Assembly (NCBI RefSeq): GCF_011045215.1 | Contig: NZ_CP049201.1 | Reading direction: 5' to 3' (one strand) | DNA length: 64,000 nt | From: Escherichia coli | Lineage (GTDB): Bacteria > Pseudomonadota > Gammaproteobacteria > Enterobacterales > Enterobacteriaceae | The notes under the pieces: model-generated | The model's input: the letters and a program-made list of their open reading frames with translations, nothing else | Databases searched by the model: none | What the model was told of the DNA's origin: nothing | Part shown: positions 1-64,000 of the stretch, one piece after another | How the letters are laid out: each line of letters opens with the position of its first letter | Numbering within the stretch: position 1 is the first letter of the stretch | Translations under genes and position numbers: made by a program

Positions 1-254
1 CAACCGAAATTACCATCAGACCCACTGCATCTGCAAACTGAAGAATAACTTTTACATTCACGTTTTATTAAATAGGTCAGAAGGAAGATTTATATATCCC
101 TGTGTTTTTCATAGCAAGATGCATTATGTATTGCTCACCCCGAAGGAGATGAAGGTTTAATTACAGAAAGATTATTTTCACAGGAAGTAAACATGACTCA
201 TGTTTAATGCCTTTATATATAAAACTCATCCTCTCAATTGTCAGGAGAATTAGC

Positions 255-485
255 ATGAATACTATCTGTTCTTTAATTGTTGTGGTTACACTGTCTTTAT
301 TATCATTCAGTAGCGTCGCCAAAACGATTACTGCCGTCGGTTCAACCATTGACAGCACTGAAAAAGAAATTTCTTTACAGGCAGAAAAACAAGGGAAATC
401 ATATAAAATTCTGGGCGCGTTTTTTAAGAACAGAGTTTATATGATAGCAAAGTTAACACCAGTCAGTAAAAATGATGCTTCATAA
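255..485 (+). CDS. small secreted protein, candidate DUF1471 (YdgH/BhsA/McbA-like) family
   Basis: ORF with AGGAGA 8 nt upstream of the ATG at 255; N-terminal signal-peptide-like segment MNTICSLIVVVTLSLLSFSSVA followed by ITAVGSTIDS...EKQGKSYKIL, resembling YahO/RclB-type small periplasmic proteins. The ORF-track start at 207 looks too early. Confidence 0.4.
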   Translation: MNTICSLIVVVTLSLLSFSSVAKTITAVGSTIDSTEKEISLQAEKQGKSYKILGAFFKNRVYMIAKLTPVSKNDAS

Positions 486-789
486 GGCTCATGGTATAAT
501 TTTAAGACATGATCAAGAAGCACGTCTATTGATTCAAAATTATCATTATGATGGAAATGGAATGCCCGACAAATGACGCTACACCCACCTTCTGTACCAG
601 TCGTTCTGCTAATTCTACCGATGCTTCGGTCTGGAGTAGTAAAGTAATATTGGACACAGTTTTATTTTCTCTCTTTTTCGAGGGCTGTATATCAACAGGA
701 AGAATACATCCCTAAGCGGTTAATGCTGGCGTAATCAATAGACCAGCATTAATCACAGATGATTACCAATCAGACAGAAATGGTTAAAT

Positions 790-956
790 CGTCGAATTCA
801 TATTTAATACGTTTTCTTACGCCGCTGAACAGCTTGAAAAGGATGCATATTTTAAATATCAGTGAAATGAACAGTTTATTGCCGTTATTAATAGAAATGG
901 AGGGATAAATACGCGTATTCTACTGTTGCAACAAAAACAACGATATTGATCGGTTT
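790..956 (-). pseudogene. decayed relic: ykgO-like 3' end (790-840) fused to ykgR-like 3' fragment (840-956)
   Basis: 790-840 aligns with 19425-19477 (3' end of ykgO) at roughly 75-80% identity. 840-955 aligns with 20157-20272 at roughly 90%. Minus-strand codons 888-956 translate to KPINIVVFVATVEYAYLSLHFY*, matching the YkgR C-terminus, with no in-frame start (TGA at 957-959). Confidence 0.55.
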
Positions 957-1185
957 TCATAATGAAGTAACCTGACAGATATAAAAATGTTGATTGAGGC
1001 TAAATTCCCGGATGAAGGTTGTTGAGGGAGCCAGGTAGTTTTTTCTTTTGGGTGATCTCCATTGCTGGATAGTCCCCTTGTACAGATAAGTCCGCTCTTT
1101 CTCGCTCAAAGCGGCCCCTGGAATTGAACGCAGAGTGACTACCTGACACAATATTGCACAGTGAAGAGTCGGTCGTTGTTAACGT

Positions 1186-2070
1186 TCAGATTTTCAATGT
1201 ATCAATGACCATCCGCAGAGCGGGGGAGACGTTGCGATGAGGGTAATAGAGAAACAATCCCTCCAATCGCAGGCTGTAACGCTGCAACACTCTGATAAGC
1301 TTACCGTGTTCTAAATCATCCGCGACCAGTTCAACAGGAACATAGGCCAACCCGAGGCCCAGCCGGGCTGCTTCTGCTTCCATATAGCTGTCGGATAGGG
1401 CCCATTGCCCTTCAGGGCGATGAGTGATTTTTTTATCATCCTGATTGAGTTCCCACTGGTATACGCTGCCGTCGGCAAACTGATAGGCGATACAGGGATG
1501 CGCCTTTAAATCCGCCGGAGTTTGCGGAAAACCATAGCGACGAAAATGTTCCGGAGTCCCCACAATTGCCATCTCCATATCGGGCGTGATGCGTACCGCG
1601 ACCATACCCTGGCCGACTTCAGGCCCCAGGCGGACACCTGCATCGAATCTTTCCTCGATGATATCGACGAACCGGCTCTCATTTATCAGTTCAAGCCGGA
1701 TATCAGGATATCGCTGTTTAAATACCGCCAGCTTTGGCAGCAGGCATTTATCAATCGCATGCTGGCTGGCATTGATGCGCACCGTGCCGGAGGGCGTCTC
1801 TCGATAGTGCGCCAGCGTGGCAAGCCCAAGATCTAACATTTCAAATCCAGATGCCGTCTTCTGGTAGAGCTGCTCGCCTGCTTGCGTCAGAGACAGTTTA
1901 CGCGTGGTGCGCACCAGCAGCTGGACGCCCAGCCTTTCTTCAAGCTCGCGAACAGAACGGCTGACTCCTGACTGCGCAAGACCCAGCCGTTTAGCCGCTG
2001 CGGTAAAACTGCCTTCTTGCACCACCTGCATAAACAGGTACAGCTCGTTGTAGTTCTCCCTTTTCGCCAT
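1186..2070 (-). CDS. LysR-family transcriptional regulator
   Basis: 294 aa; N-terminal HTH (EGSFTAAAKRLGLAQSGVSRSVRELEERLGVQLLVRTTR) and LysR substrate-binding domain. Divergent from the hydrolase at 2236. Sits where K-12 has the yagP pseudogene (from memory). Confidence 0.85.
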   Translation of the reverse strand: MAKRENYNELYLFMQVVQEGSFTAAAKRLGLAQSGVSRSVRELEERLGVQLLVRTTRKLSLTQAGEQLYQKTASGFEMLDLGLATLAHYRETPSGTVRINASQHAIDKCLLPKLAVFKQRYPDIRLELINESRFVDIIEERFDAGVRLGPEVGQGMVAVRITPDMEMAIVGTPEHFRRYGFPQTPADLKAHPCIAYQFADGSVYQWELNQDDKKITHRPEGQWALSDSYMEAEAARLGLGLAYVPVELVADDLEHGKLIRVLQRYSLRLEGLFLYYPHRNVSPALRMVIDTLKI

Positions 2071-2235
2071 TGAAACATCCCCCCTTCATGCCGGCAATCT
2101 TCGCATTAATTTATAACAATATGGTATTAATCTTAGCATTAATCGCCCCCTAATCAGCACTAATTCTGCTCACTATAATGACCCCATCAAAGTAAAGCAC
2201 CGCAGCGTTGTCCGTCGGAAACCTGTATCTCTCTG

Positions 2236-3393
2236 TTGTTTTTTATGGGGATTTTTATGAAAGCCTTCACCCGAACGCTAAAAACCGCGATGCCGGCCAT
2301 GCTGCTTTTCGCATCATTAAGTGGAGTCACGACAATGAGTTATGCTGATTCAACCAATCCTAATGCCCCTGTGTCCATGACAGATAAATGGGATAAAACG
2401 TTCGCCGAGAGCCAGAAAGTCGATCATCGTAAAGTATCGTTCCCGAACCGATATGGCATCACCTTAGTGGGCGATCTTTACCTGCCTAAAGACCGTGGCG
2501 ATCGCAAGCTGGCGGCGATTGCGGTCAGTGGGCCATTTGGCGCGGTGAAAGAGCAATCCAGCGGCTTGTATGCGCAGACGCTGGCGGAACGAGGGTTTGT
2601 TACCCTGGCGTTCGATCCTTCTTACACCGGGGAAAGCGGCGGCTATCCGCGAAACGTCGCCTCACCGGATATCAACACTGAAGATTTCAGCGCGGCGGTG
2701 GATTTCTTAGGGCTGCAAAAAGAGGTAGATCGCAACCGTATCGGGCTGCTCGGTATTTGTGGCTGGGGTGGCATGGCGCTGAACGACGCGGCGATGGATA
2801 CCCGCGTTAAAGCGGTTGCTACCAGCGTGATGTATGACATGAGCCGGGCGATGGGCCATGGTGTGGGGGATGGCGAAGACCGTTATTCTACCGCCGACCG
2901 TCGTGCTGTTCTGCAATATCTGAATGAACAGCGCTGGAAGGATGCGCAGAGCGGAACGTTCGCTCACGGTGGTCATGATATTAATGTCGATAGCAACGGC
3001 AAGGTCAGTGCGGGCGAGCGCATTCTGCCAGAAACGCTGCCGGCAAATCCTCATCCGGTACTGAAAGAGTTCTTTGACTACTATCGCATGCCGCGCGGCT
3101 TCCACGAACGTTCCGTTAACTCTACCGGGGCGTGGACGGCAACGATGCCGCTGTCATTTATGAATATGCCGCTGTTGAGCTACGCCAGTGAAATAACCAT
3201 TCCGACGCTGATTGTGACCGGTGAGAAAGCACATTCACGCTATTTTGCTGAAGATGCTTACAAGGCGGTTGGCAGTAAAGACAAAGAGTTGGTGGTGGTA
3301 CCAGGAGCAAATCACGTGGACCTGTACGATAACGTGGCCGGAAAAATACCTTTCGCGAAGTTCGAACAATTTTTCCAGACCAAACTGAAATAA
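2236..3393 (+). CDS. secreted alpha/beta hydrolase, dienelactone-hydrolase-like with Cys at the nucleophile elbow
   Basis: 385 aa; signal-peptide-like N-terminus (…AMPAMLLFASLSGVTTMSYA|DS); motif LGICGWGG; paralogous to the 22157-23077 product. The true start may be the internal ATG at 2257. Confidence 0.75.
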   Translation: MFFMGIFMKAFTRTLKTAMPAMLLFASLSGVTTMSYADSTNPNAPVSMTDKWDKTFAESQKVDHRKVSFPNRYGITLVGDLYLPKDRGDRKLAAIAVSGPFGAVKEQSSGLYAQTLAERGFVTLAFDPSYTGESGGYPRNVASPDINTEDFSAAVDFLGLQKEVDRNRIGLLGICGWGGMALNDAAMDTRVKAVATSVMYDMSRAMGHGVGDGEDRYSTADRRAVLQYLNEQRWKDAQSGTFAHGGHDINVDSNGKVSAGERILPETLPANPHPVLKEFFDYYRMPRGFHERSVNSTGAWTATMPLSFMNMPLLSYASEITIPTLIVTGEKAHSRYFAEDAYKAVGSKDKELVVVPGANHVDLYDNVAGKIPFAKFEQFFQTKLK

Positions 3394-3468
3394 AACCTCT
3401 CCTGAATTGATGCAAAGCCACCGGTCTATGGCCGGTGGCTTTTATCCTGATCTTTGTGAAATTTCACT

Positions 3469-4662
3469 ATGTCGACACTAAGCCAAACACCATCACCTCA
3501 TCATCAGCACGCATACTGGGGCGGTATTTTTGCCATGACCCTGTGCGTGTTTGTGCTGATTGCTTCTGAATTTATGCCCGTCAGCCTGCTCACGCCGATT
3601 GCCCGTGACCTGGGCGTGACGGAGGGGCTGGCAGGGCGGGGGATTGCTATCTCCGGTGCGCTGGCGGTTCTGACCAGCCTGACGCTTTCAACGCTAGCTG
3701 GAAAGATGAATCGTAAGTTCCTGCTGCTGGGGATGACGGTTCTGATGGCCGTATCGGGGCTTATTATTGCGCTGGCTACCAGTTATCTGATGTATATGGT
3801 CGGTCGTGCGATGATTGGTGTGGCCATTGGCGGATTCTGGTCGATGTCAGCGGCAACGGCGATTCGTCTGGTGCCGCAGCATCAGGTCACGCGTGCGCTG
3901 GCGATTTTCAACGCCGGTAATGCGCTGGCGACGGTCGTGGCCGCGCCGCTGGGAAGCTATCTGGGGGCTACGGTCGGATGGCGAGGCGCTTTCTTGTGCC
4001 TTGTGCCCATGGCGGTTGTCGCCTTTATCTGGCAGTGCATTAGTCTGCCCAGCATGGATGCGAATAAAAGCCACACGTCATGTGGCGCGGTATTCCGCTT
4101 ATTTAGCCGCCGCATGGTTGTGCTCGGCATGATAGCTTGTGGCCTGTTTTTCATGGGGCAGTTTGCGCTATTCACCTATGTGCGCCCGTTTCTGGAGTCG
4201 GTGACACGGGTTAATTCCTTAGGCTTGTCGTTGATTTTGCTGATTATCGGCGTGGCCGGTTTTATTGGCACGCTGGTTGTTTCGACATTTCTCAACAGAA
4301 AATTCTACCCCACGCTGATGGCCATACCCGGACTGATGGCCGTCATTGCCATCGGTCTGATGCTTACCGGGCATCACGTCTGGACGGTCTCGCTGCTGTT
4401 AGGACTCTGGGGCATGCTGGCCACCGCCGCGCCAACCGGATGGTGGACATGGATTGCGCGTACGTTGCCTGACAACGCCGAAGCCGGAGGCGGGCTCATG
4501 GTCGCGGTGATTCAGCTCGCCATCGCCCTTGGATCAACGGCAGGAGGCATCGTGTTTGACCGCCTTGGCTGGCAGAGTACGTTTGCCATGAGTAGTGTGC
4601 TGCTCCTTTGCGCGGGCGTACTGACCTTTGTTACCGCACGCCAGAAGGCCGGTGCGCTTTAG
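3469..4662 (+). CDS. MFS-family transporter
   Basis: 397 aa, about 12 predicted hydrophobic spans, typical MFS length and glycine-rich helices. Confidence 0.8.
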   Translation: MSTLSQTPSPHHQHAYWGGIFAMTLCVFVLIASEFMPVSLLTPIARDLGVTEGLAGRGIAISGALAVLTSLTLSTLAGKMNRKFLLLGMTVLMAVSGLIIALATSYLMYMVGRAMIGVAIGGFWSMSAATAIRLVPQHQVTRALAIFNAGNALATVVAAPLGSYLGATVGWRGAFLCLVPMAVVAFIWQCISLPSMDANKSHTSCGAVFRLFSRRMVVLGMIACGLFFMGQFALFTYVRPFLESVTRVNSLGLSLILLIIGVAGFIGTLVVSTFLNRKFYPTLMAIPGLMAVIAIGLMLTGHHVWTVSLLLGLWGMLATAAPTGWWTWIARTLPDNAEAGGGLMVAVIQLAIALGSTAGGIVFDRLGWQSTFAMSSVLLLCAGVLTFVTARQKAGAL

Positions 4663-4840
4663 TCCGGCGAGGGCGCGCGTTGCTGAATAAGTTACACAAG
4701 GCGATGAGCACCCACTATGGGTAGGGCGCTCTTTTAAACGATTTAGGTGATTTTCTAAAACGGCTACTGCAGATTTTTCTCTTAATTTATGATATTTCCC
4801 CCGGAGGTGAGAAAGCGCTTCCCACGCCCGGCCGCAAGGA

Positions 4841-5797
4841 TCAGGACGACGGGGGCAGGTATGAATCCTCCTCCTGATGGAGACGTACAGAGGCGACTTC
4901 TGCCAGCACGGAGAGGGCCAGTGTATGCGCATCCCGGGCTTTGGGAAATATCCCGACGGGTGCCCGGATTTGCGCTGTCTCCTCCCTGGACCATCCCAGC
5001 TCGTGGAGCTTTTGCAGACGTAAAGTGTGGGTTCGATAGCTGCCCAATGCGCCGAGATAAAAGGGTTTTGCTTCTCGCGCGGCCTGCAACACTGGCAGCT
5101 CCCGGTTGAGATCATGGCACAGCAAAATGACCGCCGTATCGGTATCGATCTGAGCGCTGGCTGAGGCCGGAAAAAGATCGAAGATATGGCTGTCATAGCC
5201 TGTGGCTGCTGCAAGACTCGCGGCTGCCTGCGCCTCAAGAGAACGTCCGTAAATCATCAGCCTGACGCATGGCCTGAACCCCACCTCAAAGCCATTGAGA
5301 TTCCAGCCCGTTCGGGTTTGCGTGGGCAGGCACACCAACGATTGTGCTTGCGGATCGTAGCGCAGCCCCGCCGGTTTTCTCTGTTCCAGGCGGTTCAGCA
5401 CGGCGAGCAGAGGCTGTGCCGAGCGTAGTTTATGGAGCGTCAGCGTGATCCCACCGCCGCAGGGCAGAACGATGTCAAACCACGGCGAACCTTCGCCATA
5501 GCGAATTTCGCGATCGCAGCCTGAGCCCATCATCTCCAGCGCTTCAAAAGCGGCAGCGGCCTCCACGCAGCCGCCAGAGACAAAACCGCAGTAACGACCA
5601 TCTTCGCGCACCACCATCTGCGCCCCGAGCGGGCGCGCCGCGCCGCCGCGTATCTCCACCAGCGTCACCAGCACCGCTCCTTTACCGGACATTAGCGCCT
5701 CTACGGCGAAGCGCAGAATGGTCCGGTGGTCATCGGTGAGAAACGCCTGCTCTGGCTTATGCCAGTGTTCGTCTTTATCAAAAAGCGGGTATGACAT
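4841..5797 (-). CDS. paoD: molybdenum cofactor insertion chaperone (XdhC-like) for PaoABC
   Basis: 318 aa, XdhC/CoxI-family features, immediately downstream of paoC in the same orientation. Confidence 0.85.
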   Translation of the reverse strand: MSYPLFDKDEHWHKPEQAFLTDDHRTILRFAVEALMSGKGAVLVTLVEIRGGAARPLGAQMVVREDGRYCGFVSGGCVEAAAAFEALEMMGSGCDREIRYGEGSPWFDIVLPCGGGITLTLHKLRSAQPLLAVLNRLEQRKPAGLRYDPQAQSLVCLPTQTRTGWNLNGFEVGFRPCVRLMIYGRSLEAQAAASLAAATGYDSHIFDLFPASASAQIDTDTAVILLCHDLNRELPVLQAAREAKPFYLGALGSYRTHTLRLQKLHELGWSREETAQIRAPVGIFPKARDAHTLALSVLAEVASVRLHQEEDSYLPPSS

Positions 5798-5806
5798 TGT
5801 TCCTCC

Positions 5807-8005
5807 TTAAACCACATCCGGCAGCTTATCGAGCAGCTTATCCAGAGTGATGGGATAATCGCGTACCCGAATACCGGTGGCGTTATACACCGCGTTGGCG
5901 ATAGCCGCGCTCACGCCGCACAGGCCCAGCTCACCGACACCTTTGGCCTTCATCGGGGAGGATATGGGGTCGGTATCATCCAGGAAAATCACTTCCTGTT
6001 TTGGGATATCCGCATGGACCGGCACCTCATACCCCGCCATATCGTGATTAACGAAGTAACCCAAACGGTCATCCACCGCCAGCTCCTCCATCAGTGCCGC
6101 GCCCATGCCCATAGTCATTGCGCCAATGACCTGGCTGCGTGCAGTTTTCGGATTCAGGATGCGTCCTGCAGCACACACAGCGAGCATACGCCGGACCCGA
6201 ACTTCTCCCGTCGCTCTATGCACGCCGACCTCCACAAAATGCCCGGCAAAGGTCGACTGCTGGTACTCCTTGCTCAGTGTTCCGAATTCAATGCTCTCTT
6301 CCGCTGTCAGTCTGCCGCCTGCGGTGGCCTCATGTAGCATGGCGCTTCGGGTACCGTTGGTAATCTTGCCGTCGGCAAACTGCGACTGCTCAGGATCAAA
6401 CCCGACTGCCGAGGCAATCATTTCGCGAAGCTTCACACAGGCGGCGTAAACGCCGGAGGTGGAGGTATTCGCGCCCCATTGTCCACCAGAACCCGCAGAA
6501 ACCGGGAAACTGGAATCGCCGAGGTGAACCGCAACCTGCTCCAGCGGTACGCCAAGCATTTCCGCTGCCGTCTGGGCCAGAATGGTGTAGCTGCCGGTGC
6601 CAATGTCGGTCATGTCCGTTTCCACGGTAACGGTGCCGTTTGGTTCGAGGTGAACCCGAGCCCCCGATTTTTCCAGCAGATTATTGCGAAAGCCCGCCGC
6701 GACGCCGTGGCCGACTAGCCACTCTCCGTCGCGTACCTGTCCGGGTGTGGCGTTGCGCTGCTTCCAGCCAAATTTATCCGCTCCGGTGCGCAAGCACTCG
6801 ATAAGCTGACGGCGAGAGAAGCGGCGCGTCGGGTCGGCGGGGTCAACCTGAGTGTCATTCAGGATGCGAAACTCGACGGGATCGATGCCCGCTTTTTCCG
6901 CCAGTTCGTCGATCGCGATTTCGAGCGCCATCAGACCGGGGGCTTCGCCGGGCGCACGCATGGCGTTCCCTTCTGGCAAATCAAGCGTGGCGAGCCGCAG
7001 GCCGGTATGACGGTTTGCCCCGGCGTAGAGTAATTCGCTTTGCTGTACCGCCGTTTCCGGCGTGCCGCCGGGCAGGTTTCCGGACCAGCTTTCATGTGAG
7101 ATAGCGGTGATTTTCCCGCTCTGGTCGGCACCGATACGCAAGTGCTGAAGGGTGGCGGGGCGGTGCGTGGTGTTATTGGGAATAGAGGGGCGGGGGAGCA
7201 TCACTTTAACCGGACGTTTCACCGCTCGGGCGGCGAGGGCCGCCAGCAGCGCATCGCTTCTCAGGAACAGCTTGCCGCCAAACCCTCCGCCGATATACGG
7301 GGAGATAATACGCACATTCTCCACGGGCACTTTTAGCGTTTTTGCCAGATCGGTGCGGCACCAGTCAATCATCTGATTTGAGGTCCAGAGAGTAAGCTTA
7401 TTTCCATCCCAGACGGCCATCGAGGCATGCGGCTCCATCGCCATATGGCTCTGGTCCGGGGTCGTGTAGGTAGCATCAATCTTCACCGCAGCGGAGGTGA
7501 AAGCCCCGTCAAAGTCACCGACGTTTTTGTCGGGCGTGTCTTCCGGCGGCTGACTGACGGCCTGTTTTTCGTCCGCCAGGGAGTAAGCTCCTTTATTACG
7601 GCGATAGTGCGCCTGCACCAGCGAGGCCGCCGCTCGCGCCTGTTCGAAGGTCTCGGCCACTACCAGCGCAATGGCCTGATGATAGTGCTCAATAGTGGGA
7701 CCGCCTAACAGCCTGGCGGTGTTTTTGTCGCCTTTGCCGAGTGCCCCGGCGTTACTGGCGGTAATGACAGCCAGTACGCCCGGCGCTTTTTGCGCGGCGT
7801 CCGTATCAAGGGCGGTGAGGCGTCCTTTGGCAATGGCGGAACCGACGATATAGCCATAGGCGGCGTTGGGGGATTCTTCATGCCATTCGTAGGCGTAGCG
7901 TGCCGTGCCGGTAGTTTTCAGCGGTCCGTCGATGCGGTCATAGGGACGACCGACAACCTTCAGCTGATCGATCGGGTTTTCCCCTGCGGGTTTATCAAAT
8001 TTCAT
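5807..8005 (-). CDS. paoC: periplasmic aldehyde oxidoreductase, molybdopterin-binding large subunit
   Basis: 732 aa xanthine-dehydrogenase-family molybdopterin subunit; 4-nt overlap with paoB. Confidence 0.9.
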
Positions 8006-8958
8006 GCTTGTGCCCTCGCTTCAGCCAGTACGGAGGCAAGCGTTCGCTTCGCCAACAGGAGTTTAAAGGTGTTTTCAGCGGTGGGATGGGCGCTGGCGAA
8101 CAGCGCGTCATATACGGCCTGCGCCCCCTGGGATAGCTGAGCATCCGCAGCCTCAATGCGCCAGGGCTTATGTGCTACTCCGCCCAGCGCGACGCGCCCG
8201 CTGCCGTCAGGCTGAATAATCGCCGCGACCGATACCAGGGCAAAGGCGTAGGAGGCGCGATCGCGCACCTTACGGTAGATATGTTTTCCGCCGAGCGGCG
8301 GAGGTAACGTCACCGCAATGATAAGCTCACCGGGAAGCAGGGCGGTTTCAATGTGCGGCGTTTTCCCCGGTGGGTGATAAAAATCAGCCAGTGTGATACT
8401 GCGAGTCTTTCCCTCCGGCGTGATGGTTTCCACCACCGCATCCAGCAACCGCATTGCGACCGCCATATCGCTCGGATGGGTGGCAATGCAGGCTTCGCTT
8501 ACGCCTACCACCGCGTGCTGACGGCTAAAGCCTTCAAGCGCCGCGCAGCCGCTCCCGGGCAGGCGCTTATTGCAGGGCTGATTGGTGTCGTAAAAATAGG
8601 GGCAGCGCGTGCGCTGGAGCAGATTACCTGCGGTGGTTGCCTGATTGCGTAACTGACCAGACGCGCCAGCGAGCAGGGCGCGGGAGAGTACCGCGTAATC
8701 ACGACGCACGCGCTCGTGAGCCGCCAGGTCGGTGTTCCGTACCAGTGCGCCGATGCGCAGCCCACCCGCGTCGGTCACTTCGATCTTATCGAGCCCGAGG
8801 CCGTTCACATCGATAAGGTGGGTGGGCGTTTCAATTTCCAGCTTCATCAGGTCCAGCAGATTGGTCCCGCCCGCGATAAATTTTGCGCCGGGTACGCGCT
8901 GAGCGCTAAGTGCCGCCTCGGCTGGGGTGTTCACTCGTTCATAGGTAAACGCCTTCAT
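8002..8958 (-). CDS. paoB: periplasmic aldehyde oxidoreductase, FAD-binding subunit
   Basis: 318 aa CO-dehydrogenase flavoprotein-like; overlaps paoA stop and paoC start by 4 nt, suggesting translational coupling. Confidence 0.9.
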
Positions 8959-9644
8959 GATTTTATCTCCCCCGCAGCGTCTTCAATGGCGGCAAGGATG
9001 TTAGCGTATGCACCACAGCGACAGATGTTGCCGCTCATACGTTCACGGATCTCATCGGCAGTTGTTTCTGGAGGGGAAACCAAATCGACCGTGACGTGAC
9101 TGGGAATGCCGTCCTGAATCTCTTTTAGCACCGCTACTGATGAGCAAATTTGCCCGGAAGTGCAGTAGCCGCACTGGAAGCCATCATGCTTGATAAAGGC
9201 CGCCTGCATGGGGTGAAGATTATCTGGTGAACCCAGGCCTTCAATGGTGGTGATCTCGGCCCCCTGATGCATGACTGCCAGCGTCAGGCAGGCATTAAGC
9301 CTGCGACCATTGACCAGCACGGTACAGGCTCCGCACTGTCCGTGATCGCAACCTTTCTTGGTACCGATCAGATGCAGATTTTCACGCAAAGCGTCCAGTA
9401 GCGTGGTTCGGGTATCCACCTCAAGCTGCTCGGTTTTGCCGTTCACCTTAAGTGTCAGGGGCATTATCTCTGGCGCGGGTGTAGCTGCCGGAACGCTTGC
9501 CGCAAGCGTAGAATGAGGATAAACCACGGCGGTCGCCGCCGTTGCGGCGCTCACTTTAATCAGATCGCGACGGGTCAAACTAAAATCGTGCGGCTCGTGC
9601 TTCCCAACCCGATTATCTTCGGGGTATTCGCCTTGGTTGCTCAT
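8955..9644 (-). CDS. paoA: periplasmic aldehyde oxidoreductase, 2Fe-2S subunit with Tat signal
   Basis: 229 aa; twin-arginine motif [19 protein letters not shown]; two 2Fe-2S cysteine clusters (CDHGQCGAC and CGYCTSGQ...CRCG). Confidence 0.9.
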
Positions 9645-10060
9645 ACCAGGCCTCCGGTATTCTAAAGGGGAAAATAAGAGTGCGTTGTGAGAGTGCTGAT
9701 GCTTTTTTAAACGTTAAGCATAGTCGGCGACAGCAGGAGGATTATTCTTAAAACGCGAATGCAGCTATGAGCCCGGCTAATAAATTCATGTTCGCCGGGA
9801 TGTTGATGAGGATGGGAGCTGGTTTATTGCTTTAGTTGTACGATGCAAAACCGATAAGGAAACCTGTGATTGTCAGCTCTGCATCACCCTGCAAATCTTT
9901 GTCACTTCTAATATAAAAATATGGAGAAATGATGGTGCTTATATTCATTGGCGATTAGGCAACCATCATTTTATACAAAACAATACAGTTCTTTACATTT
10001 GCCTTGTTTTATGAATACTCCTAAAGAGGTGTATAACATAATGGTACAAGCAGGGTAGAT

Positions 10061-10675
10061 ATGAATATATTTGAACAAACTCCTCCGAACCGCAGACGTT
10101 ATGGTCTTGCTGCATTCATTGGGCTGATTGCTGGCGTTGTTTCCGCATTTGTGAAGTGGGGGGCTGAAGTTCCATTGCCGCCACGTAGCCCGGTGGATAT
10201 GTTTAATGCAGCGTGTGGCCCGGAATCATTAATCAGGGCTGCTGGGCAAATTGATTGCTCGCGTAATTTTCTCAATCCTCCGTATATTTTTCTTCGAGAC
10301 TGGCTGGGGCTGACAGATCCCAATGCGGCTGTTTATACCTTTGCCGGGCATGTCTTTAACTGGGTTGGTGTTACGCACATTATCTTTTCGATAGTGTTTG
10401 CTGTCGGTTATTGTGTGGTCGCTGAAGTATTTCCAAAAATTAAACTCTGGCAGGGCTTACTGGCAGGTGCTTTAGCCCAACTTTTTGTTCATATGATTTC
10501 ATTCCCTCTCATGGGACTGACACCACCTCTGTTTGATCTCCCGTGGTATGAGAATGTTTCTGAAATTTTTGGACATTTAGTCTGGTTCTGGTCCATTGAA
10601 ATTATTCGCAGAGATTTACGAAACAGAATTACTCATGAGCCAGACCCTGAGATCCCTTTAGGCTCAAACAGATAA
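10061..10675 (+). CDS. yagU: inner membrane protein YagU (DUF1440)
   Basis: 204 aa multi-pass membrane protein, matches YagU by position and sequence. Confidence 0.85.
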
Positions 10676-10689
10676 TGCATTGAATGATA

Positions 10690-10718
10690 AAAATGGCGCA
10701 AATACAGCGCCATTTTTA
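10690..10718 (+). terminator. intrinsic terminator after yagU
   Basis: Stem AAAATGGCGC / GCGCCATTTT with loop AAATACA, followed by a T-run, 15 nt after the yagU stop. Confidence 0.55.
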
Positions 10719-10865
10719 TAGGTTAAAAACATTGCTTTTTATATTCTGATGCAGATAGCCAGTGAGTATATCGTGCCACTTCAGGATGATGTAGATCCGA
10801 AGAACGCTACAGAAGAGAGGCATTGTTGCTGGCAAATACAAGAAGTATCGGGTTTTGTTGCCCCT

Positions 10866-10899
10866 AAAAACGAAGCCCCGCTATTACAGTAGGCGGGGC
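10866..10899 (-). terminator. intrinsic terminator after ykgJ
   Basis: Hairpin GCCCCGC(11-nt loop)GCGGGGC at 10875-10899, followed on the minus strand by UUCGUUUUU; about 19 nt downstream of the ykgJ stop. Confidence 0.5.
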
Positions 10900-10917
10900 A
10901 GTGCAATTAATTTATGT

Positions 10918-11247
10918 TTATAACGGTGTCAGCCCGTATTTAGCCCTTGCACGATTGCAAGCCTCATTGACGACTCCGTTCTCACCAGACATGGCGAATT
11001 CTCTGCATGTGGACGATCGATTTTTATATATCGTGCAGCAGGCATTTTTGCCCGGGGTTCCTGCAAGGGCAATACATCGGGGGTTTTTCTGATTGGTACC
11101 GCTCATGCATCGGTGAAAAGGGGATATTTGTTCAGTGAGCCTGGCGGGAATAGTGCCGCCAGCATCGTCGGCTTCGGCCCAGTAGAAAGAGACGCGGAAA
11201 AATGCACAACAGGCACCACACGTCATGCATGGATTCAGATTGCTCAT
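10918..11247 (-). CDS. ykgJ: cysteine-rich YkgJ-family (UPF0153) putative Fe-S/zinc protein
   Basis: 109 aa with CMTCGACC...C motifs. Confidence 0.8.
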
Positions 11248-11559
11248 AATTCACCAGTACAGCTATAAATCGTAAAGAGAACAGCGGTACATCGTATGTA
11301 AGAACGTACCGCGGTTGGCTGGTGTACTTTCGATAGTGTGAGTATTGAATGATTTCCAGCCGTTACCGATTTTACGTACTAATTCGTGAATAAACCACTC
11401 GTTAGCAGGCAGCCTGATACCTTTCCGTGTCTCCTGAACACTATGGTGTGCATATGGGAAAGCCCATCGTTACAGGTGATATTGACGATCGCTTCCACAT
11501 CATTTAAACGATTTTTGAGTCTCTGAGGTGGAATTCTTCCCTCGACCGATGGATAAGTA

Positions 11560-12270
11560 TCAGTCCGCCGAAGGGGGCTTAGCCGGACAGGAATCGCTAA
11601 TCTTAATGAATTTGTCGTTATAGACCAAATAATGATTCCCCGGCTGACGTAACTCAGGCTGATGAACCACGTCTCCCGGACGTAGATACCAGGCATCGCC
11701 TTCCTCTTCGGTCGAATCACATCCTGGTTTAATCAATAGCTTAAACCACGTGTTGCCGATGTTACTTACCGTTCCTGTCACCTGGTCGAAGGACCATTTA
11801 AACTGGACCTGACGTGGTCGTACTACCAGAATGGTATCCATCACCACCACCGGCTCCGTGCTGACCTCGCCGCCGGTTGGGCTGCGTCTTGTCTGGTTAC
11901 GAGTGGGGACCTCGCGAAATGAGACCCGGTAGTAGCGCTCGCGGTTATCCTGTGGACCATGATAGTAAAATTTAAAATACTCGCTCTCACCAGCCTGCAA
12001 CGCCAGCTGGCGGGGGGCGAAAAGCAGTTCACCATCCACCGGTCGGGTGCGCAATTCACTGCTGCCCGGGCTATCAATAGCACTGATGGCAATACGGTAT
12101 ATCCGTGCGCTTTTGTTGTTATTCACTACACGTTTGCTGACAAAGTCAGTCTCGGACGGCAGTGAAAAAGTCAGATTGCCGACCGAAATCGCCTGTGTCA
12201 AAGGTGCCGCCAGCATACAGACCGCTGTCAGCAGGGCCTTAGTTAATGTTACGCCACGTCGCCTGAACAT
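11560..12270 (-). CDS. ecpE: E. coli common pilus periplasmic chaperone EcpE
   Basis: Signal peptide plus chaperone-like body; start set at MFRRRGVTL (236 aa) rather than the longer ORF-track start; overlaps the ecpD 3' end. Confidence 0.8.
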
Positions 12271-13882
12271 GAATTTCTCCTGAAGCGCTGACTTCGCCAA
12301 ACCAGCCGTTATCATCTACCGTACGCAGCGAAATGGCGTTATCCATTGGAATCGAAAATTTGACTGTGGTCTTATCCATCTGCCCCACTTCGCCAGAGAT
12401 ATCAGTCCACGGTGTGGTCAGCCACAGCGCATCGGTCATATCCCGCCAGCTATCATCGCACCCGGCATCGTAGGTTTTTGTAGCTCCGTTGCGAGTAATA
12501 AAGGAAAGCGTCGCCGGGAACGGTACTTTCGCCTTACCGTCATCGGAGCTGAAGACACAATAGGAGCGCCCGCCAATCACCTGCGCGGGTCCGGTCACCT
12601 TGATCAGCACTTCGTCGGCAGCTGTTTTACCGCTGGTGGTTACGATATAGCCGAAATCGAGTGCCGACTCGCCGCTGCCGACATATCCCTCCCGCGACGG
12701 TGTCTGAGTATATTCATCGGAGATAATACTGATGCTGAAATCACGGGGTTTGATAAGCAGCGTGTTGGAGGTAGAAAATTCATACCAGCCAGACTCCGGT
12801 GATGTGGTGTTCTGAAAGCGAAAGTTGAATAGATCTTTGGTGTTGATATCGCTGATCCCGAGGTTCACCATCTGCTTAAAGAAGTTGCTCGAGAAGAAAA
12901 CATAGATCGAGTCTGCGCTCTTCATCTCGTTGAAGGTGTAGTAATAGGCAGTATTGCTCACCGGTTTCCATGAACTGCCATTCAGACTGAACTGCATATC
13001 GTACGCCCCGACGGCCGAGGCTAATGATGAGTTGGCGATCGCCGGGAATATATGGATTGAGATGTTGCTGAGTCCGTTTGTTTGCAGGGTGTAGTTGACC
13101 ATCTTACAACTTAATCCTGAAAGGCTGCCGATGGTTTGCGTCCGGCAGTCGGCGTTCCCTTCGCCCAGAGTCGGTACTCCGTCGCTGTTGATAAATACCT
13201 CCGCCAGCGAGTGGGTATTTATTAACCGCAGATTTGCTGCTTTCGTATGGGTGACATTGCGAACATACCAGTTTCCGGAGGCCTGATCCTTACAACGCGC
13301 GCCGCTGCTGGCGTCATAGTTCACAGAGGTCTGACAGGTATTGATGGTCATTGTAAAGCTGCTGCCGACGGGCATTTGTTGCATATACTGGTAAAACGCG
13401 TCTGACAACATGCCGTGCATCCATTTCGCGCCGCCGCTGGTCACCGTCGCGCCATAAAATCCACTGGCGTCGGTGGTTTGCGGCAGGATAAGACTGGTGG
13501 TCATATTACACCCTGCGTACCAGTTGATGCAGCGTAAGCCAGTTAAAGGAGATGAAACCGGCGAATTTTCCAGCCACATATCAAACTTCCAGTTGGTATA
13601 GAGGCCGGTGTTGTAACCGTTATCAATGTAGCCGAGGCTTTGTTGATAAATGGTTCCTGAGCCAGTGTATTTTAAACCGGTCCAGCGGTTGGCACCGGTC
13701 AGGCGCGGATCCAGCGCCCCGCCAGGCGTGACGAAAAAGTTGTCGTCTGAGTTGTTTTCGACAAACACAAACTCGCTTGCCGGTGCATCCGCCCAGGTTG
13801 TTTTGCTCACTGCCGCTCTGAGCGCAGTTACTGGCCAGATTAGCGCGAAAATTATCATCGTTATTAGTAGGTTAACTCTCAT
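12239..13882 (-). CDS. ecpD: E. coli common pilus tip adhesin / polymerised minor subunit EcpD
   Basis: 547 aa with signal peptide; position within the ecp operon. Confidence 0.85.
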
Positions 13883-16397
13883 TCTCTTCTCCTGTCTGCG
13901 TCACCGCCGCCCACGATGAGAGGCCGCTGCAGACCACATCACCGACCCAGACGGCACCGCGCGCCTGGTTGAGTTCCAGAGCCACTTCGCAGGTTTTATT
14001 GCCACTGTAGCGAAAATCGATAGTGGGGTATTTCTTATCCACGTCCATGACAAACTCGCCGTTTTCATCGGTTCGGGTTCGGCCGATATGGTTGTTAATC
14101 CGTGCGTTAGCCAGCAGTGTGCCGTCTTCCGCACGGATACGACCGGAGACGGTAACCATCTGCTTCACCTCTGGCTCAATGACAGCGACATTGCCTGGAT
14201 AGAGAGTCAGATGACTTTTGCGGCCGCTGACGATATCGTAACTGTCGAGTGAGTTTTTGCTGTTCTGTAACTCCACCTCATATCTTCCATAGGGAGAGAG
14301 CGGGAGATAGTTACGCTTGCCGTGAAGCGGGAAAATCCGCCCGTTGATTTTGGCGCTGATCTGACCGTCGTCCTCCAGCCCGGTGTTGAATATCACCCCA
14401 GCGTTGCCATCAGTCCGCCCGCTGGCAGCAATGTTTTTACCCTGCCAGCCGACGCTGCCATTGGCGGTTAAATTGGTATTGACGTAGCCGTCCGCCGCGC
14501 TATTGACGTTCAGCGTTCCGCTGGCGTAGCGAGCGTCGAACTGTGCATACGCCCCACCACTGAGAGTTTTGTCATCACCTGTATCGCCGGAGATGGCTCG
14601 TGACAGATTGGCACCAACAGTGCGAATGGTCCCTTCATCAAACTGCTTGCATGCTGACAGGTTTGCCATGGTGTAGCCGTTTTGATGAGTCATCCCTGCG
14701 CTAAACCAGTTGCCCAGTGGTAGCGAGAGATCGAGAGCGATATATTTCCCTGTATTGGCGTTGCTGTCGCCGTTGTTATAGCGCTGAATACCGGCCCGCA
14801 GGCCAAGCGAACCAAAGGGACCGCTGTAGACATTTTGATAGTAATCTGCCGTGTAATAATGGCTGTTGTAACGGCGGTCATCATTGTAGCTGATGCTGAA
14901 TGTGCCCAGCTTCGACCACAGTGAGTTCAGGTTGAGTGTGCCGCCGATTGCACGGTTGTCGGCATCGCTACGTCGCAATTGATTGCCAATGCGGGTTTTT
15001 TCCTGGTTAACCCACAGCGAACTAAAGCCTCCCGGTAGAGTGGCGCTGATGCTGGCGATGTTGCTCCATGAGCTGTCACTGGCCAGCATATTTTGCAGGT
15101 TAACGTTGATCGCTCCCCCAAGCGGCAGCGTCAGACGGGTTTCACCCACCGCCTGATTATCGTATCCATATCCCGTTGCCGCCCAGCTAAGCGTACTCAG
15201 TGAGCCGGAGGTCGAGGCACCTGCCAGCCAACTCTCTTTAGCTGGTCGCGTCTTTTTCCCGTTTTCCGACCAGCGATCCATATGAAAGCTACCGCCCCAT
15301 ATCTGCCACGCCAGTGGTGCACCGACGCCGCGCCCCCGGCTAAACAGCTTATTGACCCGCTGGGTGCGTTTGCTGATCACGCGACCGTTAACGATCACCT
15401 CAACTTCCACATCGTAAATACCGTACGGTAGACCCCGGGTATCCACTTCATGATTGCCCATAGTGAAGTTCTGAACGCTTAGTAGCCGCCCATCACGGGT
15501 GAGATGTACTTCACCCGCCGCCGGTAAAAAGGCGATCACTGGCGTGGCTGACTGGCTGCTGTCGAAGATGGTGGAGCTGGCCTGGTTTCCCCAGGAAAGG
15601 CCGTAAATCTTCCCTGCTGAAATGGCGGTCATCGGCCCTAAGGACTGCAAGTTCCAGGTGTCGAGCATTCCACCGGCAAATCGGTGACCGGCAAAATCGC
15701 GTTCATACATCGCTTTATATAATTCACTGTCCTGTTGACCGCTACCGATCCCGTACAGCGAGCCGTCGAGCACCACATGATGTTCGCGCAGTGCAGTAAC
15801 GTTATTCAGCGACAGATAGCTGGATGTGTTGCTCCCGCCGTTACGCAACTGGTTGTTATAGATGCCGAAGTTATAGCTCAGATTACTGCTGAGGGTGTTA
15901 ACACTGGACTGCCCGATGTCTTCGCTACGTGAGCGTAGTACAGTGCCCAGCGCTTCGCGCTTGACCACCAGCTGCAGCAGCAGTTGGCGCAAGCTGAGAT
16001 CCAGCTGCGCGTTGTCAGTCAGGGGGATGGTAAGGGCCTCATTGAACGGGGCGTTCGCCAGAGCCATCAGCTGCTGTCGAGTTTGTTCGCTGACACTGGC
16101 GTTATCTTCACTCTCTTCCAGCTGTATTTTCCGGATGCGTAGCTGTCCATCATCCAGCCAGATAAAAGCGCTGCCGATTCGCTGATCGTCCTGGCGACCC
16201 TGGCTACCGGCGAGATGAATATAAAGCGGGACGCTCATGCCGTCCTGGAGCGCCTGACTGAAGGCCTGCGGAATAATCACCCCACCTATTTGCTGCGCAC
16301 TTATGTCAGCAGCGCTGGCATCGGGCTGAACGAACAAAAAGACCATGCCGAAGGCAAACTGGGCTTTCAGTCCTGGGGAGAACAGTCGTAAAGGCAT
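13872..16397 (-). CDS. ecpC: E. coli common pilus outer membrane usher EcpC
   Basis: 841 aa, signal peptide, usher-sized beta-rich protein between ecpB and ecpD. Confidence 0.9.
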
Positions 16398-16422
16398 TGT
16401 CGTTATCCATCTGCACAGCTAT

Positions 16423-17091
16423 CTATTTCACGGGAATGAACTTATCACCCTGCCAAAGTGCAACCCGTCCTTTGTTATCCGCAGTGTCCACGCGGGTAAA
16501 ACGACGCGACTTGCCCGGCATCAGGTAGTAATTCTCTTTACACTCCTTACCGTTGGCGGCTTTCAGGCAAGGGCCGTAGGCGAGGATCCGCAGCGTCGCA
16601 TTTCCTGTATTTGTCAGGGAGCCGTTGGCGTACTGAAAGTGGTAGTTCGCCTGGCGAGGGGCGACGACCAGAATGGTGCCGATGCGGGCGGAAGCAGTGG
16701 CCACAGCGCTGCGGTTGGCATTATCGCGCTGCGCATCACTGAGGGCCTGATCAAACCAGACAATGCGGTAGTAGCGCTCTTTTTCATCTGCGGGTCCCTT
16801 ATAGAAGAAGCGGATCACTTCGCTGGCTTGGGCGGGTAGCAGCAAGCTGGCGGGAGTGAGTAGCAACTCATCCGGCTTGTCCATTGAGATAACCTGCCCG
16901 TCGTCAAGCGGTGAAGAGAGCCGTTCGAGACGGATATTGATAAGGCGACCACTGTCGGTACTGTTTTTGATCGTTTTGCTCAGCGTGCTGCTGTCACTGT
17001 TCATAAACGATGATATATCGCCGACATCCAGCGCCTGGGCCGGAGATATTCCGGAAAACAGCAGAGCGAGAGGCAGAAGGTGCTTTTTCAT
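16423..17091 (-). CDS. ecpB: E. coli common pilus periplasmic chaperone EcpB
   Basis: 222 aa with signal peptide ([20 protein letters not shown]); paralog of EcpE. Confidence 0.85.
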
Positions 17092-17112
17092 AACAATTCC
17101 GTCCAGGAATAA

Positions 17113-17133
17113 AGCAGGGGGGCTACCCCTGCT
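17113..17133 (-). terminator. stem-loop between ecpA and ecpB (possible partial terminator / attenuator)
   Basis: Inverted repeat AGCAGGGG / CCCCTGCT with loop GGCTA; on the minus strand it is followed by UUAUUCC. Lies in the 57-nt ecpA-ecpB gap. Confidence 0.4.
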
Positions 17134-17148
17134 GGTACATCAGAGAGA

Positions 17149-17736
17149 TTAACTGGTCCAGGTCGCGTCGAACTGTACGCTAACGTCGCCGCTCCAGATG
17201 CCTTCCGGTAGAGTGCTGTAGTCGGTTACTGCGGTGGTACCATTGGTGGTGCCGCTGATGATGGTGAAGGTGAAACCATCCTGTGCAGTGGTACGATTGC
17301 TGGCATTGTAACCGTTAGCCAGCGGGCTAAGGTTGCCGCCCAGTACGCCGTTGGCGGTATCGATCATCACGGTATCGCCAGTTTTTTCGACTGCCGCGCC
17401 GTTATAATCCACGCCCACATTCAGTGTGGAACCTGAGGTATCCAACTGGGTTAATGTGTTGGTGATAAGACGTGAGGTCAGTTTAAAGGCGGTAGCCGTT
17501 GAGTCACCTTCGATAGCCACGTCAAATAGACCTTTCTGTGAGTTAAAACCTTTAATGCCTTCGGCATACTGGAACGCCAGGCTACCGAGTGGCGTCACAA
17601 CCAGCTTACTGGTGGTGTCTTTTTTGGCTGTTGCCGACCAGGTCGCTACAGCCTGAGCTGTTACGTCAGCAGCCTGCGCCACACCCATGCCGGTAAACAC
17701 CGTTACCAGAGCTATTGCCAGAACCTTTTTTTTCAT
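17149..17736 (-). CDS. ecpA: E. coli common pilus major subunit EcpA
   Basis: 195 aa, signal peptide [22 protein letters not shown], Thr/Ser-rich pilin-like sequence. Confidence 0.9.
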
Positions 17737-17810
17737 TGCATTTCTTCCCGAGTTGAATTGAGGACGTGATGTCCCAGTGAGTCATTTTTTAAAACTAACT
17801 TGCCTGGAGT

Positions 17811-19170
<1,360 letters not shown>

Positions 19171-19404
19171 GTGAAAATGCAGGCTGCGCCGCAAAGGGAG
19201 GAGACTGAGTGGCGTGTTCAGTCTAAAAGAGAGTTGATGCCAGCATACAGGGGCGAAGCTGGTCAACAAGTCAACATTAAGATAATGGAATATTCGGAGA
19301 GAAACGTCAGGCAGTTGGCCTCAAATGAACAGGAAGAATATATCCGCAGGAAAATTAATGTTGGTGTTATAAACACACCAACATTAAACCGATCTGATTA
19401 TTAA
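19171..19404 (+). CDS. ykgL: small uncharacterised protein YkgL
   Basis: 77-codon ORF (possibly starting at the second Met) in the position expected for ykgL; no recognisable domain. Confidence 0.4.
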   Translation: MKMQAAPQREETEWRVQSKRELMPAYRGEAGQQVNIKIMEYSERNVRQLASNEQEEYIRRKINVGVINTPTLNRSDY

Positions 19405-19438
19405 TCAGACAAATATCGTTAATTCGTCGAATTTTAAA

Positions 19439-19579
19439 TCAACGTTTTTTCTTACGACCCTGAACGGCCTTAAAACGTGGATTAGATTTACAAATCACAT
19501 ATAGCCGTCCTTTTCGCTTCACAATCTGACAGTCTGGATGGCGTTCTTTTGCGGTACGAAGAGAGTTAAGAACTTTCAT
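19439..19579 (-). CDS. ykgO: ribosomal protein L36 paralog (non-zinc-ribbon type)
   Basis: Minus-strand translation [46 protein letters not shown] (46 aa); the start ATG overlaps the ykgM stop in a TGATG arrangement. Confidence 0.85.
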
Positions 19580-19842
19580 CACGCCCCCTTTTTCGTGCTA
19601 ACAAAACGACCAAAACGTTGGGTGAATCGTGCAACATTTCCTTCTGATGCCACTGTTCTCAGCTTCCCTGTATAGAACGGGTGCGATTTAGAAGAGACAT
19701 CAATTGTCACGTATGGATACGTTACGCCATCCAGCTCAATCTCACGGTCTGTTTTGATAGTCGAGCCGATTTTAAAGTACTCATCAACACTGGTGTCGTG
19801 GAACACCACAGTACGATACTCAGGATGGATATTGGGTTTCAT
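19579..19842 (-). CDS. ykgM: ribosomal protein L31 paralog (type B, no zinc ribbon)
   Basis: 87 aa from [23 protein letters not shown]…; AGGTGA Shine-Dalgarno upstream; the ORF-track GTG start three codons earlier was rejected. Confidence 0.9.
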
Positions 19843-19853
19843 CATTTTCACCT

Positions 19854-19871
19854 GTTATGTTATAACATAAC
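19854..19871. promoter_or_regulatory. Zur-box-like perfect palindrome upstream of ykgM
   Basis: GTTATGTTATAACATAAC is an 18-bp perfect palindrome 12-29 nt upstream of the ykgM ATG; ykgM-ykgO is a known Zur-repressed operon. Confidence 0.6.
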
Positions 19872-20204
19872 CGTAAAGATACATGCTCATCCGGATCATT
19901 TCAACACCCAATCCCTGTGACCCTTTGTGGATGTGGAATTTCCGCAACGGGGAACTCTGGCATTGTTAGCAGCCGTTGGCGACGCTCCCATAAACGCCTG
20001 GATGAGTGATTGATGATGGTTTTGCTGAGAGTATGGATTTTTCGAGAATGGAGGTTATCTCCACTTTACTGGCCGATGATTTATCGCAGTATGATTGATT
20101 ACCTGACAGCGTGTATTCCTCTCCCACGGATATAATAATTACTTACAAAAAGGGAGAGGATGCATATTTTAAATATCACTGAAGTGAACAGTTTATTGCC
20201 GTTA

Positions 20205-20306
20205 TTAATAGAAATGGAGAAATAAATAGGCGTATTCTACAATTGCGACAAAAACAACGATATTAATCAGTTTATGACTGATTTGTTGTACTTTATTCTC
20301 TTTCAT
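20205..20306 (-). CDS. ykgR: small hydrophobic protein YkgR
   Basis: Minus-strand ORF translates exactly to MKENKVQQISHKLINIVVFVAIVEYAYLFLHFY (33 aa), which I recognise as YkgR. Confidence 0.7.
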   Translation of the reverse strand: MKENKVQQISHKLINIVVFVAIVEYAYLFLHFY

Positions 20307-20779
20307 TGGTACTTCCTCGCTTTAAAAAAGAGCGCACTTCGTAAGTGCCCTTATATAAATAACGAGTTTGGTCAACCAATTTTTTGACATGTATCACAAA
20401 TTTGAATAGATGTATTACATCGGCTATCTTTTATTGCACCAACGTCATTGATATATGTCGCCTGAAGTCAGTTCCGGGAATGAGTCTGATCTCAAGACTG
20501 GCCCAGTCCTGGCGTTGATTGGCGCTGAGGAGCATATCGCATCTCATTATAATGTCGTATCTCCTGGGGTGTTATACAAGATATCGTTGTTGGTAACCTG
20601 GGCGAGGAATTGAGCTCTATTAAACCGTCAACTATGCCGGATACATACTGGATTACACTGAAGGCACGCCTTATGAGAGAACGTGCCGCAGTGACGGGTT
20701 AATTATCTGAAAGAATTTGTGAGGCTGTATCGGTTACTCATTGATTTGATAGTTTTACTCTCGGGAGAGTAATAGATAT

Positions 20780-21922
20780 TTAATCCATTAACGGAAACCA
20801 GCCAGTTCCTTTCGATGCCTGAATTTGATCCCATAGTTTATCCGGAATGGTTAATTCAGGAACAAGTTGTGGATTAAGGGTTGTTTGAATTTCATGGCCT
20901 CTACCTGATTCAGCTAAAGTCACCCATTCTGGATTTATCACCAGCCCTTTACCGATCGCAACAAGTGGCAGGCCAGTGGAAATTGCTTCTTGAGCCTGAG
21001 ACGGTGTGCGTATTTTACCTGCAGCGATTACCGGCACTCTGCCTGCAATATGATTTAAAATCAATTCAATAGTTCGGGGGCCATTTGGCGACTCAACAGG
21101 GTAGCTATCGTTAATACTGACCAGCGAGGTATGTATATACGAAATACCGGATGAAATGAGCCGATCAAGGAGTTTATAAGTATCCTCTATCCGCAGCCCC
21201 CCTGTTGCAGATTCTTCAGGAGATATTCTGTAACCGATGGCAAAGGGCTTTGTCGCATATTCATAGACTACATTTTTTACTTCCTGTAATACGGCCAGCG
21301 GGAAGCGCATACGTCCTTCGAGATCTCCTCCCCATCGGTCATTACGCTGGTTAAATAGAGGGGAGAAGAAATTCTGTAGAAGGAATCCGTGCGCACCATG
21401 AAGTTCAATGCCATCAAAACCTGCTTTAATCGCCCTTTTTGTGACATCTCCGAATGCTCTAATGGTTTCCTGAATTTCGTTTTCAGTCATTTCCCTGCTT
21501 TGTACCACTCTCTTCATAAAGTCACCAGATTTTACGCTTGATGCGCTGGCACTAATAACATCGTTATTTGGTACAAGCTCCGGGATGGCTTTATTACCGG
21601 CGTGGAAAATCTGCAAAATAGCCGGAGCACCCCCACTTTTGGCTGCCGCTGCTAACTTTTCAAGGCTGTTAATGAAACGGTCGTCATACGCGGCAAATTC
21701 ATGAGTAAACCCAATGCCGCTTGGCGTGACATAGGTACATCCTGTTATTACTAAACCAACATTTTGTGAGCGGCGTTTATAAAATTCGAGTTCTTGCTCA
21801 GAGATGGTTCCATCAGGATTCGCTGACCAGGTCGTCATAGGAGCCATAACGATACGATTACGTAGCTTTATTTTTTCTGTCAGCATAAAAGGAGAAAACA
21901 ATGATGGGTGTTTATTTGTCAT
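20780..21922 (-). CDS. Old Yellow Enzyme family NADH:flavin oxidoreductase
   Basis: 380 aa with OYE hallmarks (…MAPMTT…, GFDGIELHGAHGFLL, …HAGN…). Confidence 0.8.
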   Translation of the reverse strand: MTNKHPSLFSPFMLTEKIKLRNRIVMAPMTTWSANPDGTISEQELEFYKRRSQNVGLVITGCTYVTPSGIGFTHEFAAYDDRFINSLEKLAAAAKSGGAPAILQIFHAGNKAIPELVPNNDVISASASSVKSGDFMKRVVQSREMTENEIQETIRAFGDVTKRAIKAGFDGIELHGAHGFLLQNFFSPLFNQRNDRWGGDLEGRMRFPLAVLQEVKNVVYEYATKPFAIGYRISPEESATGGLRIEDTYKLLDRLISSGISYIHTSLVSINDSYPVESPNGPRTIELILNHIAGRVPVIAAGKIRTPSQAQEAISTGLPLVAIGKGLVINPEWVTLAESGRGHEIQTTLNPQLVPELTIPDKLWDQIQASKGTGWFPLMD

Positions 21923-22156
21923 AACAATACCTCAAATGTTTATCTGATTTTGATGCGTATGTTTTAACTGGTTAGTTGTTGCCAGCTTTGGAACCAAGAG
22001 TTCTGGCTTTATTTATAATCCCTTTAAAGGGTTTCTAATAATTGAGTTGCTGCTTTTTTGTTTTTTAATGAAATTTCTTTTTGAGTAATTTTATTATTGT
22101 TGTGTAGTCAATAAAGGATAAATGTCAGGGAGATAAGGAATCTCCCTGTAAAATTA

Positions 22157-23077
22157 TTACAAATGTGTTTTATAAAAAGGAATTAATTTATCGAGTGCCT
22201 GTTTTACAGGTTCTGGCTTATCATACAGGTCGTAATGTGAATAACCTTCAACCACGACCAGCTCTTTATGTTTTGAAGCAGCGCGGCCAATAATTTCGCA
22301 GCCGTCACGGTAGGCACCAAATGCGCCCACTCTATCGCCCACCACAACCATTATTGGTTGAGTTAACAGGACTTCTGCAAGATGAAATGCATCCCAACCC
22401 ACGGCAACAGTCTGATGTGAGAATAGCGAACGATTTACCCCATTAGGTGCATAGCCTCGTGGCGAACGATAATATTCTGTGGCTTCAAAAAGGTCTATTT
22501 CTGTTAATCCCGCTTCAAGAGCTGCATCCGGAGAAGAGGGGAGTAAATCATCTACGCGAAGTTTTGCGCCGTTAGCTTCGTCTGTTCTTTGTTGCGCCAT
22601 TGCTTCGAGTGCTCCGATAGGATTAAACGCTGTAAATCCCTCACGCATAAGACGCCCGTAGTTTGCACCCGTGACAGTACCAATAGCTTTAATTCGACGT
22701 TCTGTCATTGCGGCATTAATGGCATATCCACCTCCACCACAAATACCCAGTACACCAATACGCCCGGCATCAACGTAAGGTAAGCTGGTAAGGTAATCAA
22801 CGACAATGCTGAAGTCTTTTACTCGCATTGTTGGATCTTCCAGATAACGCGGTTCCCCACCGCTGCTTCCCTGAAAACTGGCATCAAAAGCAATGACGAT
22901 AAAGCCAGCTTTTGCCAGGGCGGCACCATACACACTACCCGATGTCTGTTCTTTGCAGCTTCCAATTGGATGGGCGCTGATAATGGCAGGATACTTTTTT
23001 TCACTATTAAAATCGTCAGGGAAATAGATATCAGCAGCTATATCCCAGTAAGTGTGTTTTATCGAAACAGTTTTCAT
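22157..23077 (-). CDS. alpha/beta hydrolase, dienelactone-hydrolase-like with Cys at the nucleophile elbow (cytoplasmic paralog)
   Basis: 306 aa; motifs FDASFQGSSGGEPR, GRIGVLGICGGGG and KELVVVEGYSHYDLYD are collinear with the 2236-3393 hydrolase; no signal peptide. Confidence 0.75.
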   Translation of the reverse strand: MKTVSIKHTYWDIAADIYFPDDFNSEKKYPAIISAHPIGSCKEQTSGSVYGAALAKAGFIVIAFDASFQGSSGGEPRYLEDPTMRVKDFSIVVDYLTSLPYVDAGRIGVLGICGGGGYAINAAMTERRIKAIGTVTGANYGRLMREGFTAFNPIGALEAMAQQRTDEANGAKLRVDDLLPSSPDAALEAGLTEIDLFEATEYYRSPRGYAPNGVNRSLFSHQTVAVGWDAFHLAEVLLTQPIMVVVGDRVGAFGAYRDGCEIIGRAASKHKELVVVEGYSHYDLYDKPEPVKQALDKLIPFYKTHL

Positions 23078-23233
23078 TTCAAGCTCCGGGGATTTGCCTA
23101 AACAGATTTAAATATCATTTCTATTATCCGCAACTGGCATTTGTGTTCATATCGAGAACGGCGTAATAGTATGACTTGTATTGGTTATCATCAATGGTCT
23201 AATATCTATCACAGTGTTAAGTTAAGGTTTACA

Positions 23234-24160
23234 ATGATGAAAATAGAGCCTTCAATTTTGCCTTCTCTTGCCTGGTTTGCGCTTATTGTTCGTGCCGGCA
23301 GTTTTTCCAGAGCCGCTTCTGAAATGGGTATTACGCGGGCCGCATTGTCCCAGAATTTAAAATCTCTTGAGGAACGTCTTAACACCAAGCTGATATACCG
23401 TACGACCCGCAATATGTCGCTTACTGAGGAAGGACAGCGTCTGTATGAAGTGCTGGTGTCGGCTTTGGGGCAAATTGATGATGCTTTGAAAGATGTTGGT
23501 GATACCCAACTTGAACCTACAGGCCTGTTGAGAATAAATTCCTCCCGTGTTGCAGCACGGATGCTTGTTGAGCCTCATATTGGCGAGTTTCTTACTCGTT
23601 ACCCCAAAACAAAGATAGAACTCATTATGGATGACGGTTTATCTAACATTATTGCGGACGGCTGTGATGTGGGCATACGTCTTGAGCAAGGACTGGATGA
23701 GCATATGACTGCCGTTCCTGTTGCTCCGCTTATTAAACTGGTTACTGTGGCATCGCCAGATTATTTAAAAGAACACGGTATTCCTGAAACGCCTCAGGAA
23801 CTGAGTAACCATAATTGCCTTCGGTTGCGGCATAAAAGTAGCGGTGCACTCTCTGCATGGGAGTTTTCTAATGTTGCGGGCGGGAATGAAGAGTTCGAAA
23901 TAGAGGTTTCAGGTAAGTATATTTCTAATGATGACGAAAGCATGATACGAATGGCGCTGAATGGAACGGGTATCATTCAACATCTGGATTTTGCAATCGC
24001 TGAACATATCAATGCGGGCAAGTTACAGCCGATTCTTGAGGATTGGGCTGTTTCATTTCCTGGATTTTATATTTATGTTTCATCACGGGTGAGAATGCCC
24101 TCTAAAGTTCGTGCTTTTATTGATTTTATGGTGGAGAAAAGAGTAAAACTCGAAAATTGA
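23234..24160 (+). CDS. LysR-family transcriptional regulator
   Basis: Start set at ATGATG (MMKIEPS…) with AAGG upstream; HTH …AGSFSRAASEMGITRAALSQNLKSLEERL…; divergent from the hydrolase at 22157-23077. Confidence 0.8.
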   Translation: MMKIEPSILPSLAWFALIVRAGSFSRAASEMGITRAALSQNLKSLEERLNTKLIYRTTRNMSLTEEGQRLYEVLVSALGQIDDALKDVGDTQLEPTGLLRINSSRVAARMLVEPHIGEFLTRYPKTKIELIMDDGLSNIIADGCDVGIRLEQGLDEHMTAVPVAPLIKLVTVASPDYLKEHGIPETPQELSNHNCLRLRHKSSGALSAWEFSNVAGGNEEFEIEVSGKYISNDDESMIRMALNGTGIIQHLDFAIAEHINAGKLQPILEDWAVSFPGFYIYVSSRVRMPSKVRAFIDFMVEKRVKLEN

Positions 24161-24300
24161 TGATATGTGTCAGAATATCGGTAAGAAGAATGGCGCAATC
24201 GTGAGGATACGTTTATTCATAATAAATCTCCTGAAAGTTTAGAATTATTTTCGATACAGCCAGATTATCATTGTTACTAATAATGTGGCTAAAATAATAG

Positions 24301-27167
<2,867 letters not shown>

Positions 27168-27605
27168 TTATCGTTCATGAGAAGCATAACGTAAAGAGAA
27201 GAGCTCGATTAGACGGCAGGATTTGTCAGGGGTTATGAACGAAATTCATAAATCTGTTTGAGTGTTGCGATGGGTAGTGCAAGTTCGATATCTCCGCAAT
27301 TTACAGTCCGATAAAGGAAAATTAATATCCATAAAAAATATATCGGTTTATCCTGGCGTATATACCTACTTCGACGTATTTCTAATAGTTGCTAATTAAA
27401 GGCAGGTCATTATTATTCACTCTGAATAATGAATTATTCACTGTCCGCAGAGTAAGAAATATAACTTAAGTATCTATTTAATGACTTGCACAAAAAGCTA
27501 AATTTTCACCCATAAATAAAAATATAATCCCGCGCCCAACCACCTGATGAGTGGCTACAGGCACTGGATATATTAGGTGGCGGTGTACTTTCTTACATAA
27601 AGGTA

Positions 27606-27650
27606 TTTCCTTTTCTGCGGAAAAGGAAACCGGGAAATCCCCGGTTTTTC
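27606..27650 (+). promoter_or_regulatory. leader stem-loops upstream of eaeH (terminator-like hairpin plus overlapping alternative hairpin)
   Basis: Hairpin TTTCCTTTT/AAAAGGAAA (27606-27629) overlaps by 3 nt with hairpin AAACCGGG/CCCGGTTT (27627-27647), which is followed by a T-run; 68 nt upstream of the eaeH ATG. Confidence 0.35.
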
Positions 27651-27717
27651 TGACAAGCAGACGCCATTATTTGTGTCTGCCTATGTTCGTTAATTCGTTC
27701 ATCAGGAAATTATCTCA

Positions 27718-30700
27718 ATGTCACGTTATAAAACAGGTCATAAACAACCACGATTTCGTTATTCAGTTCTGGCCCGCTGCGTGGCGTGGGCAAATATCTC
27801 TGTTCAGGTTCTTTTTCCACTCGCTGTCACCTTTACCCCAGTAATGGCGGCACGTGCGCAGCATGCGGTTCAGCCACGGTTGAGCATGGGAAATACTACG
27901 GTAACTGCTGATAATAATGTGGAGAAAAATGTCGCGTCGTTTGCCGCAAATGCCGGGACATTTTTAAGCAGTCAGCCAGATAGCGATGCGACACGTAACT
28001 TTATTACCGGAATGGCCACAGCTAAAGCTAACCAGGAAATACAGGAGTGGCTCGGGAAATACGGTACTGCGCGCGTCAAACTGAATGTCGATAAAGATTT
28101 CTCGCTGAAGGATTCTTCGCTGGAAATGCTTTATCCGATTTATGATACGCCGACAAATATGTTGTTCACTCAGGGGGCAATACATCGTACAGACGATCGT
28201 ACTCAGTCAAATATTGGTTTTGGCTGGCGTCATTTTTCAGGAAATGACTGGATGGCGGGGGTGAACACCTTTATCGACCATGATTTATCCCGTAGTCATA
28301 CCCGCATTGGTGTTGGTGCGGAATACTGGCGCGATTATCTGAAACTGAGCGCCAATGGTTATATTCGGGCTTCTGGCTGGAAAAAATCGCCGGATATTGA
28401 GGATTATCAGGAACGCCCGGCGAATGGTTGGGATATCCGCGCAGAGGGCTATTTACCTGCCTGGCCGCAGCTTGGCGCAAGCCTGATGTATGAACAGTAT
28501 TATGGCGATGAAGTCGGGCTGTTTGGTAAAGATAAGCGCCAGAAAGACCCGCATGCTATTTCTGCCGAGGTGACCTATACGCCAGTGCCTCTTCTGACAC
28601 TGAGCGCCGGGCATAAGCAGGGCAAGAGCGGTGAGAATGACACTCGCTTTGGCCTGGAAGTTAACTACCGAATTGGCGAACCTTTGGCGAAACAACTCGA
28701 TACGGATAGCATTCGCGAGCGTCGGGTACTGGCAGGCAGCCGCTATGACCTGGTTGAGCGTAATAACAACATCGTTCTTGAGTACCGCAAATCTGAAGTG
28801 ATCCGTATTGCTCTGCCTGAGCGTATTGAAGGTAAGGGCGGTCAGACACTTTCCCTGAGGCTTGTGGTCAGCAAAGCAACTCACGGACTGAAAAATGTGC
28901 AGTGGGAAGCGCCGTCATTACTGGCTGAAGGTGGCAAAATTACCGGTCAGGGTAGTCAGTGGCAAGTAACGCTCCCTGCTTATCGTCCAGGCAAAGACAA
29001 TTATTATGCGATTTCTGCGGTTGCCTACGATAACAAAGGCAATGCCTCAAAACGCGTGCAGACAGAGGTGGTCATTACCGGAGCAGGTATGAGCGCCGAT
29101 CGCACGGCGTTAACGCTTGACGGTCAGAGCCGTATTCAAATGCTTGCTAACGGTAATGAGCAAAAACCGCTGGTGCTGTCTCTGCGCGACGCCGAGGGCC
29201 AGCCAGTCACGGGCATGAAAGATCAGATCAAGACTGAACTAGCCTTCAAACCGGCTGGAAATATTGTGACTCGTTCCCTGAAGGCCGCTAAATCACAGGC
29301 AAAGCCAACACTGGGTGAGTTCACCGAAACTGAAGCAGGGGTGTATCAGTCTGTCTTTACTACCGGAACGCAGTCAGGTGAGGCAACGATTACTGTTAGC
29401 GTTGATGGCATGAGCAAAACCGTCACTGCAGAACTGCGGGCCACGATGATGGATGTGGCAAACTCCACCCTGAGCGCTAACGAGCCGTCAGGTGACGTGG
29501 TTGCTGATGGTCAGCAAGCCTATACGTTGACGTTGACTGCGGTGGACTCCGAGGGTAATCCGGTGACGGGAGAAGCCAGCCGCTTGCGATTTGTTCCGCA
29601 AGACACTAATGGTGTAACCGTTGGTGCCATTTCGGAAATAAAACCAGGCGTTTACAGCGCCACGGTTTCTTCGACCCGTGCCGGAAACGTTGTTGTGCGT
29701 GCTTTCAGCGAGCAGTATCAGCTGGGCACATTACAACAAACGCTGAAGTTTGTTGCCGGGCCGCTTGATGCAGCACATTCGTCCATCACCCTGAATCCTG
29801 ATAAACCGGTGGTTGGGGGGACAGTTACGGCAATCTGGACGGTAAAAGATGCCTATGACAACCCTGTGACCAGCCTCACGCCGGAAGCGCCGTCATTAGC
29901 GGGTGCCGCTGCTGTAGGTTCTACGGCATCGGGCTGGACAAATAATGGTGATGGGACGTGGACTGCGCAGATTACTCTCGGCTCTACGGCGGGTGAATTA
30001 GAAGTTATGCCGAAGCTAAATGGACAGGATGCGGCAGCAAATGCGGCAAAAGTAACCGTGGTGGCTGATGCGTTATCTTCAAACCAGTCGAAAGTCTCTG
30101 TCGCAGAAGATCACGTAAAAGCCGGCGAAAGCACAACCGTGACGCTTATTGCAAAAGATGCACATGGCAACGCTATCAGTGGTCTTTCGTTGTCGGCAAG
30201 TTTGACGGGGACCGCCTCTGAAGGGGCGACCGTTTCCAGTTGGACCGAAAAAGGTGACGGTTCCTATGTTGCTACGTTGACTACAGGCGGAAAGACGGGC
30301 GAGCTTCGTGTCATGCCGCTCTTCAACGGCCAGCCAGCCGCCACCGAAGCCGCGCAGTTGACGGTCATCGCCGGAGAGATGTCATCAGCGAACTCTACGC
30401 TTGTTGCGGACAATAAGGCTCCGACCGTCAAAACGACGACGGAACTCACCTTCACCGTGAAGGATGCGTACGGGAACCCGGTCACCGGGCTGAAGCCAGA
30501 TGCACCAGTGTTTAGCGGTGCCGCCAGCACGGGGAGTGAGCGTCCTTCAGCAGGAAACTGGACAGAGAAAGGTAATGGGGTCTACGTGGCGACCTTAACG
30601 CTGGGATCTGCCGCGGGTCAGTTGTCTGTGATGCCGCGAGTGAACGGCCAAAATGCCGTTGCTCAGCCACTGGTGCTGAACGTTGCAGGTGACGCATCTA

Positions 30701-31971
30701 AGGCTGAGATTCGTGATATGACAGTGAAGGTTAATAACCAACTGGCTAATGGACAGTCTGCTAACCAGATAACCCTGACCGTTGTGGACAGCTATGGTAA
30801 CCCGTTGCAGGGGCAAGAAGTTACGCTGACTTTACCGCAGGGTGTGACCAGCAAGACGGGGAATACAGTAACAACCAATGCGGCAGGGAAAGTGGACATT
30901 GAGCTTATGTCAACGGTTGCGGGAGAACACAATATTTCCGCTTCGGTGAATGGTGCTCAGAAGACGGTCACGGTGAAATTCAACGCGGATGCCAGCACCG
31001 GTCAGGCAAACCTGCAGGTAGACACCGCCGTTCAAAAAGTGGCAAACGGCAAAGATGCCTTTACGCTGACGGCGACCGTTGAGGATAAAAATGGTAACCC
31101 TGTTCCAGGGAGCCTGGTGACCTTTAATCTGCCCCGGGGTGTCAAGCCGCTTATAGGCGATAATGTCTGGGTGAAAGCCAACGATGAGGGGAAAGCCGAG
31201 TTGCAGGTGGTTTCAGTGACTGCCGGAACGTATGAGATCACGGCATCGGCAGGGAATAGCCAGCCTTCGGATACGCAGACTATAACGTTTGTAGCCGATA
31301 AGGCTACCGCAACCGTCTCCGGTATTGAGGTGATGGGCAACTATGCGCTGGCGGACGGCAAAGCCAAACAAACGTATAAAGTTACGGTGACTGATGCCAA
31401 TAACAATTTGGTGAAAGATAGCGACGTGACGCTAACTGCCAGCCCGGCTTCGTTAAACCTGGAACCGAATGGCACTGCGACAACGAATGAGCAAGGGCAG
31501 GCTATTTTCACCGCCACCACTACTGTTGCGGCGACATATAAACTCACGGCGCAAGTGAGTCAGACCAACGGTCAGGTATCAACGAAAACTGCCGAATCTA
31601 AATTCGTCGCGGATGATAAAAACGCGGTGCTCACCGCATCATCTGATATGCAATCTCTGGTGGCGGATGGGAAATCGACTGCGAAGCTGGAGGTGACCCT
31701 GATGTCGGCAAATAACCCCGTTGGCGGGAATATGTGGGTCGACATTCAGACGCCGGAAGGGGTGACGGAGGAGGATTATCAGTTCCTGCCGTCGAAAAAT
31801 GACCATTTCGTGAGCGGAAAAATCACGCGTACATTTAGTACCAGCAAGCCTGGTGTCTATACATTCACATTTAACGCCCTGACCTATGGCGGGTACGAAA
31901 TGAAGCCAGTGACGGTGACCATTACCGCGGTGGATGCCAATACGGCAACGGGCGAGGAGGCGATGAAATAA
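27718..31971 (+). CDS. eaeH: intimin/invasin-like inverse-autotransporter adhesin with tandem bacterial Ig-like domains (intact)
   Basis: 1417 aa; N-terminus MSRYKTGHKQPRFRYSVLARCVAW… and more than eight internal repeats of the pattern T[LV]T[AV].D..GNPV.G (Big-type domains). Also known as fdeC. Confidence 0.85.
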   Translation: MSRYKTGHKQPRFRYSVLARCVAWANISVQVLFPLAVTFTPVMAARAQHAVQPRLSMGNTTVTADNNVEKNVASFAANAGTFLSSQPDSDATRNFITGMATAKANQEIQEWLGKYGTARVKLNVDKDFSLKDSSLEMLYPIYDTPTNMLFTQGAIHRTDDRTQSNIGFGWRHFSGNDWMAGVNTFIDHDLSRSHTRIGVGAEYWRDYLKLSANGYIRASGWKKSPDIEDYQERPANGWDIRAEGYLPAWPQLGASLMYEQYYGDEVGLFGKDKRQKDPHAISAEVTYTPVPLLTLSAGHKQGKSGENDTRFGLEVNYRIGEPLAKQLDTDSIRERRVLAGSRYDLVERNNNIVLEYRKSEVIRIALPERIEGKGGQTLSLRLVVSKATHGLKNVQWEAPSLLAEGGKITGQGSQWQVTLPAYRPGKDNYYAISAVAYDNKGNASKRVQTEVVITGAGMSADRTALTLDGQSRIQMLANGNEQKPLVLSLRDAEGQPVTGMKDQIKTELAFKPAGNIVTRSLKAAKSQAKPTLGEFTETEAGVYQSVFTTGTQSGEATITVSVDGMSKTVTAELRATMMDVANSTLSANEPSGDVVADGQQAYTLTLTAVDSEGNPVTGEASRLRFVPQDTNGVTVGAISEIKPGVYSATVSSTRAGNVVVRAFSEQYQLGTLQQTLKFVAGPLDAAHSSITLNPDKPVVGGTVTAIWTVKDAYDNPVTSLTPEAPSLAGAAAVGSTASGWTNNGDGTWTAQITLGSTAGELEVMPKLNGQDAAANAAKVTVVADALSSNQSKVSVAEDHVKAGESTTVTLIAKDAHGNAISGLSLSASLTGTASEGATVSSWTEKGDGSYVATLTTGGKTGELRVMPLFNGQPAATEAAQLTVIAGEMSSANSTLVADNKAPTVKTTTELTFTVKDAYGNPVTGLKPDAPVFSGAASTGSERPSAGNWTEKGNGVYVATLTLGSAAGQLSVMPRVNGQNAVAQPLVLNVAGDASKAEIRDMTVKVNNQLANGQSANQITLTVVDSYGNPLQGQEVTLTLPQGVTSKTGNTVTTNAAGKVDIELMSTVAGEHNISASVNGAQKTVTVKFNADASTGQANLQVDTAVQKVANGKDAFTLTATVEDKNGNPVPGSLVTFNLPRGVKPLIGDNVWVKANDEGKAELQVVSVTAGTYEITASAGNSQPSDTQTITFVADKATATVSGIEVMGNYALADGKAKQTYKVTVTDANNNLVKDSDVTLTASPASLNLEPNGTATTNEQGQAIFTATTTVAATYKLTAQVSQTNGQVSTKTAESKFVADDKNAVLTASSDMQSLVADGKSTAKLEVTLMSANNPVGGNMWVDIQTPEGVTEEDYQFLPSKNDHFVSGKITRTFSTSKPGVYTFTFNALTYGGYEMKPVTVTITAVDANTATGEEAMK

Positions 31972-32091
31972 TATTAAGAGTATGAAAGTAACATTCTAAT
32001 AAACAATAATGGCGTTGACATCTTCAACGCCATTATTTATTGAATTTCCTGACAGTAGTCTCGTTATAAATTCATTTAGACATAGCGACAG

Positions 32092-32982
32092 CTAAACCGG
32101 ACGAACGGGGATAAAAATTTCGCAAACAATGTTATTGCTATCAATTTCGACGAAATTTTCATTGTAATAAAACCGCTCAATATCACTGCCGTTGACTCTG
32201 GCTAACCCCCTGGCGGGTAATTCCATCAGATAGAGGTTTCGCGCCCATTCAGGGTAGTGCTCCCACTCACCTTCATAGCGGAAAGAGGCATACAGTCCTC
32301 GGTTAATTGTCCACTCTTTCGGCATCTCTGAATCGGTTTGTTTGCATACCGTACCGGCAAAAGTTTCAACCGTGAGCAAATCGACCGATTTTGTTGACGG
32401 TTCAAACGTGGAGACGAAATAGATATCCGTCTTAAAATTATTCATACATCTGGCTAAATGATGACGTCGCAGTTTGACTTCTTCATCCGGTGATTTATTC
32501 GACACTTCAATATCATATTTAAATGAATTGCCAAAAATAGGTGTCTCAGGAAAGTTGACTAATCTACACTCCGTCTTTTGCTGTTGACGTATTAAAAAAG
32601 AAGGGAAGATATTTGCGAGATCCCAATAATCACGGTGGCGGTATACACGGGGAGAGCAGCCGAATAACTTTTTAAATTCGCGGCTGAATGACTGCTGTGA
32701 ATCAAAATGCAAAGAGAGTGCAATATCAAGCATAGATTTCGCGGTGAGCCGGACAAGAATGGCGGCACGACAAAGCCTTCGTTTGCGAATGTATTCTCCC
32801 AAAGGCACATGCATGAAATTTCGGAACAGAAGCTGGATGTTGCGTCTGCTGTAGCCAGATTTCTGTGCGATATCTTCGATTGAAATAGGGTGCTCAAGAT
32901 TGCACTCAATCCACTCCAGGAGCTGCTGTAGAATCTTCTGCCTGATCATCACATTCTCCATTAATTCTTCGTCATATCGCAC
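32092..32982 (-). CDS. ykgA: AraC-family regulator with C-terminal GyrI-like effector domain (ykgA-like)
   Basis: AraC HTH at the N-terminus (…IEDIAQKSGYSRRNIQLLFRNF…FGCSPRVYR) followed by about 150 aa of GyrI-like domain; start codon uncertain. Confidence 0.7.
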   Translation of the reverse strand: MRYDEELMENVMIRQKILQQLLEWIECNLEHPISIEDIAQKSGYSRRNIQLLFRNFMHVPLGEYIRKRRLCRAAILVRLTAKSMLDIALSLHFDSQQSFSREFKKLFGCSPRVYRHRDYWDLANIFPSFLIRQQQKTECRLVNFPETPIFGNSFKYDIEVSNKSPDEEVKLRRHHLARCMNNFKTDIYFVSTFEPSTKSVDLLTVETFAGTVCKQTDSEMPKEWTINRGLYASFRYEGEWEHYPEWARNLYLMELPARGLARVNGSDIERFYYNENFVEIDSNNIVCEIFIPVRPV

Positions 32983-33196
32983 ATTTTCGTTATGCCCTGG
33001 GCCCTAAGTGTATCAAAAACAGCAAGGCCCAAGGCAAAAGCACTGATAGCGTCTGCTTCATTGCCCCAAAAATAGAGAGGTTTCAGTCCTACATTATTAA
33101 TGAATTTTTTGCATAAGTGATATCAAAATCCACATACTAATTTGAGGTTACGTTTTAACGTAGACTCATTGTTCATGCTTAATGGAGGGACTGACA

Positions 33197-34066
33197 GTGG
33201 AATTTTCCGTATTAAGTAACAATCTGAAAATGCCGATGATGGGATTTGGTGTTTTTCAGGTTACCGATAAAAACGTGTGCAAACAGTCAGTGTTGAACGC
33301 TATCCGCACGGGTTATCGACTCATCGACACTGCAGCGGTATACGGTAATGAAGATGCTGTCGGTGAAGCCGTTCGTGAAGCCATATCCGAAGGTTTATGT
33401 ACCCGAGAAGAGTTATTTATAACGTCTAAATTGTGGGTGCAGGATATGTTGAATCAGGATACGGCAGCAGCAGGTATTGAAGCATCATTAAAAAAATCGG
33501 GACTAGAATACTTCGACCTCTATTTATTGCATCAGGCTATGCGCGATTATTTCAGTGCGTGGCGTGCACTCGAAGATGCCTATGAAGAGGGCAAATTAAA
33601 AGCGATTGGGGTTTCCAATTTCTATCCTCATGTTCTGGCGAACTTTTGTGAAACGGTAAGAGTTAAACCGATGGTCAACCAGGTCGAGTTGCATCCCTAT
33701 TTTGCCCAACCAGAGGCACTGGCAACCATGAAGTATTATAACGTGCAGCCTGAAGCATGGGCTCCGTTAGGTGGTGGACGACATAAACCCTTTGAAAATA
33801 ATCTGCTTCAGAGTATTGCAGATGCCCATCAAAAATCGATTTCTCAAGTCATTCTGCGTTGGAATATTCAACGGGGAGTGGTCGTTATTCCGAAATCGAC
33901 ACATCAACAGCGTATCGAAGAAAATTTTGCTATCTGGGATTTCTCACTGACAGAGAAAGAAATGGCACAAATTAGTTCGCTTGATTTGGGTTATGTTGGA
34001 GAGTCGGTAAAACATTTTAATCCTGAATTTGTTCGTGGTTGTCTTGCTGTAAAAATACATGATTGA
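33197..34066 (+). CDS. aldo-keto reductase (DkgA-like)
   Basis: AKR motifs (MPMMGFGVFQV…IDTAAVYGNE…); GGAGGGA lies 6 nt before the GTG at 33197, so that was preferred over the ORF-track ATG at 33182. Confidence 0.75.
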   Translation: MEFSVLSNNLKMPMMGFGVFQVTDKNVCKQSVLNAIRTGYRLIDTAAVYGNEDAVGEAVREAISEGLCTREELFITSKLWVQDMLNQDTAAAGIEASLKKSGLEYFDLYLLHQAMRDYFSAWRALEDAYEEGKLKAIGVSNFYPHVLANFCETVRVKPMVNQVELHPYFAQPEALATMKYYNVQPEAWAPLGGGRHKPFENNLLQSIADAHQKSISQVILRWNIQRGVVVIPKSTHQQRIEENFAIWDFSLTEKEMAQISSLDLGYVGESVKHFNPEFVRGCLAVKIHD

Positions 34067-34225
34067 TATTAATCATGTATTTTACCTGAGACGACAAGAA
34101 TCTTTTAACAGGGGAGTGATATTGATCTTCACTCTGTCATATCTCAGGTAATATGGCGTCAGGCTTCATCATCAGAAAGGGGGCCTGACGCCTGAAAAAG
34201 TGAACAACAGACAGTGTTCGGATTA

Positions 34226-34819
34226 TCAATATTCAGTTTTTAACGTTGAACTGGATTCATTACTGCGTTGTTTAAGAATTTCCCGCGCCGAATCTGCCAT
34301 TATCATGACAGCACCTGCCAGCATCAGAGTATCTTTCAATACCAGACGACCAGCACCGGATAAATAAGGGAAACCATGATGAGCGTCACCCAATGCGGGT
34401 ACCCATGCCTCCGGGGTGGTGATTAAAAATGAGAGTGTTACCAACGGTGTGGTAAATGCCATCAGCCCTCCCAATAAACCTAACCAGCGATTGACAGGAT
34501 TAGCCAAAACCAGCAGAGCAATAATCACCTCCACGACGCCAAGACCGTTGGAAAAACCATAGGTATTATTGGCCGATTGCCATGCCCTTGCTTCTGGTTT
34601 GTATTCGCCTTCGTGAGTCAGATACTGTTTATAGTCTTCCGGGTGTTCATAAAAGAACGACATTAGTGGACTGTTTGCGACGAATGGTGTAATGCTGTCT
34701 GCCTCGTAAGGGACAAACTTTAATAACCCAATCCACATAAAAACAATCGCAATACTCAGACGAATCAATGTCAGGCCAATTTTATCTCCCCGACTTAACA
34801 GGTGCAGGTATTTTTCCAT
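34226..34819 (-). CDS. rclC: reactive chlorine resistance inner membrane protein (DUF417)
   Basis: 197 aa from MEKYLHLLSRGDKIGLTLIRL…; multi-pass membrane protein downstream of rclB. Confidence 0.8.
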   Translation of the reverse strand: MEKYLHLLSRGDKIGLTLIRLSIAIVFMWIGLLKFVPYEADSITPFVANSPLMSFFYEHPEDYKQYLTHEGEYKPEARAWQSANNTYGFSNGLGVVEVIIALLVLANPVNRWLGLLGGLMAFTTPLVTLSFLITTPEAWVPALGDAHHGFPYLSGAGRLVLKDTLMLAGAVMIMADSAREILKQRSNESSSTLKTEY

Positions 34820-34830
34820 TGTGAACATCC

Positions 34831-35067
34831 TTATTTATACAATACTGCTGTTGCGGTTGAATTATTATCAATTCGCATCGATGTGACTTTCCAGGATGAA
34901 GCATTATATTTTCTGGCTATATCAGCAATGGCATCCTCCAGAACTGTCGGTGATGCTGATACTGACGAGACGCTGATATGTTTCAGAATTATTTTATCAT
35001 CTGCATTGGTGGAAAATGCCATAACGCCAGATAATAGTGTTGCAAATAAAACGGATTTTTTAAACAT
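34831..35067 (-). CDS. rclB: small periplasmic DUF1471 protein
   Basis: 78 aa from MFKKSVLFATLLSGVMAFSTNA…; signal peptide plus DUF1471-like C-terminus. Confidence 0.75.
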   Translation of the reverse strand: MFKKSVLFATLLSGVMAFSTNADDKIILKHISVSSVSASPTVLEDAIADIARKYNASSWKVTSMRIDNNSTATAVLYK

Positions 35068-35175
35068 ATAAAATACCATCAATGAAGTGATTAAGAAGTT
35101 ATAGAGTAACAGGGAATTAATAAGATTCTTTTCTCTGAGACGCCAGAATATTTGTTCTGGCGTCTGATTTTGAGT

Positions 35176-36501
35176 TTATTTGACTAATGAAAATAGATCA
35201 TTGAGTGATTCGCTCATCGACGGATGAGTAAATATCTGATCGCGTAATATGCTATAAGGCAGCCCGGCATCCATCACCATTTTCACTATATTAATCATCT
35301 CGTGGGAGTCAACACACAGCAGTGATGCCCCTAATATACGTTGGGTTTTATTATCAACAATCGCTTTTAATACCCCACGGGTATCGTTCATCACTCTGGC
35401 GCGCGGAATTGCAGCTACAGGCAATGTCACCACCTGAATATCAGCACCACTCTCTCTGGCTTGTTCTTCTGTCATACCAACCCTGGATAGGGGCGGTGTC
35501 ATAAATACGGAATAAGGCACATTTTTCCGATCATCAGTACTACGTTTGCCTTCACCCAGTAACTCATCACGTACAATGCGGTAATCATCCAGTGATATGT
35601 AAGTAAATTGCAGCCCGCCGGTAACATCTCCCATCGCCCAAATATTGTCTGCGGTGGTATGTAATCGCTTGTCAACGACAATTGCCCCGCGCTCGTTTAC
35701 TGCGATACCGGCATTTTCTGGATGTAACGAAGCGGTAGCCGGTTGACGACCGGAAGCTATTAACAGTGCATCCACCGCCAGTTGGGCGTGCTCGCTATGC
35801 ACTTGCACTTGATTTTCATGGTGACTGATTCGCTCCACATGGGCATTGAGGATAATATCGACGCCCTGATCGCGTAAAATCGTCGCGATATTATCAGCAA
35901 TATCCCGTTCTTCCCGAGGCAAAAACAGTGAAGCTGCTTCTAAAATGGTTACCTTGCTGCCAAAATTAGCGAACATAGAGGCGAACTCAACGCCAATATA
36001 TCCGCCGCCCAAAATACCTAAATGCCCAGGCAATTCTTTTAGATTAAGTAATCCGGTGCTGTCATATACTCCTGGCGTGGTGGTAATTCCAGTAATTGGC
36101 GGAACCACGGTTTGTGCACCGGTATTAATAAAAATTTTCTCGCCATGAATTTCCAGATTTCCCTCAGGCCGATGAACACGCAGGCTATGATTATTGATAA
36201 ACTCCGCCTGGCCGTCGATCACGTCGATATTGGGCATATCCGCAAGATTATGAAAATTCTTATTACGTAAAAAATTAACCACTTCATTTTTACGCTGTAT
36301 GGCACGGACAAAATCTGTGTGCTGCTGTGCGTCATGAACCAATGTTTTGGTTGGGATGCAGCCGATATTAATACAGGTCCCGCCATACATTGCATTTGAT
36401 TGTTCGATGAGAGCCACTCGCCAACCTGCTTTTGCCAGCGTGACGGCTAATGTTTTTCCAGCCTTGCCAAAACCAATAATCACTGCCTGATATTTATTCA
36501 T
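35176..36501 (-). CDS. rclA: pyridine nucleotide-disulfide flavin oxidoreductase (reactive chlorine resistance)
   Basis: Start at MNKYQAVIIGFGKAGK… (FAD-binding GxGxxG); CxxxxC redox motif (GGTCINIGCIPTK); divergent from rclR. Confidence 0.85.
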   Translation of the reverse strand: MNKYQAVIIGFGKAGKTLAVTLAKAGWRVALIEQSNAMYGGTCINIGCIPTKTLVHDAQQHTDFVRAIQRKNEVVNFLRNKNFHNLADMPNIDVIDGQAEFINNHSLRVHRPEGNLEIHGEKIFINTGAQTVVPPITGITTTPGVYDSTGLLNLKELPGHLGILGGGYIGVEFASMFANFGSKVTILEAASLFLPREERDIADNIATILRDQGVDIILNAHVERISHHENQVQVHSEHAQLAVDALLIASGRQPATASLHPENAGIAVNERGAIVVDKRLHTTADNIWAMGDVTGGLQFTYISLDDYRIVRDELLGEGKRSTDDRKNVPYSVFMTPPLSRVGMTEEQARESGADIQVVTLPVAAIPRARVMNDTRGVLKAIVDNKTQRILGASLLCVDSHEMINIVKMVMDAGLPYSILRDQIFTHPSMSESLNDLFSLVK

Positions 36502-36726
36502 GATGATTTCCTGTCGAAACGCGTTCATTTGACATCATGACTATAGACGCAAAAGAGCAAATAACATTTCTTCACAACGCTTGATATTTTGTCTTATCGT
36601 CTGGTATTTTCTTTTTCTTAATCAGAATCACAAAACAAAAATCATGATTAACTATTTGATGGTATTAGATTAGTTATTTACTAAGATTGTTGGTGTTTGT
36701 AATCAAAAACCACTCAGGAGTCTGAT

Positions 36727-37581
36727 ATGGATGCCCTTAGCCGTTTGTTGATGCTTAACGCTCCACAAGGAACGATCGATAAGAATTGCGTGTTAGGAAG
36801 TGACTGGCAGCTTCCACATGGTGCCGGGGAATTATCGGTTATTCGTTGGCATGCGTTAACGCAAGGAGCGGCGAAGCTGGAAATGCCGACGGGGGAGATT
36901 TTTACATTACGCCCGGGAAATGTGGTCCTGCTACCACAAAATTCAGCCCATCGCCTGAGTCATGTCGATAATGAATCAACCTGTATTGTCTGCGGCACTC
37001 TTCGGCTGCAACATTCGGCGCGTTATTTTTTAACGTCTTTGCCGGAAACGCTGTTTTTAGCACCGGTTAACCACAGCGTAGAATATAACTGGCTGAGGGA
37101 GGCGATCCCGTTTTTACAACAGGAATCCAGATTGGCAATGCCGGGAGTGGATGCACTGTGTAGCCAGATCTGCGCTACATTCTTTACCCTCGCGGTGCGT
37201 GAGTGGATTGCACAGGTTAATACTGAGAAAAACATTCTCAGTTTGCTTCTGCATCCACGTCTTGGTGCGGTAATACAGCAAATGTTGGAAATGCCAGGAC
37301 ACGCCTGGACCGTCGAATCGCTGGCCAGCATCGCCCACATGTCCCGGGCAAGTTTTGCCCAGCTTTTCCGTGATGTTTCCGGAACCACGCCGCTGGCTGT
37401 ATTAACAAAGTTGCGTCTACAAATAGCGGCCCAGATGTTTTCCCGGGAAACGCTCCCTGTTGTGGTGATCGCTGAGTCAGTAGGCTATGCCAGTGAATCA
37501 TCTTTTCACAAGGCGTTTGTCCGCGAGTTTGGTTGTACTCCGGGAGAATATCGGGAAAGGGTCAGACAGCTTGCACCCTGA
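36727..37581 (+). CDS. rclR: AraC-family reactive-chlorine-responsive activator
   Basis: 284 aa with C-terminal AraC HTH; divergent from rclABC. Confidence 0.85.
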   Translation: MDALSRLLMLNAPQGTIDKNCVLGSDWQLPHGAGELSVIRWHALTQGAAKLEMPTGEIFTLRPGNVVLLPQNSAHRLSHVDNESTCIVCGTLRLQHSARYFLTSLPETLFLAPVNHSVEYNWLREAIPFLQQESRLAMPGVDALCSQICATFFTLAVREWIAQVNTEKNILSLLLHPRLGAVIQQMLEMPGHAWTVESLASIAHMSRASFAQLFRDVSGTTPLAVLTKLRLQIAAQMFSRETLPVVVIAESVGYASESSFHKAFVREFGCTPGEYRERVRQLAP

Positions 37582-38107
37582 ATAAAACCGCCAGAAATCA
37601 GGGCAAAGATAATCCGCATTCCGGGAGTTGTGAGCCTTTCAACTATTTCTATTTCCAACGGTGGTTTGGGCTTTATATATTTTTTTCTGATGGACTCTAG
37701 CTCAGTTTTTAAATAAAAATGCAAACTAAATTGTTTCAATTAAATAAAATCCCGACTATTACTTGATACGTGATTATTGTCGGTGATTTTTTTGTACACC
37801 ATCAGTGTATATCTCAACAACCCCTGAATAAGTAGCTCTGAATAGGTATAAGGGATGTAGCCATTTTTAAATGGATTTCTTATGCCAAAAATGATCGTCG
37901 ATTTCCCCATAAAATGTGAGCGATGCCGAAAGAAATAAAATTAGTTATTGCATTTGACGTTTGGATGAAAGATTATCATTTGTCATACAAATGAGGGGTG
38001 GTATGTTGCTAGCCAATTAAAAAAGAACGCCATATTTATTGATGATTGATCCCCCGGTGGGGGGAAACATCGGGCATAAATGGGCATGAAGTAATGGAGT
38101 ATTAGTT

Positions 38108-38827
38108 GTGAATGTCAATTTCTTTGTCACCTGTATTGGTGACGCCCTGAAATCAAGAATGGCACGAGACTCCGTGCTGCTACTGGAAAAACTCGGCTGT
38201 CGCGTAAATTTCCCGGAGAAACAGGGATGCTGCGGTCAGCCTGCGATCAATAGTGGTTATATCAAAGAAGCGATTCCAGGGATGAAAAATCTGATCGCCG
38301 CACTGGAGGATAACGACGATCCCATTATTTCACCGGCTGGCTCTTGCACCTATGCCGTAAAAAGTTACCCGACGTATCTGGCGGATGAACCTGAATGGGC
38401 ATCACGAGCCGAAAAGGTTGCCGCGCGTATGCAGGATCTCACCTCTTTTATTGTTAATAAATTAGGGGTAGTCGATGTAGGTGCCAGTTTGCAAGGGAGA
38501 GCGGTGTATCACCCATCTTGTAGCCTGGCCCGTAAGCTGGGGGTGAAGGACGAACCACTTACGCTGCTGAAAAATGTGCGTGGACTGGAGCTGTTGACCT
38601 TTGCTGAACAGGATACCTGCTGCGGATTTGGCGGCACGTTCTCGGTCAAAATGGCCGAAATATCCGGCGAGATGGTGAAAGAAAAGGTTGCGCACCTGAT
38701 GGAAGTCCGCCCTGAGTATTTAATAGGTGCTGACGTGAGTTGCCTGCTGAACATCAGTGGGCGATTACAACGGGAAGGGCAGAAAGTCAAAGTGATGCAT
38801 ATTGCTGAAGTGTTGATGAGCCGCTGA
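38108..38827 (+). CDS. ykgE: LutA-like cysteine-rich (CCG domain) Fe-S oxidoreductase subunit
   Basis: 239 aa, GTG start, repeated CCG motifs (GCCGQP…, TCCGFGG). Confidence 0.85.
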   Translation: MNVNFFVTCIGDALKSRMARDSVLLLEKLGCRVNFPEKQGCCGQPAINSGYIKEAIPGMKNLIAALEDNDDPIISPAGSCTYAVKSYPTYLADEPEWASRAEKVAARMQDLTSFIVNKLGVVDVGASLQGRAVYHPSCSLARKLGVKDEPLTLLKNVRGLELLTFAEQDTCCGFGGTFSVKMAEISGEMVKEKVAHLMEVRPEYLIGADVSCLLNISGRLQREGQKVKVMHIAEVLMSR

Positions 38828-38837
38828 GGGTATAAAG

Positions 38838-40265
38838 ATGTCGATCAAAACCAGTAATACAGATTTTAAGACACGCATCCGTCAGCAAATTGAAGATCCG
38901 ATCATGCGCAAAGCGGTGGCAAACGCGCAGCAGCGTATTGGGGCAAATCGGCAAAAAATGGTCGATGAATTGGGGCACTGGGAGGAGTGGCGCGATCGGG
39001 CCGCCCAGATACGTGATCATGTTCTGAGTAATCTCGACGCTTATCTGTACCAGCTCTCAGAAAAAGTGACGCAAAACGGCGGTCACGTCTATTTTGCAAA
39101 AACCAAAGAAGACGCTACCCGCTACATTTTACAGGTTGCCCAACGCAAAAATGCCCGGAAGGTGGTGAAATCTAAATCGATGGTGACCGAAGAGATTGGT
39201 ATCAATCATGTGTTGCAGGATGCTGGCATTCAGGTGATTGAAACCGATCTGGGTGAATATATTCTCCAGCTGGATCAAGATCCGCCATCTCATGTTGTGG
39301 TCCCGGCAATTCATAAAGATCGCCATCAGATCCGTCGAGTGCTACACGAACGTCTGGGCTATGAGGGGCCGGAAACGCCTGAAGCGATGACCTTATTCAT
39401 CCGGCAAAAAATCCGCGAAGATTTCCTCAGTGCTGAAATAGGTATTACCGGCTGTAATTTCGCGGTGGCAGAGACAGGTTCGGTATGCCTGGTGACCAAT
39501 GAAGGTAATGCGCGAATGTGTACCACGCTGCCTAAAACGCATATTGCAGTGATGGGAATGGAGCGTATTGCCCCCACGTTTGCCGAGGTAGATGTATTGA
39601 TCACCATGCTGGCGCGCAGTGCCGTTGGTGCACGTTTGACGGGATACAACACCTGGCTGACAGGACCGCGCGAAGCGGGGCACGTTGATGGTCCTGAAGA
39701 GTTTCATCTGGTTATTGTCGATAACGGGCGTTCTGAGGTGCTGGCCTCTGAATTTCGGGATGTGCTGCGCTGTATTCGCTGCGGGGCTTGTATGAATACT
39801 TGTCCGGCATATCGCCATATTGGCGGTCATGGATATGGCTCTATTTATCCAGGGCCAATTGGTGCGGTGATTTCTCCGCTACTTGGCGGCTATAAAGATT
39901 TTAAAGATTTACCCTACGCCTGCTCTTTATGCACAGCTTGTGACAACGTGTGTCCAGTGCGTATTCCGCTGTCAAAACTGATTTTGCGTCATCGTCGGGT
40001 GATGGCTGAAAAAGGGATCACCGCAAAAGCAGAGCAACGGGCGATAAAAATGTTCGCTTATGCCAATAGTCATCCAGGATTGTGGAAAGTCGGGATGATG
40101 GCCGGCGCTCATGCGGCAAGCTGGTTTATCAATGGCGGCAAAACACCACTCAAATTTGGCGCGATTAGCGACTGGATGGAAGCACGCGATCTTCCTGAAG
40201 CTGACGGAGAGAGTTTCCGTAGTTGGTTTAAGAAACATCAGGCGCAGGAGAAAAAGAATGGATAA
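38838..40265 (+). CDS. ykgF: LutB-like 4Fe-4S ferredoxin-type oxidoreductase subunit
   Basis: 475 aa with two CxxCxxCxxxCP clusters (CIRCGACMNTCP, CSLCTACDNVCP). Confidence 0.85.
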   Translation: MSIKTSNTDFKTRIRQQIEDPIMRKAVANAQQRIGANRQKMVDELGHWEEWRDRAAQIRDHVLSNLDAYLYQLSEKVTQNGGHVYFAKTKEDATRYILQVAQRKNARKVVKSKSMVTEEIGINHVLQDAGIQVIETDLGEYILQLDQDPPSHVVVPAIHKDRHQIRRVLHERLGYEGPETPEAMTLFIRQKIREDFLSAEIGITGCNFAVAETGSVCLVTNEGNARMCTTLPKTHIAVMGMERIAPTFAEVDVLITMLARSAVGARLTGYNTWLTGPREAGHVDGPEEFHLVIVDNGRSEVLASEFRDVLRCIRCGACMNTCPAYRHIGGHGYGSIYPGPIGAVISPLLGGYKDFKDLPYACSLCTACDNVCPVRIPLSKLILRHRRVMAEKGITAKAEQRAIKMFAYANSHPGLWKVGMMAGAHAASWFINGGKTPLKFGAISDWMEARDLPEADGESFRSWFKKHQAQEKKNG

Positions 40266-40953
40266 TCGAGGCGAATTTTTGAATAACGTTGCTCAGGCAC
40301 TGGGTCGCCCGCTGCGACTTGAACCGCAAGCAGAAGATGCGCCGCTTAACAACTATGCTAACGAGCGGCTTACCGAACTTAACCAACAGCAGCGCTGTGA
40401 CGCGTTTATTCAGTTTGCCAGCGATGTTATGTTGACGCGCTGTGAACTGACCAGCGAGGCGAAGGCGGCAGAAGCTGCAATACGACTGTGTAAAGAGCTG
40501 GGAGATCAGTCGGTCGTGATTAGCGGTGACACGAGGCTGGAGGAATTAGGGATTAGCGAACGTTTGCAGCAGGAATGCAATGCCGTTGTTTGGGATCCGG
40601 CGAAAGGTGCCGAGAATATCTCGCAGGCAGAGCAGGCTAAAGTGGGTGTCGTGTATGCTGAATATGGTTTAACCGAATCGGGAGGCGTGGTTCTTTTTTC
40701 CGCCGCCGAGCGTGGGCGTTCATTGAGCCTGCTCCCGGAATCATCTCTTTTTATCCTGCGTAAAAGCACTATTCTGCCGCGTGTAGCGCAACTCGCAGAA
40801 AGATTGCATCAGAAAGCGCAGGCCGGTGAACGCATGCCGTCATGTATTAACATCATCAGTGGTCCCAGCTCAACGGCGGACATTGAGCTTATCAAAGTCG
40901 TCGGGGTTCATGGTCCGGTGAAAGCGGTGTATCTGATTATTGAGGATTGCTGA
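40258..40953 (+). CDS. ykgG: LutC-like subunit (DUF162)
   Basis: Start at ATG 40258 (MDNRGEFLNN…), overlapping the ykgF stop by 8 nt; the ORF-track start at 40111 lies inside ykgF. Confidence 0.8.
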   Translation: MDNRGEFLNNVAQALGRPLRLEPQAEDAPLNNYANERLTELNQQQRCDAFIQFASDVMLTRCELTSEAKAAEAAIRLCKELGDQSVVISGDTRLEELGISERLQQECNAVVWDPAKGAENISQAEQAKVGVVYAEYGLTESGGVVLFSAAERGRSLSLLPESSLFILRKSTILPRVAQLAERLHQKAQAGERMPSCINIISGPSSTADIELIKVVGVHGPVKAVYLIIEDC

Positions 40954-41059
40954 GAGAGGTATGAAGTCTGGACATAAACCTGAAGAAGGCATACGAGGTT
41001 GAAAATAGCGTTAAGGACAACCTGACTTAACCCCGTTCCGTCATGGTTATGCTCCTCTT

Positions 41060-41100
41060 CTGTAAATATCCTGGCATTAGTAATGCCAGGATATTTACAG
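41060..41100. other. 41-bp near-perfect palindrome between convergent ykgG and ykgH
   Basis: CTGTAAATATCCTGGCATTA-G-TAATGCCAGGATATTTACAG: 20-bp perfectly complementary arms around one central base; no canonical U-tract on either strand. Confidence 0.5.
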
Positions 41101-41195
41101 TGAAAAAGACAGGCATCCATTCCTGAAAACGGGTTCCCTTCCCGGTCATTGTCACTTCAGCTTTATACAGGCACTCTCTATCAGAATGCTGTTTA

Positions 41196-41864
41196 TTACT
41201 GCCCAGAGTTTTGTTGGTATTCATCTACCATTTTTTTGACAAGGCAAAACATTACAGAAATTACAATGCTTATAAAAAATCCCAGAGCTAGGTAAATGGC
41301 AGCAGGGTATTTATTTTTTATTTCTGGTGAGCTTATAGTTACACAGCCATCACCGTTTGGATACAATGACCAGTTCCTGGTCAGGTATATCATTTTTGTA
41401 TAAAGCTCACTGTTAATTGCTGAAGGCGTTTGTATCTCATCGAGAACTTGCCTGCCATTATGGTATTCTGACGCATACCATTTGATAATAGACGCCTGCA
41501 CGTGAGATATTTCCGCTTCAGCAGTTGGTAAATCTCTCTTATCTCCTGACCATTCCAGCTTTATTTCTCTGTTCTTGACATCTGGGCTGGTGTGAAAAAA
41601 TGTAGTAATTCGCTGAATAACATCTTCAGTCATTGTGGTCTGACAGGCAAAGTTATTATTGCTATCACAGTTAACAAGTATACCTGGCGTTGTCTGGTTT
41701 ATTTTTAGGCTGTAAATCACTTTTATATTGTCTTTATTGATATACAGAAACAACAGCACCATAGCCATACATATAGCCATAATAAAAAGGATAACACGAA
41801 TCTTTTTCTTCAGATAAAATAAAATCTCAATCAGATCGATATCCTGTTTGATTTGTTCACTCAT
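41196..41864 (-). CDS. ykgH: inner membrane protein YkgH
   Basis: 222 aa, one N-proximal transmembrane segment followed by a periplasmic domain; position between ykgG and betA. Confidence 0.75.
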   Translation of the reverse strand: MSEQIKQDIDLIEILFYLKKKIRVILFIMAICMAMVLLFLYINKDNIKVIYSLKINQTTPGILVNCDSNNNFACQTTMTEDVIQRITTFFHTSPDVKNREIKLEWSGDKRDLPTAEAEISHVQASIIKWYASEYHNGRQVLDEIQTPSAINSELYTKMIYLTRNWSLYPNGDGCVTISSPEIKNKYPAAIYLALGFFISIVISVMFCLVKKMVDEYQQNSGQ

Positions 41865-42057
41865 AATATATCCAGAAAATAAAATCTGCCGCAGATAAAT
41901 GAATTAATAGTCTGTATCAGGAATGTTCGGGTTAAATATCAGCAAAAAGCCAGCATCATGAATACTGGATATGAAGCATGAGAGTTACCTCAGTGTTTAT
42001 ATAAGGATTCGGCCCCCCTCTCTGGAACGGTAACTCTCAATCTGATCGGTTCCTGCG

Positions 42058-43746
42058 TTAGTTCACATCACGACTCATTTTTTTCGCTCTCACCGGCATC
42101 CCATTTGCCACAAAATATCCCGCCGTGCTCCTCGGCAACGCTTCCTGTCCACGAATCATGTCCGCTATTTTCTCGCCAATCATAATTGTCGTGGCGTTCA
42201 AATTCCCGGTGATAATCTGCGGCATAATTGACGCATCCACCACGCGCAGGCCTTCCAGCCCATGCACGCGGCCTTCGCCGTCAACCACGGACATCTCGTC
42301 GTAGCCCATTTTGCAGGTACCGCACGGATGGAAGGCGGTTTCGGCGTGATTACGCACGAACTCATCGAGCTGCTCATCCGTCTGACATTCCGTGCCGGGG
42401 CTGATTTCGCGGCCACGATACTGATCCAGCGCTGGTTGATGCATGATCTCGCGGGTGATGCGAATTGCGTCGCGGAACTCCTGCCAGTCCTGCTCGTGCG
42501 ACATGTAGTTAAACAGAATCGCCGGATGCTGGTGCGGGTCGCGGGATTTAATCCGCACATGCCCACGGCTTGGCGAGCGCATCGATCCGACGTGGCACTG
42601 GAAGCCGTGCTCTTTCACTGCATTCGAGCCGTTATAGTTAATCGCTACTGGCAGGAAATGGTACTGAATATTCGGCCACGCAAATTCCTCTCGGCTGCGA
42701 ATAAATCCGCCTGCTTCAAAGTGGTTGCTGGCACCAACGCCGGTGCCGCCAAACAGCCACTCCGCACCGATTTTCGGCTGATTCCACCACTGCAGGGCAG
42801 GGTAGAGGGAAACCGGTTCTTTGCACTCATATTGCAGATACATCTCCAGGTGATCCTGAAGATTTTCGCCGACGCCGGGTAAATCATGCACCAGCGGAAT
42901 ATCAAACTCCGCCAGCAGTTCAGCGCTACCCACGCCGGAACGTTGCAGGATCTGCGGAGAGGCGATCGCACCTGCACATAACAGCACCTCTTTATTCGCT
43001 GTCGCGCGGGTTGGAATGGTGCTGTCGCCTTCCTGCCACTCGACGCCCACCGCGCGTTTGCCGTCAAAAATGATGTGATCGGTCATAGCGTGAGTACGAA
43101 TGGTCAGGTTAGGGCGCGATTTGGCCTGATCGAGATAACCGCGCGCGGTACTGGCGCGACGGCCCTGCGGCGTGACGGTGCGATCCATCGGGCCAAAACC
43201 TTCCTGCTGATAGCCGTTGAGATCGTCCGTGCGCGGGTAGCCTGCCTGCACGCCCGCTTCAATCATCGCTTCAAACAGCGGATTGACGCCGGGTTTGGAG
43301 GTGGTGACGCTCACCGGGCCATCACCGCCGTGATAGTCGTTATCACCAATATCGCGCGTCTCGGCCTTGCGATAGTAGGGCAGGCAATCGAGATAGCTCC
43401 AGTTCTCCAGGCCGGGTTCTTTCGCCCAGTTGTCGAGATCCAGCGCGTTGCCACGGATGTAGCACATGCCGTTGATCAGCGACGATCCACCCAGGCCTTT
43501 ACCGCGTCCGCACTCCATGCGGCGGTTATTCATAAACGGTTCAGGTTCCGTTTCATAGGCCCAGTTGTAGCGTTTACCCTGTAGCGGGAATGCCAGGGCA
43601 GCGGGCATCTGGGTGCGGAAGTCAAAGCGATAGTCCGGGCCGCCCGCTTCAAGCAGCAGCACGGAGGTATTCGGATCTTCAGTCAGACGGGTAGCGAGAA
43701 CGTTGCCGGCTGAGCCGGCACCAATAATGATGTAGTCAAATTGCAA
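42058..43746 (-). CDS. betA: choline dehydrogenase (GMC oxidoreductase)
   Basis: GMC flavoprotein; start assigned to TTG at 43744-43746 ([15 protein letters not shown]…) with GGAGG 5 nt upstream, because the ORF-track ATG start lies inside betB. The C-terminus runs 6 codons (MSRDVN) past …VRAKK. Confidence 0.85.
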
Positions 43747-43759
43747 ATAAACCTCCTGG

Positions 43760-45232
43760 TTAGAATATGGACTGAAATTTAGCCATCTCAACCTGGATGG
43801 ACTTCACCTGGGTGTAACTCTGGAGCGTCATCACGCCGTTCTCGCGACCAATGCCGGAGTGTTTGTAGCCGCCAACGGGCATCTCTGCCGGGGATTCGCC
43901 CCAGGTGTTGATCCAGCAAATACCCGCTTCCAGCTGATGAATGACGCGATGCGCGCGGTTCAGGTCCGCCGTCACGATGCCCGCCGCCAGGCCGTAGTCG
44001 GTATCGTTAGCGCGGCGAATGACTTCGTCTTCCGACTCGTAGGTCAGAATGGACATCACTGGCCCGAAGATCTCTTCACGCACGATGGTCATATCGTCGC
44101 TGCAATCGGTGAACACTGTCGGTGCAACCCATGCGCCGTTATCGAAGCCATCGCCTTTCAGTACATCGCCGCCGCACAGTACGCGCGCGCCTTCCTCTTT
44201 GCCTTTGGCGATATAGCGCAGCACGTTATCGCGATGCGGGAAGCTGACCAGCGGGCCGAAGTTAGTTTGCGGATCGAAAACGTCGCCCGCGCGAATGCGC
44301 TCAACGCGCGCCAGAATTTTCTGCTCAAATGCGGCTTTGCATTTCGCCGGAACGAAGACGCGGGTGCCATTGGTACACACCTGACCGGAGCTGAAGAAGT
44401 TTGCCATCATGGCGATATCGGCGGCGAGATCGAGATCCGCATCATCGAAAACGATCAGCGGTGATTTACCGCCCAGTTCCATGGTCACTTCTTTCAGGGA
44501 AGAGGCCGCCGAGTTAGCCATCACTTTTTTGCCGCTGGCGACACCGCCGGTAAATGACACTTTGGCAATGCCCGGATGCTCGGTCAGATATTGCCCGGTC
44601 TCCGCGCCCACGCCCGGCAACACGTTAAATACGCCGTCCGGCAGGCCCGCTTCGCTGTAAATTTCAGCCAGCTTTAACGCGGTAAGCGGGGTGACTTCGC
44701 TCGGTTTGAAAATCATTGCGTTGCCTGCCGCCAGCGCCGGGGCGGATTTCCACAGGGCAATCTGGATCGGGTAGTTCCATGCGCCAATCCCCGCCACCAC
44801 GCCCAGCGGTTCGCGGCGGGTATAAACAAATGACGTCTCACGCAACGGGATCTGGCTGCCTTCCAGCGCCGGGATCAGCCCGGCGTAGTACTCCAGCACG
44901 TCCGCACCGGTAACGATATCGACGGTTGAGGTTTCCGAATATGCTTTTCCGGTATCGAGGGTTTCCAGTTTTGCGAGTTCGTCATTGCGTTCACGTAGAA
45001 TATCAACGGCCCGACGCAGAATACGCGAGCGTTCCATAGCGGTCATCGCCGCCCAGATTTTTTGCCCCTGTTGGGCACTCTTCACGGCGCGATCGACATC
45101 CTCGCGCCCGGCGGCCTGCACGGTCGCCAGCACGTTACCGTTGGCCGGGTTAATGGTCTCGAAGGTGCGACCGCTGGTGGCGGAGGTATAACCACCATGT
45201 ATATAAAGCTGCTGTTCTGCCATTCGGGACAT
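43760..45232 (-). CDS. betB: betaine aldehyde dehydrogenase
   Basis: 490 aa aldehyde dehydrogenase ([15 protein letters not shown]…), immediately upstream of betA. Confidence 0.9.
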
Positions 45233-45245
45233 CACGTCTCCTCGG

Positions 45246-45833
45246 TTAATCGGTGGGTAAATGCTGAGTAATAAAGTGACGGGTCAGCGAGTGTGCGAGA
45301 GGTTTATCCAGCGGTTTGCCGCTCAGTGCCGCGCGCAGCCATAATCCGTCAATCAGCGCGGCAAGGCCGTAGCCCGCTTCCTGTGCCTGGTGGCGCGGCA
45401 ATTCGCGGCGAAACTCGCTCACCAGATTCGACAATAAGCGGCGGCTACTGACCTGCTGCAAGCGATAGAGCATCGGCTGATGCATACTGCTGGCCCAGAA
45501 CGCCAGCCAGGCTTTCATCGCCGCACTGCTCACCTGCGTTTCATCGAAGTTTCCGCCAACAATCGCCTGTAATCGCTGCTCTGCACTGCCCTGCGGAAGT
45601 GCATGTAATCGATTCAAAACCGCGTCACGCAGCTGACTGGTGATATCGCGCATGGTTGCTTCCAGCAGACCATTTTTGTCCCTGAAATAGTGGCTGATGA
45701 TCCCCGTAGAAACGCCTGCACGGCGGGCGATCTGCGCGATCGTTGCATCGTGCATGCCCACTTCATTTATTGCTTCCAGTGTGGCGTCGATCAGTTGTCT
45801 GCGCCGGATCGACTGCATCCCCAATTTGGGCAT
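45246..45833 (-). CDS. betI: TetR-family choline-responsive repressor
   Basis: 195 aa from [24 protein letters not shown]… with TetR HTH. Confidence 0.85.
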
Positions 45834-45961
45834 TTTCGCCACTCCATTCATCAGCGTTGTTTATCTATTAAAGCGGTTATTGATTGGACGTTCAATATAA
45901 AATGTGTCTTAATTGTTACGAATTTGATTTTAAATGGTAACAATAACAGTGGGGATACTGG
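45834..45961. promoter_or_regulatory. divergent betT / betIBA promoter-operator region
   Basis: 128-bp AT-rich gap between divergent betI and betT; known site of BetI-controlled divergent promoters. Confidence 0.5.
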
Positions 45962-47995
45962 ATGACAGACCTTTCACACAGCAGGGAAAAGGACAAAATC
46001 AATCCGGTGGTGTTTTACACCTCCGCCGGACTGATTTTGTTGTTTTCCCTGACAACGATCCTGTTTCGCGACTTCTCGGCCCTGTGGATTGGCCGCACGC
46101 TGGACTGGGTTTCTAAAACCTTCGGTTGGTACTATCTGCTGGCGGCAACGCTCTATATTGTCTTTGTGGTCTGTATCGCTTGTTCGCGTTTTGGTTCGGT
46201 GAAGCTCGGGCCAGAACAATCCAAACCGGAATTCAGCCTGCTGAGTTGGGCGGCGATGCTGTTTGCTGCCGGGATCGGTATCGATCTGATGTTCTTTTCC
46301 GTAGCCGAACCGGTAACGCAGTATATGCAGCCGCCGGAAGGCGCGGGACAGACGATTGAGGCCGCGCGTCAGGCGATGGTCTGGACGCTGTTTCACTACG
46401 GCTTAACCGGCTGGTCGATGTATGCGCTGATGGGCATGGCGCTCGGATACTTTAGCTATCGTTATAATTTGCCGCTCACCATCCGCTCGGCGCTGTACCC
46501 GATCTTCGGTAAACGGATTAACGGGCCGATAGGTCACTCAGTGGATATTGCGGCGGTGATCGGCACTATCTTCGGTATTGCCACTACGCTCGGTATCGGT
46601 GTGGTGCAGCTTAACTATGGCTTGAGCGTACTGTTTGATATTCCCGATTCGATGGCGGCAAAAGCGGCACTGATCGCCTTGTCGGTGATAATCGCCACTA
46701 TCTCGGTGACATCCGGTGTCGATAAGGGCATTCGCGTGTTATCGGAACTTAACGTTGCGCTGGCGCTGGGGCTGATCCTGTTCGTGTTGTTTATGGGCGA
46801 CACTTCGTTCCTGCTTAATGCACTGGTGCTGAATGTTGGCGACTATGTGAATCGCTTTATGGGCATGACGCTCAACAGTTTTGCCTTCGACCGTCCAGTT
46901 GAGTGGATGAATAACTGGACGCTCTTCTTCTGGGCATGGTGGGTGGCATGGTCGCCGTTTGTCGGCTTGTTCCTGGCGCGTATCTCGCGTGGGCGTACCA
47001 TTCGCCAGTTCGTGCTGGGCACGTTGATTATTCCGTTTACCTTCACGCTGTTATGGCTCTCGGTGTTCGGCAATAGCGCGCTGTATGAAATCATCCACGG
47101 CGGCGCGGCATTTGCCGAGGAAGCGATGGTCCATCCGGAGCGCGGCTTCTACAGCCTGCTGGCGCAGTATCCGGCGTTTACCTTTAGCGCCTCTGTCGCC
47201 ACCATTACTGGCCTGCTGTTTTATGTGACCTCGGCGGACTCCGGGGCGCTGGTGCTGGGGAATTTCACCTCGCAGCTTAAAGATATCAACAGCGACGCCC
47301 CCGGCTGGCTGCGCGTCTTCTGGTCGGTGGCGATTGGCCTGCTGACGCTCGGCATGCTGATGACCAACGGGATATCCGCGCTGCAAAACACCACGGTGAT
47401 TATGGGGCTGCCGTTCAGCTTTGTGATCTTCTTCGTGATGGCGGGGTTGTATAAATCTCTGAAGGTAGAAGATTACCGCCGTGAAAGTGCCAACCGCGAT
47501 ACCGCACCGCGACCGCTGGGGCTTCAGGATCGCCTGAGCTGGAAAAAACGTCTCTCGCGCCTGATGAATTATCCGGGCACGCGTTACACTAAACAGATGA
47601 TGGAGACGGTCTGTTACCCGGCAATGGAAGAAGTGGCGCAGGAGTTGCGGTTGCGCGGCGCGTACGTGGAGCTAAAAAGCCTGCCACCGGAAGAGGGACA
47701 GCAGTTGGGTCATCTGGATTTGTTGGTGCATATGGGCGAAGAGCAAAACTTTGTCTATCAGATTTGGCCGCAGCAATATTCGGTGCCGGGCTTTACCTAC
47801 CGCGCACGAAGCGGTAAATCGACCTACTACCGGCTGGAAACCTTCCTGTTAGAAGGCAGCCAGGGCAACGACCTGATGGACTACAGCAAAGAGCAGGTGA
47901 TCACCGATATTCTTGACCAGTACGAGCGGCACCTTAACTTTATTCATCTCCATCGTGAAGCGCCGGGCCATAGCGTGATGTTCCCGGACGCGTGA
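45962..47995 (+). CDS. betT: BCCT-family choline transporter
   Basis: 677 aa, 12 transmembrane BCCT core plus a long hydrophilic C-terminal tail. Confidence 0.9.
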   Translation: MTDLSHSREKDKINPVVFYTSAGLILLFSLTTILFRDFSALWIGRTLDWVSKTFGWYYLLAATLYIVFVVCIACSRFGSVKLGPEQSKPEFSLLSWAAMLFAAGIGIDLMFFSVAEPVTQYMQPPEGAGQTIEAARQAMVWTLFHYGLTGWSMYALMGMALGYFSYRYNLPLTIRSALYPIFGKRINGPIGHSVDIAAVIGTIFGIATTLGIGVVQLNYGLSVLFDIPDSMAAKAALIALSVIIATISVTSGVDKGIRVLSELNVALALGLILFVLFMGDTSFLLNALVLNVGDYVNRFMGMTLNSFAFDRPVEWMNNWTLFFWAWWVAWSPFVGLFLARISRGRTIRQFVLGTLIIPFTFTLLWLSVFGNSALYEIIHGGAAFAEEAMVHPERGFYSLLAQYPAFTFSASVATITGLLFYVTSADSGALVLGNFTSQLKDINSDAPGWLRVFWSVAIGLLTLGMLMTNGISALQNTTVIMGLPFSFVIFFVMAGLYKSLKVEDYRRESANRDTAPRPLGLQDRLSWKKRLSRLMNYPGTRYTKQMMETVCYPAMEEVAQELRLRGAYVELKSLPPEEGQQLGHLDLLVHMGEEQNFVYQIWPQQYSVPGFTYRARSGKSTYYRLETFLLEGSQGNDLMDYSKEQVITDILDQYERHLNFIHLHREAPGHSVMFPDA

Positions 47996-48008
47996 TTGTT
48001 ATTGCATA

Positions 48009-48046
48009 AAACCGCGCCATGTTTGCATATGGCGCGGTTTCTCTTA
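48009..48046 (+). terminator. intrinsic terminator after betT
   Basis: Stem AAACCGCGCCAT / ATGGCGCGGTTT (12 bp) with an 8-nt loop, followed by TCTCTT; 14 nt after the betT stop. Confidence 0.55.
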
Positions 48047-48870
48047 CCTCTTGATACGTTATATCTGTACGGTTAAGCCCTTAGTATCGATTGATGATTG
48101 CCAGGCAACAGATAATAAAAAAGAAAAGAACTATTGAAGCCCAAAACCTACATTTGGACTGTTGTGAATGTTCAATAAGCTTAGTCTTATTTAATGTAAA
48201 TATTGGTGCTAATTTGAAATGACGCTTTATTCATGGGGAACGCGTAGCGCAAATCAACTAAAATCAATGTAACCGTTTGTTGTTTAAGGTTTAATTGTCT
48301 GTGTCTGATATTTTATTGATTGTTTTAAATATTGTTTTTATTGTCATTGTTATAATGTTGGCTATCTATTGCTGAATGGATTCAGTCTTAAAAGGCAGGT
48401 TGTTAAGGGATAGGCATAGAGTAATGACGTGTATGCATAACCAACATCTTTACTCATTATGTCATTGAATGTTGACGCTATGTGTTTATGAGGTTGAGGT
48501 ATTTTCAGTTGATCTGGATTGTTAAATTCATATAATGCGCCTTTACTCATGAGTGGGCATCAATACGTAGTGGGAAATTATAAATATCGAAATAGTCCAA
48601 CTACTTCTTCATTACCAAAAATGAGTATCTGAATTTTAATATTGCATTCTTGCGTGATTATCTCCTGAGTTTGACTTGTGATTACCTTTTTAAGGTATTT
48701 AGCGTAACTGTTTTTGAGCGAGCATCAGAGGTAAAGATAATCTTCTTGATAGTGATGTGGGATGTTATACGTATGGCATCGCTAATGTTTATGGTTACCC
48801 CTTATGTGTGCTCAGGAATCCACAGGTAATCACTCATACTGAACAGCGATAAAAGATAAAAGGTGTGTTC

Positions 48871-49959
48871 ATGAATTCATGTGATTTTCGTGTTTTTCTG
48901 CAAGAGTTCGGTACAACGGTTCATTTGTCATTGCCTGGTAGCGTATCCGAGAAAGAACGACTGCTACTCAAGCTGCTGATGCAGGGAATGTCTGTAACAG
49001 AAATATCACAGTACAGAAATCGCAGTGCAAAGACAATTTCACATCAAAAGAAACAGCTCTTTGAGAAACTGGGGATTCAGAGCGATATTACTTTCTGGCG
49101 CGATATTTTCTTTCAGTACAATCCGGAGATCATATCCGCCACGGGTAGTAATAGTCATAGATATATTAATGATAATCACTATCACCATATCGTCACGCCT
49201 GAAGCCATCAGTCTGGCGTTGGAAGACCACGAATTCAAACCGTGGATCCAACCGGTTTTCTGCGCGCAGACTGGGGTACTGACGGGCTGTGAGGTGCTTG
49301 TCCGCTGGGAACATCCACAAACGGGAATTATCCCACCGGATCAGTTTATTCCTCTGGCGGAGTCATCCGGTCTTATTGTCATAATGACCCGCCAACTGAT
49401 GAAACAGACTGCGGATATTCTGATGCCGGTAAAACATTTGCTGCCGGATAATTTCCATATTGGTATCAACGTCTCGGCGGGTTGTTTTTTGGCCGCGGGA
49501 TTTGAAAAAGAATGCCTGAATCTGGTCAAGAAATTAGGAAACGATAAAATCAAACTGGTTCTCGAGCTAACGGAACGTAACCCTATTCCGGTAACGCCAG
49601 AAGCCAGAGCGATATTTGACAGCCTTCATCAGCACAACATTACCTTTGCGCTGGATGACTTTGGTACGGGTTATGCGACCTATCGTTATCTGCAGGCGTT
49701 TCCGGTCGATTTTATTAAGATCGATAAGTCATTTGTGCAAATGGCGAGTGTCGACGAAATCTCCGGTCATATTGTGGACAATATTGTCGAACTGGCGCGT
49801 AAGCCTGGTCTGAGTATCGTAGCGGAAGGGGTAGAGACCCAGGAGCAGGCGGATTTAATGATCGGTAAAGGCGTTCACTTTTTGCAGGGCTATTTGTACT
49901 CCCCGCCAGTTCCGGGTAATAAATTTATCTCTGAATGGGTAATGAAAGCAGGTGGTTGA
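48871..49959 (+). CDS. pdeL: LuxR-HTH / EAL-domain c-di-GMP phosphodiesterase
   Basis: Start at MNSCDFRVFLQEF…; N-terminal LuxR-type HTH and C-terminal EAL domain (…ELTER…DDFGTGYA…). Formerly yahA. Confidence 0.8.
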   Translation: MNSCDFRVFLQEFGTTVHLSLPGSVSEKERLLLKLLMQGMSVTEISQYRNRSAKTISHQKKQLFEKLGIQSDITFWRDIFFQYNPEIISATGSNSHRYINDNHYHHIVTPEAISLALEDHEFKPWIQPVFCAQTGVLTGCEVLVRWEHPQTGIIPPDQFIPLAESSGLIVIMTRQLMKQTADILMPVKHLLPDNFHIGINVSAGCFLAAGFEKECLNLVKKLGNDKIKLVLELTERNPIPVTPEARAIFDSLHQHNITFALDDFGTGYATYRYLQAFPVDFIKIDKSFVQMASVDEISGHIVDNIVELARKPGLSIVAEGVETQEQADLMIGKGVHFLQGYLYSPPVPGNKFISEWVMKAGG

Positions 49960-50000
49960 TGTAAACCGCTATTCACAGCGCATCGGGAGGTTGGCAGCGA

Positions 50001-50933
50001 TTAATTCTCCCGATGCAGTAAATCCTGATAGATCCCCGTTAATATGCCATTTGGCGCAAATTGTTTTTTAATCCACTGCGTCACCTGACCCGTAGCAGAA
50101 TGCTGAGTCGCCAGCAACATGCGCGAATCCTGGCGCGGATTATGGATTTGTCGGGTAACCAGCAGGGATTGCGCCATCGCCTCACGGACCATGTAATCCG
50201 GCAAAAAACCAATTCCTTCACCTAAAATCTGGCACTGACATTTGGTGTTGAAATCTGGCACCAGAATCGACTCCTGCCCATGCAGCAACCAGCCCACTTT
50301 TTTATTAATCGTATGCGCGGTGTCCTCCACCATAATATTAGGGTAGAGACGCAGTTGGCTTTCGGCGATGGGTTCCGGCACAAAGGCTAACGGGTGATCC
50401 GGGGCGATAGCAAAAGCCCAGCGAATCGCGCCAATTTCAGTGTAATCAATACCGCCGCCGTCCAGTAGTGTATCGGGTGCGCCGATGGCGATATTGGCCT
50501 GATTATTAATAATCGCATCCCAGACGCCGTTATACACTTCGGTCGTCACGGTAATCTGGCAGGTAGGAAACTGCTTTTTCAGCACCTGTAATAAGCGCGC
50601 GGTGTGTTTGGGCGTATAAAGCAGCTGATTAATACAAATGCGCACACGCGCTTCTATGCCCTGCGAAATAGTATCTATGCTACGTTTGATGGCATAAAAA
50701 TCATTCAGCAGGTCGGTAGCTTTGCGGAAAAAATAACGCCCGGACTCGGTTAACTCAATGCTGCGGGTACTGCGAGTGAACAGCACCACATCCAGCCCCG
50801 TCTCCATACGCTTAATGGTGTAGCTAATGGCGGAAGTGGTTAAACCCAACTCTTCTGCGGCTTTACTGAAGCTGCCAAAACGCGCAGCGGTAGTAAATGC
50901 CAACAGATTCTCTTCGGTAAAAATTGAGTTCAT
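50001..50933 (-). CDS. yahB: LysR-family transcriptional regulator
   Basis: Start at MNSIFTEENLLAFTTAARFGSFSKAAEELGL… (310 aa); the ORF-track start 20 codons earlier was rejected. Confidence 0.8.
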   Translation of the reverse strand: MNSIFTEENLLAFTTAARFGSFSKAAEELGLTTSAISYTIKRMETGLDVVLFTRSTRSIELTESGRYFFRKATDLLNDFYAIKRSIDTISQGIEARVRICINQLLYTPKHTARLLQVLKKQFPTCQITVTTEVYNGVWDAIINNQANIAIGAPDTLLDGGGIDYTEIGAIRWAFAIAPDHPLAFVPEPIAESQLRLYPNIMVEDTAHTINKKVGWLLHGQESILVPDFNTKCQCQILGEGIGFLPDYMVREAMAQSLLVTRQIHNPRQDSRMLLATQHSATGQVTQWIKKQFAPNGILTGIYQDLLHREN

Positions 50934-51024
50934 TAAACCATTCCCGCCATTTTCTACTTTAATTTTCTCCAGGCATAACTGTAGAGGTATCAATTAAAGA
51001 TGGGTAATCATTTTTGAATAACTT

Positions 51025-51522
51025 TTAATACCCGTCGCGTTTAGTCGTCGCTTCGCTTAATTTTTGTCCACCATATTCTGAAATTATCCCCACGCAGTTA
51101 CCCGCCAGAAAACCCAGTAACGTCACCGTCCAGTTCATCCCGCTGGCAAAAAACAGCGTCATGCCGAGAAAGCCACCGGGAATAAATGACAGTAACCAGA
51201 AACGCCCTTGCCAGACCACCACCGCCGAGAAGGGGGCGGTAGTAATTACGCTCGCCCAGAACCCAGAAATCCCACTCACCGAGGCCAGCCAACCGGCAGC
51301 CAGCGCGGCGAAAAACGCCCACACCATCCCGGAATAATTAACCGCCAGACTTCTGATAAACCCCGATTTACCGCCGCCTGCGGCATAAAAACTGCAAAAG
51401 GCGACGAAGCCAATGGTTCCTAATAATTCCCATCCCTGAGAGAGCCCGACATGTGAAGACACTAACTGCCAAAGCCCTGCACAAATACCGACGGTGACAC
51501 CCGTTGCCGTGAGTCCGTTCAT
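51025..51522 (-). CDS. yahC: inner membrane protein YahC
   Basis: 165 aa, highly hydrophobic multi-pass protein. Confidence 0.7.
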   Translation of the reverse strand: MNGLTATGVTVGICAGLWQLVSSHVGLSQGWELLGTIGFVAFCSFYAAGGGKSGFIRSLAVNYSGMVWAFFAALAAGWLASVSGISGFWASVITTAPFSAVVVWQGRFWLLSFIPGGFLGMTLFFASGMNWTVTLLGFLAGNCVGIISEYGGQKLSEATTKRDGY

Positions 51523-51779
51523 CTTGTTCCCCTCTGGTTAGACATGGACGAAAGCTACTCTTACATGTGCAGACTATAGAGAAATAAAACCTGATTGAGT
51601 GAAAGGGTATCGGGTCAAAGAAACAAATATTGCACTACCGCACACTGCGAAAAGATTGTTGAACATCATTCAACAAAAAGGCGAAATACGGCGAATTAAA
51701 TTTAAGCGGGTTCTTTTATCAGATTATCGTTGCTATTCTCAATTCATCGAAAACAGCCACAAAAACCAGGGGAATGTGA

Positions 51780-52385
51780 ATGAGTATAAAAAATCTACCT
51801 GCCGACTATTTATTGGCTGCACAACAGGGTGATATCGATAAAGTAAAAACCTGCCTTGCGCTGGGTGTCGATATTAATACCTGCGATCGTCAGGGGAAAA
51901 CGGCAATTACGCTGGCAAGTTTATATCAGCAATATGCTTGCGTTCAGGCATTAATTGATGCCGGAGCGGATATTAATAAACAAGATCATACCTGTTTAAA
52001 TCCTTTTTTAATTAGCTGTCTGAACGATGATTTAACGCTACTACGAATTATTTTACCGGCTAAACCCGATCTTAATTGCGTAACCCGTTTTGGCGGTGTC
52101 GGCCTGACGCCTGCCTGTGAAAAAGGCCATTTAAGTATTGTAAAAGAGCTTTTGGCGCATACGGAAATTAACGTTAACCAGACCAACCATGTAGGCTGGA
52201 CGCCGCTACTGGAAGCGATTGTGCTTAATGATGGTGGTATTAAACAACAGGCGATTGTGCAGTTATTGCTGGAACACGGTGCCAGCCCGCATCTGACCGA
52301 TAAATATGGCAAAACGCCACTGGAACTGGCGCGGGAACGGGGCTTTGACGAGATTGCGCAGTTACTGATTGCCGCAGGCGCATAA
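51780..52385 (+). CDS. yahD: ankyrin-repeat protein
   Basis: 201 aa with several ankyrin repeats (…GKTAITLASLYQQYACVQALIDAGADIN…, …GWTPLLEAIVLN…, …GKTPLELARERG…). Confidence 0.8.
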   Translation: MSIKNLPADYLLAAQQGDIDKVKTCLALGVDINTCDRQGKTAITLASLYQQYACVQALIDAGADINKQDHTCLNPFLISCLNDDLTLLRIILPAKPDLNCVTRFGGVGLTPACEKGHLSIVKELLAHTEINVNQTNHVGWTPLLEAIVLNDGGIKQQAIVQLLLEHGASPHLTDKYGKTPLELARERGFDEIAQLLIAAGA

Positions 52386-52424
52386 ACCGGGAGGCTTGCA
52401 ATCAACACACCAGAAAAACGGTGT

Positions 52425-53288
52425 ATGTGGGCGCTAACTGCGGATGCGGATTTTCTGGCGCAGCGGGGGCAAGGACAGGTTGAACAGGTCTTTGCCAGAG
52501 CGGTAAATATCGCACTCCCGGCTCGCCAGCAGTTGCTGACGCTGCTTTGTGAAGAGTACGACAATGCGCCAAACAGTTGTCGGTTGGCACTCACTCACTT
52601 TGATGATCTGTTCCGGCATGGTGATAAGGTTCAGTTTGACGATCAAGGTATTACGGTTGGTCAACATCTTCATATAGAGATGAGTCGTTGTCGGCGTTGG
52701 CTGTCCCCAACCTTGCAAATGACCGCTGTGAATTTTCACCTTATCGCCTGGCAACAGTGGCACGACATTATTCATCAGCACCTGGGGGAAAATGAAACCC
52801 TGTTTAATTATCGCGGCGATAATCCGTTTTATCAGGCGTTAAATAAAGAATTACATATTAAACGACGGGCAGTTATTCAGACAGTAAACGATAAGCAAAA
52901 TATCGCCTCAGCGGTCGCCAGTATGATGGGGTTAGGGATTGGCCTTACGCCATCAGCCGACGATTATTTAACAGGTCTGGCGCTTATTTTATTTATTCCC
53001 GGGCATCCGGCGGAAAAATACAAAGAGGAATTTTATCTCGGTCTGCAACGCGGCAGAAATAATACCACATTATTAAGTGCTATAACGCTGGAAGCCGCAT
53101 TACAACAACGTTGCCGGGAAAATATTCATCGTTTTATTCACAACATTATTTATGACATCCCTGGGAACGCAACTCAGGCAATAGAAAAAATTAAACATAT
53201 TGGCTCCAGTTCCGGCTGCGACATGCTGTATGGCATGGCCGATGGTTGTGCGCTGAGCCAAACCTACGGAGGGAATTATGTCAGTTAA
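52425..53288 (+). CDS. yahE: DUF2877-family protein (YlbF/AllH-like)
   Basis: 287 aa; 11-nt overlap with yahF. Confidence 0.7.
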   Translation: MWALTADADFLAQRGQGQVEQVFARAVNIALPARQQLLTLLCEEYDNAPNSCRLALTHFDDLFRHGDKVQFDDQGITVGQHLHIEMSRCRRWLSPTLQMTAVNFHLIAWQQWHDIIHQHLGENETLFNYRGDNPFYQALNKELHIKRRAVIQTVNDKQNIASAVASMMGLGIGLTPSADDYLTGLALILFIPGHPAEKYKEEFYLGLQRGRNNTTLLSAITLEAALQQRCRENIHRFIHNIIYDIPGNATQAIEKIKHIGSSSGCDMLYGMADGCALSQTYGGNYVS

Positions 53289-54825
53289 AATAGTCATTAA
53301 ACCGAATACCTATTTTGATTCTGTCTCGCTGATGTCTATCTCCACGCGTGCAAATAAACTCGACGGCGTCGAGCAGGCATTTGTGGCGATGGCGACCGAA
53401 ATGAATAAAGGCGTGCTGAAGAATTTAGGACTGCTGACGCCGGAGCTGGAACAGGCGAAAAACGGCGACCTGATGATTGTCATCAATGGTAAATCGGGTG
53501 CGGACAACGAGCAGTTGCTGGTGGAGATTGAAGAACTGTTCAACACCAAAGCGCAAAGCGGCTCGCACGAGGCGCGTTACGCCACTATTGCCAGCGCCAA
53601 AAAGCATATCCCGGAAAGTAACCTGGCGGTGATTTCGGTCAACGGTCTGTTTGCCGCTCGCGAAGCGCGTCAGGCGCTGCAAAACGATCTCAACGTGATG
53701 CTGTTTTCCGATAACGTCTCGGTTGAAGATGAACTGGCGCTCAAACAGTTGGCCCATGAAAAAGGGCTGCTGATGATGGGGCCGGACTGCGGCACGGCGA
53801 TTATCAACGGCGCGGCGCTCTGCTTTGGTAACGCCGTGCGTCGCGGTAACATCGGTATTGTTGGCGCATCCGGCACCGGCAGCCAGGAGCTGAGCGTCCG
53901 CATTCATGAATTTGGCGGAGGCGTTTCGCAACTCATCGGCACCGGCGGGCGCGACCTGAGCGAGAAAATCGGCGGCCTGATGATGCTCGACGCCATCGGG
54001 ATGCTGGAAAACGATCCGCAAACTGAAATTATCGCGCTGATTTCAAAACCTCCCGCGCCTGCGGTGGCCCGTAAAGTGCTGGAACGCGCCCGCGCCTGCC
54101 GCAAGCCGGTGGTGGTCTGCTTCCTCGGTCGTGGCGAAACGCCAGTGGACGAGCAGGGGCTACAGTTTGCTCGCGGCAGCAAAGAAGCGGCGCTGAAAGC
54201 GGTGATGCTCTCCGGCGTGAAACAGGAACATCTCGATCTGCATACCCTGAACCAGCCGTTGATTGCGGATGTGCGTGCGCGTCTGCAACCCCAGCAGAAA
54301 TACATTCGTGGCCTGTTCTGCGGCGGTACGCTGTGTGACGAAACCATGTTCGCGGTGATGGAAAAACACGGCGATGTCTACAGCAACATCCAGCCCGATC
54401 CTGAATTCCGCCTGCAAGATATCAACCGCAGCATCAAACACACCTTCCTCGACTTTGGCGATGACGACTTCACCAACGGCAAGCCGCACCCGATGATTGA
54501 CCCCACCAACCGTATCAGCCGCTTGATCGAAGAAGCGCGCGATCCAGAAGTGGCGGTGATCGTGATGGATTTTGTGCTCGGATTTGGATCGCACGAAGAT
54601 CCGGTTGGTTCCACCATCGAGGCGATCAAAGAAGCGAAAGCGATCGCCGCTGCCGAAGGACGCGAGTTGATCATTCTCGCCTATGTGCTGGGTACCGATC
54701 TTGATACGCCATCGTTAGAACAACAAAGCCAGATGCTGCTTGATGCCGGAGTGATTCTGGCGAGCAGCAGCACCAATACCGGATTGCTGGCGCGTGAATT
54801 TATCTGCAAAGGGGAGGAAGCCTGA
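53278..54825 (+). CDS. yahF: FdrA-like CoA-ligase-fold protein (AllF paralog)
   Basis: 515 aa, succinyl-CoA-synthetase-alpha-like fold (…IGIVGASGTGSQEL…). Confidence 0.8.
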   Translation: MSVKIVIKPNTYFDSVSLMSISTRANKLDGVEQAFVAMATEMNKGVLKNLGLLTPELEQAKNGDLMIVINGKSGADNEQLLVEIEELFNTKAQSGSHEARYATIASAKKHIPESNLAVISVNGLFAAREARQALQNDLNVMLFSDNVSVEDELALKQLAHEKGLLMMGPDCGTAIINGAALCFGNAVRRGNIGIVGASGTGSQELSVRIHEFGGGVSQLIGTGGRDLSEKIGGLMMLDAIGMLENDPQTEIIALISKPPAPAVARKVLERARACRKPVVVCFLGRGETPVDEQGLQFARGSKEAALKAVMLSGVKQEHLDLHTLNQPLIADVRARLQPQQKYIRGLFCGGTLCDETMFAVMEKHGDVYSNIQPDPEFRLQDINRSIKHTFLDFGDDDFTNGKPHPMIDPTNRISRLIEEARDPEVAVIVMDFVLGFGSHEDPVGSTIEAIKEAKAIAAAEGRELIILAYVLGTDLDTPSLEQQSQMLLDAGVILASSSTNTGLLAREFICKGEEA

Positions 54826-56243
54826 TGAGCCAGTCACTGTTTAGCCAACCATTGAACGTTATTAACGTCGGCATCGCCATGTTTAGCGATGACCTGAAAA
54901 AGCAGCATGTAGAAGTGACTCAACTCGACTGGACGCCGCCGGGGCAGGGCAATATGCAGGTGGTGCAGGCGCTGGATAACATTGCCGATTCGCCGCTGGC
55001 AGACAAAATCGCCGCCGCTAACCAGCAGGCGCTGGAGCGCATTATCCAGTCGCATCCGGTGCTGATTGGTTTTGATCAGGCGATTAACGTGGTGCCGGGC
55101 ATGACGGCGAAAACCATTCTTCACGCCGGGCCGCCGATCACCTGGGAAAAAATGTGCGGCGCGATGAAAGGCGCGGTCACCGGAGCGCTGGTGTTCGAAG
55201 GGCTGGCGAAAGATCTCGATGAGGCGGCTGACCTGGCGGCTTCCGGGGAGATCACCTTCTCGCCGTGTCACGAGCACGACTGCGTGGGATCGATGGCGGG
55301 TGTGACCTCGGCCTCGATGTTTATGCACATCGTAAAAAACAAAACCTACGGCAACATCGCTTATACCAACATGAGCGAGCAGATGGCGAAGATTTTGCGT
55401 ATGGGCGCTAACGACCAGAGCGTGATTGACCGCCTGAACTGGATGCGTGATGTGCAGGGACCAATACTGCGCGACGCGATGAAAATTATCGGCGAAATCG
55501 ATCTGCGCTTAATGCTGGCGCAGGCGCTGCATATGGGCGATGAGTGCCATAACCGCAATAACGCCGGGACGACGCTGCTGATTCAGGCGCTGACGCCGGG
55601 GATTATCCAGGCGGGCTATTCCGTGGAGCAACAGCGCGAAGTGTTTGAGTTTGTCGCCAGCAGCGACTACTTCTCCGGCCCGACGTGGATGGCGATGTGT
55701 AAAGCGGCGATGGATGCGGCGCACGGCATCGAATACAGCACCGTCGTTACCACCATGGCGCGTAACGGCGTCGAATTCGGCCTGCGAGTCAGCGGATTAC
55801 CGGGGCAATGGTTTACCGGCCCGGCGCAGCAGGTTATTGGCCCGATGTTTGCCGGTTATAAGCCGGAAGATTCAGGGCTGGATATTGGCGACAGCGCCAT
55901 CACTGAAACCTACGGTATTGGCGGGTTTGCCATGGCGACCGCGCCTGCAATCGTCGCGCTGGTCGGCGGTACGGTGGAAGAGGCTATCGATTTCTCCCGT
56001 CAGATGCGCGAAATCACTCTCGGTGAAAACCCCAACGTCACCATTCCGCTGCTCGGTTTTATGGGCGTGCCGTCGGCAATCGACATCACCCGCGTGGGTA
56101 GCAGCGGCATTCTGCCGGTGATCAACACCGCCATCGCCCATAAAGATGCGGGCGTCGGCATGATTGGCGCGGGCATTGTGCATCCACCTTTTGCCTGCTT
56201 CGAGAAAGCCATTCTTGGCTGGTGCGAACGTTACGGCGTCTGA
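54825..56243 (+). CDS. yahG: DUF1116-family protein (YlbE/AllG-like)
   Basis: 472 aa; start overlaps the yahF stop (TGATG). Confidence 0.8.
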   Translation: MSQSLFSQPLNVINVGIAMFSDDLKKQHVEVTQLDWTPPGQGNMQVVQALDNIADSPLADKIAAANQQALERIIQSHPVLIGFDQAINVVPGMTAKTILHAGPPITWEKMCGAMKGAVTGALVFEGLAKDLDEAADLAASGEITFSPCHEHDCVGSMAGVTSASMFMHIVKNKTYGNIAYTNMSEQMAKILRMGANDQSVIDRLNWMRDVQGPILRDAMKIIGEIDLRLMLAQALHMGDECHNRNNAGTTLLIQALTPGIIQAGYSVEQQREVFEFVASSDYFSGPTWMAMCKAAMDAAHGIEYSTVVTTMARNGVEFGLRVSGLPGQWFTGPAQQVIGPMFAGYKPEDSGLDIGDSAITETYGIGGFAMATAPAIVALVGGTVEEAIDFSRQMREITLGENPNVTIPLLGFMGVPSAIDITRVGSSGILPVINTAIAHKDAGVGMIGAGIVHPPFACFEKAILGWCERYGV

Positions 56244-56255
56244 CCTACATGTTCA

Positions 56256-56709
56256 TGCCGGATGCGGCGTGAACGCCTTATCCGGCCTACAAGTGGCGCA
56301 AGAATTTGTAGGCCTGATAAGCGTAGCGCATCAGGCATTTGTCACCATTGCCTGATGCGGCGTGAACGCCTTATCCGGCCTACGAGTGGCGCGAGAATTT
56401 GTAGGCCTGATAAGCGTAGCGCATCAGGCATTTGTCACCATTGCCGGATGCGGCGTGAACGCCTTATCCGGCCTACGAGTGGCACGAGAATTTGTAGGCC
56501 TGATAAGCGTAGCGCATCAGGCATTTGTCACCATTGCCGGATGCGGCGTGAACGCCTTATCCGGCCTACGAGTGGCACGAGAATTTGTAGGCCTGATAAG
56601 CGTAGCGCATCAGGCATTTGTCACCATTGCCGGATGCGGCGTGAACGCCTTATCCGGCCTACGAGTGGCACGAGAATTTGTAGGCCTGATAAGCGTAGCG
56701 CATCAGGCA
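56256..56709. repeat. tandem REP (BIME-type) array, about 5 units of about 93 bp
   Basis: Repeating unit TGCCGGATGCGGCGTGAACGCCTTATCCGGCCTAC-spacer-TAGGCCTGATAAGCGTAGCGCATCAGGCA-TTTGTCACCAT, with unit starts at about 56256, 56349, 56442, 56536 and 56628; fills the yahG-yahI gap. Confidence 0.85.
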
Positions 56710-56758
56710 ATTTGGCGTTGGTCACAACCCCATCATCCTCTGTAGCGGACATAACAAA

Positions 56759-57709
56759 ATGAAAGAGCTTGTGGTCGTTGCCATTGGTGGCAACAGCATT
56801 ATCAAAGATAACGCCAGCCAGTCGATTGAGCATCAGGCGGAGGCGGTGAAAGCCGTCGCCGATACGGTGCTGGAAATGCTGGCTTCCGATTACGACATTG
56901 TGCTGACCCACGGTAACGGGCCGCAGGTCGGGCTGGATTTACGCCGTGCGGAGATTGCCCACGAGCGCGAAGGGCTGCCCTTAACGCCGCTGGCGAACTG
57001 TGTGGCAGATACGCAGGGCGGCATCGGCTATCTGATCCAACAGGCGCTGAATAACCGGCTGGCGCGTCACGGCGAGAAGAAAGCCGTCACCGTGGTGACT
57101 CAGGTGGAAGTGGATAAAAACGATCCAGGTTTTGCCCATCCCACCAAGCCCATTGGTGCATTCTTCAGTGAAAGCCAGCGTGACGAATTACAAAAGGCAA
57201 ACCCTGACTGGCGTTTTGTTGAAGATGCCGGACGGGGCTATCGCCGCGTGGTCGCCTCGCCGGAACCGAAACGTATTGTCGAAGCACCCGCCATTAAGGC
57301 GCTGATCCAACAAGGCTTTGTGGTGATTGGCGCGGGCGGCGGCGGAATTCCTGTGGTGCGTACTGACGCGGGAGATTACCAAAGCGTGGACGCGGTTATC
57401 GACAAAGATCTCTCTACCGCGCTACTGGCTCGCGAAATTCACGCCGACATTCTGGTGATCACCACTGGCGTGGAAAAAGTGTGTATTCATTTTGGTAAAC
57501 CGCAGCAACAGGCGCTCGATCGGGTGGATATTGCCACCATGACCCGCTATATGCAGGAAGGGCATTTCCCGCCCGGCAGCATGTTGCCAAAAATCATCGC
57601 CAGCCTGACGTTCCTGGAACAGGGCGGCAAAGAAGTGATTATCACCACGCCGGAATGCCTGCCTGCGGCGCTGCGCGGTGAAACGGGCACCCATATTATT
57701 AAAACGTAA
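56759..57709 (+). CDS. yahI: carbamate kinase-like protein
   Basis: 316 aa amino-acid-kinase fold (MKELVVVAIGGNSI…THGNGPQVG…). Confidence 0.85.
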   Translation: MKELVVVAIGGNSIIKDNASQSIEHQAEAVKAVADTVLEMLASDYDIVLTHGNGPQVGLDLRRAEIAHEREGLPLTPLANCVADTQGGIGYLIQQALNNRLARHGEKKAVTVVTQVEVDKNDPGFAHPTKPIGAFFSESQRDELQKANPDWRFVEDAGRGYRRVVASPEPKRIVEAPAIKALIQQGFVVIGAGGGGIPVVRTDAGDYQSVDAVIDKDLSTALLAREIHADILVITTGVEKVCIHFGKPQQQALDRVDIATMTRYMQEGHFPPGSMLPKIIASLTFLEQGGKEVIITTPECLPAALRGETGTHIIKT

Positions 57710-57718
57710 GGACGTAAG

Positions 57719-59101
57719 ATGAAAGAAAGCAATAGCCGCCGTGAATTTCTGAGCCAGAGCGGTAAGATGGTCACCGCCGCCGCGCTGTTTGGTACCTCTG
57801 TGCCGCTCGCCCATGCGGCGGTAGCTGGCACCCTAAACTGCGAAGCGAACAACACCATGAAAATCACTGACCCGCATTACTATCTCGACAACGTGCTGCT
57901 GGAAACTGGATTTGACTACGAAAATGGCGTGGCGGTGCAGACCCGCACGGCGCGCCAGACCGTGGAGATTCAGGACGGCAAAATTGTCGCGCTGCGCGAG
58001 AACAAGCAGCATCCGGACGCCACGCTGCCGCACTATGACGCTGGCGATAAGCTGATGCTGCCCACCACCCGCGACATGCATATTCATCTCGACAAAACCT
58101 TCTACGGCGGGCCGTGGCGCTCGCTCAATCGTCCGGCAGGCACCACTATCCAGGACATGATCAAACTCGAGCAGAAAATGCTGCCGGAGTTACAACCGTA
58201 TACGCAGGAGCGGGCGGAAAAACTGATCGATCTATTGCAGTCGAAAGGCACCACCATTGCCCGCAGCCACTGCAATATCGAACCGGTTTCCGGTCTGAAA
58301 AATCTGCAAAATTTGCAGGCGGTGCTGGCGCGACGTCAGGCGGGCTTCGAGTGTGAAATCGTCGCCTTCCCGCAGCACGGTTTGCTGCTGTCGAAATCGG
58401 AACCCTTAATGCGCGAAGCGATGCAGGCGGGTGCGCATTACGTCGGCGGGCTGGACCCGACCAGTGTCGATGGCGCGATGGAAAAATCCCTCGACACCAT
58501 GTTCCAGATTGCGCTGGACTACGACAAAGGCGTCGATATTCACCTGCACGAAACCACTCCGTCGGGCGTGGCAGCCATCAATTATATGGTTGAAACGGTA
58601 GAGAAAACGCCTCAACTGAAAGGTAAGCTGACCATCAGCCACGCCTTTGCGCTGGCTACGCTCAACGAGCAACAGGTAGATGAACTGGCGCATCGCATGG
58701 CGGCGCAGCAAATTTCTATCGCCTCGACGGTGCCGATTGGCACGCTGCATATGCCGCTCAAACAGTTGCACGACAAAGGCGTAAAAGTGATGACTGGCAC
58801 TGACAGCGTTATCGACCACTGGTCGCCTTATGGTCTGGGCGACATGCTGGAAAAAGCCAATCTCTACGCGCAGCTCTATATTCGTCCTAACGAACAGAAC
58901 CTCTCCCGTTCGCTGTTTTTAGCCACTGGCGATGTATTGCCGCTGAATGAAAAAGGCGAGCGTGTATGGCCAAAAGCGCAGGATGACGCCAGCTTTGTGC
59001 TGGTGGACGCCTCCTGTTCCGCCGAGGCGGTGGCGCGTATCTCGCCGAGAACCGCAACGTTCCATAAAGGGCAACTGGTGTGGGGGAGTGTGGCAGGTTG
59101 A
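57719..59101 (+). CDS. yahJ: Tat-exported amidohydrolase-superfamily deaminase-like protein
   Basis: 460 aa; twin-arginine motif SRREFLSQSGKMVTAAALFGTSVPLAHA; metal-dependent hydrolase motifs (HIHLDK…, HLHE…). Confidence 0.8.
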   Translation: MKESNSRREFLSQSGKMVTAAALFGTSVPLAHAAVAGTLNCEANNTMKITDPHYYLDNVLLETGFDYENGVAVQTRTARQTVEIQDGKIVALRENKQHPDATLPHYDAGDKLMLPTTRDMHIHLDKTFYGGPWRSLNRPAGTTIQDMIKLEQKMLPELQPYTQERAEKLIDLLQSKGTTIARSHCNIEPVSGLKNLQNLQAVLARRQAGFECEIVAFPQHGLLLSKSEPLMREAMQAGAHYVGGLDPTSVDGAMEKSLDTMFQIALDYDKGVDIHLHETTPSGVAAINYMVETVEKTPQLKGKLTISHAFALATLNEQQVDELAHRMAAQQISIASTVPIGTLHMPLKQLHDKGVKVMTGTDSVIDHWSPYGLGDMLEKANLYAQLYIRPNEQNLSRSLFLATGDVLPLNEKGERVWPKAQDDASFVLVDASCSAEAVARISPRTATFHKGQLVWGSVAG

Positions 59102-59477
59102 TGCGCATTTGAAACGCCTGCAACGGTGAATAGTAAGAGATTTAAGCCCCAGGGAGTGGGGCAATCTGAATATGAGTGTGTCGGCAGAAATGGACATTAT
59201 CTTTTAGGAATATGCCCTTATTGACGTTGTGTAGATAACTATTTGTCTACGTGAAAAGATCATCAGTTTTGCCGATTTTAGTCTTTTACGGATAGCAAAT
59301 ATCACACTTACAGGCGCTCGCCTTATGGGGAACGTTGCTGCTCTGTTTCATTCAGGCTCGCGGCATGTTGGGGCTGGATCGGGTGGTTTAAATATTGGCT
59401 ATATTCAATGGACGCGTTTTGCCGCGATGACATATCAGGCGTCGCCAAATACACATAGCTAATCAGGAGTAAACACA

Positions 59478-60527
59478 ATGAAGATCAAAGCTGTTGGTGC
59501 ATATTCCGCTAAACAACCACTTGAACCGATGGATATCACCCGGCGTGAACCGGGACCGAATGATGTCAAAATCGAAATCGCTTACTGTGGCGTCTGCCAT
59601 TCCGATCTCCACCAGGTCCGTTCCGAGTGGGCGGGGACGGTTTATCCCTGCGTGCCGGGTCATGAAATTGTGGGGCGTGTGGTAGCCGTTGGTGATCAGG
59701 TAAAAAAATATGCGCCGGGCGATCTGGTCGGTGTCGGCTGCATTGTCGACAGTTGTAAACATTGCGAAGAGTGTGAAGACGGGCTGGAAAACTACTGTGA
59801 TCACATGACCGGCACCTATAACTCGCCGACGCCGGACGAACCGGGCCATACTCTGGGCGGCTACTCACAACAGATCGTCGTTCATGAGCGATATGTTCTG
59901 CGTATTCGTCACCCGCAAGAGCAGCTGGCGGCGGTGGCTCCTTTGTTGTGTGCAGGGATCACCACGTATTCGCCGCTACGTCACTGGCAGGCCGGACCGG
60001 GTAAAAAAGTGGGCGTGGTCGGCATCGGCGGTCTGGGACATATGGGGATCAAGCTGGCCCACGCGATGGGGGCGCATGTGGTGGCATTTACCACTTCTGA
60101 GTCAAAACGCGAAGCGGCAAAAGCCCTGGGGGCCGATGAAGTTGTTAACTCACGCAATGCCGATGAGATGGCGGCTCATGTGAAGAGTTTCGATTTCATT
60201 TTGAATACAGTAGCTGCGCCACATAATCTCGACGATTTTACCACCTTGCTGAAGCGTGATGGCACCATGACGCTGGTTGGTGCGCCTGCGACACCGCATA
60301 AATCGCCGGAAGTTTTCAACCTGATCATGAAACGCCGTGCGATAGCCGGTTCTATGATTGGCGGCATTCCAGAAACTCAGGAGATGCTCGATTTTTGCGC
60401 CGAACATGGCATCGTGGCTGATATAGAGATGATTCGGGCCGATCAAATTAATGAAGCCTATGAGCGAATGCTGCGTGGTGATGTGAAATATCGTTTTGTT
60501 ATCGATAATCGCACACTAACAGACTGA
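59478..60527 (+). CDS. yahK: NADPH-dependent zinc alcohol dehydrogenase-type aldehyde reductase
   Basis: 349 aa; catalytic and structural zinc ligands (GVCHSDLH, CKHCEECEDGLENYC); nucleotide-binding motif GVVGIGGLGHMG. Confidence 0.85.
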   Translation: MKIKAVGAYSAKQPLEPMDITRREPGPNDVKIEIAYCGVCHSDLHQVRSEWAGTVYPCVPGHEIVGRVVAVGDQVKKYAPGDLVGVGCIVDSCKHCEECEDGLENYCDHMTGTYNSPTPDEPGHTLGGYSQQIVVHERYVLRIRHPQEQLAAVAPLLCAGITTYSPLRHWQAGPGKKVGVVGIGGLGHMGIKLAHAMGAHVVAFTTSESKREAAKALGADEVVNSRNADEMAAHVKSFDFILNTVAAPHNLDDFTTLLKRDGTMTLVGAPATPHKSPEVFNLIMKRRAIAGSMIGGIPETQEMLDFCAEHGIVADIEMIRADQINEAYERMLRGDVKYRFVIDNRTLTD

Positions 60528-60769
60528 AAAAATTAATAAATACGTTGTGGTTTAACATATTAACTTCGCTCTCCACTTAACTTTTTAGTTAAGGAGAGCG
60601 AAATAATATCAAAGTAGCAGTAAAACCTATAACGTAAATTCAAATTGTTAAATTAACTCCCTCCAGTACACAATACTTCACACGTTAGTTATGAGCGATT
60701 TCTGATAGTGCCTGGTTTAATCAGAGCTTTATTATCTGCGACGTTTATTTTTATTTAAGAGAGATCGCG

Positions 60770-61585
60770 ATGATATCATTAAAAGCTCCGCACAATAATT
60801 TGATGCCATATACGCAACAAAGCATACTTAATACGGTTAAAAACAATCAGTTACCAGAGGATATCAAAAGCTCCCTGGTTTCCTGTGTCGATATATTCAA
60901 GGTTTTGATTAAACAATATTATGATTATCCTTATGATTGTCGTGATGATTTAGTCGATGACGACAAACTCATTCATCTCATGGCTGCCGTACGAGACTGT
61001 GAGTGGTCAGACGATAACGCACTCACCATAAATGTGCAGTTTAATGATTTCCCTGGATTTTATGACTGGATGGATTACCCTGATCACCCGGTTAAGTTTG
61101 TTTTTCGCATACTTGAAAATCAAAAAGGGACAGTTTGGGTATATGACCAGGATGATGCGTTTCTTGATATTAAAGCAAATGTGCAGGCTGGACGCTTTAC
61201 CGGGCTTAAGAAATTAGTGCAGTTTATCGATTCAGTGCGAACAGATTGCAAATGTATTCTTCTTGAACACCATATGCCTTTGCTGAGAATTTTCCCTAAA
61301 GGGAAAGAGTGTATGCATGTGGAAAAATGGCTTCGCGAAATGTCGTCTATTCCGGAGACAGACGCGCCCATTAAGCAGGCGCTTGCGCATGGATTATTAT
61401 TACACTTAAAAAATATCTACCCTGTTTTTCCTGAATCACTGGTGATGTTATTGCTCTCTGTTCTGGACGTAAAAACATACAGAGATGATGCGCGATTAAA
61501 TCAATGGATATCTAATAGAGTCCAGGAATTAGGTGACAGATATTATCCTGTAAATAAGCACGTTAAAATCCGCTACACTCTTTAG
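60770..61585 (+). CDS. yahL: uncharacterised protein YahL
   Basis: 271 aa ORF with no recognisable domain; position between yahK and yahM. Confidence 0.6.
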   Translation: MISLKAPHNNLMPYTQQSILNTVKNNQLPEDIKSSLVSCVDIFKVLIKQYYDYPYDCRDDLVDDDKLIHLMAAVRDCEWSDDNALTINVQFNDFPGFYDWMDYPDHPVKFVFRILENQKGTVWVYDQDDAFLDIKANVQAGRFTGLKKLVQFIDSVRTDCKCILLEHHMPLLRIFPKGKECMHVEKWLREMSSIPETDAPIKQALAHGLLLHLKNIYPVFPESLVMLLLSVLDVKTYRDDARLNQWISNRVQELGDRYYPVNKHVKIRYTL

Positions 61586-61810
61586 GTCAGAAAGGGTTCC
61601 ACCTGCAAGTTGTTATTCCACCAGAGAGTGAATCGCAATGCAGGTAATCATTTCATCTGTATATCTGTATGCCACTGGCATTCCATCTCTTTTTTCGCCG
61701 ATATTTTGTTGTGATCGGCGACACTTCGCTTAAAAAAGCACCAGTAGTGGTTTCGCAGCCATGCGGTGTATAAAAAATGATCTCATGCAGATGTTTTGTG
61801 AATGTGTGGG

Positions 61811-61839
61811 TTGACATTCATATGAAAAAAATCATAATT
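61811..61839 (+). promoter_or_regulatory. sigma70-like promoter candidate upstream of yahM
   Basis: TTGACA, then a 16-17 nt spacer, then CATAAT/ATAATT; about 160 nt upstream of the yahM ATG. Confidence 0.35.
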
Positions 61840-61996
61840 CCATCATGTTTGTGTGGGGTCTTTTCTGTATCTTACGCATCGCACTCAAGCCTGACAGAAA
61901 ATATGCTGTAAGGCTCATATCAAAAACCGCCATTAGCTCATCAGGAAGAGCAGACGACAACCAGGATTGTTGTATGGTACGGGGTTCGAGGCCTCG

Positions 61997-62242
61997 ATGG
62001 CGGTCCAACTTTTCAAAACTCTTCTGAATCAGATCCCCTTATTATCATCCCTGCAAAGTGGAATATTGCCATTGTTTGGCTATTCAGGACGGGTCAGACC
62101 AATGAAAAAAGCCCACACAGGGGAGAGTGGGCTGAAATGGGAAGCTAAAGACTCAAGTAAACTTATCGGAAATAAGGACCACGCATTACGGGGGCTATCA
62201 TCGCCGATGGTCGGGATTCGGCAAATCAGGTTGATTACGTAG
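61997..62242 (+). CDS. yahM: small uncharacterised protein YahM
   Basis: 81 codons from the internal ATG of the 91-codon ORF (MAVQLFKTLLNQ…); the length matches my memory of yahM but the sequence match is not verified. Confidence 0.4.
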   Translation: MAVQLFKTLLNQIPLLSSLQSGILPLFGYSGRVRPMKKAHTGESGLKWEAKDSSKLIGNKDHALRGLSSPMVGIRQIRLIT

Positions 62243-62258
62243 AGAGTAAATTATCTGC

Positions 62259-62930
62259 TCACCGCTGCGTCACACCTTCGTAAATCAGGCGTAGCGCGAA
62301 TACACCAATAATTGCACCAATAACCCGACTGGCAACGCGTTGCATACGCCCATAAGCACGACGCACAGCGGGCAAAGAAAACGCCTGACTAAGAAAAACT
62401 CGCCAGATAATTGATGCGAGCACAATCCCCGCCCAGGCCATTAAACGTGCCCATGTTGGTGTTTCGGCATTTAATGTTACTGAGAAAATACTGATAAAAA
62501 ATAAAACGGTTTGCGGGTTAGAGAGATCGGTAATTAATCCACGGCGAAAAAAGACATACCAGGGGGCGCTAATCGGTTGTTGTAGTGTGCTCATTTGCGG
62601 TGTTGACTGGCGGCGCATGCTGCACCACGCAAACCATAAGAGATAAGCGCCGCCGACGATTCTGATAAGCGAAAAAATCTCCTCACACTGCGTAATTAGT
62701 GTTGCAAGACCAAACAAACCCAACCCGGAATAAAATGCATCGCCCAGCGCCACGCCCAGCCCGGTCAGCACCCCTGCGCGTCGACCGGAAGCCAGGCTGG
62801 TTTGTACTACCACAAAGAGATTGGCTCCCGGATTAAAAAAAGTAATCACGAACAGTCCTACGGTCAGGTAAACGGCGTGCAAAGGATCCATAGTGATTTC
62901 ATCCATAAATAAGTGAAGTAACTTCATCAT
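62259..62930 (-). CDS. yahN: LysE/RhtB-family amino-acid exporter
   Basis: 223 aa, six hydrophobic spans. Confidence 0.8.
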   Translation of the reverse strand: MMKLLHLFMDEITMDPLHAVYLTVGLFVITFFNPGANLFVVVQTSLASGRRAGVLTGLGVALGDAFYSGLGLFGLATLITQCEEIFSLIRIVGGAYLLWFAWCSMRRQSTPQMSTLQQPISAPWYVFFRRGLITDLSNPQTVLFFISIFSVTLNAETPTWARLMAWAGIVLASIIWRVFLSQAFSLPAVRRAYGRMQRVASRVIGAIIGVFALRLIYEGVTQR

Positions 62931-63076
62931 ATTTCTACCAAAAATAATGGGGTGCGAGAGAGATCACAAAGTGTCTTATTTCCGGTTACTGGCGTTTATG
63001 CCCTGACTGAACTAATTATTAATCAACCCAATAATGTCGGTGGGTGATAGTGTGATAACAACTCTGGAGCCGTAAT

Positions 63077-63352
63077 ATGAAAATAATCTCTAAAATGTTA
63101 GTCGGTGCGTTAGCGTTTGCCGTTACCAATGTCTATGCCGCTGAATTGATGACTAAAGCGGAATTTGAAAAAGTCGAATCGCAATATGAAAAAATAGGTG
63201 ATATTTCAACCAGCAATGAAATGTCGACCGCAGATGCGAAAGAGGATTTGATCAAAAAAGCGGATGAAAAAGGGGCTGATGTGTTGGTACTGACCTCCGG
63301 TCAAACTGACAATAAGATCCACGGCACGGCAAATATTTATAAGAAGAAGTAA
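63077..63352 (+). CDS. yahO: periplasmic DUF1471 protein
   Basis: 91 aa; signal peptide [21 protein letters not shown] and a DUF1471 C-terminus (…[32 protein letters not shown]). Confidence 0.8.
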
Positions 63353-63449
63353 TTCTGAACCCTATGTAAACATCCCCGATGCGTAAGTTTATCGGTGATC
63401 ATCTATTGAAATTTATGCCGGATAAAGCGTTCGCGCTGCATTCGGCAGT

Positions 63450-64000
63450 TCAGTTTTTCAGCCGCCGCCAGAACGTCGTCCGGCTTATGCCTAAATAATT
63501 CGCCGCTGCTGTTTTATCGCCTTTAAATTTCTCCAGTGCCTGTTGTGGTGTCAGTAAGCGTGGAGCGGGAATTTTCGCCGACTCGCGCGCCAGTTCCGGC
63601 AGTAGCAGCTGCAAAAACTGCGGCGTTAAATCCGGCGTCGGTTCCACACTTAAAAACAGCGCCAGTCGCTCCATCATATTGCGCAGTTCACGAATATTAC
63701 CTGGCCAGTCGTAGCGCAGCAGCACAGTTTCACTTGCCTGTAACCCCTGGCGTAATGCAGCAGAAAATGGGGCGGAGAGCGCCGCCAGAGACACTTTCAA
63801 AAAGCTTTCCGCCAGTGGCAGAATATCTGCCACCCGCTCGCGCAGTGGTGGCAATTGCAGACGCAAAATACTCAGCCGATAAAACAGATCACGGCGAAAC
63901 TGCCCTTGCCGCATATCTTCTTCCAGATTGCAGTGAGTGGCGCTAATGACCCGCACATCCACCGGAACAGGCTGATGCCCGCCGACGCGAGTAACCTCTT
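63450..64000 (-). CDS. prpR: sigma54-dependent propionate catabolism activator, C-terminal part (gene continues beyond the window)
   Basis: C-terminal Fis-type HTH (…AANYLGISRTTFWRRLK) and the end of an AAA+ domain (…GNIRELRN…); the reading frame is open to the window edge. Confidence 0.8.
   Translation of the reverse strand, partial: EVTRVGGHQPVPVDVRVISATHCNLEEDMRQGQFRRDLFYRLSILRLQLPPLRERVADILPLAESFLKVSLAALSAPFSAALRQGLQASETVLLRYDWPGNIRELRNMMERLALFLSVEPTPDLTPQFLQLLLPELARESAKIPAPRLLTPQQALEKFKGDKTAAANYLGISRTTFWRRLKN

Follow-up and report, generated by a model that had tools for sequence, protein, structure and literature searches.

The question raised by the 64,000-nt stretch of Escherichia coli DNA analysed here (the window) is whether a short ORF close to its start is a gene at all and, if so, to which family its product belongs and in which genetic setting it is found. 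The sequence-only reading had placed three ORFs, at 255-485, 34831-35067 and 63077-63352, side by side as small periplasmic proteins with a signal peptide and a DUF1471-like domain, and had called the first a possibly new or decaying member of the family. All three ORFs exist (Table 1), the latter two being rclB and yahO, whose products pass PF07338 as well as their own NCBIfam models; the coordinates were right, and the minus strand of rclB had gone unstated. We consider it probable that ORF 255-485 is a genuine accessory gene, third in a LysR-SDR cassette, and that it encodes a Sec-exported minimal DUF1471 protein of a short subfamily.

Table 1. Features of the locus and of related cassettes; positions refer to the window unless a contig (L) is named
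Feature	Position	Strand	Basis or remarks
SDR oxidoreductase gene, 3' end (last 13 codons and stop, cut by window start)	1..41	+	annotation from O145 RM9872 and Sakai
Shine-Dalgarno sequence (SD) AGGAG	243..247	+	7 nt 5' of ATG 255
Small-protein gene, ECs_0307 orthologue	255..485	+	ORF and translation; 76-aa precursor
Predicted Sec signal peptide, residues 1-22	255..320	+	hydrophobic core, -3/-1 rule, family alignment
Mature domain, 54 aa, pI about 9.6	321..482	+	predicted beta 24-29, alpha 32-45, beta 49-57, beta 61-68, 9-residue tail
Degenerate, internally deleted second copy of ykgL'/ykgO'...ykgR'	691..956	-	PGAP: 888-956 partial ykgR
rclB (rclABC operon), canonical DUF1471, 78 aa	34831..35067	-	peri_RclB 1.8e-45; PF07338 45.7 bits
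yahO, canonical DUF1471, 91 aa	63077..63352	+	NF007400 1.3e-51; PF07338 49.2 bits
Mobile cassettes: LysR, 202-240-aa SDR, short DUF1471, usually Atu4866	L010-L014 about 3035-5582; L018 1152-3579; L024 1032-3581; L025 1319-3210

A conserved protein-coding gene under purifying selection

The ORF runs from ATG 255 to TAA 483-485, and its 76-aa product reads MNTICSLIVVVTLSLLSFSSVA followed by KTITAVGSTIDSTEKEISLQAEKQGKSYKILGAFFKNRVYMIAKLTPVSKNDAS, the junction of the two parts being the predicted cleavage site. In most genomes PGAP starts the gene at ATG 207, which yields 92 aa. We rejected this start, because RM9088 has ATA and the cryptic Escherichia clade ATT at its position, and because in-frame stops lie between it and ATG 255 in both the clade and the mobile forms of the gene. 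ATG 255 and its SD are kept in the E. coli, cryptic-clade and mobile-cassette versions, with the exception of O157:H7, where the start at this position is GTG and the SD reads GGGAA, not AGGAG (EDL933, L004 3028-3080), so that translation may be weaker or shifted there. The conservation of ATG 255 together with its SD, and the lack of conservation of ATG 207, indicates that the 76-aa form is the real one.

The ORF shares 88.7% nucleotide identity with the allele of cryptic-clade Escherichia, and 14.5 of the 26 substitutions are synonymous (dS 0.35, dN/dS 0.18-0.22), a pattern that departs from neutrality (binomial test, P about 6e-4). The 11 amino-acid changes comprise six in the signal peptide and five in the mature domain, one of the latter in its tail, and the residues conserved in the short subfamily (A43, G47, Y50, I52, N59 and A65) are all retained. 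The ORF is thus a conserved protein-coding gene under purifying selection. A chance ORF in AT-rich intergenic DNA might be suspected from its shortness, its AT-richness, its annotation as hypothetical and the absence of a precomputed Pfam domain in any orthologue, but the synonymous bias, the conserved SD and start, a domain modelled confidently by AlphaFold2 (AF2), and homologues that keep both length and cassette position at 42-58% identity leave almost no credence for this explanation, which is effectively refuted by the full-length homologues, the cassette conservation and the substitution pattern.

The GC content is 34.6% in the ORF, 37% over window 1-1185 and 49.7% over the whole window, the low value of the 1-1185 segment being typical of horizontally acquired DNA that is maybe H-NS-silenced. 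An Rfam scan of window 1-1300 returned nothing credible, and a scan for promoters and terminators yielded six promoter-like sites, where 4.2 are expected, and detected no terminator. No expression, mutant or other experimental data were found in the literature on WP_001301751, ECs0307 and Atu4866.

Relationship to the DUF1471 family

The gathering score of PF07338 is 27 bits, an operational cutoff, a miss of which does not disprove homology. The ORF product alone scores 14.5 bits with an E of 0.038, its residues 24-55 aligning with positions 8-40 of the 55 in the profile, compared with 45.7 bits for RclB and 49.2 for YahO, and is therefore the most divergent of the three proteins, as had been supposed. 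The NCBIfam models of BhsA and YhcN gave 23.2 bits (cutoff 90, E 7.8e-5) and 11.5 bits (cutoff 125), respectively, and those of RclB and YahO did not match the product at all; judged by its sequence, it is an orthologue of none of these four named paralogues. Nor was a precomputed Pfam domain found in any of the roughly 90 orthologue clusters, all of them from Escherichia or Shigella. The sequence-only reading had made membership hang on a DUF1471 profile match, and the direct search came close to yielding none (14.5 against 27 bits), but family profiles do match.

When 1.84 billion cluster representatives were searched exhaustively by HMMER, the orthologue profile retrieved 59 proteins at E<=1e-3, almost all of them signal-peptide proteins of 68-73 aa matched over their full length, and the ORF-family profile reached proteins of 69-71 aa at E 1e-11 to 3e-13, likewise over the full length. 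PF07338 was matched at E<=0.01 by 36 of the 43 aligned members of this short subfamily, and its gathering score was passed by five of the ten nearest relatives scanned (32-38 bits); the names given by NCBI to the Enterobacter members are DUF1471 or YdgH/BhsA/McbA-like domain-containing protein. When the short-subfamily profile (ORF first) was compared by hhalign with a profile of YahO and RclB orthologues, the probability was 96.7% and E was 3.6e-10 over 48 columns that pair ORF residues 24-71 with YahO residues 42-91, that is, the whole mature domain. The orthologue-only profile gave a weak match to YahO/RclB (E 0.064, helix only), a result of its shallowness (Neff 1.2). Among 763 six-frame segments of the window, the short-subfamily HMM found as its only other matches RclB (E 0.0026) and YahO (E 0.0064).

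The Enterobacter DUF1471 proteins of ~69 aa (WP_248243945.1, P0094 cluster) are homologous to the ORF product over the full length (E about 3e-13, 45-49% identity) and share with it the predicted signal peptide ...SF..[FV]A, the motif S/T-[VI]-[ST]-A, the helix A-E-x-x-I-x-x-x-A-x-x-x-G, and Y-K-I followed by N-x-V-[YH]-M-x-A-x-L. They pass the Pfam cutoff (32-38 bits), whereas the ORF product does not; the latter has I-A for T-A in the last strand and ends in an additional tail of 9 residues, and its gene belongs to the LysR-SDR cassette, in contrast to the Enterobacter gene in the lpxH-purE interval of the core chromosome. The nearest relative outside the Escherichia orthologues is a 73-aa hypothetical protein of Enterobacterales (P0147/P0090 cluster, 55-58% identity), likewise invisible to Pfam, whose gene occupies the same place after a 240-aa SDR (90% identical) and a LysR (85%). 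In that version an Atu4866 gene follows and the whole is found at several chromosomal sites as mobile cargo, whereas the window has no Atu4866 gene.

The pattern of the short subfamily comprises a signal peptide, [ST]-[VI]-[ST]-A, x-S-T-[LI]-D-x-A-E-x-x-I-x-x-x-A-x-x-x-G-x-x-Y-K-I and N-x-V-[YH]-M-[TI]-A-x-L, where [YH]-M-[TI]-A-x-L replaces the canonical H-G-T-A-x-x-Y-K end; the ORF product ends in Y-M-I-A-K-L-T-P-V-S-K-N-D-A-S. YahO and RclB resemble it in combining a signal peptide, predicted in the case of the ORF product, with one DUF1471 domain, and the cores align end to end, with the YahO/RclB invariants N79 and A85 matched by N59 and A65 of the ORF product and T84, Y88 and K89 unmatched. 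They differ from it in an extra N-terminal segment (the mature YahO has about 70 aa against 54), in the G-T-A-x-x-Y-K end and in being E. coli core genes, whereas the ORF occurs in 8% of complete genomes. The canonical precursor has ~90 aa including the N-terminal variable segment; that of the ORF has 76 aa and lacks the segment, so that its domain spans about 47-54 aa, not the about 60 aa that had been proposed. Because both the canonical end motif and the N-terminal segment are lacking, the product was filed under a divergent short subfamily and not as a canonical member. Orthologues and short subfamily come from named sources in Escherichia, Shigella, Enterobacter, Klebsiella, Atlantibacter and Erwinia, and the ORF family thus shares the restriction of DUF1471 to Enterobacterales.

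The product starts with MNTICSLIVVVTLSLLSFSSVA followed by KT, has a hydrophobic core with a Kyte-Doolittle mean of 2.73 over 11 residues and carries before the predicted cleavage site an S-V-A that fits the heuristic -3/-1 rule; in an alignment of the short subfamily, its N-terminus falls together with the signal peptides of the other members. The n-region, MNTICS, has no Lys or Arg, whereas most relatives begin with MK. AF2 with the 43-sequence alignment gave a mean pLDDT of 84, and 92-97 over the domain, with a low-confidence helix at residues 3-19 (the signal peptide) set apart from it; a model from the shallow orthologue alignment (pLDDT 59.6) was discarded. A Foldseek search of the PDB found nothing at E<=0.001 (YdgH, 4evu, ranked 16th), and a PDB sequence search with the orthologue and subfamily profiles found nothing useful, the best match being SrfN (2jna, E 0.39). 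The mixed alpha+beta fold is common to SrfN, YahO, the YdgH domains and RcsF (PMC4092069), and the ORF product is predicted with high confidence to have this DUF1471 fold. The periplasmic domain of RcsF, although a fold neighbour of DUF1471, differs in that the ORF product has no lipobox, no redox cysteines and no sequence relationship to it. The proposed DUF1471-like domain, placed after a predicted signal peptide, is supported by the intermediates, the profile-profile comparison and the predicted fold.

Taken together, the comparisons place the product in the DUF1471 superfamily, as a divergent protein within a short subfamily whose precursors have about 69-76 aa. A genuine small exported protein without homology to DUF1471, whose beta-alpha-beta-beta arrangement reflects convergence on a very common mini-fold, would be compatible with the sub-threshold direct Pfam match, with the identity of about 10% to YahO over the domain and with an end in which, out of G-T-A-x-x-Y-K, only the alanine aligns with its YahO counterpart. 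We regard such convergence as very unlikely, given the continuous chain of full-length homologues (E 1e-11 to 1e-13) in which 69-aa links pass PF07338, the profile-profile E of 3.6e-10 over the entire domain, and the shared architecture, Enterobacterales-only range and reciprocal HMM matches to RclB and YahO.

A six-frame HMM scan of the window with canonical and short-subfamily profiles found DUF1471 ORFs at 255-485, rclB and yahO only. With 10-11 paralogues per genome, about 0.13-0.14 DUF1471 genes are expected per 64 kb, and the probability of three or more is about 4e-4. To judge by the degree of sequence divergence, the three did not arise by recent duplication from one another.

The LysR-SDR cassette and its erosion beside thrW

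The translation of window 1-41, ending in TEITIRPTASAN before the stop, matches the C-terminus of the SDR, for which no specific family assignment was found. In related genomes thrW is followed by yagP (LysR, minus strand), in some cases after remnants of islands or prophages, then by the SDR gene (240 aa) and the ORF, and finally by a ykgR relic and another LysR gene. Within the cassette yagP is divergent from the SDR gene, and the small gene comes third, on the same strand as the SDR gene and after a gap of 213 nt in the window; in one version of the cassette it starts 50 nt after the SDR gene.

LysR, SDR and small gene keep their order in E. coli and the cryptic clade, and the same arrangement is found in four other versions (P0147, P0093, P0091 and P0105), the small proteins of which are 42-58% identical to the ORF product. 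In E. coli, Klebsiella and Atlantibacter the P0147 version is carried as cargo by prophages and integrative islands, and the other three come from metagenome-derived (Logan/ENA) contigs. Three of the four add an 81-aa Atu4866-domain gene; no relic of such a gene was found downstream of the ORF in the window. Identity across versions (L001, L008, L010, L018) is 83-90% for the SDR, 79-85% for the LysR and 43-55% for the small protein, a far lower value that marks the latter as a fast-evolving member of a conserved cassette. Mobile cassettes occur at several unrelated Enterobacterales sites, near phage tail-fibre genes, umuDC, Abi genes, CbtA/CbeA islands and AlpA/TraR elements. Short-subfamily genes are also found elsewhere, between lpxH and purE in Enterobacter and, in another case, after a SnoaL-like gene.

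Of 5,426 complete E. coli genomes, 435 (8%) carry the gene, mainly O157:H7 and O145:H28, and PGAP labels it hypothetical protein in all of them. The Sakai (O157:H7) orthologue is ECs_0307, and the deposited accessions include WP_001301751.1; the member that had been called new is therefore new as to annotation only, having already been deposited as hypothetical in hundreds of genomes. K-12 lacks the gene, and presumably retains only the yagP pseudogene of the cassette; an identification of the ORF with K-12 ykgL was rejected, the sequence being unrelated and K-12 being devoid of the ORF. Window 1-1200 has no identical counterpart among the complete RefSeq E. coli genomes, the best match being O145:H28 with 98.3% identity over the 1,200 nt and 99.4% over the ORF region, so that the source strain represents a related lineage outside this collection, probably one of phylogroup E type.

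Intact forms of 76 or 92 aa occur in thousands of contigs and truncated forms in tens, that is, in a few percent of occurrences. A 62-aa product results where the A5 or T6 run of the ORF carries a frameshift, although some of the variants, in draft or Logan assemblies, may reflect errors of sequencing and not real alleles. The homopolymer runs at window 355-440 (ctgAAAAAg, gcagAAAAAc and gcgTTTTTTaag) are the frameshift sites of the 62-aa variants, and their shifted frame is that of the ORF at 277-444, with the end ...FLRTEFI. The allele of strain 18KM2445 carries two 1-nt deletions and a stop, and that of strain A27 is truncated by IS629. Strains M114 and 18KM2445 have a truncated SDR gene, and in APEC37 both LysR and SDR genes are truncated while the orthologue of the ORF is intact, which counts against a strict dependence of the small gene on the cassette. 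The whole cassette erodes beside thrW. As regards the small gene itself, the suggestion of a decaying member holds for minority alleles (frameshifts, one internal stop, one IS629 truncation), but most alleles are intact and dN/dS is about 0.2; the sequence-only reading had also named disruption in most related genomes as a sign against it, and among carriers the ORF is usually intact, with a few percent disrupted by contig counts.

These alleles bear on the main competitor of our reading, in which the ORF would be a dead or dying remnant of an imported cassette beside the thrW integration hotspot, making little or no protein. Decay of this kind would agree with a GC content of 34.6% against 49.7% for the window, with a small protein that diverges far faster (43-55%) than SDR (83-90%) and LysR (79-85%), with the traceless absence of the Atu4866 partner of the mobile versions, with the loss of the basic n-region of the signal peptide, with the GTG start and weak SD (GGGAA) of O157:H7, the largest carrier lineage, and with the alleles just described, namely the frameshifted 62-aa forms, one with two frameshifts and a stop and one truncated by IS629; the gene is also missing from K-12 and from 92% of complete genomes. 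It is at odds with a dN/dS of about 0.2 over a dS of about 0.35, with the concentration of six of the 11 changes in the signal peptide, with intact 76/92-aa forms in thousands of contigs as opposed to tens of truncated ones, and with the retention across lineages of start and SD and of A43, G47, Y50, I52, N59 and A65. We consider a remnant unlikely and retain the reading of a genuine accessory gene.

Downstream, the ykgO/ykgR relic that had been noticed next to the ORF is real, window 840-956 matching the 3' part of the true ykgR (20157-20273) with 91% identity over 117 nt and window 691-840 matching 19325-19475, the 3' end of ykgL and the last codons of ykgO, with 73.5% over 155 nt. The two copies flank a 19.3-kb block that holds a LysR gene, an alpha/beta hydrolase gene, an MFS gene, paoDCBA, yagU, ykgJ, the ecp operon, ykgL, ykgO and ykgM. 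On a contig of cryptic-clade Escherichia (L008) the ORF is directly followed by an intact ykgR, without the block. This arrangement of sequences suggests either a deletion by recombination between repeats or an old insertion. In O145 RM9872 the annotation lists both paoB and ykgL as pseudogenes with frameshifts (L003 8004-8959 and 19184-19409); the ykgL ORF is open in the window (19171-19404, 77 aa from GTG 19171).

Possible role and significance

If our reading of a genuine accessory gene is correct, the product would be exported through the Sec pathway and cleaved after Ala22, which would leave in the periplasm a basic protein of about 54 aa with a minimal beta-alpha-beta-beta DUF1471 core. 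The gene may be expressed together with the SDR gene or under the same LysR control, and the small protein could then be the envelope-side part of a small stress or detoxification module. By analogy with what has been proposed for BhsA, YjfN and RclB, it would have no enzymatic activity and would alter the properties of the envelope or bind a partner located there. Of these three, BhsA has an effect on copper permeability, YjfN is an activator of DegP, and RclB is encoded after the reductase RclA, with the regulator gene divergent (PMC12096828, PMC4092069). An envelope role for the small protein is a family-level assignment, since the mechanism is unknown even for the DUF1471 proteins that have been studied.

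The small gene and rclB are alike in lying 3' of a gene for a cytoplasmic oxidoreductase that has a divergent regulator, and the LysR-SDR-small gene layout parallels rclR-rclA-rclB of the same window. Whether LysR(YagP)-SDR-short DUF1471(-Atu4866) forms a mobile, self-regulated envelope-stress or detoxification module, and thus a second, independent instance of the rclR-rclA-rclB type, is a more speculative matter, and we regard this extension as rather doubtful. Should it hold, the 47-residue domain would offer a tractable minimal system for DUF1471 function; as the biochemical role of DUF1471 is still unknown, such a short form, whose genetic partner is conserved, could serve as a convenient handle for experiments.

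ORF 255-485 is an ordinary accessory gene, an unannotated member of a known family and not a new kind of system; the practical value of the finding is modest, and nothing points to a new mechanism. In hundreds of E. coli genomes, O157:H7 and O145:H28 included, where the gene now stands as a hypothetical protein with its start placed too far upstream, it could be re-annotated as encoding a 76-aa short DUF1471-family periplasmic protein. For the family, the results indicate that PF07338 misses a rapidly evolving branch of DUF1471, and that this short branch recurs in linkage with a LysR-SDR pair on mobile DNA.

Follow-up and report, generated by a model that had tools for sequence, protein, structure and literature searches.

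A truncated remnant of the ykgL-ykgO-ykgM-ykgR locus near thrW in Escherichia coli and its probable history

The window analysed here, a stretch of 64,000 nt of E. coli DNA that is 99.1% identical over 22 kb to strain PapM-32-1, carries the ykgL-ykgO-ykgM-ykgR locus in two versions. One is intact. In E. coli K-12 its ykgM-ykgO operon is repressed by Zur and encodes zinc-independent paralogs of the ribosomal proteins L31 and L36. The other version, at positions 691-956, is by its sequence a dead, truncated leftover of the same locus. The parts of this relic and their intact counterparts are listed in Table 1.

Table 1. Coordinates of the relic, its flank and the intact locus in the window
Feature	Position	Strand	Remarks
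ykgL' (ykgL 3' remnant)	691-766	+	Homologous to 19325-19401; frame broken, stop codon altered; blastn
ykgO-ykgM terminator hairpin remnant	720-753	-	Inverted repeat; intact counterpart 19355-19387
ykgO' (last 11-12 codons and stop, L36 paralog)	804-839	-	Reads (P)FQAVQRRKKTY and stop; translation, tblastn 7/9
Deletion junction	839-840		681 bp equivalent to 19476-20156 gone; A-rich
ykgR 3' flank	840-887	-	Copy of 20157-20204; 46/48 identical between copies
ykgR' (stop and last 22 codons)	888-956	-	No start codon or promoter; in-frame TGA upstream
Spacer from truncation point to stop codon of LysR gene (1186-2070, minus)	957-1185		957 is the first block base absent in single-copy genomes
Intact ykgL	19177-19404	+	
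Left-arm counterpart, intact locus	19325-19475	+	ykgL 3' end, terminator hairpin, ykgO 3' end
Intact ykgO	19439-19579	-	
Segment exclusive to intact locus	19476-20156	-	Rest of ykgO, ykgM (19579-19842), Zur-box palindrome (19854-19871), spacer
Right-arm counterpart, intact locus	20157-20273	-	ykgR 3' flank and codons 12-33 of ykgR (20205-20306)

Window positions 600-1100 were compared by blastn with 19100-20500, and the intact locus also with the whole window. The relic resolved into two arms, co-linear with the intact locus and on the same strand. The right arm (840-956) matches 20157-20273 without a gap at 107 of 117 positions (91.5%), with an E-value of 3e-45 region against region and 4e-43 against the whole window. 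An earlier reading made from the sequence alone had put the match of 840-955 to 20157-20272 at about 90%, in good agreement. The left arm aligns 691-840 with 19325-19475 at 114/155 identities (74%) and nine gap columns (E-values 8e-21 and 1e-18, respectively). Here the sequence-only reading had correctly recognized a likeness to the 3' end of ykgO and its flank, but its left boundary at 790 must be moved to 691, where the alignment reaches a 3' fragment of ykgL. The arm thus runs from the ykgL 3' end across the ykgL-ykgO spacer and takes in the final 11-12 codons of ykgO. Searching the whole window with the intact locus returned no further matches beyond these two arms. Comparison with shuffled controls, which the same reading had proposed as a check on the identity, left no ambiguity: the local alignment scores of 300 dinucleotide-preserving shuffles averaged about 20 and peaked at 28-33, against 94 for the left arm (z = 32) and 184 for the right arm (z = 74).

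The gap between the arms corresponds exactly to 681 bp of the intact locus, close to the earlier estimate of roughly 680 bp for a piece with ykgM, the Zur box and the greater part of ykgO, and shows A-rich microhomology at the junction. What has been deleted at 839/840 comprises ykgO codons 1-35, ykgM, the Zur box and the ykgM-ykgR spacer; other strains retain 9-30 additional bases at this point. The relic contains no ykgM-homologous sequence, nothing from 19476-20156 matches elsewhere in the window, and a tblastn search of positions 1-1300 with YkgM gave chance-level results (E >= 0.18). A Zur box is equally absent from the relic, as the 18-nt palindrome occurs once in the window, inside the deleted segment.

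Within the left arm the ykgL remnant still produces a tblastn match (YkgL residues 62-77 against 719-766, 9/16 identities). The terminator hairpin is followed by a U-tract at the intact locus and lacks one in the relic, while the relic stem is preserved by paired changes (GCUGG/CCAGC versus GUUGG/CCAAC). The two copies fold with -19.2 and -21.6 kcal/mol, with z = -4.2 for both. At the intact locus the last 16 codons of the ykgL ORF overlap a hairpin and U-tract on the opposite strand that resemble a ykgO-ykgM terminator. This segment is 61-73% identical between Escherichia species, which raises doubt about the protein-coding status of the ykgL 3' part. The minus strand of 804-842 translates into PFQAVQRRKKTY followed by a stop, the C-terminus of YkgO (7/9 identities by tblastn). 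A complete 46-codon L36 ORF does not exist in the relic, the C-terminal FQAVQRRKKTY being all that is left.

The decay of ykgR' is as evident. On the minus strand 888-956 translates into KPINIVVFVATVEYAYLSLHFY and a stop codon, with an in-frame TGA before it. The predicted translation of a YkgR C-terminus without a start codon was therefore exact, except that it differs from YkgR residues 12-33 by three substitutions and not by four: 19 of 22 residues are identical (tblastn E 1e-10) and the replacements are L13P, I22T and F29S. The 22-aa fragment scores 44.6 bits against the NCBIfam model NF041474, 'small membrane protein YkgR' (cut-off 40), over profile positions 14-33 of 33, compared to 78.1 bits for intact YkgR. 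There is no complete 33-codon ykgR ORF in the relic, since the first 11 codons are gone and no ATG, GTG or TTG follows the in-frame TGA. In an alignment of relics from different strains each group carries its own replacements: L13P/I22T/F29S in the window, L13P in PapRG and PapM, N15I/F32L in JNE25 and N15I/V18F/F32L in 042, whereas full-length YkgR is WP_000662258.1 in every genome checked. The right arm of the relic is 92-97% identical among E. coli and the adjacent LysR and hydrolase genes 97.5-99%. Truncation combined with relaxed constraint relative to the functional copy makes the relic, at the sequence level, an unprocessed pseudogene or gene remnant. It would thus be a dead remnant of a familiar kind without apparent function rather than a new type of element. 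The ykgR 3' flank includes an AT palindrome, ATATTTTAAATAT, situated just 3' of ykgR (20165-20177 and 848-860), which is kept in both copies and has no more than one change in any of the Escherichia lineages examined.

We find it hardly credible that the fragment has nevertheless been retained for a function, whether to encode a small protein or a regulatory RNA or to supply the LysR gene (1186-2070) with a downstream terminator or binding site. One could invoke the 96% identity of the 48-nt ykgR 3' flank between the copies, the genus-wide presence of the AT palindrome, a 21-codon plus-strand ORF (MHILNI...) found in both copies, and the location of the relic downstream of the LysR gene on the same strand. 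However, the MHILNI... ORF has no ATG in JNE25, 042 and the sister clade and no stop codon in one further locus, and a 33-codon ATG ORF at 859-960 matches no family; both were dismissed as genes for want of conservation and of a family match. No promoter-like or terminator-like site was found within 691-956, the relic alleles acquire differing replacements and diverge faster than their neighbours, and 83% of complete E. coli genomes do without the relic altogether.

Part of this remnant is already known: PGAP/RefSeq flags ykgR' as a pseudogene ('small membrane protein YkgR; incomplete; missing N-terminus'), flanked by a small BhsA-like gene and by a LysR gene, at 2-3 kb from proA-thrW. The ykgL' and ykgO' pieces are unannotated in RefSeq, and literature searches found no description of the relic; these pieces and the exact deletion scar are new. 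A search of 5426 complete E. coli genomes with 930-1190 as query detected the 956/957 junction in 917. K-12 is without the relic: a 6.1-kb deletion took out both the relic and the LysR-hydrolase-MFS module, and joined the remaining 3' part of the thrW-proximal LysR gene, now the yagP pseudogene, to sequence immediately left of paoD. Leftward of the relic the strains differ, and in strain 042 an AbiE island cuts into ykgL'.

The modules on either side of the relic, LysR-SDR on the left and LysR-hydrolase-MFS on the right, are patchily distributed and sit in unrelated contexts in other genera, which suggests that the thrW-proximal zone accretes foreign DNA. Next to LysR-hydrolase-MFS orthologs in Klebsiella, Citrobacter and a metagenome contig we found no intact second copy of the locus, only unrelated contexts. 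Homology with the Klebsiella module begins only at 1195, and among the loci compared only those of relic-bearing E. coli contain a homolog of the spacer 957-1185. LysR and hydrolase genes lie to the right of both copies (1186-3393 and 22157-25254), and a larger duplication was considered. It was discarded: the LysR proteins share 41% and the hydrolases 32% amino acid identity, and the differing order and orientation of these genes speak for paralogy at the family level only. The LysR-SDR module has about 90% protein identity to genes in Pantoea, Enterobacter, Klebsiella and on plasmids. It includes the gene at 255-485 (plus strand) for a secreted-looking protein of 76 aa with a weak match to the BhsA/YdgH family (23 bits, below the cut-off). 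In E. coli FDAARGOS_1373 (704-8563) the LysR-hydrolase-MFS module adjoins a pair of genes for an ATP-dependent nuclease and a UvrD-helicase, which has the look of a defence system, with an Lrp/AsnC regulator opposite.

Scanning one genome per species with a degenerate DNA pattern for the YkgR C-terminus gave matches in E. albertii, in two divergent lineages labelled E. coli, in Escherichia sp. E1V33 and in two tiny contigs. The latter, assigned to Sulfoacidibacillus and Alkalicoccobacillus, share about 98% identity with the ykgR region of E. coli and probably represent assembly contamination. The E69 sister clade (three loci; proBA 93.5% identical to E. coli) was initially read as carrying the relic, and proved on fetching more DNA to possess a single-copy, full-length locus. 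Its gene order is proBA-thrW, LysR, SDR, small protein, ykgL'-ykgO' with the same 681-bp deletion, and then a ykgR of the full 33 codons, followed on the right by flavin oxidoreductase, hydrolase and two LysR genes. In other words, the homolog of 1-956 joins that of 20163-27256, and 957-20156 has no equivalent. A chimeric query mimicking this arrangement retrieved it in three of the 5426 complete E. coli genomes, 6EVA, wlxctx60 and GF4-3, which are 4-10% diverged from relic-bearing strains in the region; the proBA genes of 6EVA and GF4-3 are 97.3-97.7% identical to those of E. coli. In a third clade (proBA 94.6% identical) thrW is followed after about 400 bp by ecpEDCBAR and ykgL-O-M-R, with neither relic nor pao. 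In E. albertii (1-4900 of the locus retrieved) ykgR-ykgM-ykgO is surrounded by large ORFs that contain proline-rich repeats and have no similarity to the E. coli flanks. In Citrobacter (two loci, gene at 10001-10261 there) ykgM (type B L31) has a CSS-EAL (pdeB-like) gene on one side and ylaC on the other, in the neighbourhood of hha-tomB-acrAB, and the position of ykgMO beside ecp in Escherichia is thus lineage-specific and not syntenic.

The ykgO-ykgM segment (19476-20156) has no match in 336 of the 5426 complete E. coli genomes (~6%). These include the three single-copy strains as well as PO06101, where the deletion is IS1-associated. A query with the ykgM region hit 6050 places in 5096 records, 14 of them on plasmids, and additional matches to ykgM therefore exist. 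Some E. coli conjugative elements (three loci) carry a second type B L31 gene, YkgM-like, with a product of 92 aa that is 92% identical; it lies (10001-10279 there) between TraG_N and a LysE-family gene, near an integrase. A second ykgM as partner of the relic site was considered and rejected, as the sole divergent YkgM cluster that could be traced was this conjugative element and not the relic position.

Which copy derives from which can be addressed through the 117-nt repeat, whose alignment contains only three phylogenetically informative sites. T924 and G948 (relic numbering) are derived and common to the relic and the single-copy E. coli form; at the third, 903/20220, an A is common to the single-copy and intact forms and is also present in E. 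albertii. G862 and C912 are confined to the relic and G20247 to the intact copy. Since G948 lies 8 nt from the truncation point, the single-copy ykgR has relic-type bases to within 8 nt of the relic cut and then continues as a complete gene. A crossover between relic and intact copy predicts bases of the relic type in the left part and of the intact type in the right part; the opposite is seen, and a simple crossover does not fit. On the other hand, the relic, intact and single-copy forms of E. coli have in common a derived 15-nt stretch (GAACAGTTTATTGCC) absent from other clades, and the fusion model favoured below needs ordinary allelic recombination or gene conversion within E. coli. The different identities of the two arms, 74% and 91%, call for no special event, because the same contrast in rate is seen when orthologous intact loci are compared across Escherichia species (61-73% for the left arm, 83-88% for the right arm). 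Gene conversion between the copies, at first suggested by this difference and by an apparent clustering of the copies by genome, was abandoned as the main explanation for this reason and because E69 turned out to be a single-copy locus.

The sequence-only reading had rightly described two copies in direct orientation that bracket a block of LysR-hydrolase-MFS, pao, yagU, ykgJ, ecp and ykgL genes; both arms are indeed on the same strand. It had offered as explanations either an ancient duplication followed by deletion, or a scar left when the block was assembled beside a former L31/L36-paralog locus. The scar fits the data better. An ancient duplication is less supported in that the relic-type locus is the sole copy, with a full-length ykgR, in some genomes, and in that the relic has derived bases in common with this single-copy form almost up to the truncation point.

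The history that we favour, with moderate confidence, is that a resident degraded locus was cut within ykgR when a block containing an intact locus was joined to it. In the ancestor of E. coli and the sister Escherichia clade, the locus adjacent to proA-thrW would have lost ykgO and ykgM by the 681-bp deletion, and also the 5' part of ykgL with the upstream DNA, where the LysR-SDR-BhsA-like module is situated now, while retaining a working ykgR. This degraded single-copy haplotype would still persist today. In the ancestor of window-type E. coli it may then have been fused with another haplotype of this interval, comprising LysR-hydrolase-MFS, paoABCD, yagU, ykgJ, ecp and an intact ykgL-O-M-R. 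The join would have been illegitimate on one side (inside ykgR, at 956/957) and homologous on the other, to the right. The resident ykgR would have been cut in the process, leaving its 3' two-thirds behind as a relic subject to neutral decay. Truncation of a resident single-copy ykgR would accommodate the informative sites at the cost of one homoplasy. The presumed partner, a haplotype with the LysR-hydrolase-MFS-pao-ecp block beside thrW and no relic, was not found among the genomes examined.

The main competitor, which we regard as rather unlikely, is a duplication within the genome whereby the stretch from mid-ykgL to mid-ykgR was copied 19 kb upstream in an Escherichia ancestor and the copy subsequently lost 681 bp, the single-copy genomes being products of later recombination between the repeats that removed the block along with ykgO and ykgM. 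The single-copy structure is the very one expected after homologous recombination between the two repeats, a chromosome short of precisely one repeat and the block, so that the direction of change has to be read from a few characters and from parsimony over a handful of lineages. Direct repeats bracketing the block, site 903/20220, which groups the single-copy form with the intact copy, and the common derived stretch of the E. coli copies, expected if they diverged or were converted within E. coli, all agree with a duplication. Yet its ends would have to fall inside genes, and at least two independent deletions (in the sister clade and in E. coli) would be required. In addition, the single-copy form continues from relic-type bases at 924 and 948 into the 5' part of ykgR, which would confine the crossover to the last 8 nt of homology, and among the 5426 complete E. 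coli genomes there is no recent recombinant deletion of the block that would illustrate such an event. A Campbell-type insertion has the appeal of generating the observed structure in a single step: a circular 19.3-kb molecule with the block and a partial ykgR would integrate by one crossover in the 117-nt ykgR segment, and 956/957 would mark the point of circle closure. We consider it improbable, as it predicts that the left half of the relic and the right half of the intact copy match the resident form, the reverse of what the informative sites display, and as the window, block included, contains neither an integrase nor an att-like tRNA fragment. An integrase-mediated island with att repeats was rejected on similar grounds: no integrase is annotated in the block, no thrW-derived stretch of at least 12 nt, which would have pointed to such an island or to a transduction-type insertion, occurs near the repeats, and the repeats themselves consist of ykg-locus DNA.

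Fusion of two thrW-proximal haplotypes as the likely history of the region is a modest result in genome history and of small practical value. It does bear on how the pao, ecp and ykgMO genes came together in E. coli. Also new is that the relic-type locus is the sole, still functional ykgR locus in the sister clade and in three E. coli genomes. Natural E. coli without the zinc-independent L31/L36 paralogs have thereby been identified and could be used to study the role of these paralogs under zinc limitation. The 117-bp direct repeats might serve recombination as a substrate. A more far-reaching view, speculative and in our estimate quite unlikely to hold in full, is that the thrW-ykgR interval represents a long-lived structural polymorphism of Escherichia, with one haplotype devoid of YkgM and YkgO and another having them along with the ECP pilus, that a tandem fusion of both gave rise to most E. 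coli, and that the 117-bp repeats would allow loss of the 19.3-kb pao-ecp-ykgMO block, or its transfer between lineages, through homologous recombination and without an integrase.

Compared with known genes, the relic resembles ykgR (NF041474, Pfam PF28062, K-12 b4671) in that 888-956 corresponds to residues 12-33, with 19 of 22 identical, exceeds the cut-off of the family model and is followed by the same 3' flank. It differs by the missing start codon, first 11 codons and promoter, by the in-frame stop upstream and by strain-specific replacements. Of the ykgM-ykgO operon it preserves the terminator hairpin and the final 11-12 ykgO codons, arranged and oriented as in the intact locus, but ykgM, ykgO codons 1-35 and the Zur box are absent and nothing zinc-responsive is left. 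The thrW-proximal interval has a further scar in yagP, the K-12 pseudogene located at the right end of the CP4-6 prophage, although it is the product of the very 6.1-kb deletion that removed the relic. Partial duplications can arise through one-ended homologous and illegitimate recombination, or through the formation of merodiploids upon integration of a fragment with chromosomal flanks. The structure described here is similar to these in that a truncated resident gene stands beside joined DNA with its own complete copy, and in that the 956/957 boundary lies in a gene with no homology across it while the other side continues into homologous flank. It departs from them in that neither a donor haplotype nor a phage remnant nor an att fragment was found here.

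Follow-up and report, generated by a model that had tools for sequence, protein, structure and literature searches.

Internal partial terminators placed after pilin genes have been textbook knowledge since the pap operon. In pap, which encodes the P pilus of uropathogenic E. coli, partial termination between papA and papH lowers the level of the downstream transcripts, and RNase E cleavage of the papBA RNA gives a stable papA mRNA that lies between a 5′ stem-loop and the 3′ terminator, whose hairpin shields the 3′ end of this mRNA. Internal terminators set subunit stoichiometry in other operons too, for example in those of the ABC importers of cellulolytic Clostridia (PMC9045158). The set of 'protective RNA structures' compiled by Dar and Sorek (2018) was built so that operons with an intergenic intrinsic-terminator motif were deliberately excluded.

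The locus described here is the ecp (mat/yag) operon of the common pilus. As in pap, the gene order is regulator, major pilin, stem-loop, assembly genes (ecpR, ecpA, hairpin, ecpB–ecpC). The sequence-only reading had proposed a possible partial terminator between ecpA and ecpB, and the proposal is supported, at the level of sequence, by the hairpin-plus-U architecture, positional conservation, covariation, T enrichment and read-through. The hairpin is probably an intrinsic (Rho-independent) terminator whose U-tract is imperfect, and it would combine partial termination with protection of the ecpA 3′ end.

The hairpin in the ecpA–ecpB gap

Positions are those of the window, the whole 64,000-nt stretch of DNA that was analysed, unless another sequence is named. 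All genes of the operon discussed here lie on the minus strand. In the RefSeq annotation of identical DNA, ecpR (matA), the regulator and first gene of the operon, occupies 17811..18401; ecpA (matB/yagZ), the major pilin gene, 17149..17736; and ecpB, the chaperone gene and the first gene past the hairpin, 16423..17091. Next comes ecpC (16397..13872), followed in the K-12 annotation by ecpD and ecpE. Of 5,426 complete E. coli genomes, about 4,950 carry this same DNA under the annotation ecpA/ecpB. K-12 MG1655 matches the window exactly over the 86 nt that surround the gap, and its RefSeq annotation has no feature within the ecpA–ecpB gap. A window position equals the NC_000913.3 position minus 292,935, and the hairpin is thus at 310048–310068 on the minus strand of NC_000913.3.

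The gap is 57 nt long and reads, on the mRNA strand, UAA-ucucucugauguacc-AGCAGGGG-UAGCC-CCCCUGCU-UUAUUCCUGGACGGAAUUGUU-AUG. A stem-loop had been claimed at 17113–17133 in this gap, and both the sequence and the fold bear out these exact coordinates (17133..17113 on the minus strand, the coding strand of ecpR-ecpA-ecpB-ecpC). The description of a GC-rich 8-bp stem was also accurate: the 5′ arm AGCAGGGG (17133–17126) and the 3′ arm CCCCUGCU (17120–17113) form eight pairs, six G-C and two A-U, around the 5-nt loop UAGCC (17125–17121). The ecpA stop codon UAA lies at 17151–17149 and the stem begins 15 nt downstream of it, while the ecpB start at 17091 is 21 nt downstream of the stem. The U-rich stretch is there as described. 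It comprises the tail UUAUUCCUGG (17112–17103), which was identified from the terminator scan, the sequence and the T enrichment in orthologous gaps. Counted from the last G-C pair, the tract is UUUAUUCC, with five U in eight and then CC, and is short, interrupted and not canonical. The upstream A-tract is absent from the E. coli hairpin. Sequence inspection found no T-tract on the plus strand, and a bidirectional terminator in E. coli was rejected on that ground.

The hairpin has a folding energy of −14.4 kcal/mol (z = −3.18), with an equally good fold in 1 of 200 shuffles, and is present in both the MFE and the centroid folds of the 71-nt and the 251-nt contexts. A separate terminator scan also lists 17133..17113. 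The element AGCAGGGG-UAGCC-CCCCUGCU was annotated, from the fold, the covariance-model match and the covariation, as an RNA hairpin acting as a terminator or as a 3′-protective stem-loop. An antiterminator or an alternative pairing with the 3′ coding region of ecpA was sought in the 251-nt fold and none was found. An RNase III site was rejected, as the stem is too short.

Terminator-like sites are rare in this DNA. A scan of both strands of the window for G-C-closed contiguous stems of ≤ −12 kcal/mol followed by at least five T in 8 nt returned eight sites, against a mean of 0.7 in 20 dinucleotide shuffles. Five orthologous hairpins were used to build a covariance model, which gave one strong match in the window, at 17100–17138 on the minus strand (35.8 bits). 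The hairpin sequence itself occurs at a median of one place per E. coli genome. A REP/BIME-type repeat was rejected on the basis of this single placement and the single strong model match. No Rfam family was found at the hairpin site. Elsewhere in the window, unrelated Rfam matches at the gathering score were an IS009 RNA at 10681–10879 on the plus strand (189 bits) and four tandem copies of the REP-derived naRNA4 at 56311–56659 on the minus strand.

Conservation of the stem and of the T-tract

Through alignment of EcpA, 47 loci were collected from one-genome-per-species contigs, ecpA and ecpB were placed by tblastn, and the gaps between them were extracted. The loci cover Escherichia, Klebsiella, Raoultella, Enterobacter, Pantoea, Citrobacter, Phytobacter, Kosakonia, Pluralibacter, Cedecea, Serratia, Symbiopectobacterium, Morganella, Tatumella and Erwinia. 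Orthologous hairpins were picked by a contiguous-stem scan. Nearly all gaps contain a G-C hairpin followed by T's, 5–31 nt past the ecpA stop. Under a strict criterion (core ≤ −9 kcal/mol and at least four T in eight), hairpin and T-tract were found together in 33 of 44 ecpA–ecpB gaps, from about a dozen genera. The expectation from the density of such same-strand sites elsewhere in the loci (0.138 per kb) is about 0.5, and the 33 loci share ancestry and do not represent 33 independent events.

The stem is kept at this place even where its sequence is not. Unrelated stems were found in Serratia marcescens and Symbiopectobacterium (GGGCGGG/CCCGCC), Morganella (GGGCAG/CUGCCC), Kosakonia (GGAGCG/CGCUCC and GCAGGAGCGA/UCGCUCCUGC), Erwinia oleae (GCGCUGCC/GGCAGCG) and locus L036 (GGGUGGGCA/UGCUCACCC). 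These replacements give support for the pairing that is independent of any alignment. Loop sequences vary freely (GCCA, UCCU, GCU, UUUU, GAUU, GGCCU and others) and range from 3 to 7 nt in length. Column entropy is 0–0.97 bit in the stem, compared with 1.5–1.9 bit per column in the upstream flank.

Covariation was scored on a covariance-model alignment filtered to the sense strand, with spurious matches removed and N padding. Across 32 distinct sense-strand sequences, 99.6% of the cells in this model-fitted alignment are standard pairs, and in seven of the eight pairs both sides have changed, in 20 cells overall. Covariation scored 0.324, compared with 0.142 ± 0.015 in shuffles, and was reached by none of 500; since the alignment is fitted to the model structure and the sequences are phylogenetically related, these shuffle statistics overstate the significance. 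Slid controls scored 0.04–0.14. The stem alignment holds 11 G-U cells and 1 A-C cell, indicating that the pairing is selected on the mRNA strand and not in an antisense RNA or in duplex DNA.

These data bear on whether the repeat acts as DNA, either as a palindrome serving as a protein operator or as a target for recombination or insertion, or is a chance inverted repeat. The repeat is perfect in the DNA, and insertions of about 200 nt lie inside it in Klebsiella indica (L004) and Serratia grimesii (L028). However, the loop varies from 3 to 7 nt and the half-sites are replaced by unrelated sequence with pairing kept, the excess of G-U over A-C cells points to RNA, and the T-tract lies on one side only. 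Chance is excluded by the recurrence among the gaps, by the eight window sites against 0.7 and by the covariation score that no shuffle reached. A DNA-level or chance origin can thus be given hardly any credence.

The exceptions to the pattern are few. In the two insertion loci the gap is about 200–256 nt long (L004:3586–3845 and L028:3586–3804) and the insertion splits or duplicates the hairpin. In L004 a hairpin-like copy stands on each side of the insert, which itself holds a REP-like palindrome. From their sequences, L004 and L028 seem to have acquired their inserts independently, each within this hairpin. Two Tatumella loci (L039:3586–3617 and L040:3586–3620) have gaps of 28–31 nt with neither hairpin nor T-tract, and are the only clear loss of the hairpin among intact loci; L047 is a degraded copy. 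Within E. coli, variants differ mostly by loop indels. A few O157:H7 genomes (H36–H38) are one base off the 86-nt query, and the one that was aligned (H36/L049, E. coli O157:H7 ECP19-198) has a T-to-A change in the 3′ arm at window position 17116 (CCCCAGC), which breaks a mid-stem A-U pair. As judged from its sequence, this variant is a natural weakened hairpin.

The T-tract is conserved together with the stem. Among 36 distinct orthologous gaps, the frequency of T at positions +1 to +6 after the last G-C pair was 89%, 94%, 75%, 58%, 81% and 67%. Over the 8 nt after the stem T made up 65%, against 28–33% in the rest of the gap. Some orthologs have weaker tails, among them L027 (CUUCCCCG), L042 (CUUCGCGC) and L045 (UUUCCAAA). 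On sequence grounds, this conserved tract is the mark that would distinguish a terminator from a mere nuclease-blocking hairpin.

The fold of the context also contains a small second hairpin, AUUCC-UGGAC-GGAAU (17096..17110, minus strand), which we regard as tentative. The U-tract supplies its 5′ arm, and the 3′ arm consists of the Shine-Dalgarno-like GGAA motif found 5 nt before the ecpB AUG. In the folding model it could form solely in read-through RNA, where it could damp translation of ecpB. At the same place, gaps of Klebsiella and Raoultella carry a similar 4-bp hairpin, UUCA-CGGAY-UGAA, with an apparent C-G to A-U compensatory change that was judged by eye, uncounted and without statistics.

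Translational control of ecpB, in which the main and the small hairpin would together limit access to a weak ecpB ribosome-binding site, draws on this pairing of the U-tract with the GGAA motif and on its Klebsiella and Raoultella counterpart. However, the ribosome-binding site lies outside the main hairpin, and the position of this hairpin tracks the ecpA stop (5–31 nt among the loci) and not the ecpB start (16 to >70 nt). Serratia and Morganella keep both hairpin and T-tract despite a different downstream sequence and spacing. The small hairpin is weak and is absent in some loci, for example L002. We consider control of ecpB translation very improbable as the role of the conserved element.

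Read-through, 3′ ends and proposed partial termination

In EPEC strains, all six ecp genes were reported to be transcribed, as judged by end-point RT-PCR (PMC5962669). When the amplicons of that study were mapped to the window, they fell at 17754..17094 and 17144..16364. Each of the two includes the hairpin, and the second continues through ecpB into the beginning of ecpC. The possibility that ecpB has its own promoter in the gap was rejected, as the scan found no promoter-like site between ecpA and ecpB at its threshold. Pilus assembly depends on EcpB, EcpC, EcpD and EcpE. Termination at the hairpin must therefore be incomplete, because RT-PCR amplicons cross it, no promoter-like site precedes ecpB, and the products of the downstream genes are needed. 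The gene ecpB is the first gene that is reached by read-through only.

Term-seq data for K-12 (Adams et al. 2021) contain no minus-strand 3′ end at 310020–310069. Planktonic K-12 does not express the mat (ecp) operon (PMC8516962), and this blank is therefore uninformative and not negative.

The same Term-seq data contain 3′ ends at two other places near the operon. The top match of the terminator scan is a plus-strand hairpin, GTTGGCGGTATCGATCATCACGGTATCGCCAGT, followed by TTTTTT, which lies inside ecpA in antisense orientation (17350–17388). Its position agrees with that of a Term-seq 3′ end mapped to MG1655 310323 on the plus strand, listed as 'antisense to ecpA' and found in at least two conditions (Adams et al. 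2021), indicating that an antisense RNA ends inside ecpA in K-12. The other is a minus-strand hairpin, GCGGTACGTTCTTACATACGATGTACCGC followed by TGTTCTCT, at 11284–11312 in the ecpE–ykgJ gap, about 250 nt downstream of ecpE. Its 3′ end at about 11277–11278 matches a very abundant 'orphan' Term-seq end at MG1655 304212/304213 (minus strand) with about 88,000–99,000 reads. Because the ecp operon is silent in K-12, this suggests an independently transcribed small RNA or a UTR fragment, and not only the end of the operon.

A processed ecpA mRNA that is selectively stabilised, and whose stability is regulated, has been reported, in the form in which Lehti et al. (2013) are cited in PMC5962669. This bears on a reading in which the hairpin is a decay barrier only. 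No termination would take place; an endonuclease would cut downstream, 3′–5′ trimming would stop at the hairpin, and a stable ecpA mRNA would result, as in malE–malF or with elements of the 'protective structure' type. The stability of the hairpin (−14.4 kcal/mol), the imperfect U-tract in E. coli and, in the version relayed by PMC5962669, the processed ecpA mRNA of regulated stability all fit such a barrier, and differential decay with protective 3′ hairpins is common in E. coli operons. However, a U-tract is not required for a pure exonuclease block, and T is strongly and specifically enriched over the 6 nt past the stem, in genera whose stems and downstream sequence are unrelated, and the hairpin is not a dispersed repeat of the REP type. 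A decay barrier is moreover compatible with termination, and the alternative stands only if termination is negligible. We consider it unlikely that the hairpin acts as a decay barrier only. Our preference for a terminator over a decay-blocking hairpin is drawn from sequence and rests mainly on the conserved T-tract.

The element has the sequence features of an intrinsic terminator, namely a G-C-rich hairpin whose 8-bp stem and 5-nt loop fall within the usual limits of about 5–14 bp and 3–8 nt, a U-tract of weak form, a place on the mRNA strand after a stop codon, and compensatory change. With a pap-type module it shares the place of the stem-loop, immediately behind the major pilin gene, and read-through to the assembly genes. 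Terminators with short, interrupted U-tracts are expected to act with partial efficiency. From these features we infer that termination occurs and that the hairpin has a stabilising role, with an efficiency of the ecp terminator that is expected to be low to intermediate, given the short, interrupted U-tract and the lack of an upstream A-tract.

Partial termination at the ecp hairpin would proceed as follows. RNAP from the promoter upstream of ecpR would transcribe the ecpA stop codon and, 15 nt later, the hairpin. The 8-bp G-C-rich stem would fold with the polymerase positioned over the weak rU:dA hybrid (UUUAUUCC). A fraction of the complexes would release their RNA about 7–9 nt past the stem, and the rest would proceed into ecpB, ecpC, ecpD and ecpE. 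The predicted 3′ ends are at about 17104–17108, equivalent to about 310039–310043 on the minus strand of NC_000913.3. Now at the 3′ terminus of the short RNA, the hairpin would block 3′–5′ exonucleases, giving a longer-lived ecpA message, which is also reported to undergo processing from ecpR. The outcome would be a level of pilin mRNA far above that of the chaperone, usher and adhesin mRNAs, matching the stoichiometry of the pilus.

The hairpin might instead be a regulated attenuator and not a fixed leak. Modulation would then act on how much transcription reads through into ecpBCDE, or on how stable the hairpin-ended ecpA mRNA is. The modulator could be the ribosome that terminates 15 nt before the stem, the alternative pairing of the U-tract with GGAAU, or an EcpR/MatA-dependent factor. 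If true, attenuation would account for the reported MatA-dependent stabilisation of the pilin mRNA and for strains that transcribe ecp without making pili. We regard regulated attenuation as quite improbable.

A fixed partial terminator would offer a sequence-level account of how one promoter can supply major pilin in large excess over the chaperone, the usher and the tip adhesin of the most widespread E. coli pilus, by a design that is conserved across the ecp-carrying Enterobacterales. For assays that follow ecpA expression only, it would mean that a signal from ecpA does not necessarily reflect how far the assembly genes are expressed.

Comparison with known systems

The element is ordinary: internal partial terminators after pilin genes are already well known, and the finding changes no concept. 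The literature that was searched describes no terminator, stem-loop or Northern blot for ecpA–ecpB; the primary ecp/mat transcript papers lay outside this search, and a prior description is possible.

That fimbrial operons can carry a leaky terminator after the pilin gene, as the sequence-only reading had stated, is documented for pap. Besides the gene order, ecp shares with pap a processed, stabilised pilin mRNA, as reported for ecp/mat in the work cited by PMC5962669. Unlike pap, ECP/Mat belongs to the 'alternate' chaperone-usher systems, and the sequence of EcpA (Pfam PF16449) shows no relation to that of PapA. The ecp hairpin is likewise unrelated in sequence to that of pap, and is known here from sequence, with a 3′ end that is predicted. 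A possible counterpart of the papA 5′ stem-loop, proposed tentatively by analogy, is a small hairpin in the ecpR–ecpA gap, GGGAC-AUCAC-GUCCU (17761..17775, minus strand), about 25 nt upstream of the ecpA AUG. Hairpins of this GGGAC...GUCC(C) type recur in the ecpR–ecpA gaps of Klebsiella, Pantoea, Phytobacter and Citrobacter loci, and the Raoultella counterpart is GGGCG/GGGCC...GCC. The ecpR–ecpA gap as a whole folds no better than its shuffles.

Like canonical E. coli intrinsic terminators, the ecp hairpin has a G-C-rich stem of 7–8 bp, a loop of 4–5 nt and a T-rich tail directly after the stem, soon after a stop codon on the coding strand. Unlike them, it lies inside an operon whose downstream genes are needed, and its U-tract, UUUAUUCC, is short and interrupted.

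Like the REP element of malE–malF and the 'protective RNA structures' that Dar and Sorek (2018) compiled, the ecp element is a stable hairpin at the 3′ boundary of an upstream cistron that is, or for ecp is predicted to be, the more abundant one. Those elements are without a U-tract, whereas the ecp hairpin has one and is unique in the genome.

The internal terminators of Clostridia (PMC9045158) resemble that of ecp in placing a stem-loop terminator after a gene whose product is needed in excess. The organisms and gene families there differ from those considered here, and only the principle is common to both.

Follow-up and report, generated by a model that had tools for sequence, protein, structure and literature searches.

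The characterized counterpart of the locus described here is the P_L31p operator of Escherichia coli K-12 (Panina et al. 2003; Gilston et al. 2014, PMC4219657). At this K-12 ykgM site, Zur binds as a cooperative dimer of dimers and protects ~30 bp, with the lowest apparent Kd among the four E. coli Zur operators (PMC4219657). The znuA/znuC, zinT and pliG operators share the same 20-bp architecture, with a central TATAACA and RNNNY repeats, and all four operators bind Zur as a dimer of dimers, although pliG is partly different (PMC4219657). What sets the ykgM site apart from these three is its perfect 18-bp palindrome. Together with zinT, ykgM forms a high-affinity, high-repression class (560- to 980-fold, as against 7- to 8-fold; PMC4219657), and RT-PCR showed 560-fold repression of K-12 ykgM by Zur (PMC4219657). 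A ykgM-lacZ fusion was derepressed ~1000-fold by zur::kan or TPEN, a result that does not alone exclude an upstream contribution (PMC7297116). In a different species, Yersinia pestis, Li et al. 2009 (PMC2706843) report for ykgM-rpmJ2 a Zur footprint that contains the box and overlaps the -10 element, and a single Zur-dependent start site by primer extension.

We analyzed a 64-kb stretch of an E. coli genome (the window, here always the whole stretch) in which the palindrome, the -35 and -10 hexamers and the distance to the ATG are the same as in K-12 P_L31p, as are the downstream genes, with 100% protein identity. The window differs from K-12 in having C for T at 19873, one base outside the 20-mer, and in its Shine-Dalgarno sequence, which is AGGTGA where K-12 has AGGTAA (G for A at 19849). 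It also has a 7.3-kb accessory cluster beyond ykgR that the K-12 locus lacks. The best explanation of this arrangement, to which we assign a probability of about 0.93, is that the palindrome is the Zur operator of ykgM-ykgO, that Zur occludes the local promoter and that ykgR is a separate unit.

The ykgM-ykgO operon and its Zur box

The first gene of the operon, ykgM (19579-19842, minus strand), encodes a type B L31 paralogue without cysteine (87 aa, 100% identical to K-12 YkgM), with its ATG at 19842 and its stop codon at 19581-19579. It is followed by ykgO (19439-19579, minus strand), which encodes a type B L36 that is also 100% identical to the K-12 protein; its ATG shares 1 nt with the ykgM stop codon (TGATG). 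RefSeq E. coli genomes matching the locus at up to 98.9% carry the same annotation, type B L31 for ykgM and type B L36 for ykgO. As zinc-free ribosomal protein paralogues, ykgM and ykgO are members of the conserved Zur regulon.

Downstream of ykgO, a terminator-like hairpin with a 13-bp stem and a T-rich tail (19355-19387, minus strand) is common to the operon and the convergent gene ykgL. To judge from a published plus-strand Term-seq 3' end at K-12 312325, this hairpin works on the side of ykgL (PMC7815308). Separately, a region of Rho-dependent termination is on record at K-12 312466 (+), opposite ykgO/ykgM, so transcripts reading through from ykgL enter the ykgMO operon in antisense.

The putative operator core, GTTATGTTATAACATAAC, lies at 19854-19871 and equals its own reverse complement (18/18), forming two overlapping Zur-dimer sites. 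Our coordinates confirm the preliminary description of a perfect 18-bp palindrome 12-29 nt before the ykgM ATG, including its symmetry and its distance to the ATG. The core is present once in the window, even when up to three mismatches are allowed, and shuffled sequences predict 0.01 matches. The 20-bp box as defined by Gilston et al. 2014 (19853-19872) matches the IUPAC Zur motif TGWNAYRWTATAWYRTNWCA at 19/20 positions, the sole mismatch being the outermost base. The structure-derived dimer-of-dimers skeleton, RNNNYRNNRYNNYRNNNY, is matched on both strands at all 18 specified positions.

We scored the window with a 20-bp Zur matrix built from the K-12 znuA/znuC, zinT and pliG operators only, leaving out ykgM. 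The box at 19853-19872 scored 24.5 bits on this leave-one-out matrix, and the training operators scored 25.7-27.9 bits. The best sites in 100 random 64-kb sequences had a mean of 12.7 and a maximum of 20.7 bits. The matrix scan revealed no second Zur site near ykgR, in the ykgR-ykgM spacer or in a degenerate second copy of the locus elsewhere in the window. The runner-up in the window, at 48052-48071, was rejected as a second Zur site, as its 13.6 bits falls within random expectation. The older odd-centred 23-mer consensus, GAAATGTTATA-N-TATAACATTTC, was also set aside as a description of the site: the palindrome fits it at only 17/23 positions because the ykgM site is even-centred, which reflects the format of the consensus and is no argument against Zur.

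We also considered that the palindrome could be the operator of another Fur-family regulator, such as Fur itself, or a chance AT-rich palindrome, given that all Fur-family boxes are AT-rich inverted repeats. However, the best alignment of the palindrome to the Fur consensus, GATAATGATAATCATTATC, covers 10/19 positions, as compared with the 24.5 bits on the Zur matrix, and the palindrome does not qualify as a Fur box. Moreover, no second copy of the box exists in the window, and its place upstream of ykgM is conserved in 80/80 species. We regard the likelihood of such an origin as negligible.

Judged from its sequence, the palindrome is the Zur operator of ykgM-ykgO, with all the sequence-level features of a Zur box. 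The identity proposed in the preliminary description thus clearly passes scoring against a Zur matrix, and the characterized K-12 P_L31p operator has the identical 18-bp core. By analogy with that identical core, Zur would be expected to bind and repress at the window site as it does in K-12.

Conservation of the box and promoter across species

We compared 80 ykgM loci, one genome per species, from genera including Escherichia, Citrobacter, Kluyvera, Enterobacter, Klebsiella, Salmonella, Serratia, Photorhabdus, Brenneria, Vibrio and Pseudoalteromonas; Yersinia is not among the 80. A Zur box was found directly upstream of ykgM in every locus (80/80), with scores of 13.8-29.3 bits. The distance from the end of the 20-mer to the ykgM ATG is 9-15 nt in 75 of the 80 loci (mode 12) and 18-25 nt in four. 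In the remaining one, the protein match starts at residue 7 and the box lies 12 nt before the ATG of that protein. Anchoring the loci on the box revealed a conserved -10 pattern, TAnnnT, that ends 2-3 nt before the 20-mer, with a conserved TTG 17 nt further upstream. The gene order is maintained as well, with ykgO within ~10 nt after ykgM in 78/80 loci.

Promoter, predicted start and leader

A promoter scan of the minus strand identified a -35 hexamer, TTGAAA, at 19899-19904 and a -10 hexamer, TATCTT, at 19876-19881; the TTG of the former, at the matching distance, and the TAnnnT of the latter are the conserved elements. This sigma-70 promoter, TTGAAA-17-TATCTT (19904-19876), stops 3 nt short of the 20-bp operator. 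Shimada et al. 2014 (PMC3946193) give the same TTGAAA-17-TATCTT for a SELEX peak at which the RpoD holoenzyme bound the ykgM-ykgR spacer in vitro, which supports the promoter. Placing transcription initiation 7-8 nt downstream of the -10 hexamer predicts a ykgM start at 19868-19869 (minus strand), inside the box at position 4-5 of the 20-mer. The hexamer positions thus predict a leader of ~26 nt. The published Cappable-seq supplement lists neither ykgM nor ykgR, and no coordinate in it starts with 31280 or 31332.

The Shine-Dalgarno sequence AGGTGA (19848-19853, minus strand) adjoins the box and lies 5 nt before the ATG. The preliminary description had offered two alternatives, a very short leader and an operator that reaches into the ribosome-binding region; as geometry both hold, with a predicted leader of ~26 nt and a box that abuts the Shine-Dalgarno sequence. 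As Zur binds DNA, this overlap would carry no translational meaning; the overlap that matters would be with the start point and the DNA next to the -10 hexamer, and the arrangement would be one of promoter occlusion. We infer that it is most likely RNA polymerase, rather than the ribosome, that Zur blocks, in line with the published K-12 and Y. pestis results.

In-frame alternative starts for ykgM exist just upstream of the annotated one, an ATG at 19845 and a GTG at 19851 (minus strand). The annotated ATG at 19842 is favoured because of the 5-nt Shine-Dalgarno spacing and the cross-species N-terminus MKxxIHP.

A palindrome beside a Shine-Dalgarno sequence could also act at the RNA level, as a leader hairpin controlling ykgM translation or stability. 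The full palindrome does fold as RNA (-6.8 kcal/mol, z -2.5) and it adjoins the Shine-Dalgarno sequence. However, with its predicted start inside the palindrome, the native mRNA would lack the 5' arm, and the leader RNA from the predicted start is essentially unstructured (-2.0 kcal/mol, z -0.4). The Shine-Dalgarno sequence is outside the stem, and it is the Zur-contacted positions that are conserved across species. The palindrome sequence varies so little between species that no compensatory pattern is needed. A search of 19300-20800 against Rfam at permissive thresholds matched no RNA family. Control of ykgM through such a hairpin is extremely improbable.

An antisense sRNA candidate, ECS017, has been described at K-12 312802-312893, with a length of 92 nt and a northern band of ~275 nt (Shinhara 2011, PMC3175480). 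Its equivalent in the window is at 19867-19958 (+), with 88/92 bases identical. The 5' end, at 19867, falls within the Zur box and only 1 nt away from 19868, the predicted sense start. Read on either strand, the palindrome contains a -10-like TATGTT. It is conceivable, though we consider it unlikely, that the operator controls two opposed promoters at once, that of ykgMO in the sense direction and that of ECS017 in the antisense direction. If so, Zur occupancy or polymerase competition could set ykgMO output or yield a zinc-responsive antisense RNA spanning the ykgM promoter.

The upstream gene ykgR

On the same strand as ykgM, ykgR (20205-20306, minus strand) encodes a small membrane protein of 33 aa, 100% identical to that of K-12. 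Its stop codon is 362 nt from the ykgM ATG, in agreement with the ~360 bp given in the preliminary description, which asked whether ykgR is co-transcribed with the zinc-regulated operon or insulated from it.

Were ykgR, ykgM and ykgO a single operon, the ykgR promoter would supply substantial ykgMO mRNA and Zur would act mainly as an elongation roadblock. The genes lie on one strand, and a terminator scan found no canonical hairpin with a U-tract between ykgR and ykgM. Among the published K-12 Rho-dependent regions, none is reported between the two genes, the nearest on the same strand being upstream of ykgR at K-12 313613. Very tight Zur binding could also, in principle, halt elongation.

Against a single operon, the sigma-70 promoter immediately upstream of the box is conserved in all 80 species compared, and 78 of these have the box-promoter-ykgM-ykgO unit but no ykgR; a ykgR homologue upstream of ykgM was found in only 2/80 loci, those of E. 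albertii and a divergent Escherichia. The RpoD holoenzyme binds in vitro within the ykgM-ykgR spacer, and a scan of 20200-20780 around ykgR found no Zur-like site (best 1.3 bits on the Zur matrix). K-12 ykgM mRNA is 560-fold lower with Zur present, and this effect was measured inside ykgM, so it bounds read-through in zinc-replete cells.

Between the two genes, a stable, conserved GC-rich hairpin, CCTCTCCC...GGGAGAGG, follows ykgR (20112-20162, minus strand, with the hairpin proper at 20118-20162; -18.9 kcal/mol, z -4.4). Its pairing is preserved through one-sided changes in E. albertii and in locus L007, and high similarity among Escherichia species extends no further than this hairpin, which also argues against a single operon. 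In the K-12 Term-seq data of Adams et al. 2021 (PMC7815308), a minus-strand RNA 3' end is listed at 313047. It corresponds to 20112 in the window, lying 6 nt past the hairpin, 93 nt downstream of the stop codon of ykgR and 270 nt short of the ykgM ATG. This end is on 2/3 growth-condition sheets, including LB OD 0.4, and absent from the third (PMC7815308). It is classed as "orphan", that is, not formally assigned to ykgR, and its counts are moderate, only ~2x the lowest minus-strand counts listed (PMC7815308). By its tail, AAUACACGCUG, which lacks a U-tract, the hairpin does not qualify as an intrinsic terminator and was not called by the terminator scan. The RNA 3' end may reflect either non-canonical termination or trimming back to the stem.

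A single ykgR-ykgM-ykgO operon is therefore very unlikely. The published K-12 Term-seq and the comparative data suggest that ykgR is most likely a separate, insulated upstream unit. For the question of co-transcription or insulation, insulation is thus the best answer, based on the phylogeny, the 3' end, the hairpin and the lack of a Zur site.

On the other side of ykgR, a terminator-like hairpin, GCACTTACGAAGTGC, followed by a T-run is present at 20324-20348 (minus strand), ~20 nt before the ykgR Shine-Dalgarno sequence. With no space left for a promoter downstream of it, this hairpin would either terminate transcription of the upstream oxidoreductase gene, in overlap with the ykgR promoter, or belong to a ykgR leader. 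The K-12 Term-seq data list no ykgR-associated 3' end.

The 7.3-kb accessory cluster (20400-27700) lies between ykgR and fdeC (27718-31971). It encodes an NADH:flavin oxidoreductase, two aldo/keto reductases, two LysR regulators and an alpha/beta hydrolase, and is found at >=80% coverage in 1784/5426 E. coli genomes. Given where it lies, the ykgP pseudogene of K-12 may be a remnant of the cluster's oxidoreductase gene.

A relic copy of the locus

Alignment revealed a degenerate second copy of the locus at 691-956 (minus strand), made up of the end of ykgL, the ykgO tail and ykgR codons 12-33. One segment, 840-956, matches 20157-20273 at 91.5% and covers the start of the intergenic region and ykgR codons 12-33. 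The other, 691-840, matches 19325-19475 at 73.5% and covers the ykgL end, the terminator and the ykgO tail. The relic lacks the 681 bp that separate these matches in the intact locus (19476-20156), a stretch that holds ykgM in full, with its promoter and box, together with the greater part of ykgO and the 3' arm of the hairpin on the ykgR side; one breakpoint of the gap falls within the 5' arm of that hairpin. The ykgR-like frame opens directly after a TGA and holds codons 12-33 only, and PGAP annotates the equivalent sequence as a ykgR pseudogene missing its N-terminus. The scan of 600-1200 found no Zur-like site in the relic region (best 1.6 bits). The relic has indeed lost the box, as first described, since the 681-bp gap covers it.

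The relic adjoins a LysR-family gene at 1186-2070. A 551-base query with the relic (600-1150) was found at >=80% coverage in 613/5426 complete E. coli genomes.

Discussion

We propose that the palindrome works as a zinc-dependent switch on the ykgMO promoter. When zinc is present, two Zn-loaded Zur dimers would bind the palindrome cooperatively. The palindrome starts 3-4 nt past the -10 hexamer and is predicted to cover the start point and the first ~15 transcribed bp, and by covering the start region, Zur would exclude RNA polymerase from TTGAAA-17-TATCTT and keep the operon silent. When zinc is scarce, Zur would leave, and the unstructured leader of ~26 nt with its good Shine-Dalgarno sequence would allow the zinc-free paralogues of L31 and L36 to be strongly synthesized. 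ykgR would be a separate, Escherichia-specific transcription unit, whose RNA probably ends at the hairpin ~270 nt before the ykgM ATG.

The Zur operator of ykgM-ykgO is real and conserved, but it is ordinary, already known and explained. Our analyses clarify its architecture, in that the box sits on the predicted start point, at a short, fixed distance from the start codon in Enterobacterales, Vibrio and Pseudoalteromonas. They also clarify that the conserved zinc-regulated unit excludes ykgR. The Zur site is a textbook element of zinc homeostasis, by which ribosomes switch from zinc-binding L31 and L36 to their zinc-free paralogues, freeing scarce zinc.

Follow-up and report, generated by a model that had tools for sequence, protein, structure and literature searches.

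FdeC is a broadly conserved adhesin of Escherichia coli that is studied as a vaccine antigen and is almost silent in the laboratory. The controls of its gene, fdeC (also eaeH), described in the literature consulted here comprise only repression by H-NS and the influence of temperature and pH, and no mechanism is given for the sharp threshold between 37 and 39–42 °C. FdeC is repressed by H-NS and, in APEC, is induced at 42 °C (PMC11143625), and in EHEC, according to the passage of the same article that cites Easton 2014, the protein was detected only at 39 °C or above. The sequence in front of the gene raises the question of which kind of control, if any, is encoded in its leader. Here, we analyze a 64,000-nucleotide stretch of E. 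coli DNA (contig NZ_CP049201.1), henceforth termed the window, in which fdeC is a 1417-aa ORF that starts at 27718 on the plus strand. A preliminary description of this DNA had pointed to two mutually exclusive hairpins upstream of the gene, the second followed by a T-run, in the layout of an attenuator or the 3' end of a small RNA. A search of the literature on fdeC/eaeH for sRNAs, Hfq, transcription starts and promoters found no description of this leader. Our analysis indicates that the element is a conserved, plus-strand RNA structure linked to fdeC. We favor, at a probability of about 0.5, the reading that fdeC has a structured 5' leader in which the second hairpin and its U-run truly work as an intrinsic terminator and end part of the transcripts early.

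Around position 27600 the plus strand reads, from 5' to 3', CATAAAGGTA, TTTCCTTTTC, TGCG, GAAAAGGAAA, CCGGG, AAATC, CCCGG, TTTTT and CTGACA. The two hairpins (HP1 and HP2), their three-base overlap, the T-run and their coordinates had been drawn correctly in the preliminary description, as can be read directly from the sequence, and the distance to the eaeH ATG, given there as about 70–110 nt, measures 68–112 nt. HP1 had been drawn with the arms TTTCCTTTT (27606–27614) and AAAAGGAAA (27621–27629), to which C27615-G27620 adds a tenth pair. HP2 is built on a core of CCGGG (27630–27634) paired with CCCGG (27640–27644) around the loop AAATC (27635–27639), and its stem can be extended to 8 bp via A27627–29/U27645–47. 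The AAA at 27627–27629 is common to HP1 and HP2, and three of the five T of the T-run form the 3' end of HP2 as first drawn.

Features of the fdeC leader, in window coordinates (paired segments are separated by a slash)
Feature	Position	Strand	Sequence and remarks
Conserved block	27485–27505	+	CTTGCACAAAAAGCTAAATTY; left edge of the fdeC-linked unit; invariant except the last base (T/C at 27505)
TATAAT, −10-like	27523–27528	+	invariant, then GC-rich CCCGCGCC; putative fdeC leader promoter
SL-A	27540–27580	+	27540–27549/27571–27580; inner helix 27550–27553/27562–27565
Outer helix	27596–27605/27711–27720	+	CAUAAAGGUA/UAUCUCAAUG; includes the AUG; predicted
HP1	27606–27615/27620–27629	+	UUUCCUUUUC/GAAAAGGAAA; perfect 10-bp stem, UGCG loop
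HP2	27627–27634/27640–27647	+	AAACCGGG/CCCGGTTT; terminator-like
U-tract	27645–27652	+	UUUUUCUG; T5 run 27645–27649, then CTG; invariant in all sequences
SD helix	27646–27653/27702–27709	+	UUUUCUGA/UCAGGAAA; covers the SD, encloses HP3; predicted
HP3	27657–27680	+	GCAGACGC/GUGUCUGC; 27657–27664/27673–27680; 8-bp stem, 8-nt loop, −12.4 kcal/mol
Invariant 43 nt	27682–27724	+	direct repeat TTCGTT-AA-TTCGTT (27686–27699), SD AGGAAA 27704–27709, ATG 27718–27720

Folding of the leader, which the preliminary description had proposed as a check, shows HP1 and HP2 to coexist rather than to compete. Evaluated on 27600–27655, HP1 alone has a folding energy of −12.0 kcal/mol, HP2 alone −12.3 and the GC core of HP2 alone −9.2, while HP1 together with the HP2 core reaches −21.2 kcal/mol; the minimum-energy fold, at −22.0 kcal/mol, consists of HP1 less one pair and a 6-bp HP2. 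In longer contexts, pair probabilities within one ensemble are 0.85–0.91 for HP1 and 0.997 for HP2. The claim of mutual exclusion therefore fails: the energies are additive, both hairpins are present in the minimum-energy fold, and at least 85% of the predicted ensemble contains both. The 70-nt hairpin segment folds with z = −3.3, none of 200 dinucleotide shuffles equaling it, and its minus strand also folds (z = −2.5). Overlap of the two hairpins costs only terminal A-U pairs, in which three A stand opposite the U-tract, and the GC core of HP2 (27630–27644) is left untouched by HP1. At termination, the U of a U-tract lie in the RNA:DNA hybrid anyway. Because the overlap is confined to an A-tract facing these U, HP1 cannot be an antiterminator, and as modeled the two are coexisting hairpins and not a classic on/off attenuator.

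An attenuator in which a signal picks between HP1 as antiterminator and HP2 as terminator would account for the real overlap at AAA 27627–27629 and for the U-run behind HP2, and the leader resembles trp- and pyrBI-type attenuators and riboswitch platforms in having a terminator-like hairpin touched by a hairpin upstream. We nevertheless consider it very improbable, as the joint energy of the two hairpins is −22.0 kcal/mol, compared with about −12 for either by itself, and other partners of the HP2 5' arm are inferior. The best upstream competitor for this arm, which combines CCC or UCCCG from the extreme 5' terminus of the leader with GGU at 27602–04, is 4–9 kcal/mol worse than the terminator. 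Neither a structure that sequesters the terminator stem nor a sensing module was found in the leader. It contains no conserved leader peptide, its sole ATG (27548) reading ACG in a divergent lineage (E69, see below), and a search of 27100–27800 against Rfam at permissive thresholds gave chance-level matches only (best E = 0.23, far under the gathering score), with no known aptamer among them. Unlike the systems named above, the fdeC leader therefore lacks a competing HP1, a leader peptide and an aptamer, and does not belong to their class. Of the two readings offered in the preliminary description, the attenuator is accordingly dropped, while the other, the 3' end of a small RNA, is retained in the form of a short transcript from the leader promoter, which is equivalent to placing the hairpin in the adhesin's own leader.

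A d'Aubenton-Carafa-type terminator scorer was applied to the plus and minus strands of the entire 64 kb and considered 688 candidates consisting of a hairpin and a T-run. HP2 ranks sixth on the plus strand (d = 8.0; minus strand, −5.7), and only 12 of the 688 score above 0. Since most of the other top-scoring sites lie 9–36 nt past the stops of long ORFs, we regard the score as validated. The gene-end hairpin of fdeC itself (32007–32035) scores −1.7, below HP2. Just two plus-strand sites with a positive score have no ORF of at least 150 aa ending within 400 nt upstream: one is HP2, and the other (45999–46034) falls within an ORF at 45962–47995. A consensus terminator scan missed HP2 on the plus strand, for which we suspect the extension of the stem into the T-run as the cause. 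HP2 combines a stable GC-rich stem-loop, with the core and full-stem energies and the pair probability given above, with a 3' U-rich tract, UUUUUCUG, in which six of eight positions are U. The core has just five GC pairs and the run just five U, and termination may be partial or weak. Intrinsic terminators within the 5' UTRs of E. coli genes, which often yield 5'-UTR-derived sRNAs, were surveyed by Adams et al. 2021 (PMC7815308) and are a class already known as common in E. coli; the fdeC leader would be a new, unannotated member. As in that class, a GC stem-loop directly followed by a U tract is found on the coding strand, downstream of a putative promoter and upstream of the start codon, and the score of HP2 is within the range of real gene-end terminators of the same 64 kb. 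Unlike the surveyed terminators, HP2 does not appear in the K-12 tables of that paper, and its promoter is a candidate one.

The question of which gene the element belongs to can be approached from its genomic distribution. Of 5426 complete E. coli genomes, 5033 contain a 59-nt core of the element, at a median of one place per genome and a maximum of two across these 5033, and a REP/BIME/ERIC-type repeat was rejected on these numbers. None of the 40 records listed carries an annotated feature over the core, and in K-12 RefSeq nothing is annotated between ykgP and eaeH. The nearest upstream gene, correctly placed on the opposite strand in the preliminary description, encodes an aldo/keto reductase (minus strand, 26301–27152), and to the right of the element there is no minus-strand gene for more than 4 kb. 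A species-wide contig scan retrieved only three orthologous lineages outside standard E. coli, and three further contigs, one from a new lineage, came from a metagenome scan. In E69 (L005), L052 and L053, the upstream neighbor is a glutamate decarboxylase gene instead of the reductase gene (read for E69), and the contig of L054 ends just upstream of the element. Homology of all four to the window starts exactly at CTTGCAC (27485), which is preceded by three unrelated sequences. Because homology starts at this point where the upstream gene differs, the unit from 27485 to the ATG is, as judged from these sequence comparisons, one that travels with fdeC. Together with the finding that the element ends no upstream plus-strand gene, this makes its earlier assignment to the adhesin's own leader the most plausible one. 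The GC content rises from about 30% in 27250–27550 to 41–44% in 27500–27700. The conserved block at the left edge of the unit could be a regulator site or an upstream promoter element. Adjoining the unit on its left, an inverted repeat of the form TAAG-N8-CTTA (GTAAGAAATATAACTTAAG, 27453–27473) is loosely RcsAB-box-like; it is conserved in E. coli and absent from the E69 lineage. When the whole window and 38 loci that carry paralogous inverse-autotransporter genes were searched with a covariance model of the leader, no homologue was retrieved.

Structural conservation was compared in an alignment of 14 distinct sequences. Among 12 E. coli and clade sequences, variable columns make up 20–29% of the upstream intergenic DNA (27167–27484) and 10–16% of the leader, and none of the 36 columns in 27682–27717 varies. 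SL-A has three pairs that change on both sides across lineages, e.g., 27540/27580 from C-G via U.G to U-A, which argues that the plus strand is transcribed and folded 5' of HP1. In HP3, G27660A and C27677T are compensatory in the E69/L052/L054 lineage, and the G.U pair 27663/27674 is G-C in three lineages. Within the HP1–HP2 segment, four of the seven variable columns are loop positions. The HP2 loop varies at 27635, 27637 and 27639, and C27630U or C27642U converts stem pairs to G.U wobbles that are valid on the plus strand only; the top, loop-closing pair is lost once, in E. whittamii. Since the wobbles in HP2 and HP3 correspond to A.C mismatches on the minus strand, the selected structure is that of the plus strand. 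The HP1 stem is invariant in 13 of the 14 sequences, strain M8 carrying C27610A, which breaks one pair, and the sole common change is C27618T in the loop (B2 strains). This stem is kept by sequence and not by covariation, a pattern that a protein or DNA site would explain just as well. In a shuffling control, 4 of 500 shuffles reached the observed count of pairs with double changes; with few independent events, we regard the double changes as supportive rather than conclusive. A further stem-loop, SL-B (27585–27606), is not claimed here, as 9 of the 14 sequences cannot form its basal pair. On the minus strand of 27597–27605, an SD-like AAGGAAA in the HP1 arm is followed after 7 nt by ATG and then TAA, a start-stop mini-ORF with a weak match to the Rfam DUF2815 motif (E = 1.2) that is probably a coincidence.

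For transcription of this leader, the sequence offers one main candidate. The segment AAAAATATAATCCCG, which includes the TATAAT, is invariant in the 14 distinct sequences and contains the sole invariant −10-like element of the unit; it would place the start of the leader near G27532–C27535. The TATAAT has no good −35 hexamer, and a promoter scan did not call it. Promoter-like sites that the scan did report, at 27300–27328 and 27389–27416, are variable or absent in clades. Between 27650 and the ATG, no acceptable hexamer pair for a plus-strand promoter was detected, and the only match there lies on the minus strand (27693–27666), with its −10 within the variable HP3 loop. A sigma-32 promoter, CTTGCAC...CCCCAT at 27485–27516, was considered for heat induction and rejected as the conserved function: the CCCCAT is not conserved in E69, L054 and E. 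whittamii, and the spacing is 2–3 nt too long for the sigma-32 consensus. Likewise rejected was an RfaH ops element at GGCGGTGTACTT (27577–27588), which matches GGCGGT only and reads GGCGAT in E69 and GF47. The C-run at 27506–27511, between the conserved block and the TATAAT, reads TCACCC in the window, TCCCCC in K-12 (L002) and CCCCCCCC in strain 163 (L050), where two extra bases change the spacing from the block to the −10. In K-12, Cappable-seq (Ettwiller 2016, U00096.2) gives no start near the TATAAT, the plus-strand starts being 313045 (about window position 27181) and then 314502; term-seq (Adams 2021, PMC7815308) lists no eaeH 3' end, and SMRT-Cappable-seq (Yan 2018) nothing at the eaeH locus. 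These null results weigh little because eaeH of K-12 is truncated by IS3 and silenced by H-NS. The start at about 27181 lies 536 nt before the eaeH ATG, beside the start of the divergent reductase gene (the ykgP remnant), and no gene is known to use it.

Beyond HP1 and HP2, the leader as a whole is highly structured. The 131 nt from 27594 to 27724 fold at −44.7 kcal/mol (z = −5.6), a value equaled by none of 200 shuffles, and single-sequence folding of this segment and RNAalifold on the alignment independently found the same four-way junction. Two of its helices are predicted to pair the SD and AUG regions with upstream sequence, and its remaining arms are HP1 and HP2. The mean unpaired probability of SD and AUG is 0.09–0.20, compared with 0.37–0.39 when the upstream part is shuffled (0.37 ± 0.12 against the value of 0.09), and only 2–4.5% of shuffles are as low. 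For the SD alone, masking is not significant, as 17% of shuffles do as well, and the masking helices have no covariation support, since their paired nucleotides are all invariant. With increasing temperature, ViennaRNA predicts a gradual change: from 37 to 42 °C, the unpaired probability of the SD rises from 0.19 to 0.26 and the helix probability falls from 0.76 to 0.64. The 43 nt at 27682–27724 have no variable column among 12 E. coli and clade sequences and are invariant also in E69, L052 and L054. This invariance holds even in lineages that are about 16% diverged nearby and exceeds what an SD and a start codon need; an sRNA or a protein may bind there.

Taken together, the favored reading would work as follows. 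The leader would be transcribed on the plus strand from a promoter in 27485–27534, with the TATAAT as the best candidate and a start near 27532–27535. HP1 would act as a stacked upstream hairpin and not as an antiterminator, and the GC core of HP2 with UUUUUCUG would stop a fraction of transcripts at about 27649–27652, releasing an RNA of about 115–120 nt as a by-product and lowering fdeC expression on top of silencing by H-NS. In RNA that is read through, the U-tract and the following CUGA (27646–27653) would pair with the SD (27702–27709), and CAUAAAGGUA with the AUG region (27711–27720), so that a four-way junction, with HP1, HP2 and the helix carrying HP3 as arms, would hide the RBS.

The RNA released by such a terminator could also be the functional product. 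A stand-alone, trans-acting sRNA of about 115–120 nt, comprising SL-A, SL-B, HP1 and HP2, with fdeC transcribed separately or by read-through, would make use of the same signals: the −10-like element and the terminator bracket a 118-nt RNA that folds at −45.4 kcal/mol (z = −4.3), the covariation in SL-A falls within it, and an A/U-rich stretch followed by a hairpin and a terminator resembles the 3' ends of sRNAs. The element likewise shares with Hfq-type sRNA 3' modules its two tandem hairpins with a terminal U-run, as well as the strong folding of the 118-nt RNA. We find this rather unlikely, because fdeC would still need read-through given that the stretch from 27650 to the ATG has no convincing plus-strand sigma-70 promoter, and because no Rfam family, no annotated feature in the 40 records listed and no K-12 start or 3' end was found for such an RNA. 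Differing from Hfq-type modules, the fdeC U-run has five U, which is presumably short for an Hfq-dependent sRNA, and the element is co-conserved with the RBS region directly downstream. Neither an extended poly-U tail nor conservation of a single-stranded seed was found; no seed is obvious, and the single-stranded parts (27581–27600 and the loops) are the least conserved, whereas the RBS region of fdeC is the most conserved.

HP2 might conversely not terminate at all, the hairpins being a scaffold for a fold that controls translation or stability, for instance in the manner of a thermometer, with the U-run serving as an anti-SD sequence. Both minimum-energy folding and RNAalifold yield the junction, its paired segments are invariant, the unpaired probability of SD and AUG is lower than in 95.5–98% of shuffles, and FdeC is reported, in the passage of PMC11143625 on this point, only at or above 39–42 °C. 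This alternative is nonetheless improbable: a GC hairpin followed by UUUUUCU should give at least some termination and scores like real terminators, the predicted opening of the SD is gradual, the masking helices lack covariation, and the Rfam search gave no match to FourU or ROSE. Still less probable is an element that acts as DNA or on the minus strand, i.e., the perfect palindrome TTTCCTTTTC-N4-GAAAAGGAAA as an operator for a dimeric regulator and possible roadblock downstream of the promoter, or the hairpin pair as a terminator, minus-strand or bidirectional, that protects the reductase gene against antisense transcription coming out of fdeC. The HP1 arms are indeed conserved in sequence, without covariation and with a variable spacer; the consensus scan called HP1 terminator-like on the minus strand, which also folds to the extent noted above. 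Against such an element stand its persistence next to fdeC when the upstream gene changes, the A.C mismatches that replace the wobbles of HP2 and HP3, the HP2 score of −5.7 compared with +8.0 on the plus strand, the absence of a minus-strand gene over more than 4 kb to the right and, to our knowledge, the lack of a match of the palindrome to any known operator consensus.

Premature termination in a structured fdeC leader, the reading we favor, would bear directly on how the adhesin is kept silent. A terminator-grade hairpin and a predicted masked RBS provide a concrete, mutable target for explaining this silence, and fdeC reporter fragments that end 5' of 27650 would miss part of the control. 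Given the reported FdeC phenotype, with which control after initiation would be compatible, a post-initiation, heat-sensitive step may plausibly exist. A bolder proposal is that 27594–27724 is a four-way-junction riboregulator that combines a long-range RNA thermometer with a terminator and is opened at 39 °C or above or by alkaline pH; we judge it distinctly unlikely, and if true, the thermometer junction would be the unexplained switch that limits FdeC production to 39–42 °C. FourU-type thermometers, such as that of Salmonella agsA, resemble the fdeC leader, in whose predicted fold a U run is paired to the AGGA within the SD, and FdeC is reported to be heat-induced. They differ in that the fdeC pairing is long-range and closes a multi-helix junction, that its predicted melting is gradual, and that the leader has no Rfam match.

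Individual genomes carry disruptions at this locus. The closest complete genome, O157:H7 PV15-279 (99.5% identity), carries fdeC as an annotated pseudogene (internal stop) and a shortened reductase gene beside an IS66-family element (ISEc8); both genes are intact in the window, which therefore does not derive from a typical O157:H7 genome. In E. coli FDAARGOS_943 (NZ_CP065615.1), an IS4-like element, ISEc60, is inserted within the 3' arm of HP2 at about 27642, after CCGGGAAATCCCC, leaving fdeC and the promoter-proximal part of its leader on opposite sides of the insertion.

Follow-up and report, generated by a model that had tools for sequence, protein, structure and literature searches.

FdeC is an E. 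coli adhesin that has been characterised, is broadly conserved and is a candidate vaccine antigen. According to published work, it adheres to epithelial cells and binds collagens I, III, V and VI; its expression is lacking in standard culture and induced by host-cell contact (PMC3324786). The fdeC cluster comprises three regulators and five reductases or hydrolases, and the K-12 copy has been described as a pseudogene (PMC3324786). In CFT073, FdeC has a surface-exposed passenger and TAM-assisted assembly, yields a 50 kDa barrel fragment and a 100 kDa passenger fragment, and was reported to carry "10 Big domains" (PMC4943183).

We analysed a 64,000-nucleotide stretch of E. coli DNA (the window) in which a long open reading frame at 27718..31971 on the plus strand had been proposed as a full-length eaeH/fdeC gene free of IS elements. 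We conclude, with a probability of about 0.97, that this is the intact chromosomal fdeC (eaeH) of E. coli, encoding the prototype "FdeC-type" inverse autotransporter (type Ve secretion) adhesin. The gene is an already known, ordinary one and not a discovery; FdeC has been characterised and intact copies are the norm, so the finding carries little weight as a novelty.

Gene identity and domain architecture

Re-translation of 27718..31971 (+) yielded a single ATG-to-TAA ORF of 1417 codons plus stop, with zero internal stops and no frameshift, the two defects that the first-pass annotation had thought capable of undoing its call. At the DNA level the coding sequence reaches 99.4% identity with genes annotated "inverse autotransporter adhesin FdeC", in the closest genome PGAP places fdeC at the same coordinates, and an identical protein sequence is deposited at NCBI as FdeC on 7 contigs. 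The crystal structure of FdeC region B (PDB 4E9L) aligns to aa 595-1008 with ~96% identity over 414 aa. Against five annotated FdeC alleles the protein is 91.5-99.6% identical, with the TB06052 allele at 99.6%; FdeC/EaeH orthologues are recognised by how closely they match characterised FdeC, for which >91% aa identity has been reported among strains. An NCBIfam scan returned no model at its curated cut-off, the top hit, IatC_Nterm, scoring 643.6 bits where 2400 are required, so the name fdeC rests on orthology and not on a family HMM. Together the continuous ORF, the domain hits described below, the match to 4E9L and the exact NCBI entry bear out the proposed full-length, uninterrupted gene, and nothing in the analysis contradicts the identification.

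The translation begins with a long signal-peptide-like segment followed by a short periplasmic segment (aa 1-75; 27718..27942, +), in which a basic start, a hydrophobic stretch and an A-x-A-like site (...PVMAARA) can be made out by eye as a putative Sec signal peptide. An inverse-autotransporter beta-barrel and linker follow at aa 76-357 (27943..28788, +). Pfam places IAT_beta (PF11924) at aa 76-350 with E = 6.8e-109, covering profile positions 3-279 of 279, and aa 113-357 aligns with two known barrel structures, 4E1T of invasin (E = 4.5e-82) and 4E1S of intimin (E = 5.6e-71). The next segment, D1 (aa 358-470; 28789..29127, +), is a membrane-proximal D00-like Ig domain by virtue of a match of aa 358-479 to the intimin D00-D0 structure 6TQD (E = 5.8e-13); scanned alone against Pfam, it gave no hit.

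The remainder, aa 471-1417 (29128..31968, +), consists of nine tandem Ig-like (Big_1/Invasin_D3) domains of ~100 aa each, D2-D10, starting at approximately aa 471, 590, 691, 794, 896, 1004, 1103, 1206 and 1310. A self-built HMM found nine copies with a period of ~100 aa from aa 472 to 1405, Pfam assigned Invasin_D3 to nine stretches and Big_1 to six, 4E9L falls within this part of the protein, and every one of the nine segments matched an Ig-like profile when scanned singly. The domain check suggested for the many Ig-like repeats thus returned both the barrel and the repeats. Their proposed motif, T[LV]T[AV].D..GNPV.G, fared less well: a loosened form occurs five times, but the literal form only once (aa 605), and it is a motif flavour and not an exact signature common to the repeats.

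The passenger, nine Invasin_D3/Big_1 domains plus the D00-like domain, lies wholly C-terminal to the barrel, which is the inverse topology; an N-terminal IAT barrel followed by an Ig-domain passenger is the hallmark of the inverse autotransporter family. The Pfam scan of the protein found no LysM domain and neither a C-type lectin cap nor an intimin C-terminal domain, and the absence of LysM, ten Big domains and the lack of a lectin cap are the architecture of the FdeC group. The ten domains found here agree with the published count.

Locus, secretion and expression

The gene order is ykgR-reductases-fdeC-ykgA-rclCBA, with the cluster of regulators and reductases/hydrolases lying between ykgR and rclCBA as expected for an FdeC-group locus, and positions 19729-39970 of the window are collinear with TB06052 (99.2% identity) and have the same fdeC-cluster gene content. 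This synteny agrees with the published cluster. Upstream, an AT-rich intergenic region with a GC content of ~34-38% in the composition profile (27153..27717, +), presumed to hold the fdeC promoter, separates fdeC from a divergent aldo/keto reductase gene (26301..27152, -). A promoter scan of this region found sigma-70-like matches no more frequent than in shuffled sequence, including two weak ones at chance level (27300-27328 and 27389-27416), and we claim no promoter. Downstream, the terminator scan identified a hairpin with a perfect 14-bp stem and T-runs on both strands (32005..32037), probably a bidirectional intrinsic terminator common to fdeC and the convergent ykgA-like gene (32092..32949, -).

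Going by what is known of the family, FdeC would be exported by Sec via its N-terminal signal sequence, and BAM and TAM would assist the insertion of a 12-stranded N-terminal beta-barrel (aa ~76-350) into the outer membrane. Through this barrel the C-terminal passenger would then pass outward, folding extracellularly into a rod of ten Ig-like domains that projects from the surface. By means of the rod the cells would attach to collagens I, III, V and VI and to epithelial cells, and the rod would also promote cell-cell aggregation and biofilm formation. Orthology points to surface exposure and BAM/TAM-dependent assembly in the source strain as well, and the secretion route and binding targets suggested for this allele are those of the literature. 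The first-pass annotation called the adhesin functional, which the integrity of the ORF suggests.

An intact gene could nevertheless be effectively silent or non-functional, a cryptic adhesin that is either silenced by the nucleoid or carries inactivating missense changes. The low GC content upstream and the failure of the promoter scan to find a convincing promoter fit this reading, as do the reported lack of expression in standard culture with induction on host-cell contact (PMC3324786) and the title of Easton et al. 2014, as cited in PMC6714894, which places fdeC under H-NS control. By analogy, H-NS-type silencing may act on the AT-rich promoter region in the source strain. Conditional expression is however the normal, known behaviour of fdeC and not a defect, and both the near identity to the TB06052 allele with exact copies deposited from other contigs and the conservation of the barrel across alleles (97.5-100%) argue against inactivating changes. 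We therefore regard a cryptic gene as improbable and retain the intact fdeC adhesin as our reading.

Repeat number and allelic diversity

It had also been suggested that repeat number in such genes varies and is prone to recombination. The tandem architecture with its ~100-aa period invites the view that the region is a hypervariable array, with strain-to-strain differences in copy number or with copies lost to collapse during assembly, and one sampled genome in 60, AST81, does have a ~645-nt deletion across D7-D9, in an allele annotated as a pseudogene. The DNA argues strongly the other way. Tandem Repeats Finder (TRF, minimum score 30) detected no array within fdeC, its one hit being an unrelated 11-nt repeat upstream (27156-27176); the longest exact direct repeat in fdeC is 16 nt, and a repeat search gave only chance-sized matches of 14-26 nt. 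Pairwise comparison of the Ig domains gives identities of 10-45% at the protein level and 29-50% at the DNA level.

Lengths across strains are equally constant. Of 60 rows sampled over the whole match ranking, 53 reach a query coverage of at least 99%. Fifty-one are ungapped-length matches (4211-4257 bp), and the other two are H62, which has an IS421 insertion, and H65, whose 4285-bp allele is frameshifted. The strain comparison of repeat counts proposed in the first-pass annotation came out uniform: six intact alleles spanning the identity range (91.5-99.6% aa) are all 1416-1418 aa long and have the same ten domains. With repeats at most 50% identical in DNA, exact repeats of at most 16 nt, no TRF array and constant allele lengths, a variable repeat number is very unlikely. 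Assignment to the hypervariable tandem-repeat surface proteins was likewise rejected, as the sampled alleles have neither near-identical DNA repeats nor length polymorphism. Since fdeC is not variable in repeat number, short-read assemblies of the gene can be trusted, and long-read confirmation of the count is needless.

What differs between the aligned alleles is instead their sequence, and the divergence is greatest in the distal domains D8-D10. In a comparison of the window with AHB29 and Ec-050, alleles of other classes, these domains are 70-83% identical in aa sequence, whereas the barrel is at least 97% and D2, D3, D5 and D6 are 96.6-100% identical. The drop might tentatively be read as discrete FdeC "tip types", swapped by recombination and differing in receptor or antigenic specificity, with the window holding one such type, although we consider this rather doubtful. 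Variation along the rod between FdeC subtypes was already shown by Heinz et al. 2016, to judge from the legend of their Fig. 5, and tip types, if real, would extend the work that this legend describes. Sequence diversity in the distal Ig domains bears on vaccine coverage.

Relation to K-12 and to other inverse autotransporters

Matches to fdeC are present in 5078 of 5426 complete E. coli genomes, and at least 80% of the gene is covered in 4585 of the 5426 (~85%). An intact fdeC is the usual state in E. coli and not peculiar to the source strain. The K-12 MG1655 eaeH pseudogene (b0297) occupies the same position after ykgR and its first 876 nt are 98.7% identical to the window, but only 292 codons are left, ending within the barrel, whereas the window has all 1417. 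The statement that the K-12 allele is interrupted by an IS3-family element was right as far as it went: blastn against NC_000913 (306000-324000) located IS3A at codon 292, but also showed that the adjoining 3695 bp are deleted. The stretch replaced by IS3A, 28594..32288 in the window, takes in fdeC codons 293-1417, the intergenic region with the terminator and the 3' end of the ykgA homologue. Because of the deletion beside IS3A, excision of the element could not restore the K-12 allele. K-12 further lacks a 6.3-kb block of reductase, hydrolase and LysR genes upstream (window 20872..27166), as well as window 33213..33937. The source strain has kept the complete fdeC cluster and is not a K-12 derivative, and K-12 is the exception among E. 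coli, its IS3A-plus-deletion junction occurring in only 297 of the 5426 complete genomes.

That the gene is another inverse autotransporter (intimin, invasin, YeeJ or one of IatA-D) mislabelled as fdeC is refuted: the IatC, Ilp, intimin and SinH models of NCBIfam do hit the protein, but all far under their cut-offs, no LysM, C-type lectin or intimin C-terminal domain is present, the locus is not the LEE, and ~96% identity to the solved FdeC fragment stands against E = 1e-13 for invasin 1CWV. Membership in intimin, invasin, SinH and YchO was also considered and rejected on score and architecture; for intimin (Eae) the score was 384 bits against 1400 for intimin_all.

Intimin and Yersinia invasin resemble FdeC in the IAT barrel, the D00-like proximal domain, the Ig rod and type Ve secretion. 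Unlike them, FdeC lacks both a LysM domain and a C-type lectin receptor-binding domain at the C-terminus, and it has ten Ig domains where they have 4-5; unlike intimin, it is encoded outside the LEE and has no Tir partner. YeeJ, IatB, IatC and IatD belong to the same family and share the principle of a Big_1-repeat passenger (PMC6714894, PMC5595812), but differ in locus, size (725-2934 aa) and prevalence, YeeJ having a LysM domain and IatC and IatD lectin caps (PMC6714894). EaeH of ETEC H10407 and FdeC of EHEC O157:H7 are the same gene, EaeH being the older name; the O157:H7 allele, also 1417 aa, is 97.2% identical to the window in protein, with D9 at 86.5%, D10 at 92.6% and all else at or above 95%. 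B2-type alleles such as AHB29 differ chiefly in D8-D10 (74-83% aa identity). FdeC of ExPEC IHE3034 and CFT073 (Nesta et al. 2012, PMC3324786; 4E9L) is the orthologue, a protein of 1416-1417 aa with a barrel and ten Ig domains encoded in the same cluster, from which the gene in the window differs by allelic substitutions only.

An intact fdeC gene in its usual locus

We find that the ORF at 27718-31971 (+) is fdeC (eaeH), an ordinary, well-characterized and already known gene in its usual intact state. The first-pass annotation had described a continuous, full-length eaeH/fdeC adhesin ORF of 1417 codons, and this holds: the ORF listing and direct translation both give a single frame from ATG to TAA with zero internal stops, in-frame stops lie immediately 5' of it, and PGAP places the same start and stop in the closest complete genome, TB06052. 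GC content is 52.6% in the ORF versus 49.7% in the entire window. By megablast, fdeC was matched in 5078 of 5426 complete E. coli genomes and at least 80% covered in 4585, with TB06052 the best match (99.4% DNA identity); all 30 best rows, and the full-length rows of a spread sample, are annotated "fdeC: inverse autotransporter adhesin FdeC". The identical 1417-aa protein is deposited in NCBI as FdeC on 7 contigs (e.g. EEY3527767.1), its 90%-identity cluster holds 3112 members, and crystallized FdeC region B (PDB 4E9L) aligns end to end over residues 595-1008 at ~96% identity. None of the NCBIfam models reached its curated cut-off, intimin_all scoring 384 bits against 1400; intimin was therefore rejected, and orthology is the basis for the name FdeC.

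The window is collinear with TB06052 over fdeC and its flanks (98.8-99.2% identity), running from ykgM/ykgO and ykgR through an NADH-flavin oxidoreductase, an alpha/beta hydrolase, two LysR regulators and two aldo/keto reductases to fdeC, followed by a convergent HTH (ykgA-type) regulator, a further aldo/keto reductase, and then rclCBA, rclR and ykgEFG. This is the 'fdeC cluster' of Nesta et al. 2012, comprising three regulators and five reductases or hydrolases (PMC3324786). A hairpin with a perfect 14-bp stem and T-runs on both strands (32005-32037) separates fdeC from the convergent regulator gene, and the 565-bp intergenic region 5' of fdeC is AT-rich (GC 34-38%). Judging by the title of a 2014 study by Easton et al., fdeC is reportedly controlled by H-NS and temperature.

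Several other features were seen in the window. A full-length Rfam IS009 match at 10681-10879 (+; 189 bits, gathering score 117) lies in the ecpE-ykgJ-yagU neighbourhood, judged by TB06052 collinearity, and 840-956 (117 bp, 91% identical to the ykgR region at ~20160-20270) appears to be a second, partial ykgR copy, annotated as a pseudogene in TB06052. Near 41970, the window lacks a ~4.1-kb block that TB06052 carries between ykgH and betA, containing ipbA (pseudogene), hyxR, hyxA and an adhesin fragment. TB06052 also has a 4-kb autotransporter adhesin gene, ehaA, between betT and pdeL; the window instead has ~820 bp (48038-48859) with no alignment to that locus and therefore lacks ehaA.

Barrel and ten-domain passenger

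Pfam placed an inverse-autotransporter beta-domain over aa 76-350 (E = 6.8e-109, profile covered in full), matching the solved barrels of invasin (4E1T) and intimin (4E1S), along with nine Invasin_D3 stretches and six Big_1; LysM and a C-type lectin or intimin C-terminal domain were absent from the same search. An HMM trained iteratively on the repeats of the protein itself converged on nine ~100-aa copies (aa 472-570, 592-670, 692-774, 795-876, 897-982, 1004-1085, 1104-1186, 1207-1287 and 1311-1405), every one of which, scanned singly, matched Invasin_D3 and/or Big_1. The proposed Big_1 and beta-barrel architecture was thus confirmed, although the proposed repeat motif T[LV]T[AV].D..GNPV.G occurs literally only once (aa 605) and five times when loosened. 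Residues 358-470, between barrel and first repeat, lack a Pfam match and resemble the solved intimin D00-D0 structure 6TQD (E = 5.8e-13); with the nine repeats this makes ten Ig-like domains, D1-D10 from the membrane outward, as many as Heinz et al. 2016 report in FdeC (PMC4943183).

The ORF is intact, has a barrel-then-Ig-rod topology and is orthologous to FdeC. By analogy with its family, the protein would be exported via Sec, its barrel inserted with the assistance of BAM and TAM, and its passenger would exit through that barrel. When FdeC is shaved with proteinase K, the barrel appears as a 50-kDa fragment and the passenger as one of 100 kDa (PMC4943183). The window protein would likewise bind epithelial cells and collagens I, III, V and VI and aggregate cells; epithelial adhesion, binding of these collagens, aggregation and induction by host-cell contact are described for FdeC (PMC3324786).

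Stable length and distal allelic divergence

The repeat number of fdeC is not unstable, contrary to the initial suggestion that it varies and is prone to recombination. TRF (minimum score 30) found zero arrays within the gene, a repeat search of its DNA returned only chance-sized matches of 14-26 nt, and exact direct repeats reach 16 nt at most; pairwise, the ten domains share 10-45% protein and 29-50% DNA identity. Among 60 rows spread over the entire megablast ranking, 53 cover at least 99% of the query and span 4211-4257 bp, except H62, with an IS421 insertion, and H65, frameshifted and 4285 bp long. Six intact alleles (91.5-99.6% protein identity) encode 1416-1418 aa with indels of 1-2 codons, so the strain comparison gives a near-constant length.

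At the sequence level, fdeC diversity instead consists of allelic substitutions that cluster at the distal tip. Between alleles, identity is 97.5-100% in the barrel and 96.6-100% in D2, D3, D5 and D6, falling to 70-83% in D8, D9 and D10 of AHB29 and Ec-050, the two alleles that diverge most. Heinz et al. show a subtype conservation gradient that agrees with this distal divergence (PMC4943183).

Elsewhere in the window, 56256-56714 is a tandem array of a 93-bp unit (4.9 copies, 98% matching) of REP/BIME type, flanked by yahG and yahI homologues; four copies match the Rfam family naRNA4 (CssrE), a nucleoid-associated ncRNA, on the minus strand.

Lesions in K-12 and other strains

The K-12 allele had been described as interrupted by an IS3-family element. 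IS3A does adjoin MG1655 eaeH (b0297), an 888-bp pseudogene, and on its other side abuts a truncated ykgA pseudogene, but this is not a simple interruption. K-12 aligns to window 27167-28593, diverging directly 3' of ...CGCCAGTGCCTCTT, and again from 32289; it therefore keeps only 876 nt of fdeC (292 codons, ending within the barrel) and has lost 3695 bp. The lesion is an IS3-associated deletion. A 200-bp probe spanning the fdeC/IS3 junction, with a match required along 80% or more of the probe, detected this junction in 297 of 5426 genomes.

Other lesions in the spread sample were the IS421 insertion in H62, a frameshifted allele in SL124, a 42% truncation in one O111:H8 strain, and a ~645-nt deletion across D7-D9 in AST81 (NZ_AP043641.1, 3616-3644); the 60 genomes contained no other sizeable internal deletion. 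The annotation of this rare AST81 allele splits it into a pseudogene and a distinct Ig-like ORF. Published figures, with fdeC in 99% of ExPEC (PMC3324786), agree in kind with our counts.

Unlike the window, K-12 also lacks 20872-27166, with six upstream reductase, hydrolase and LysR genes, and 33213-33937. These segments (NADH-flavin oxidoreductase, alpha/beta hydrolase, two LysR, two aldo/keto reductases and part of a third) are present in the window and most E. coli, and in MG1655 their sole traces are the remnant pseudogenes ykgP and ykgQ.
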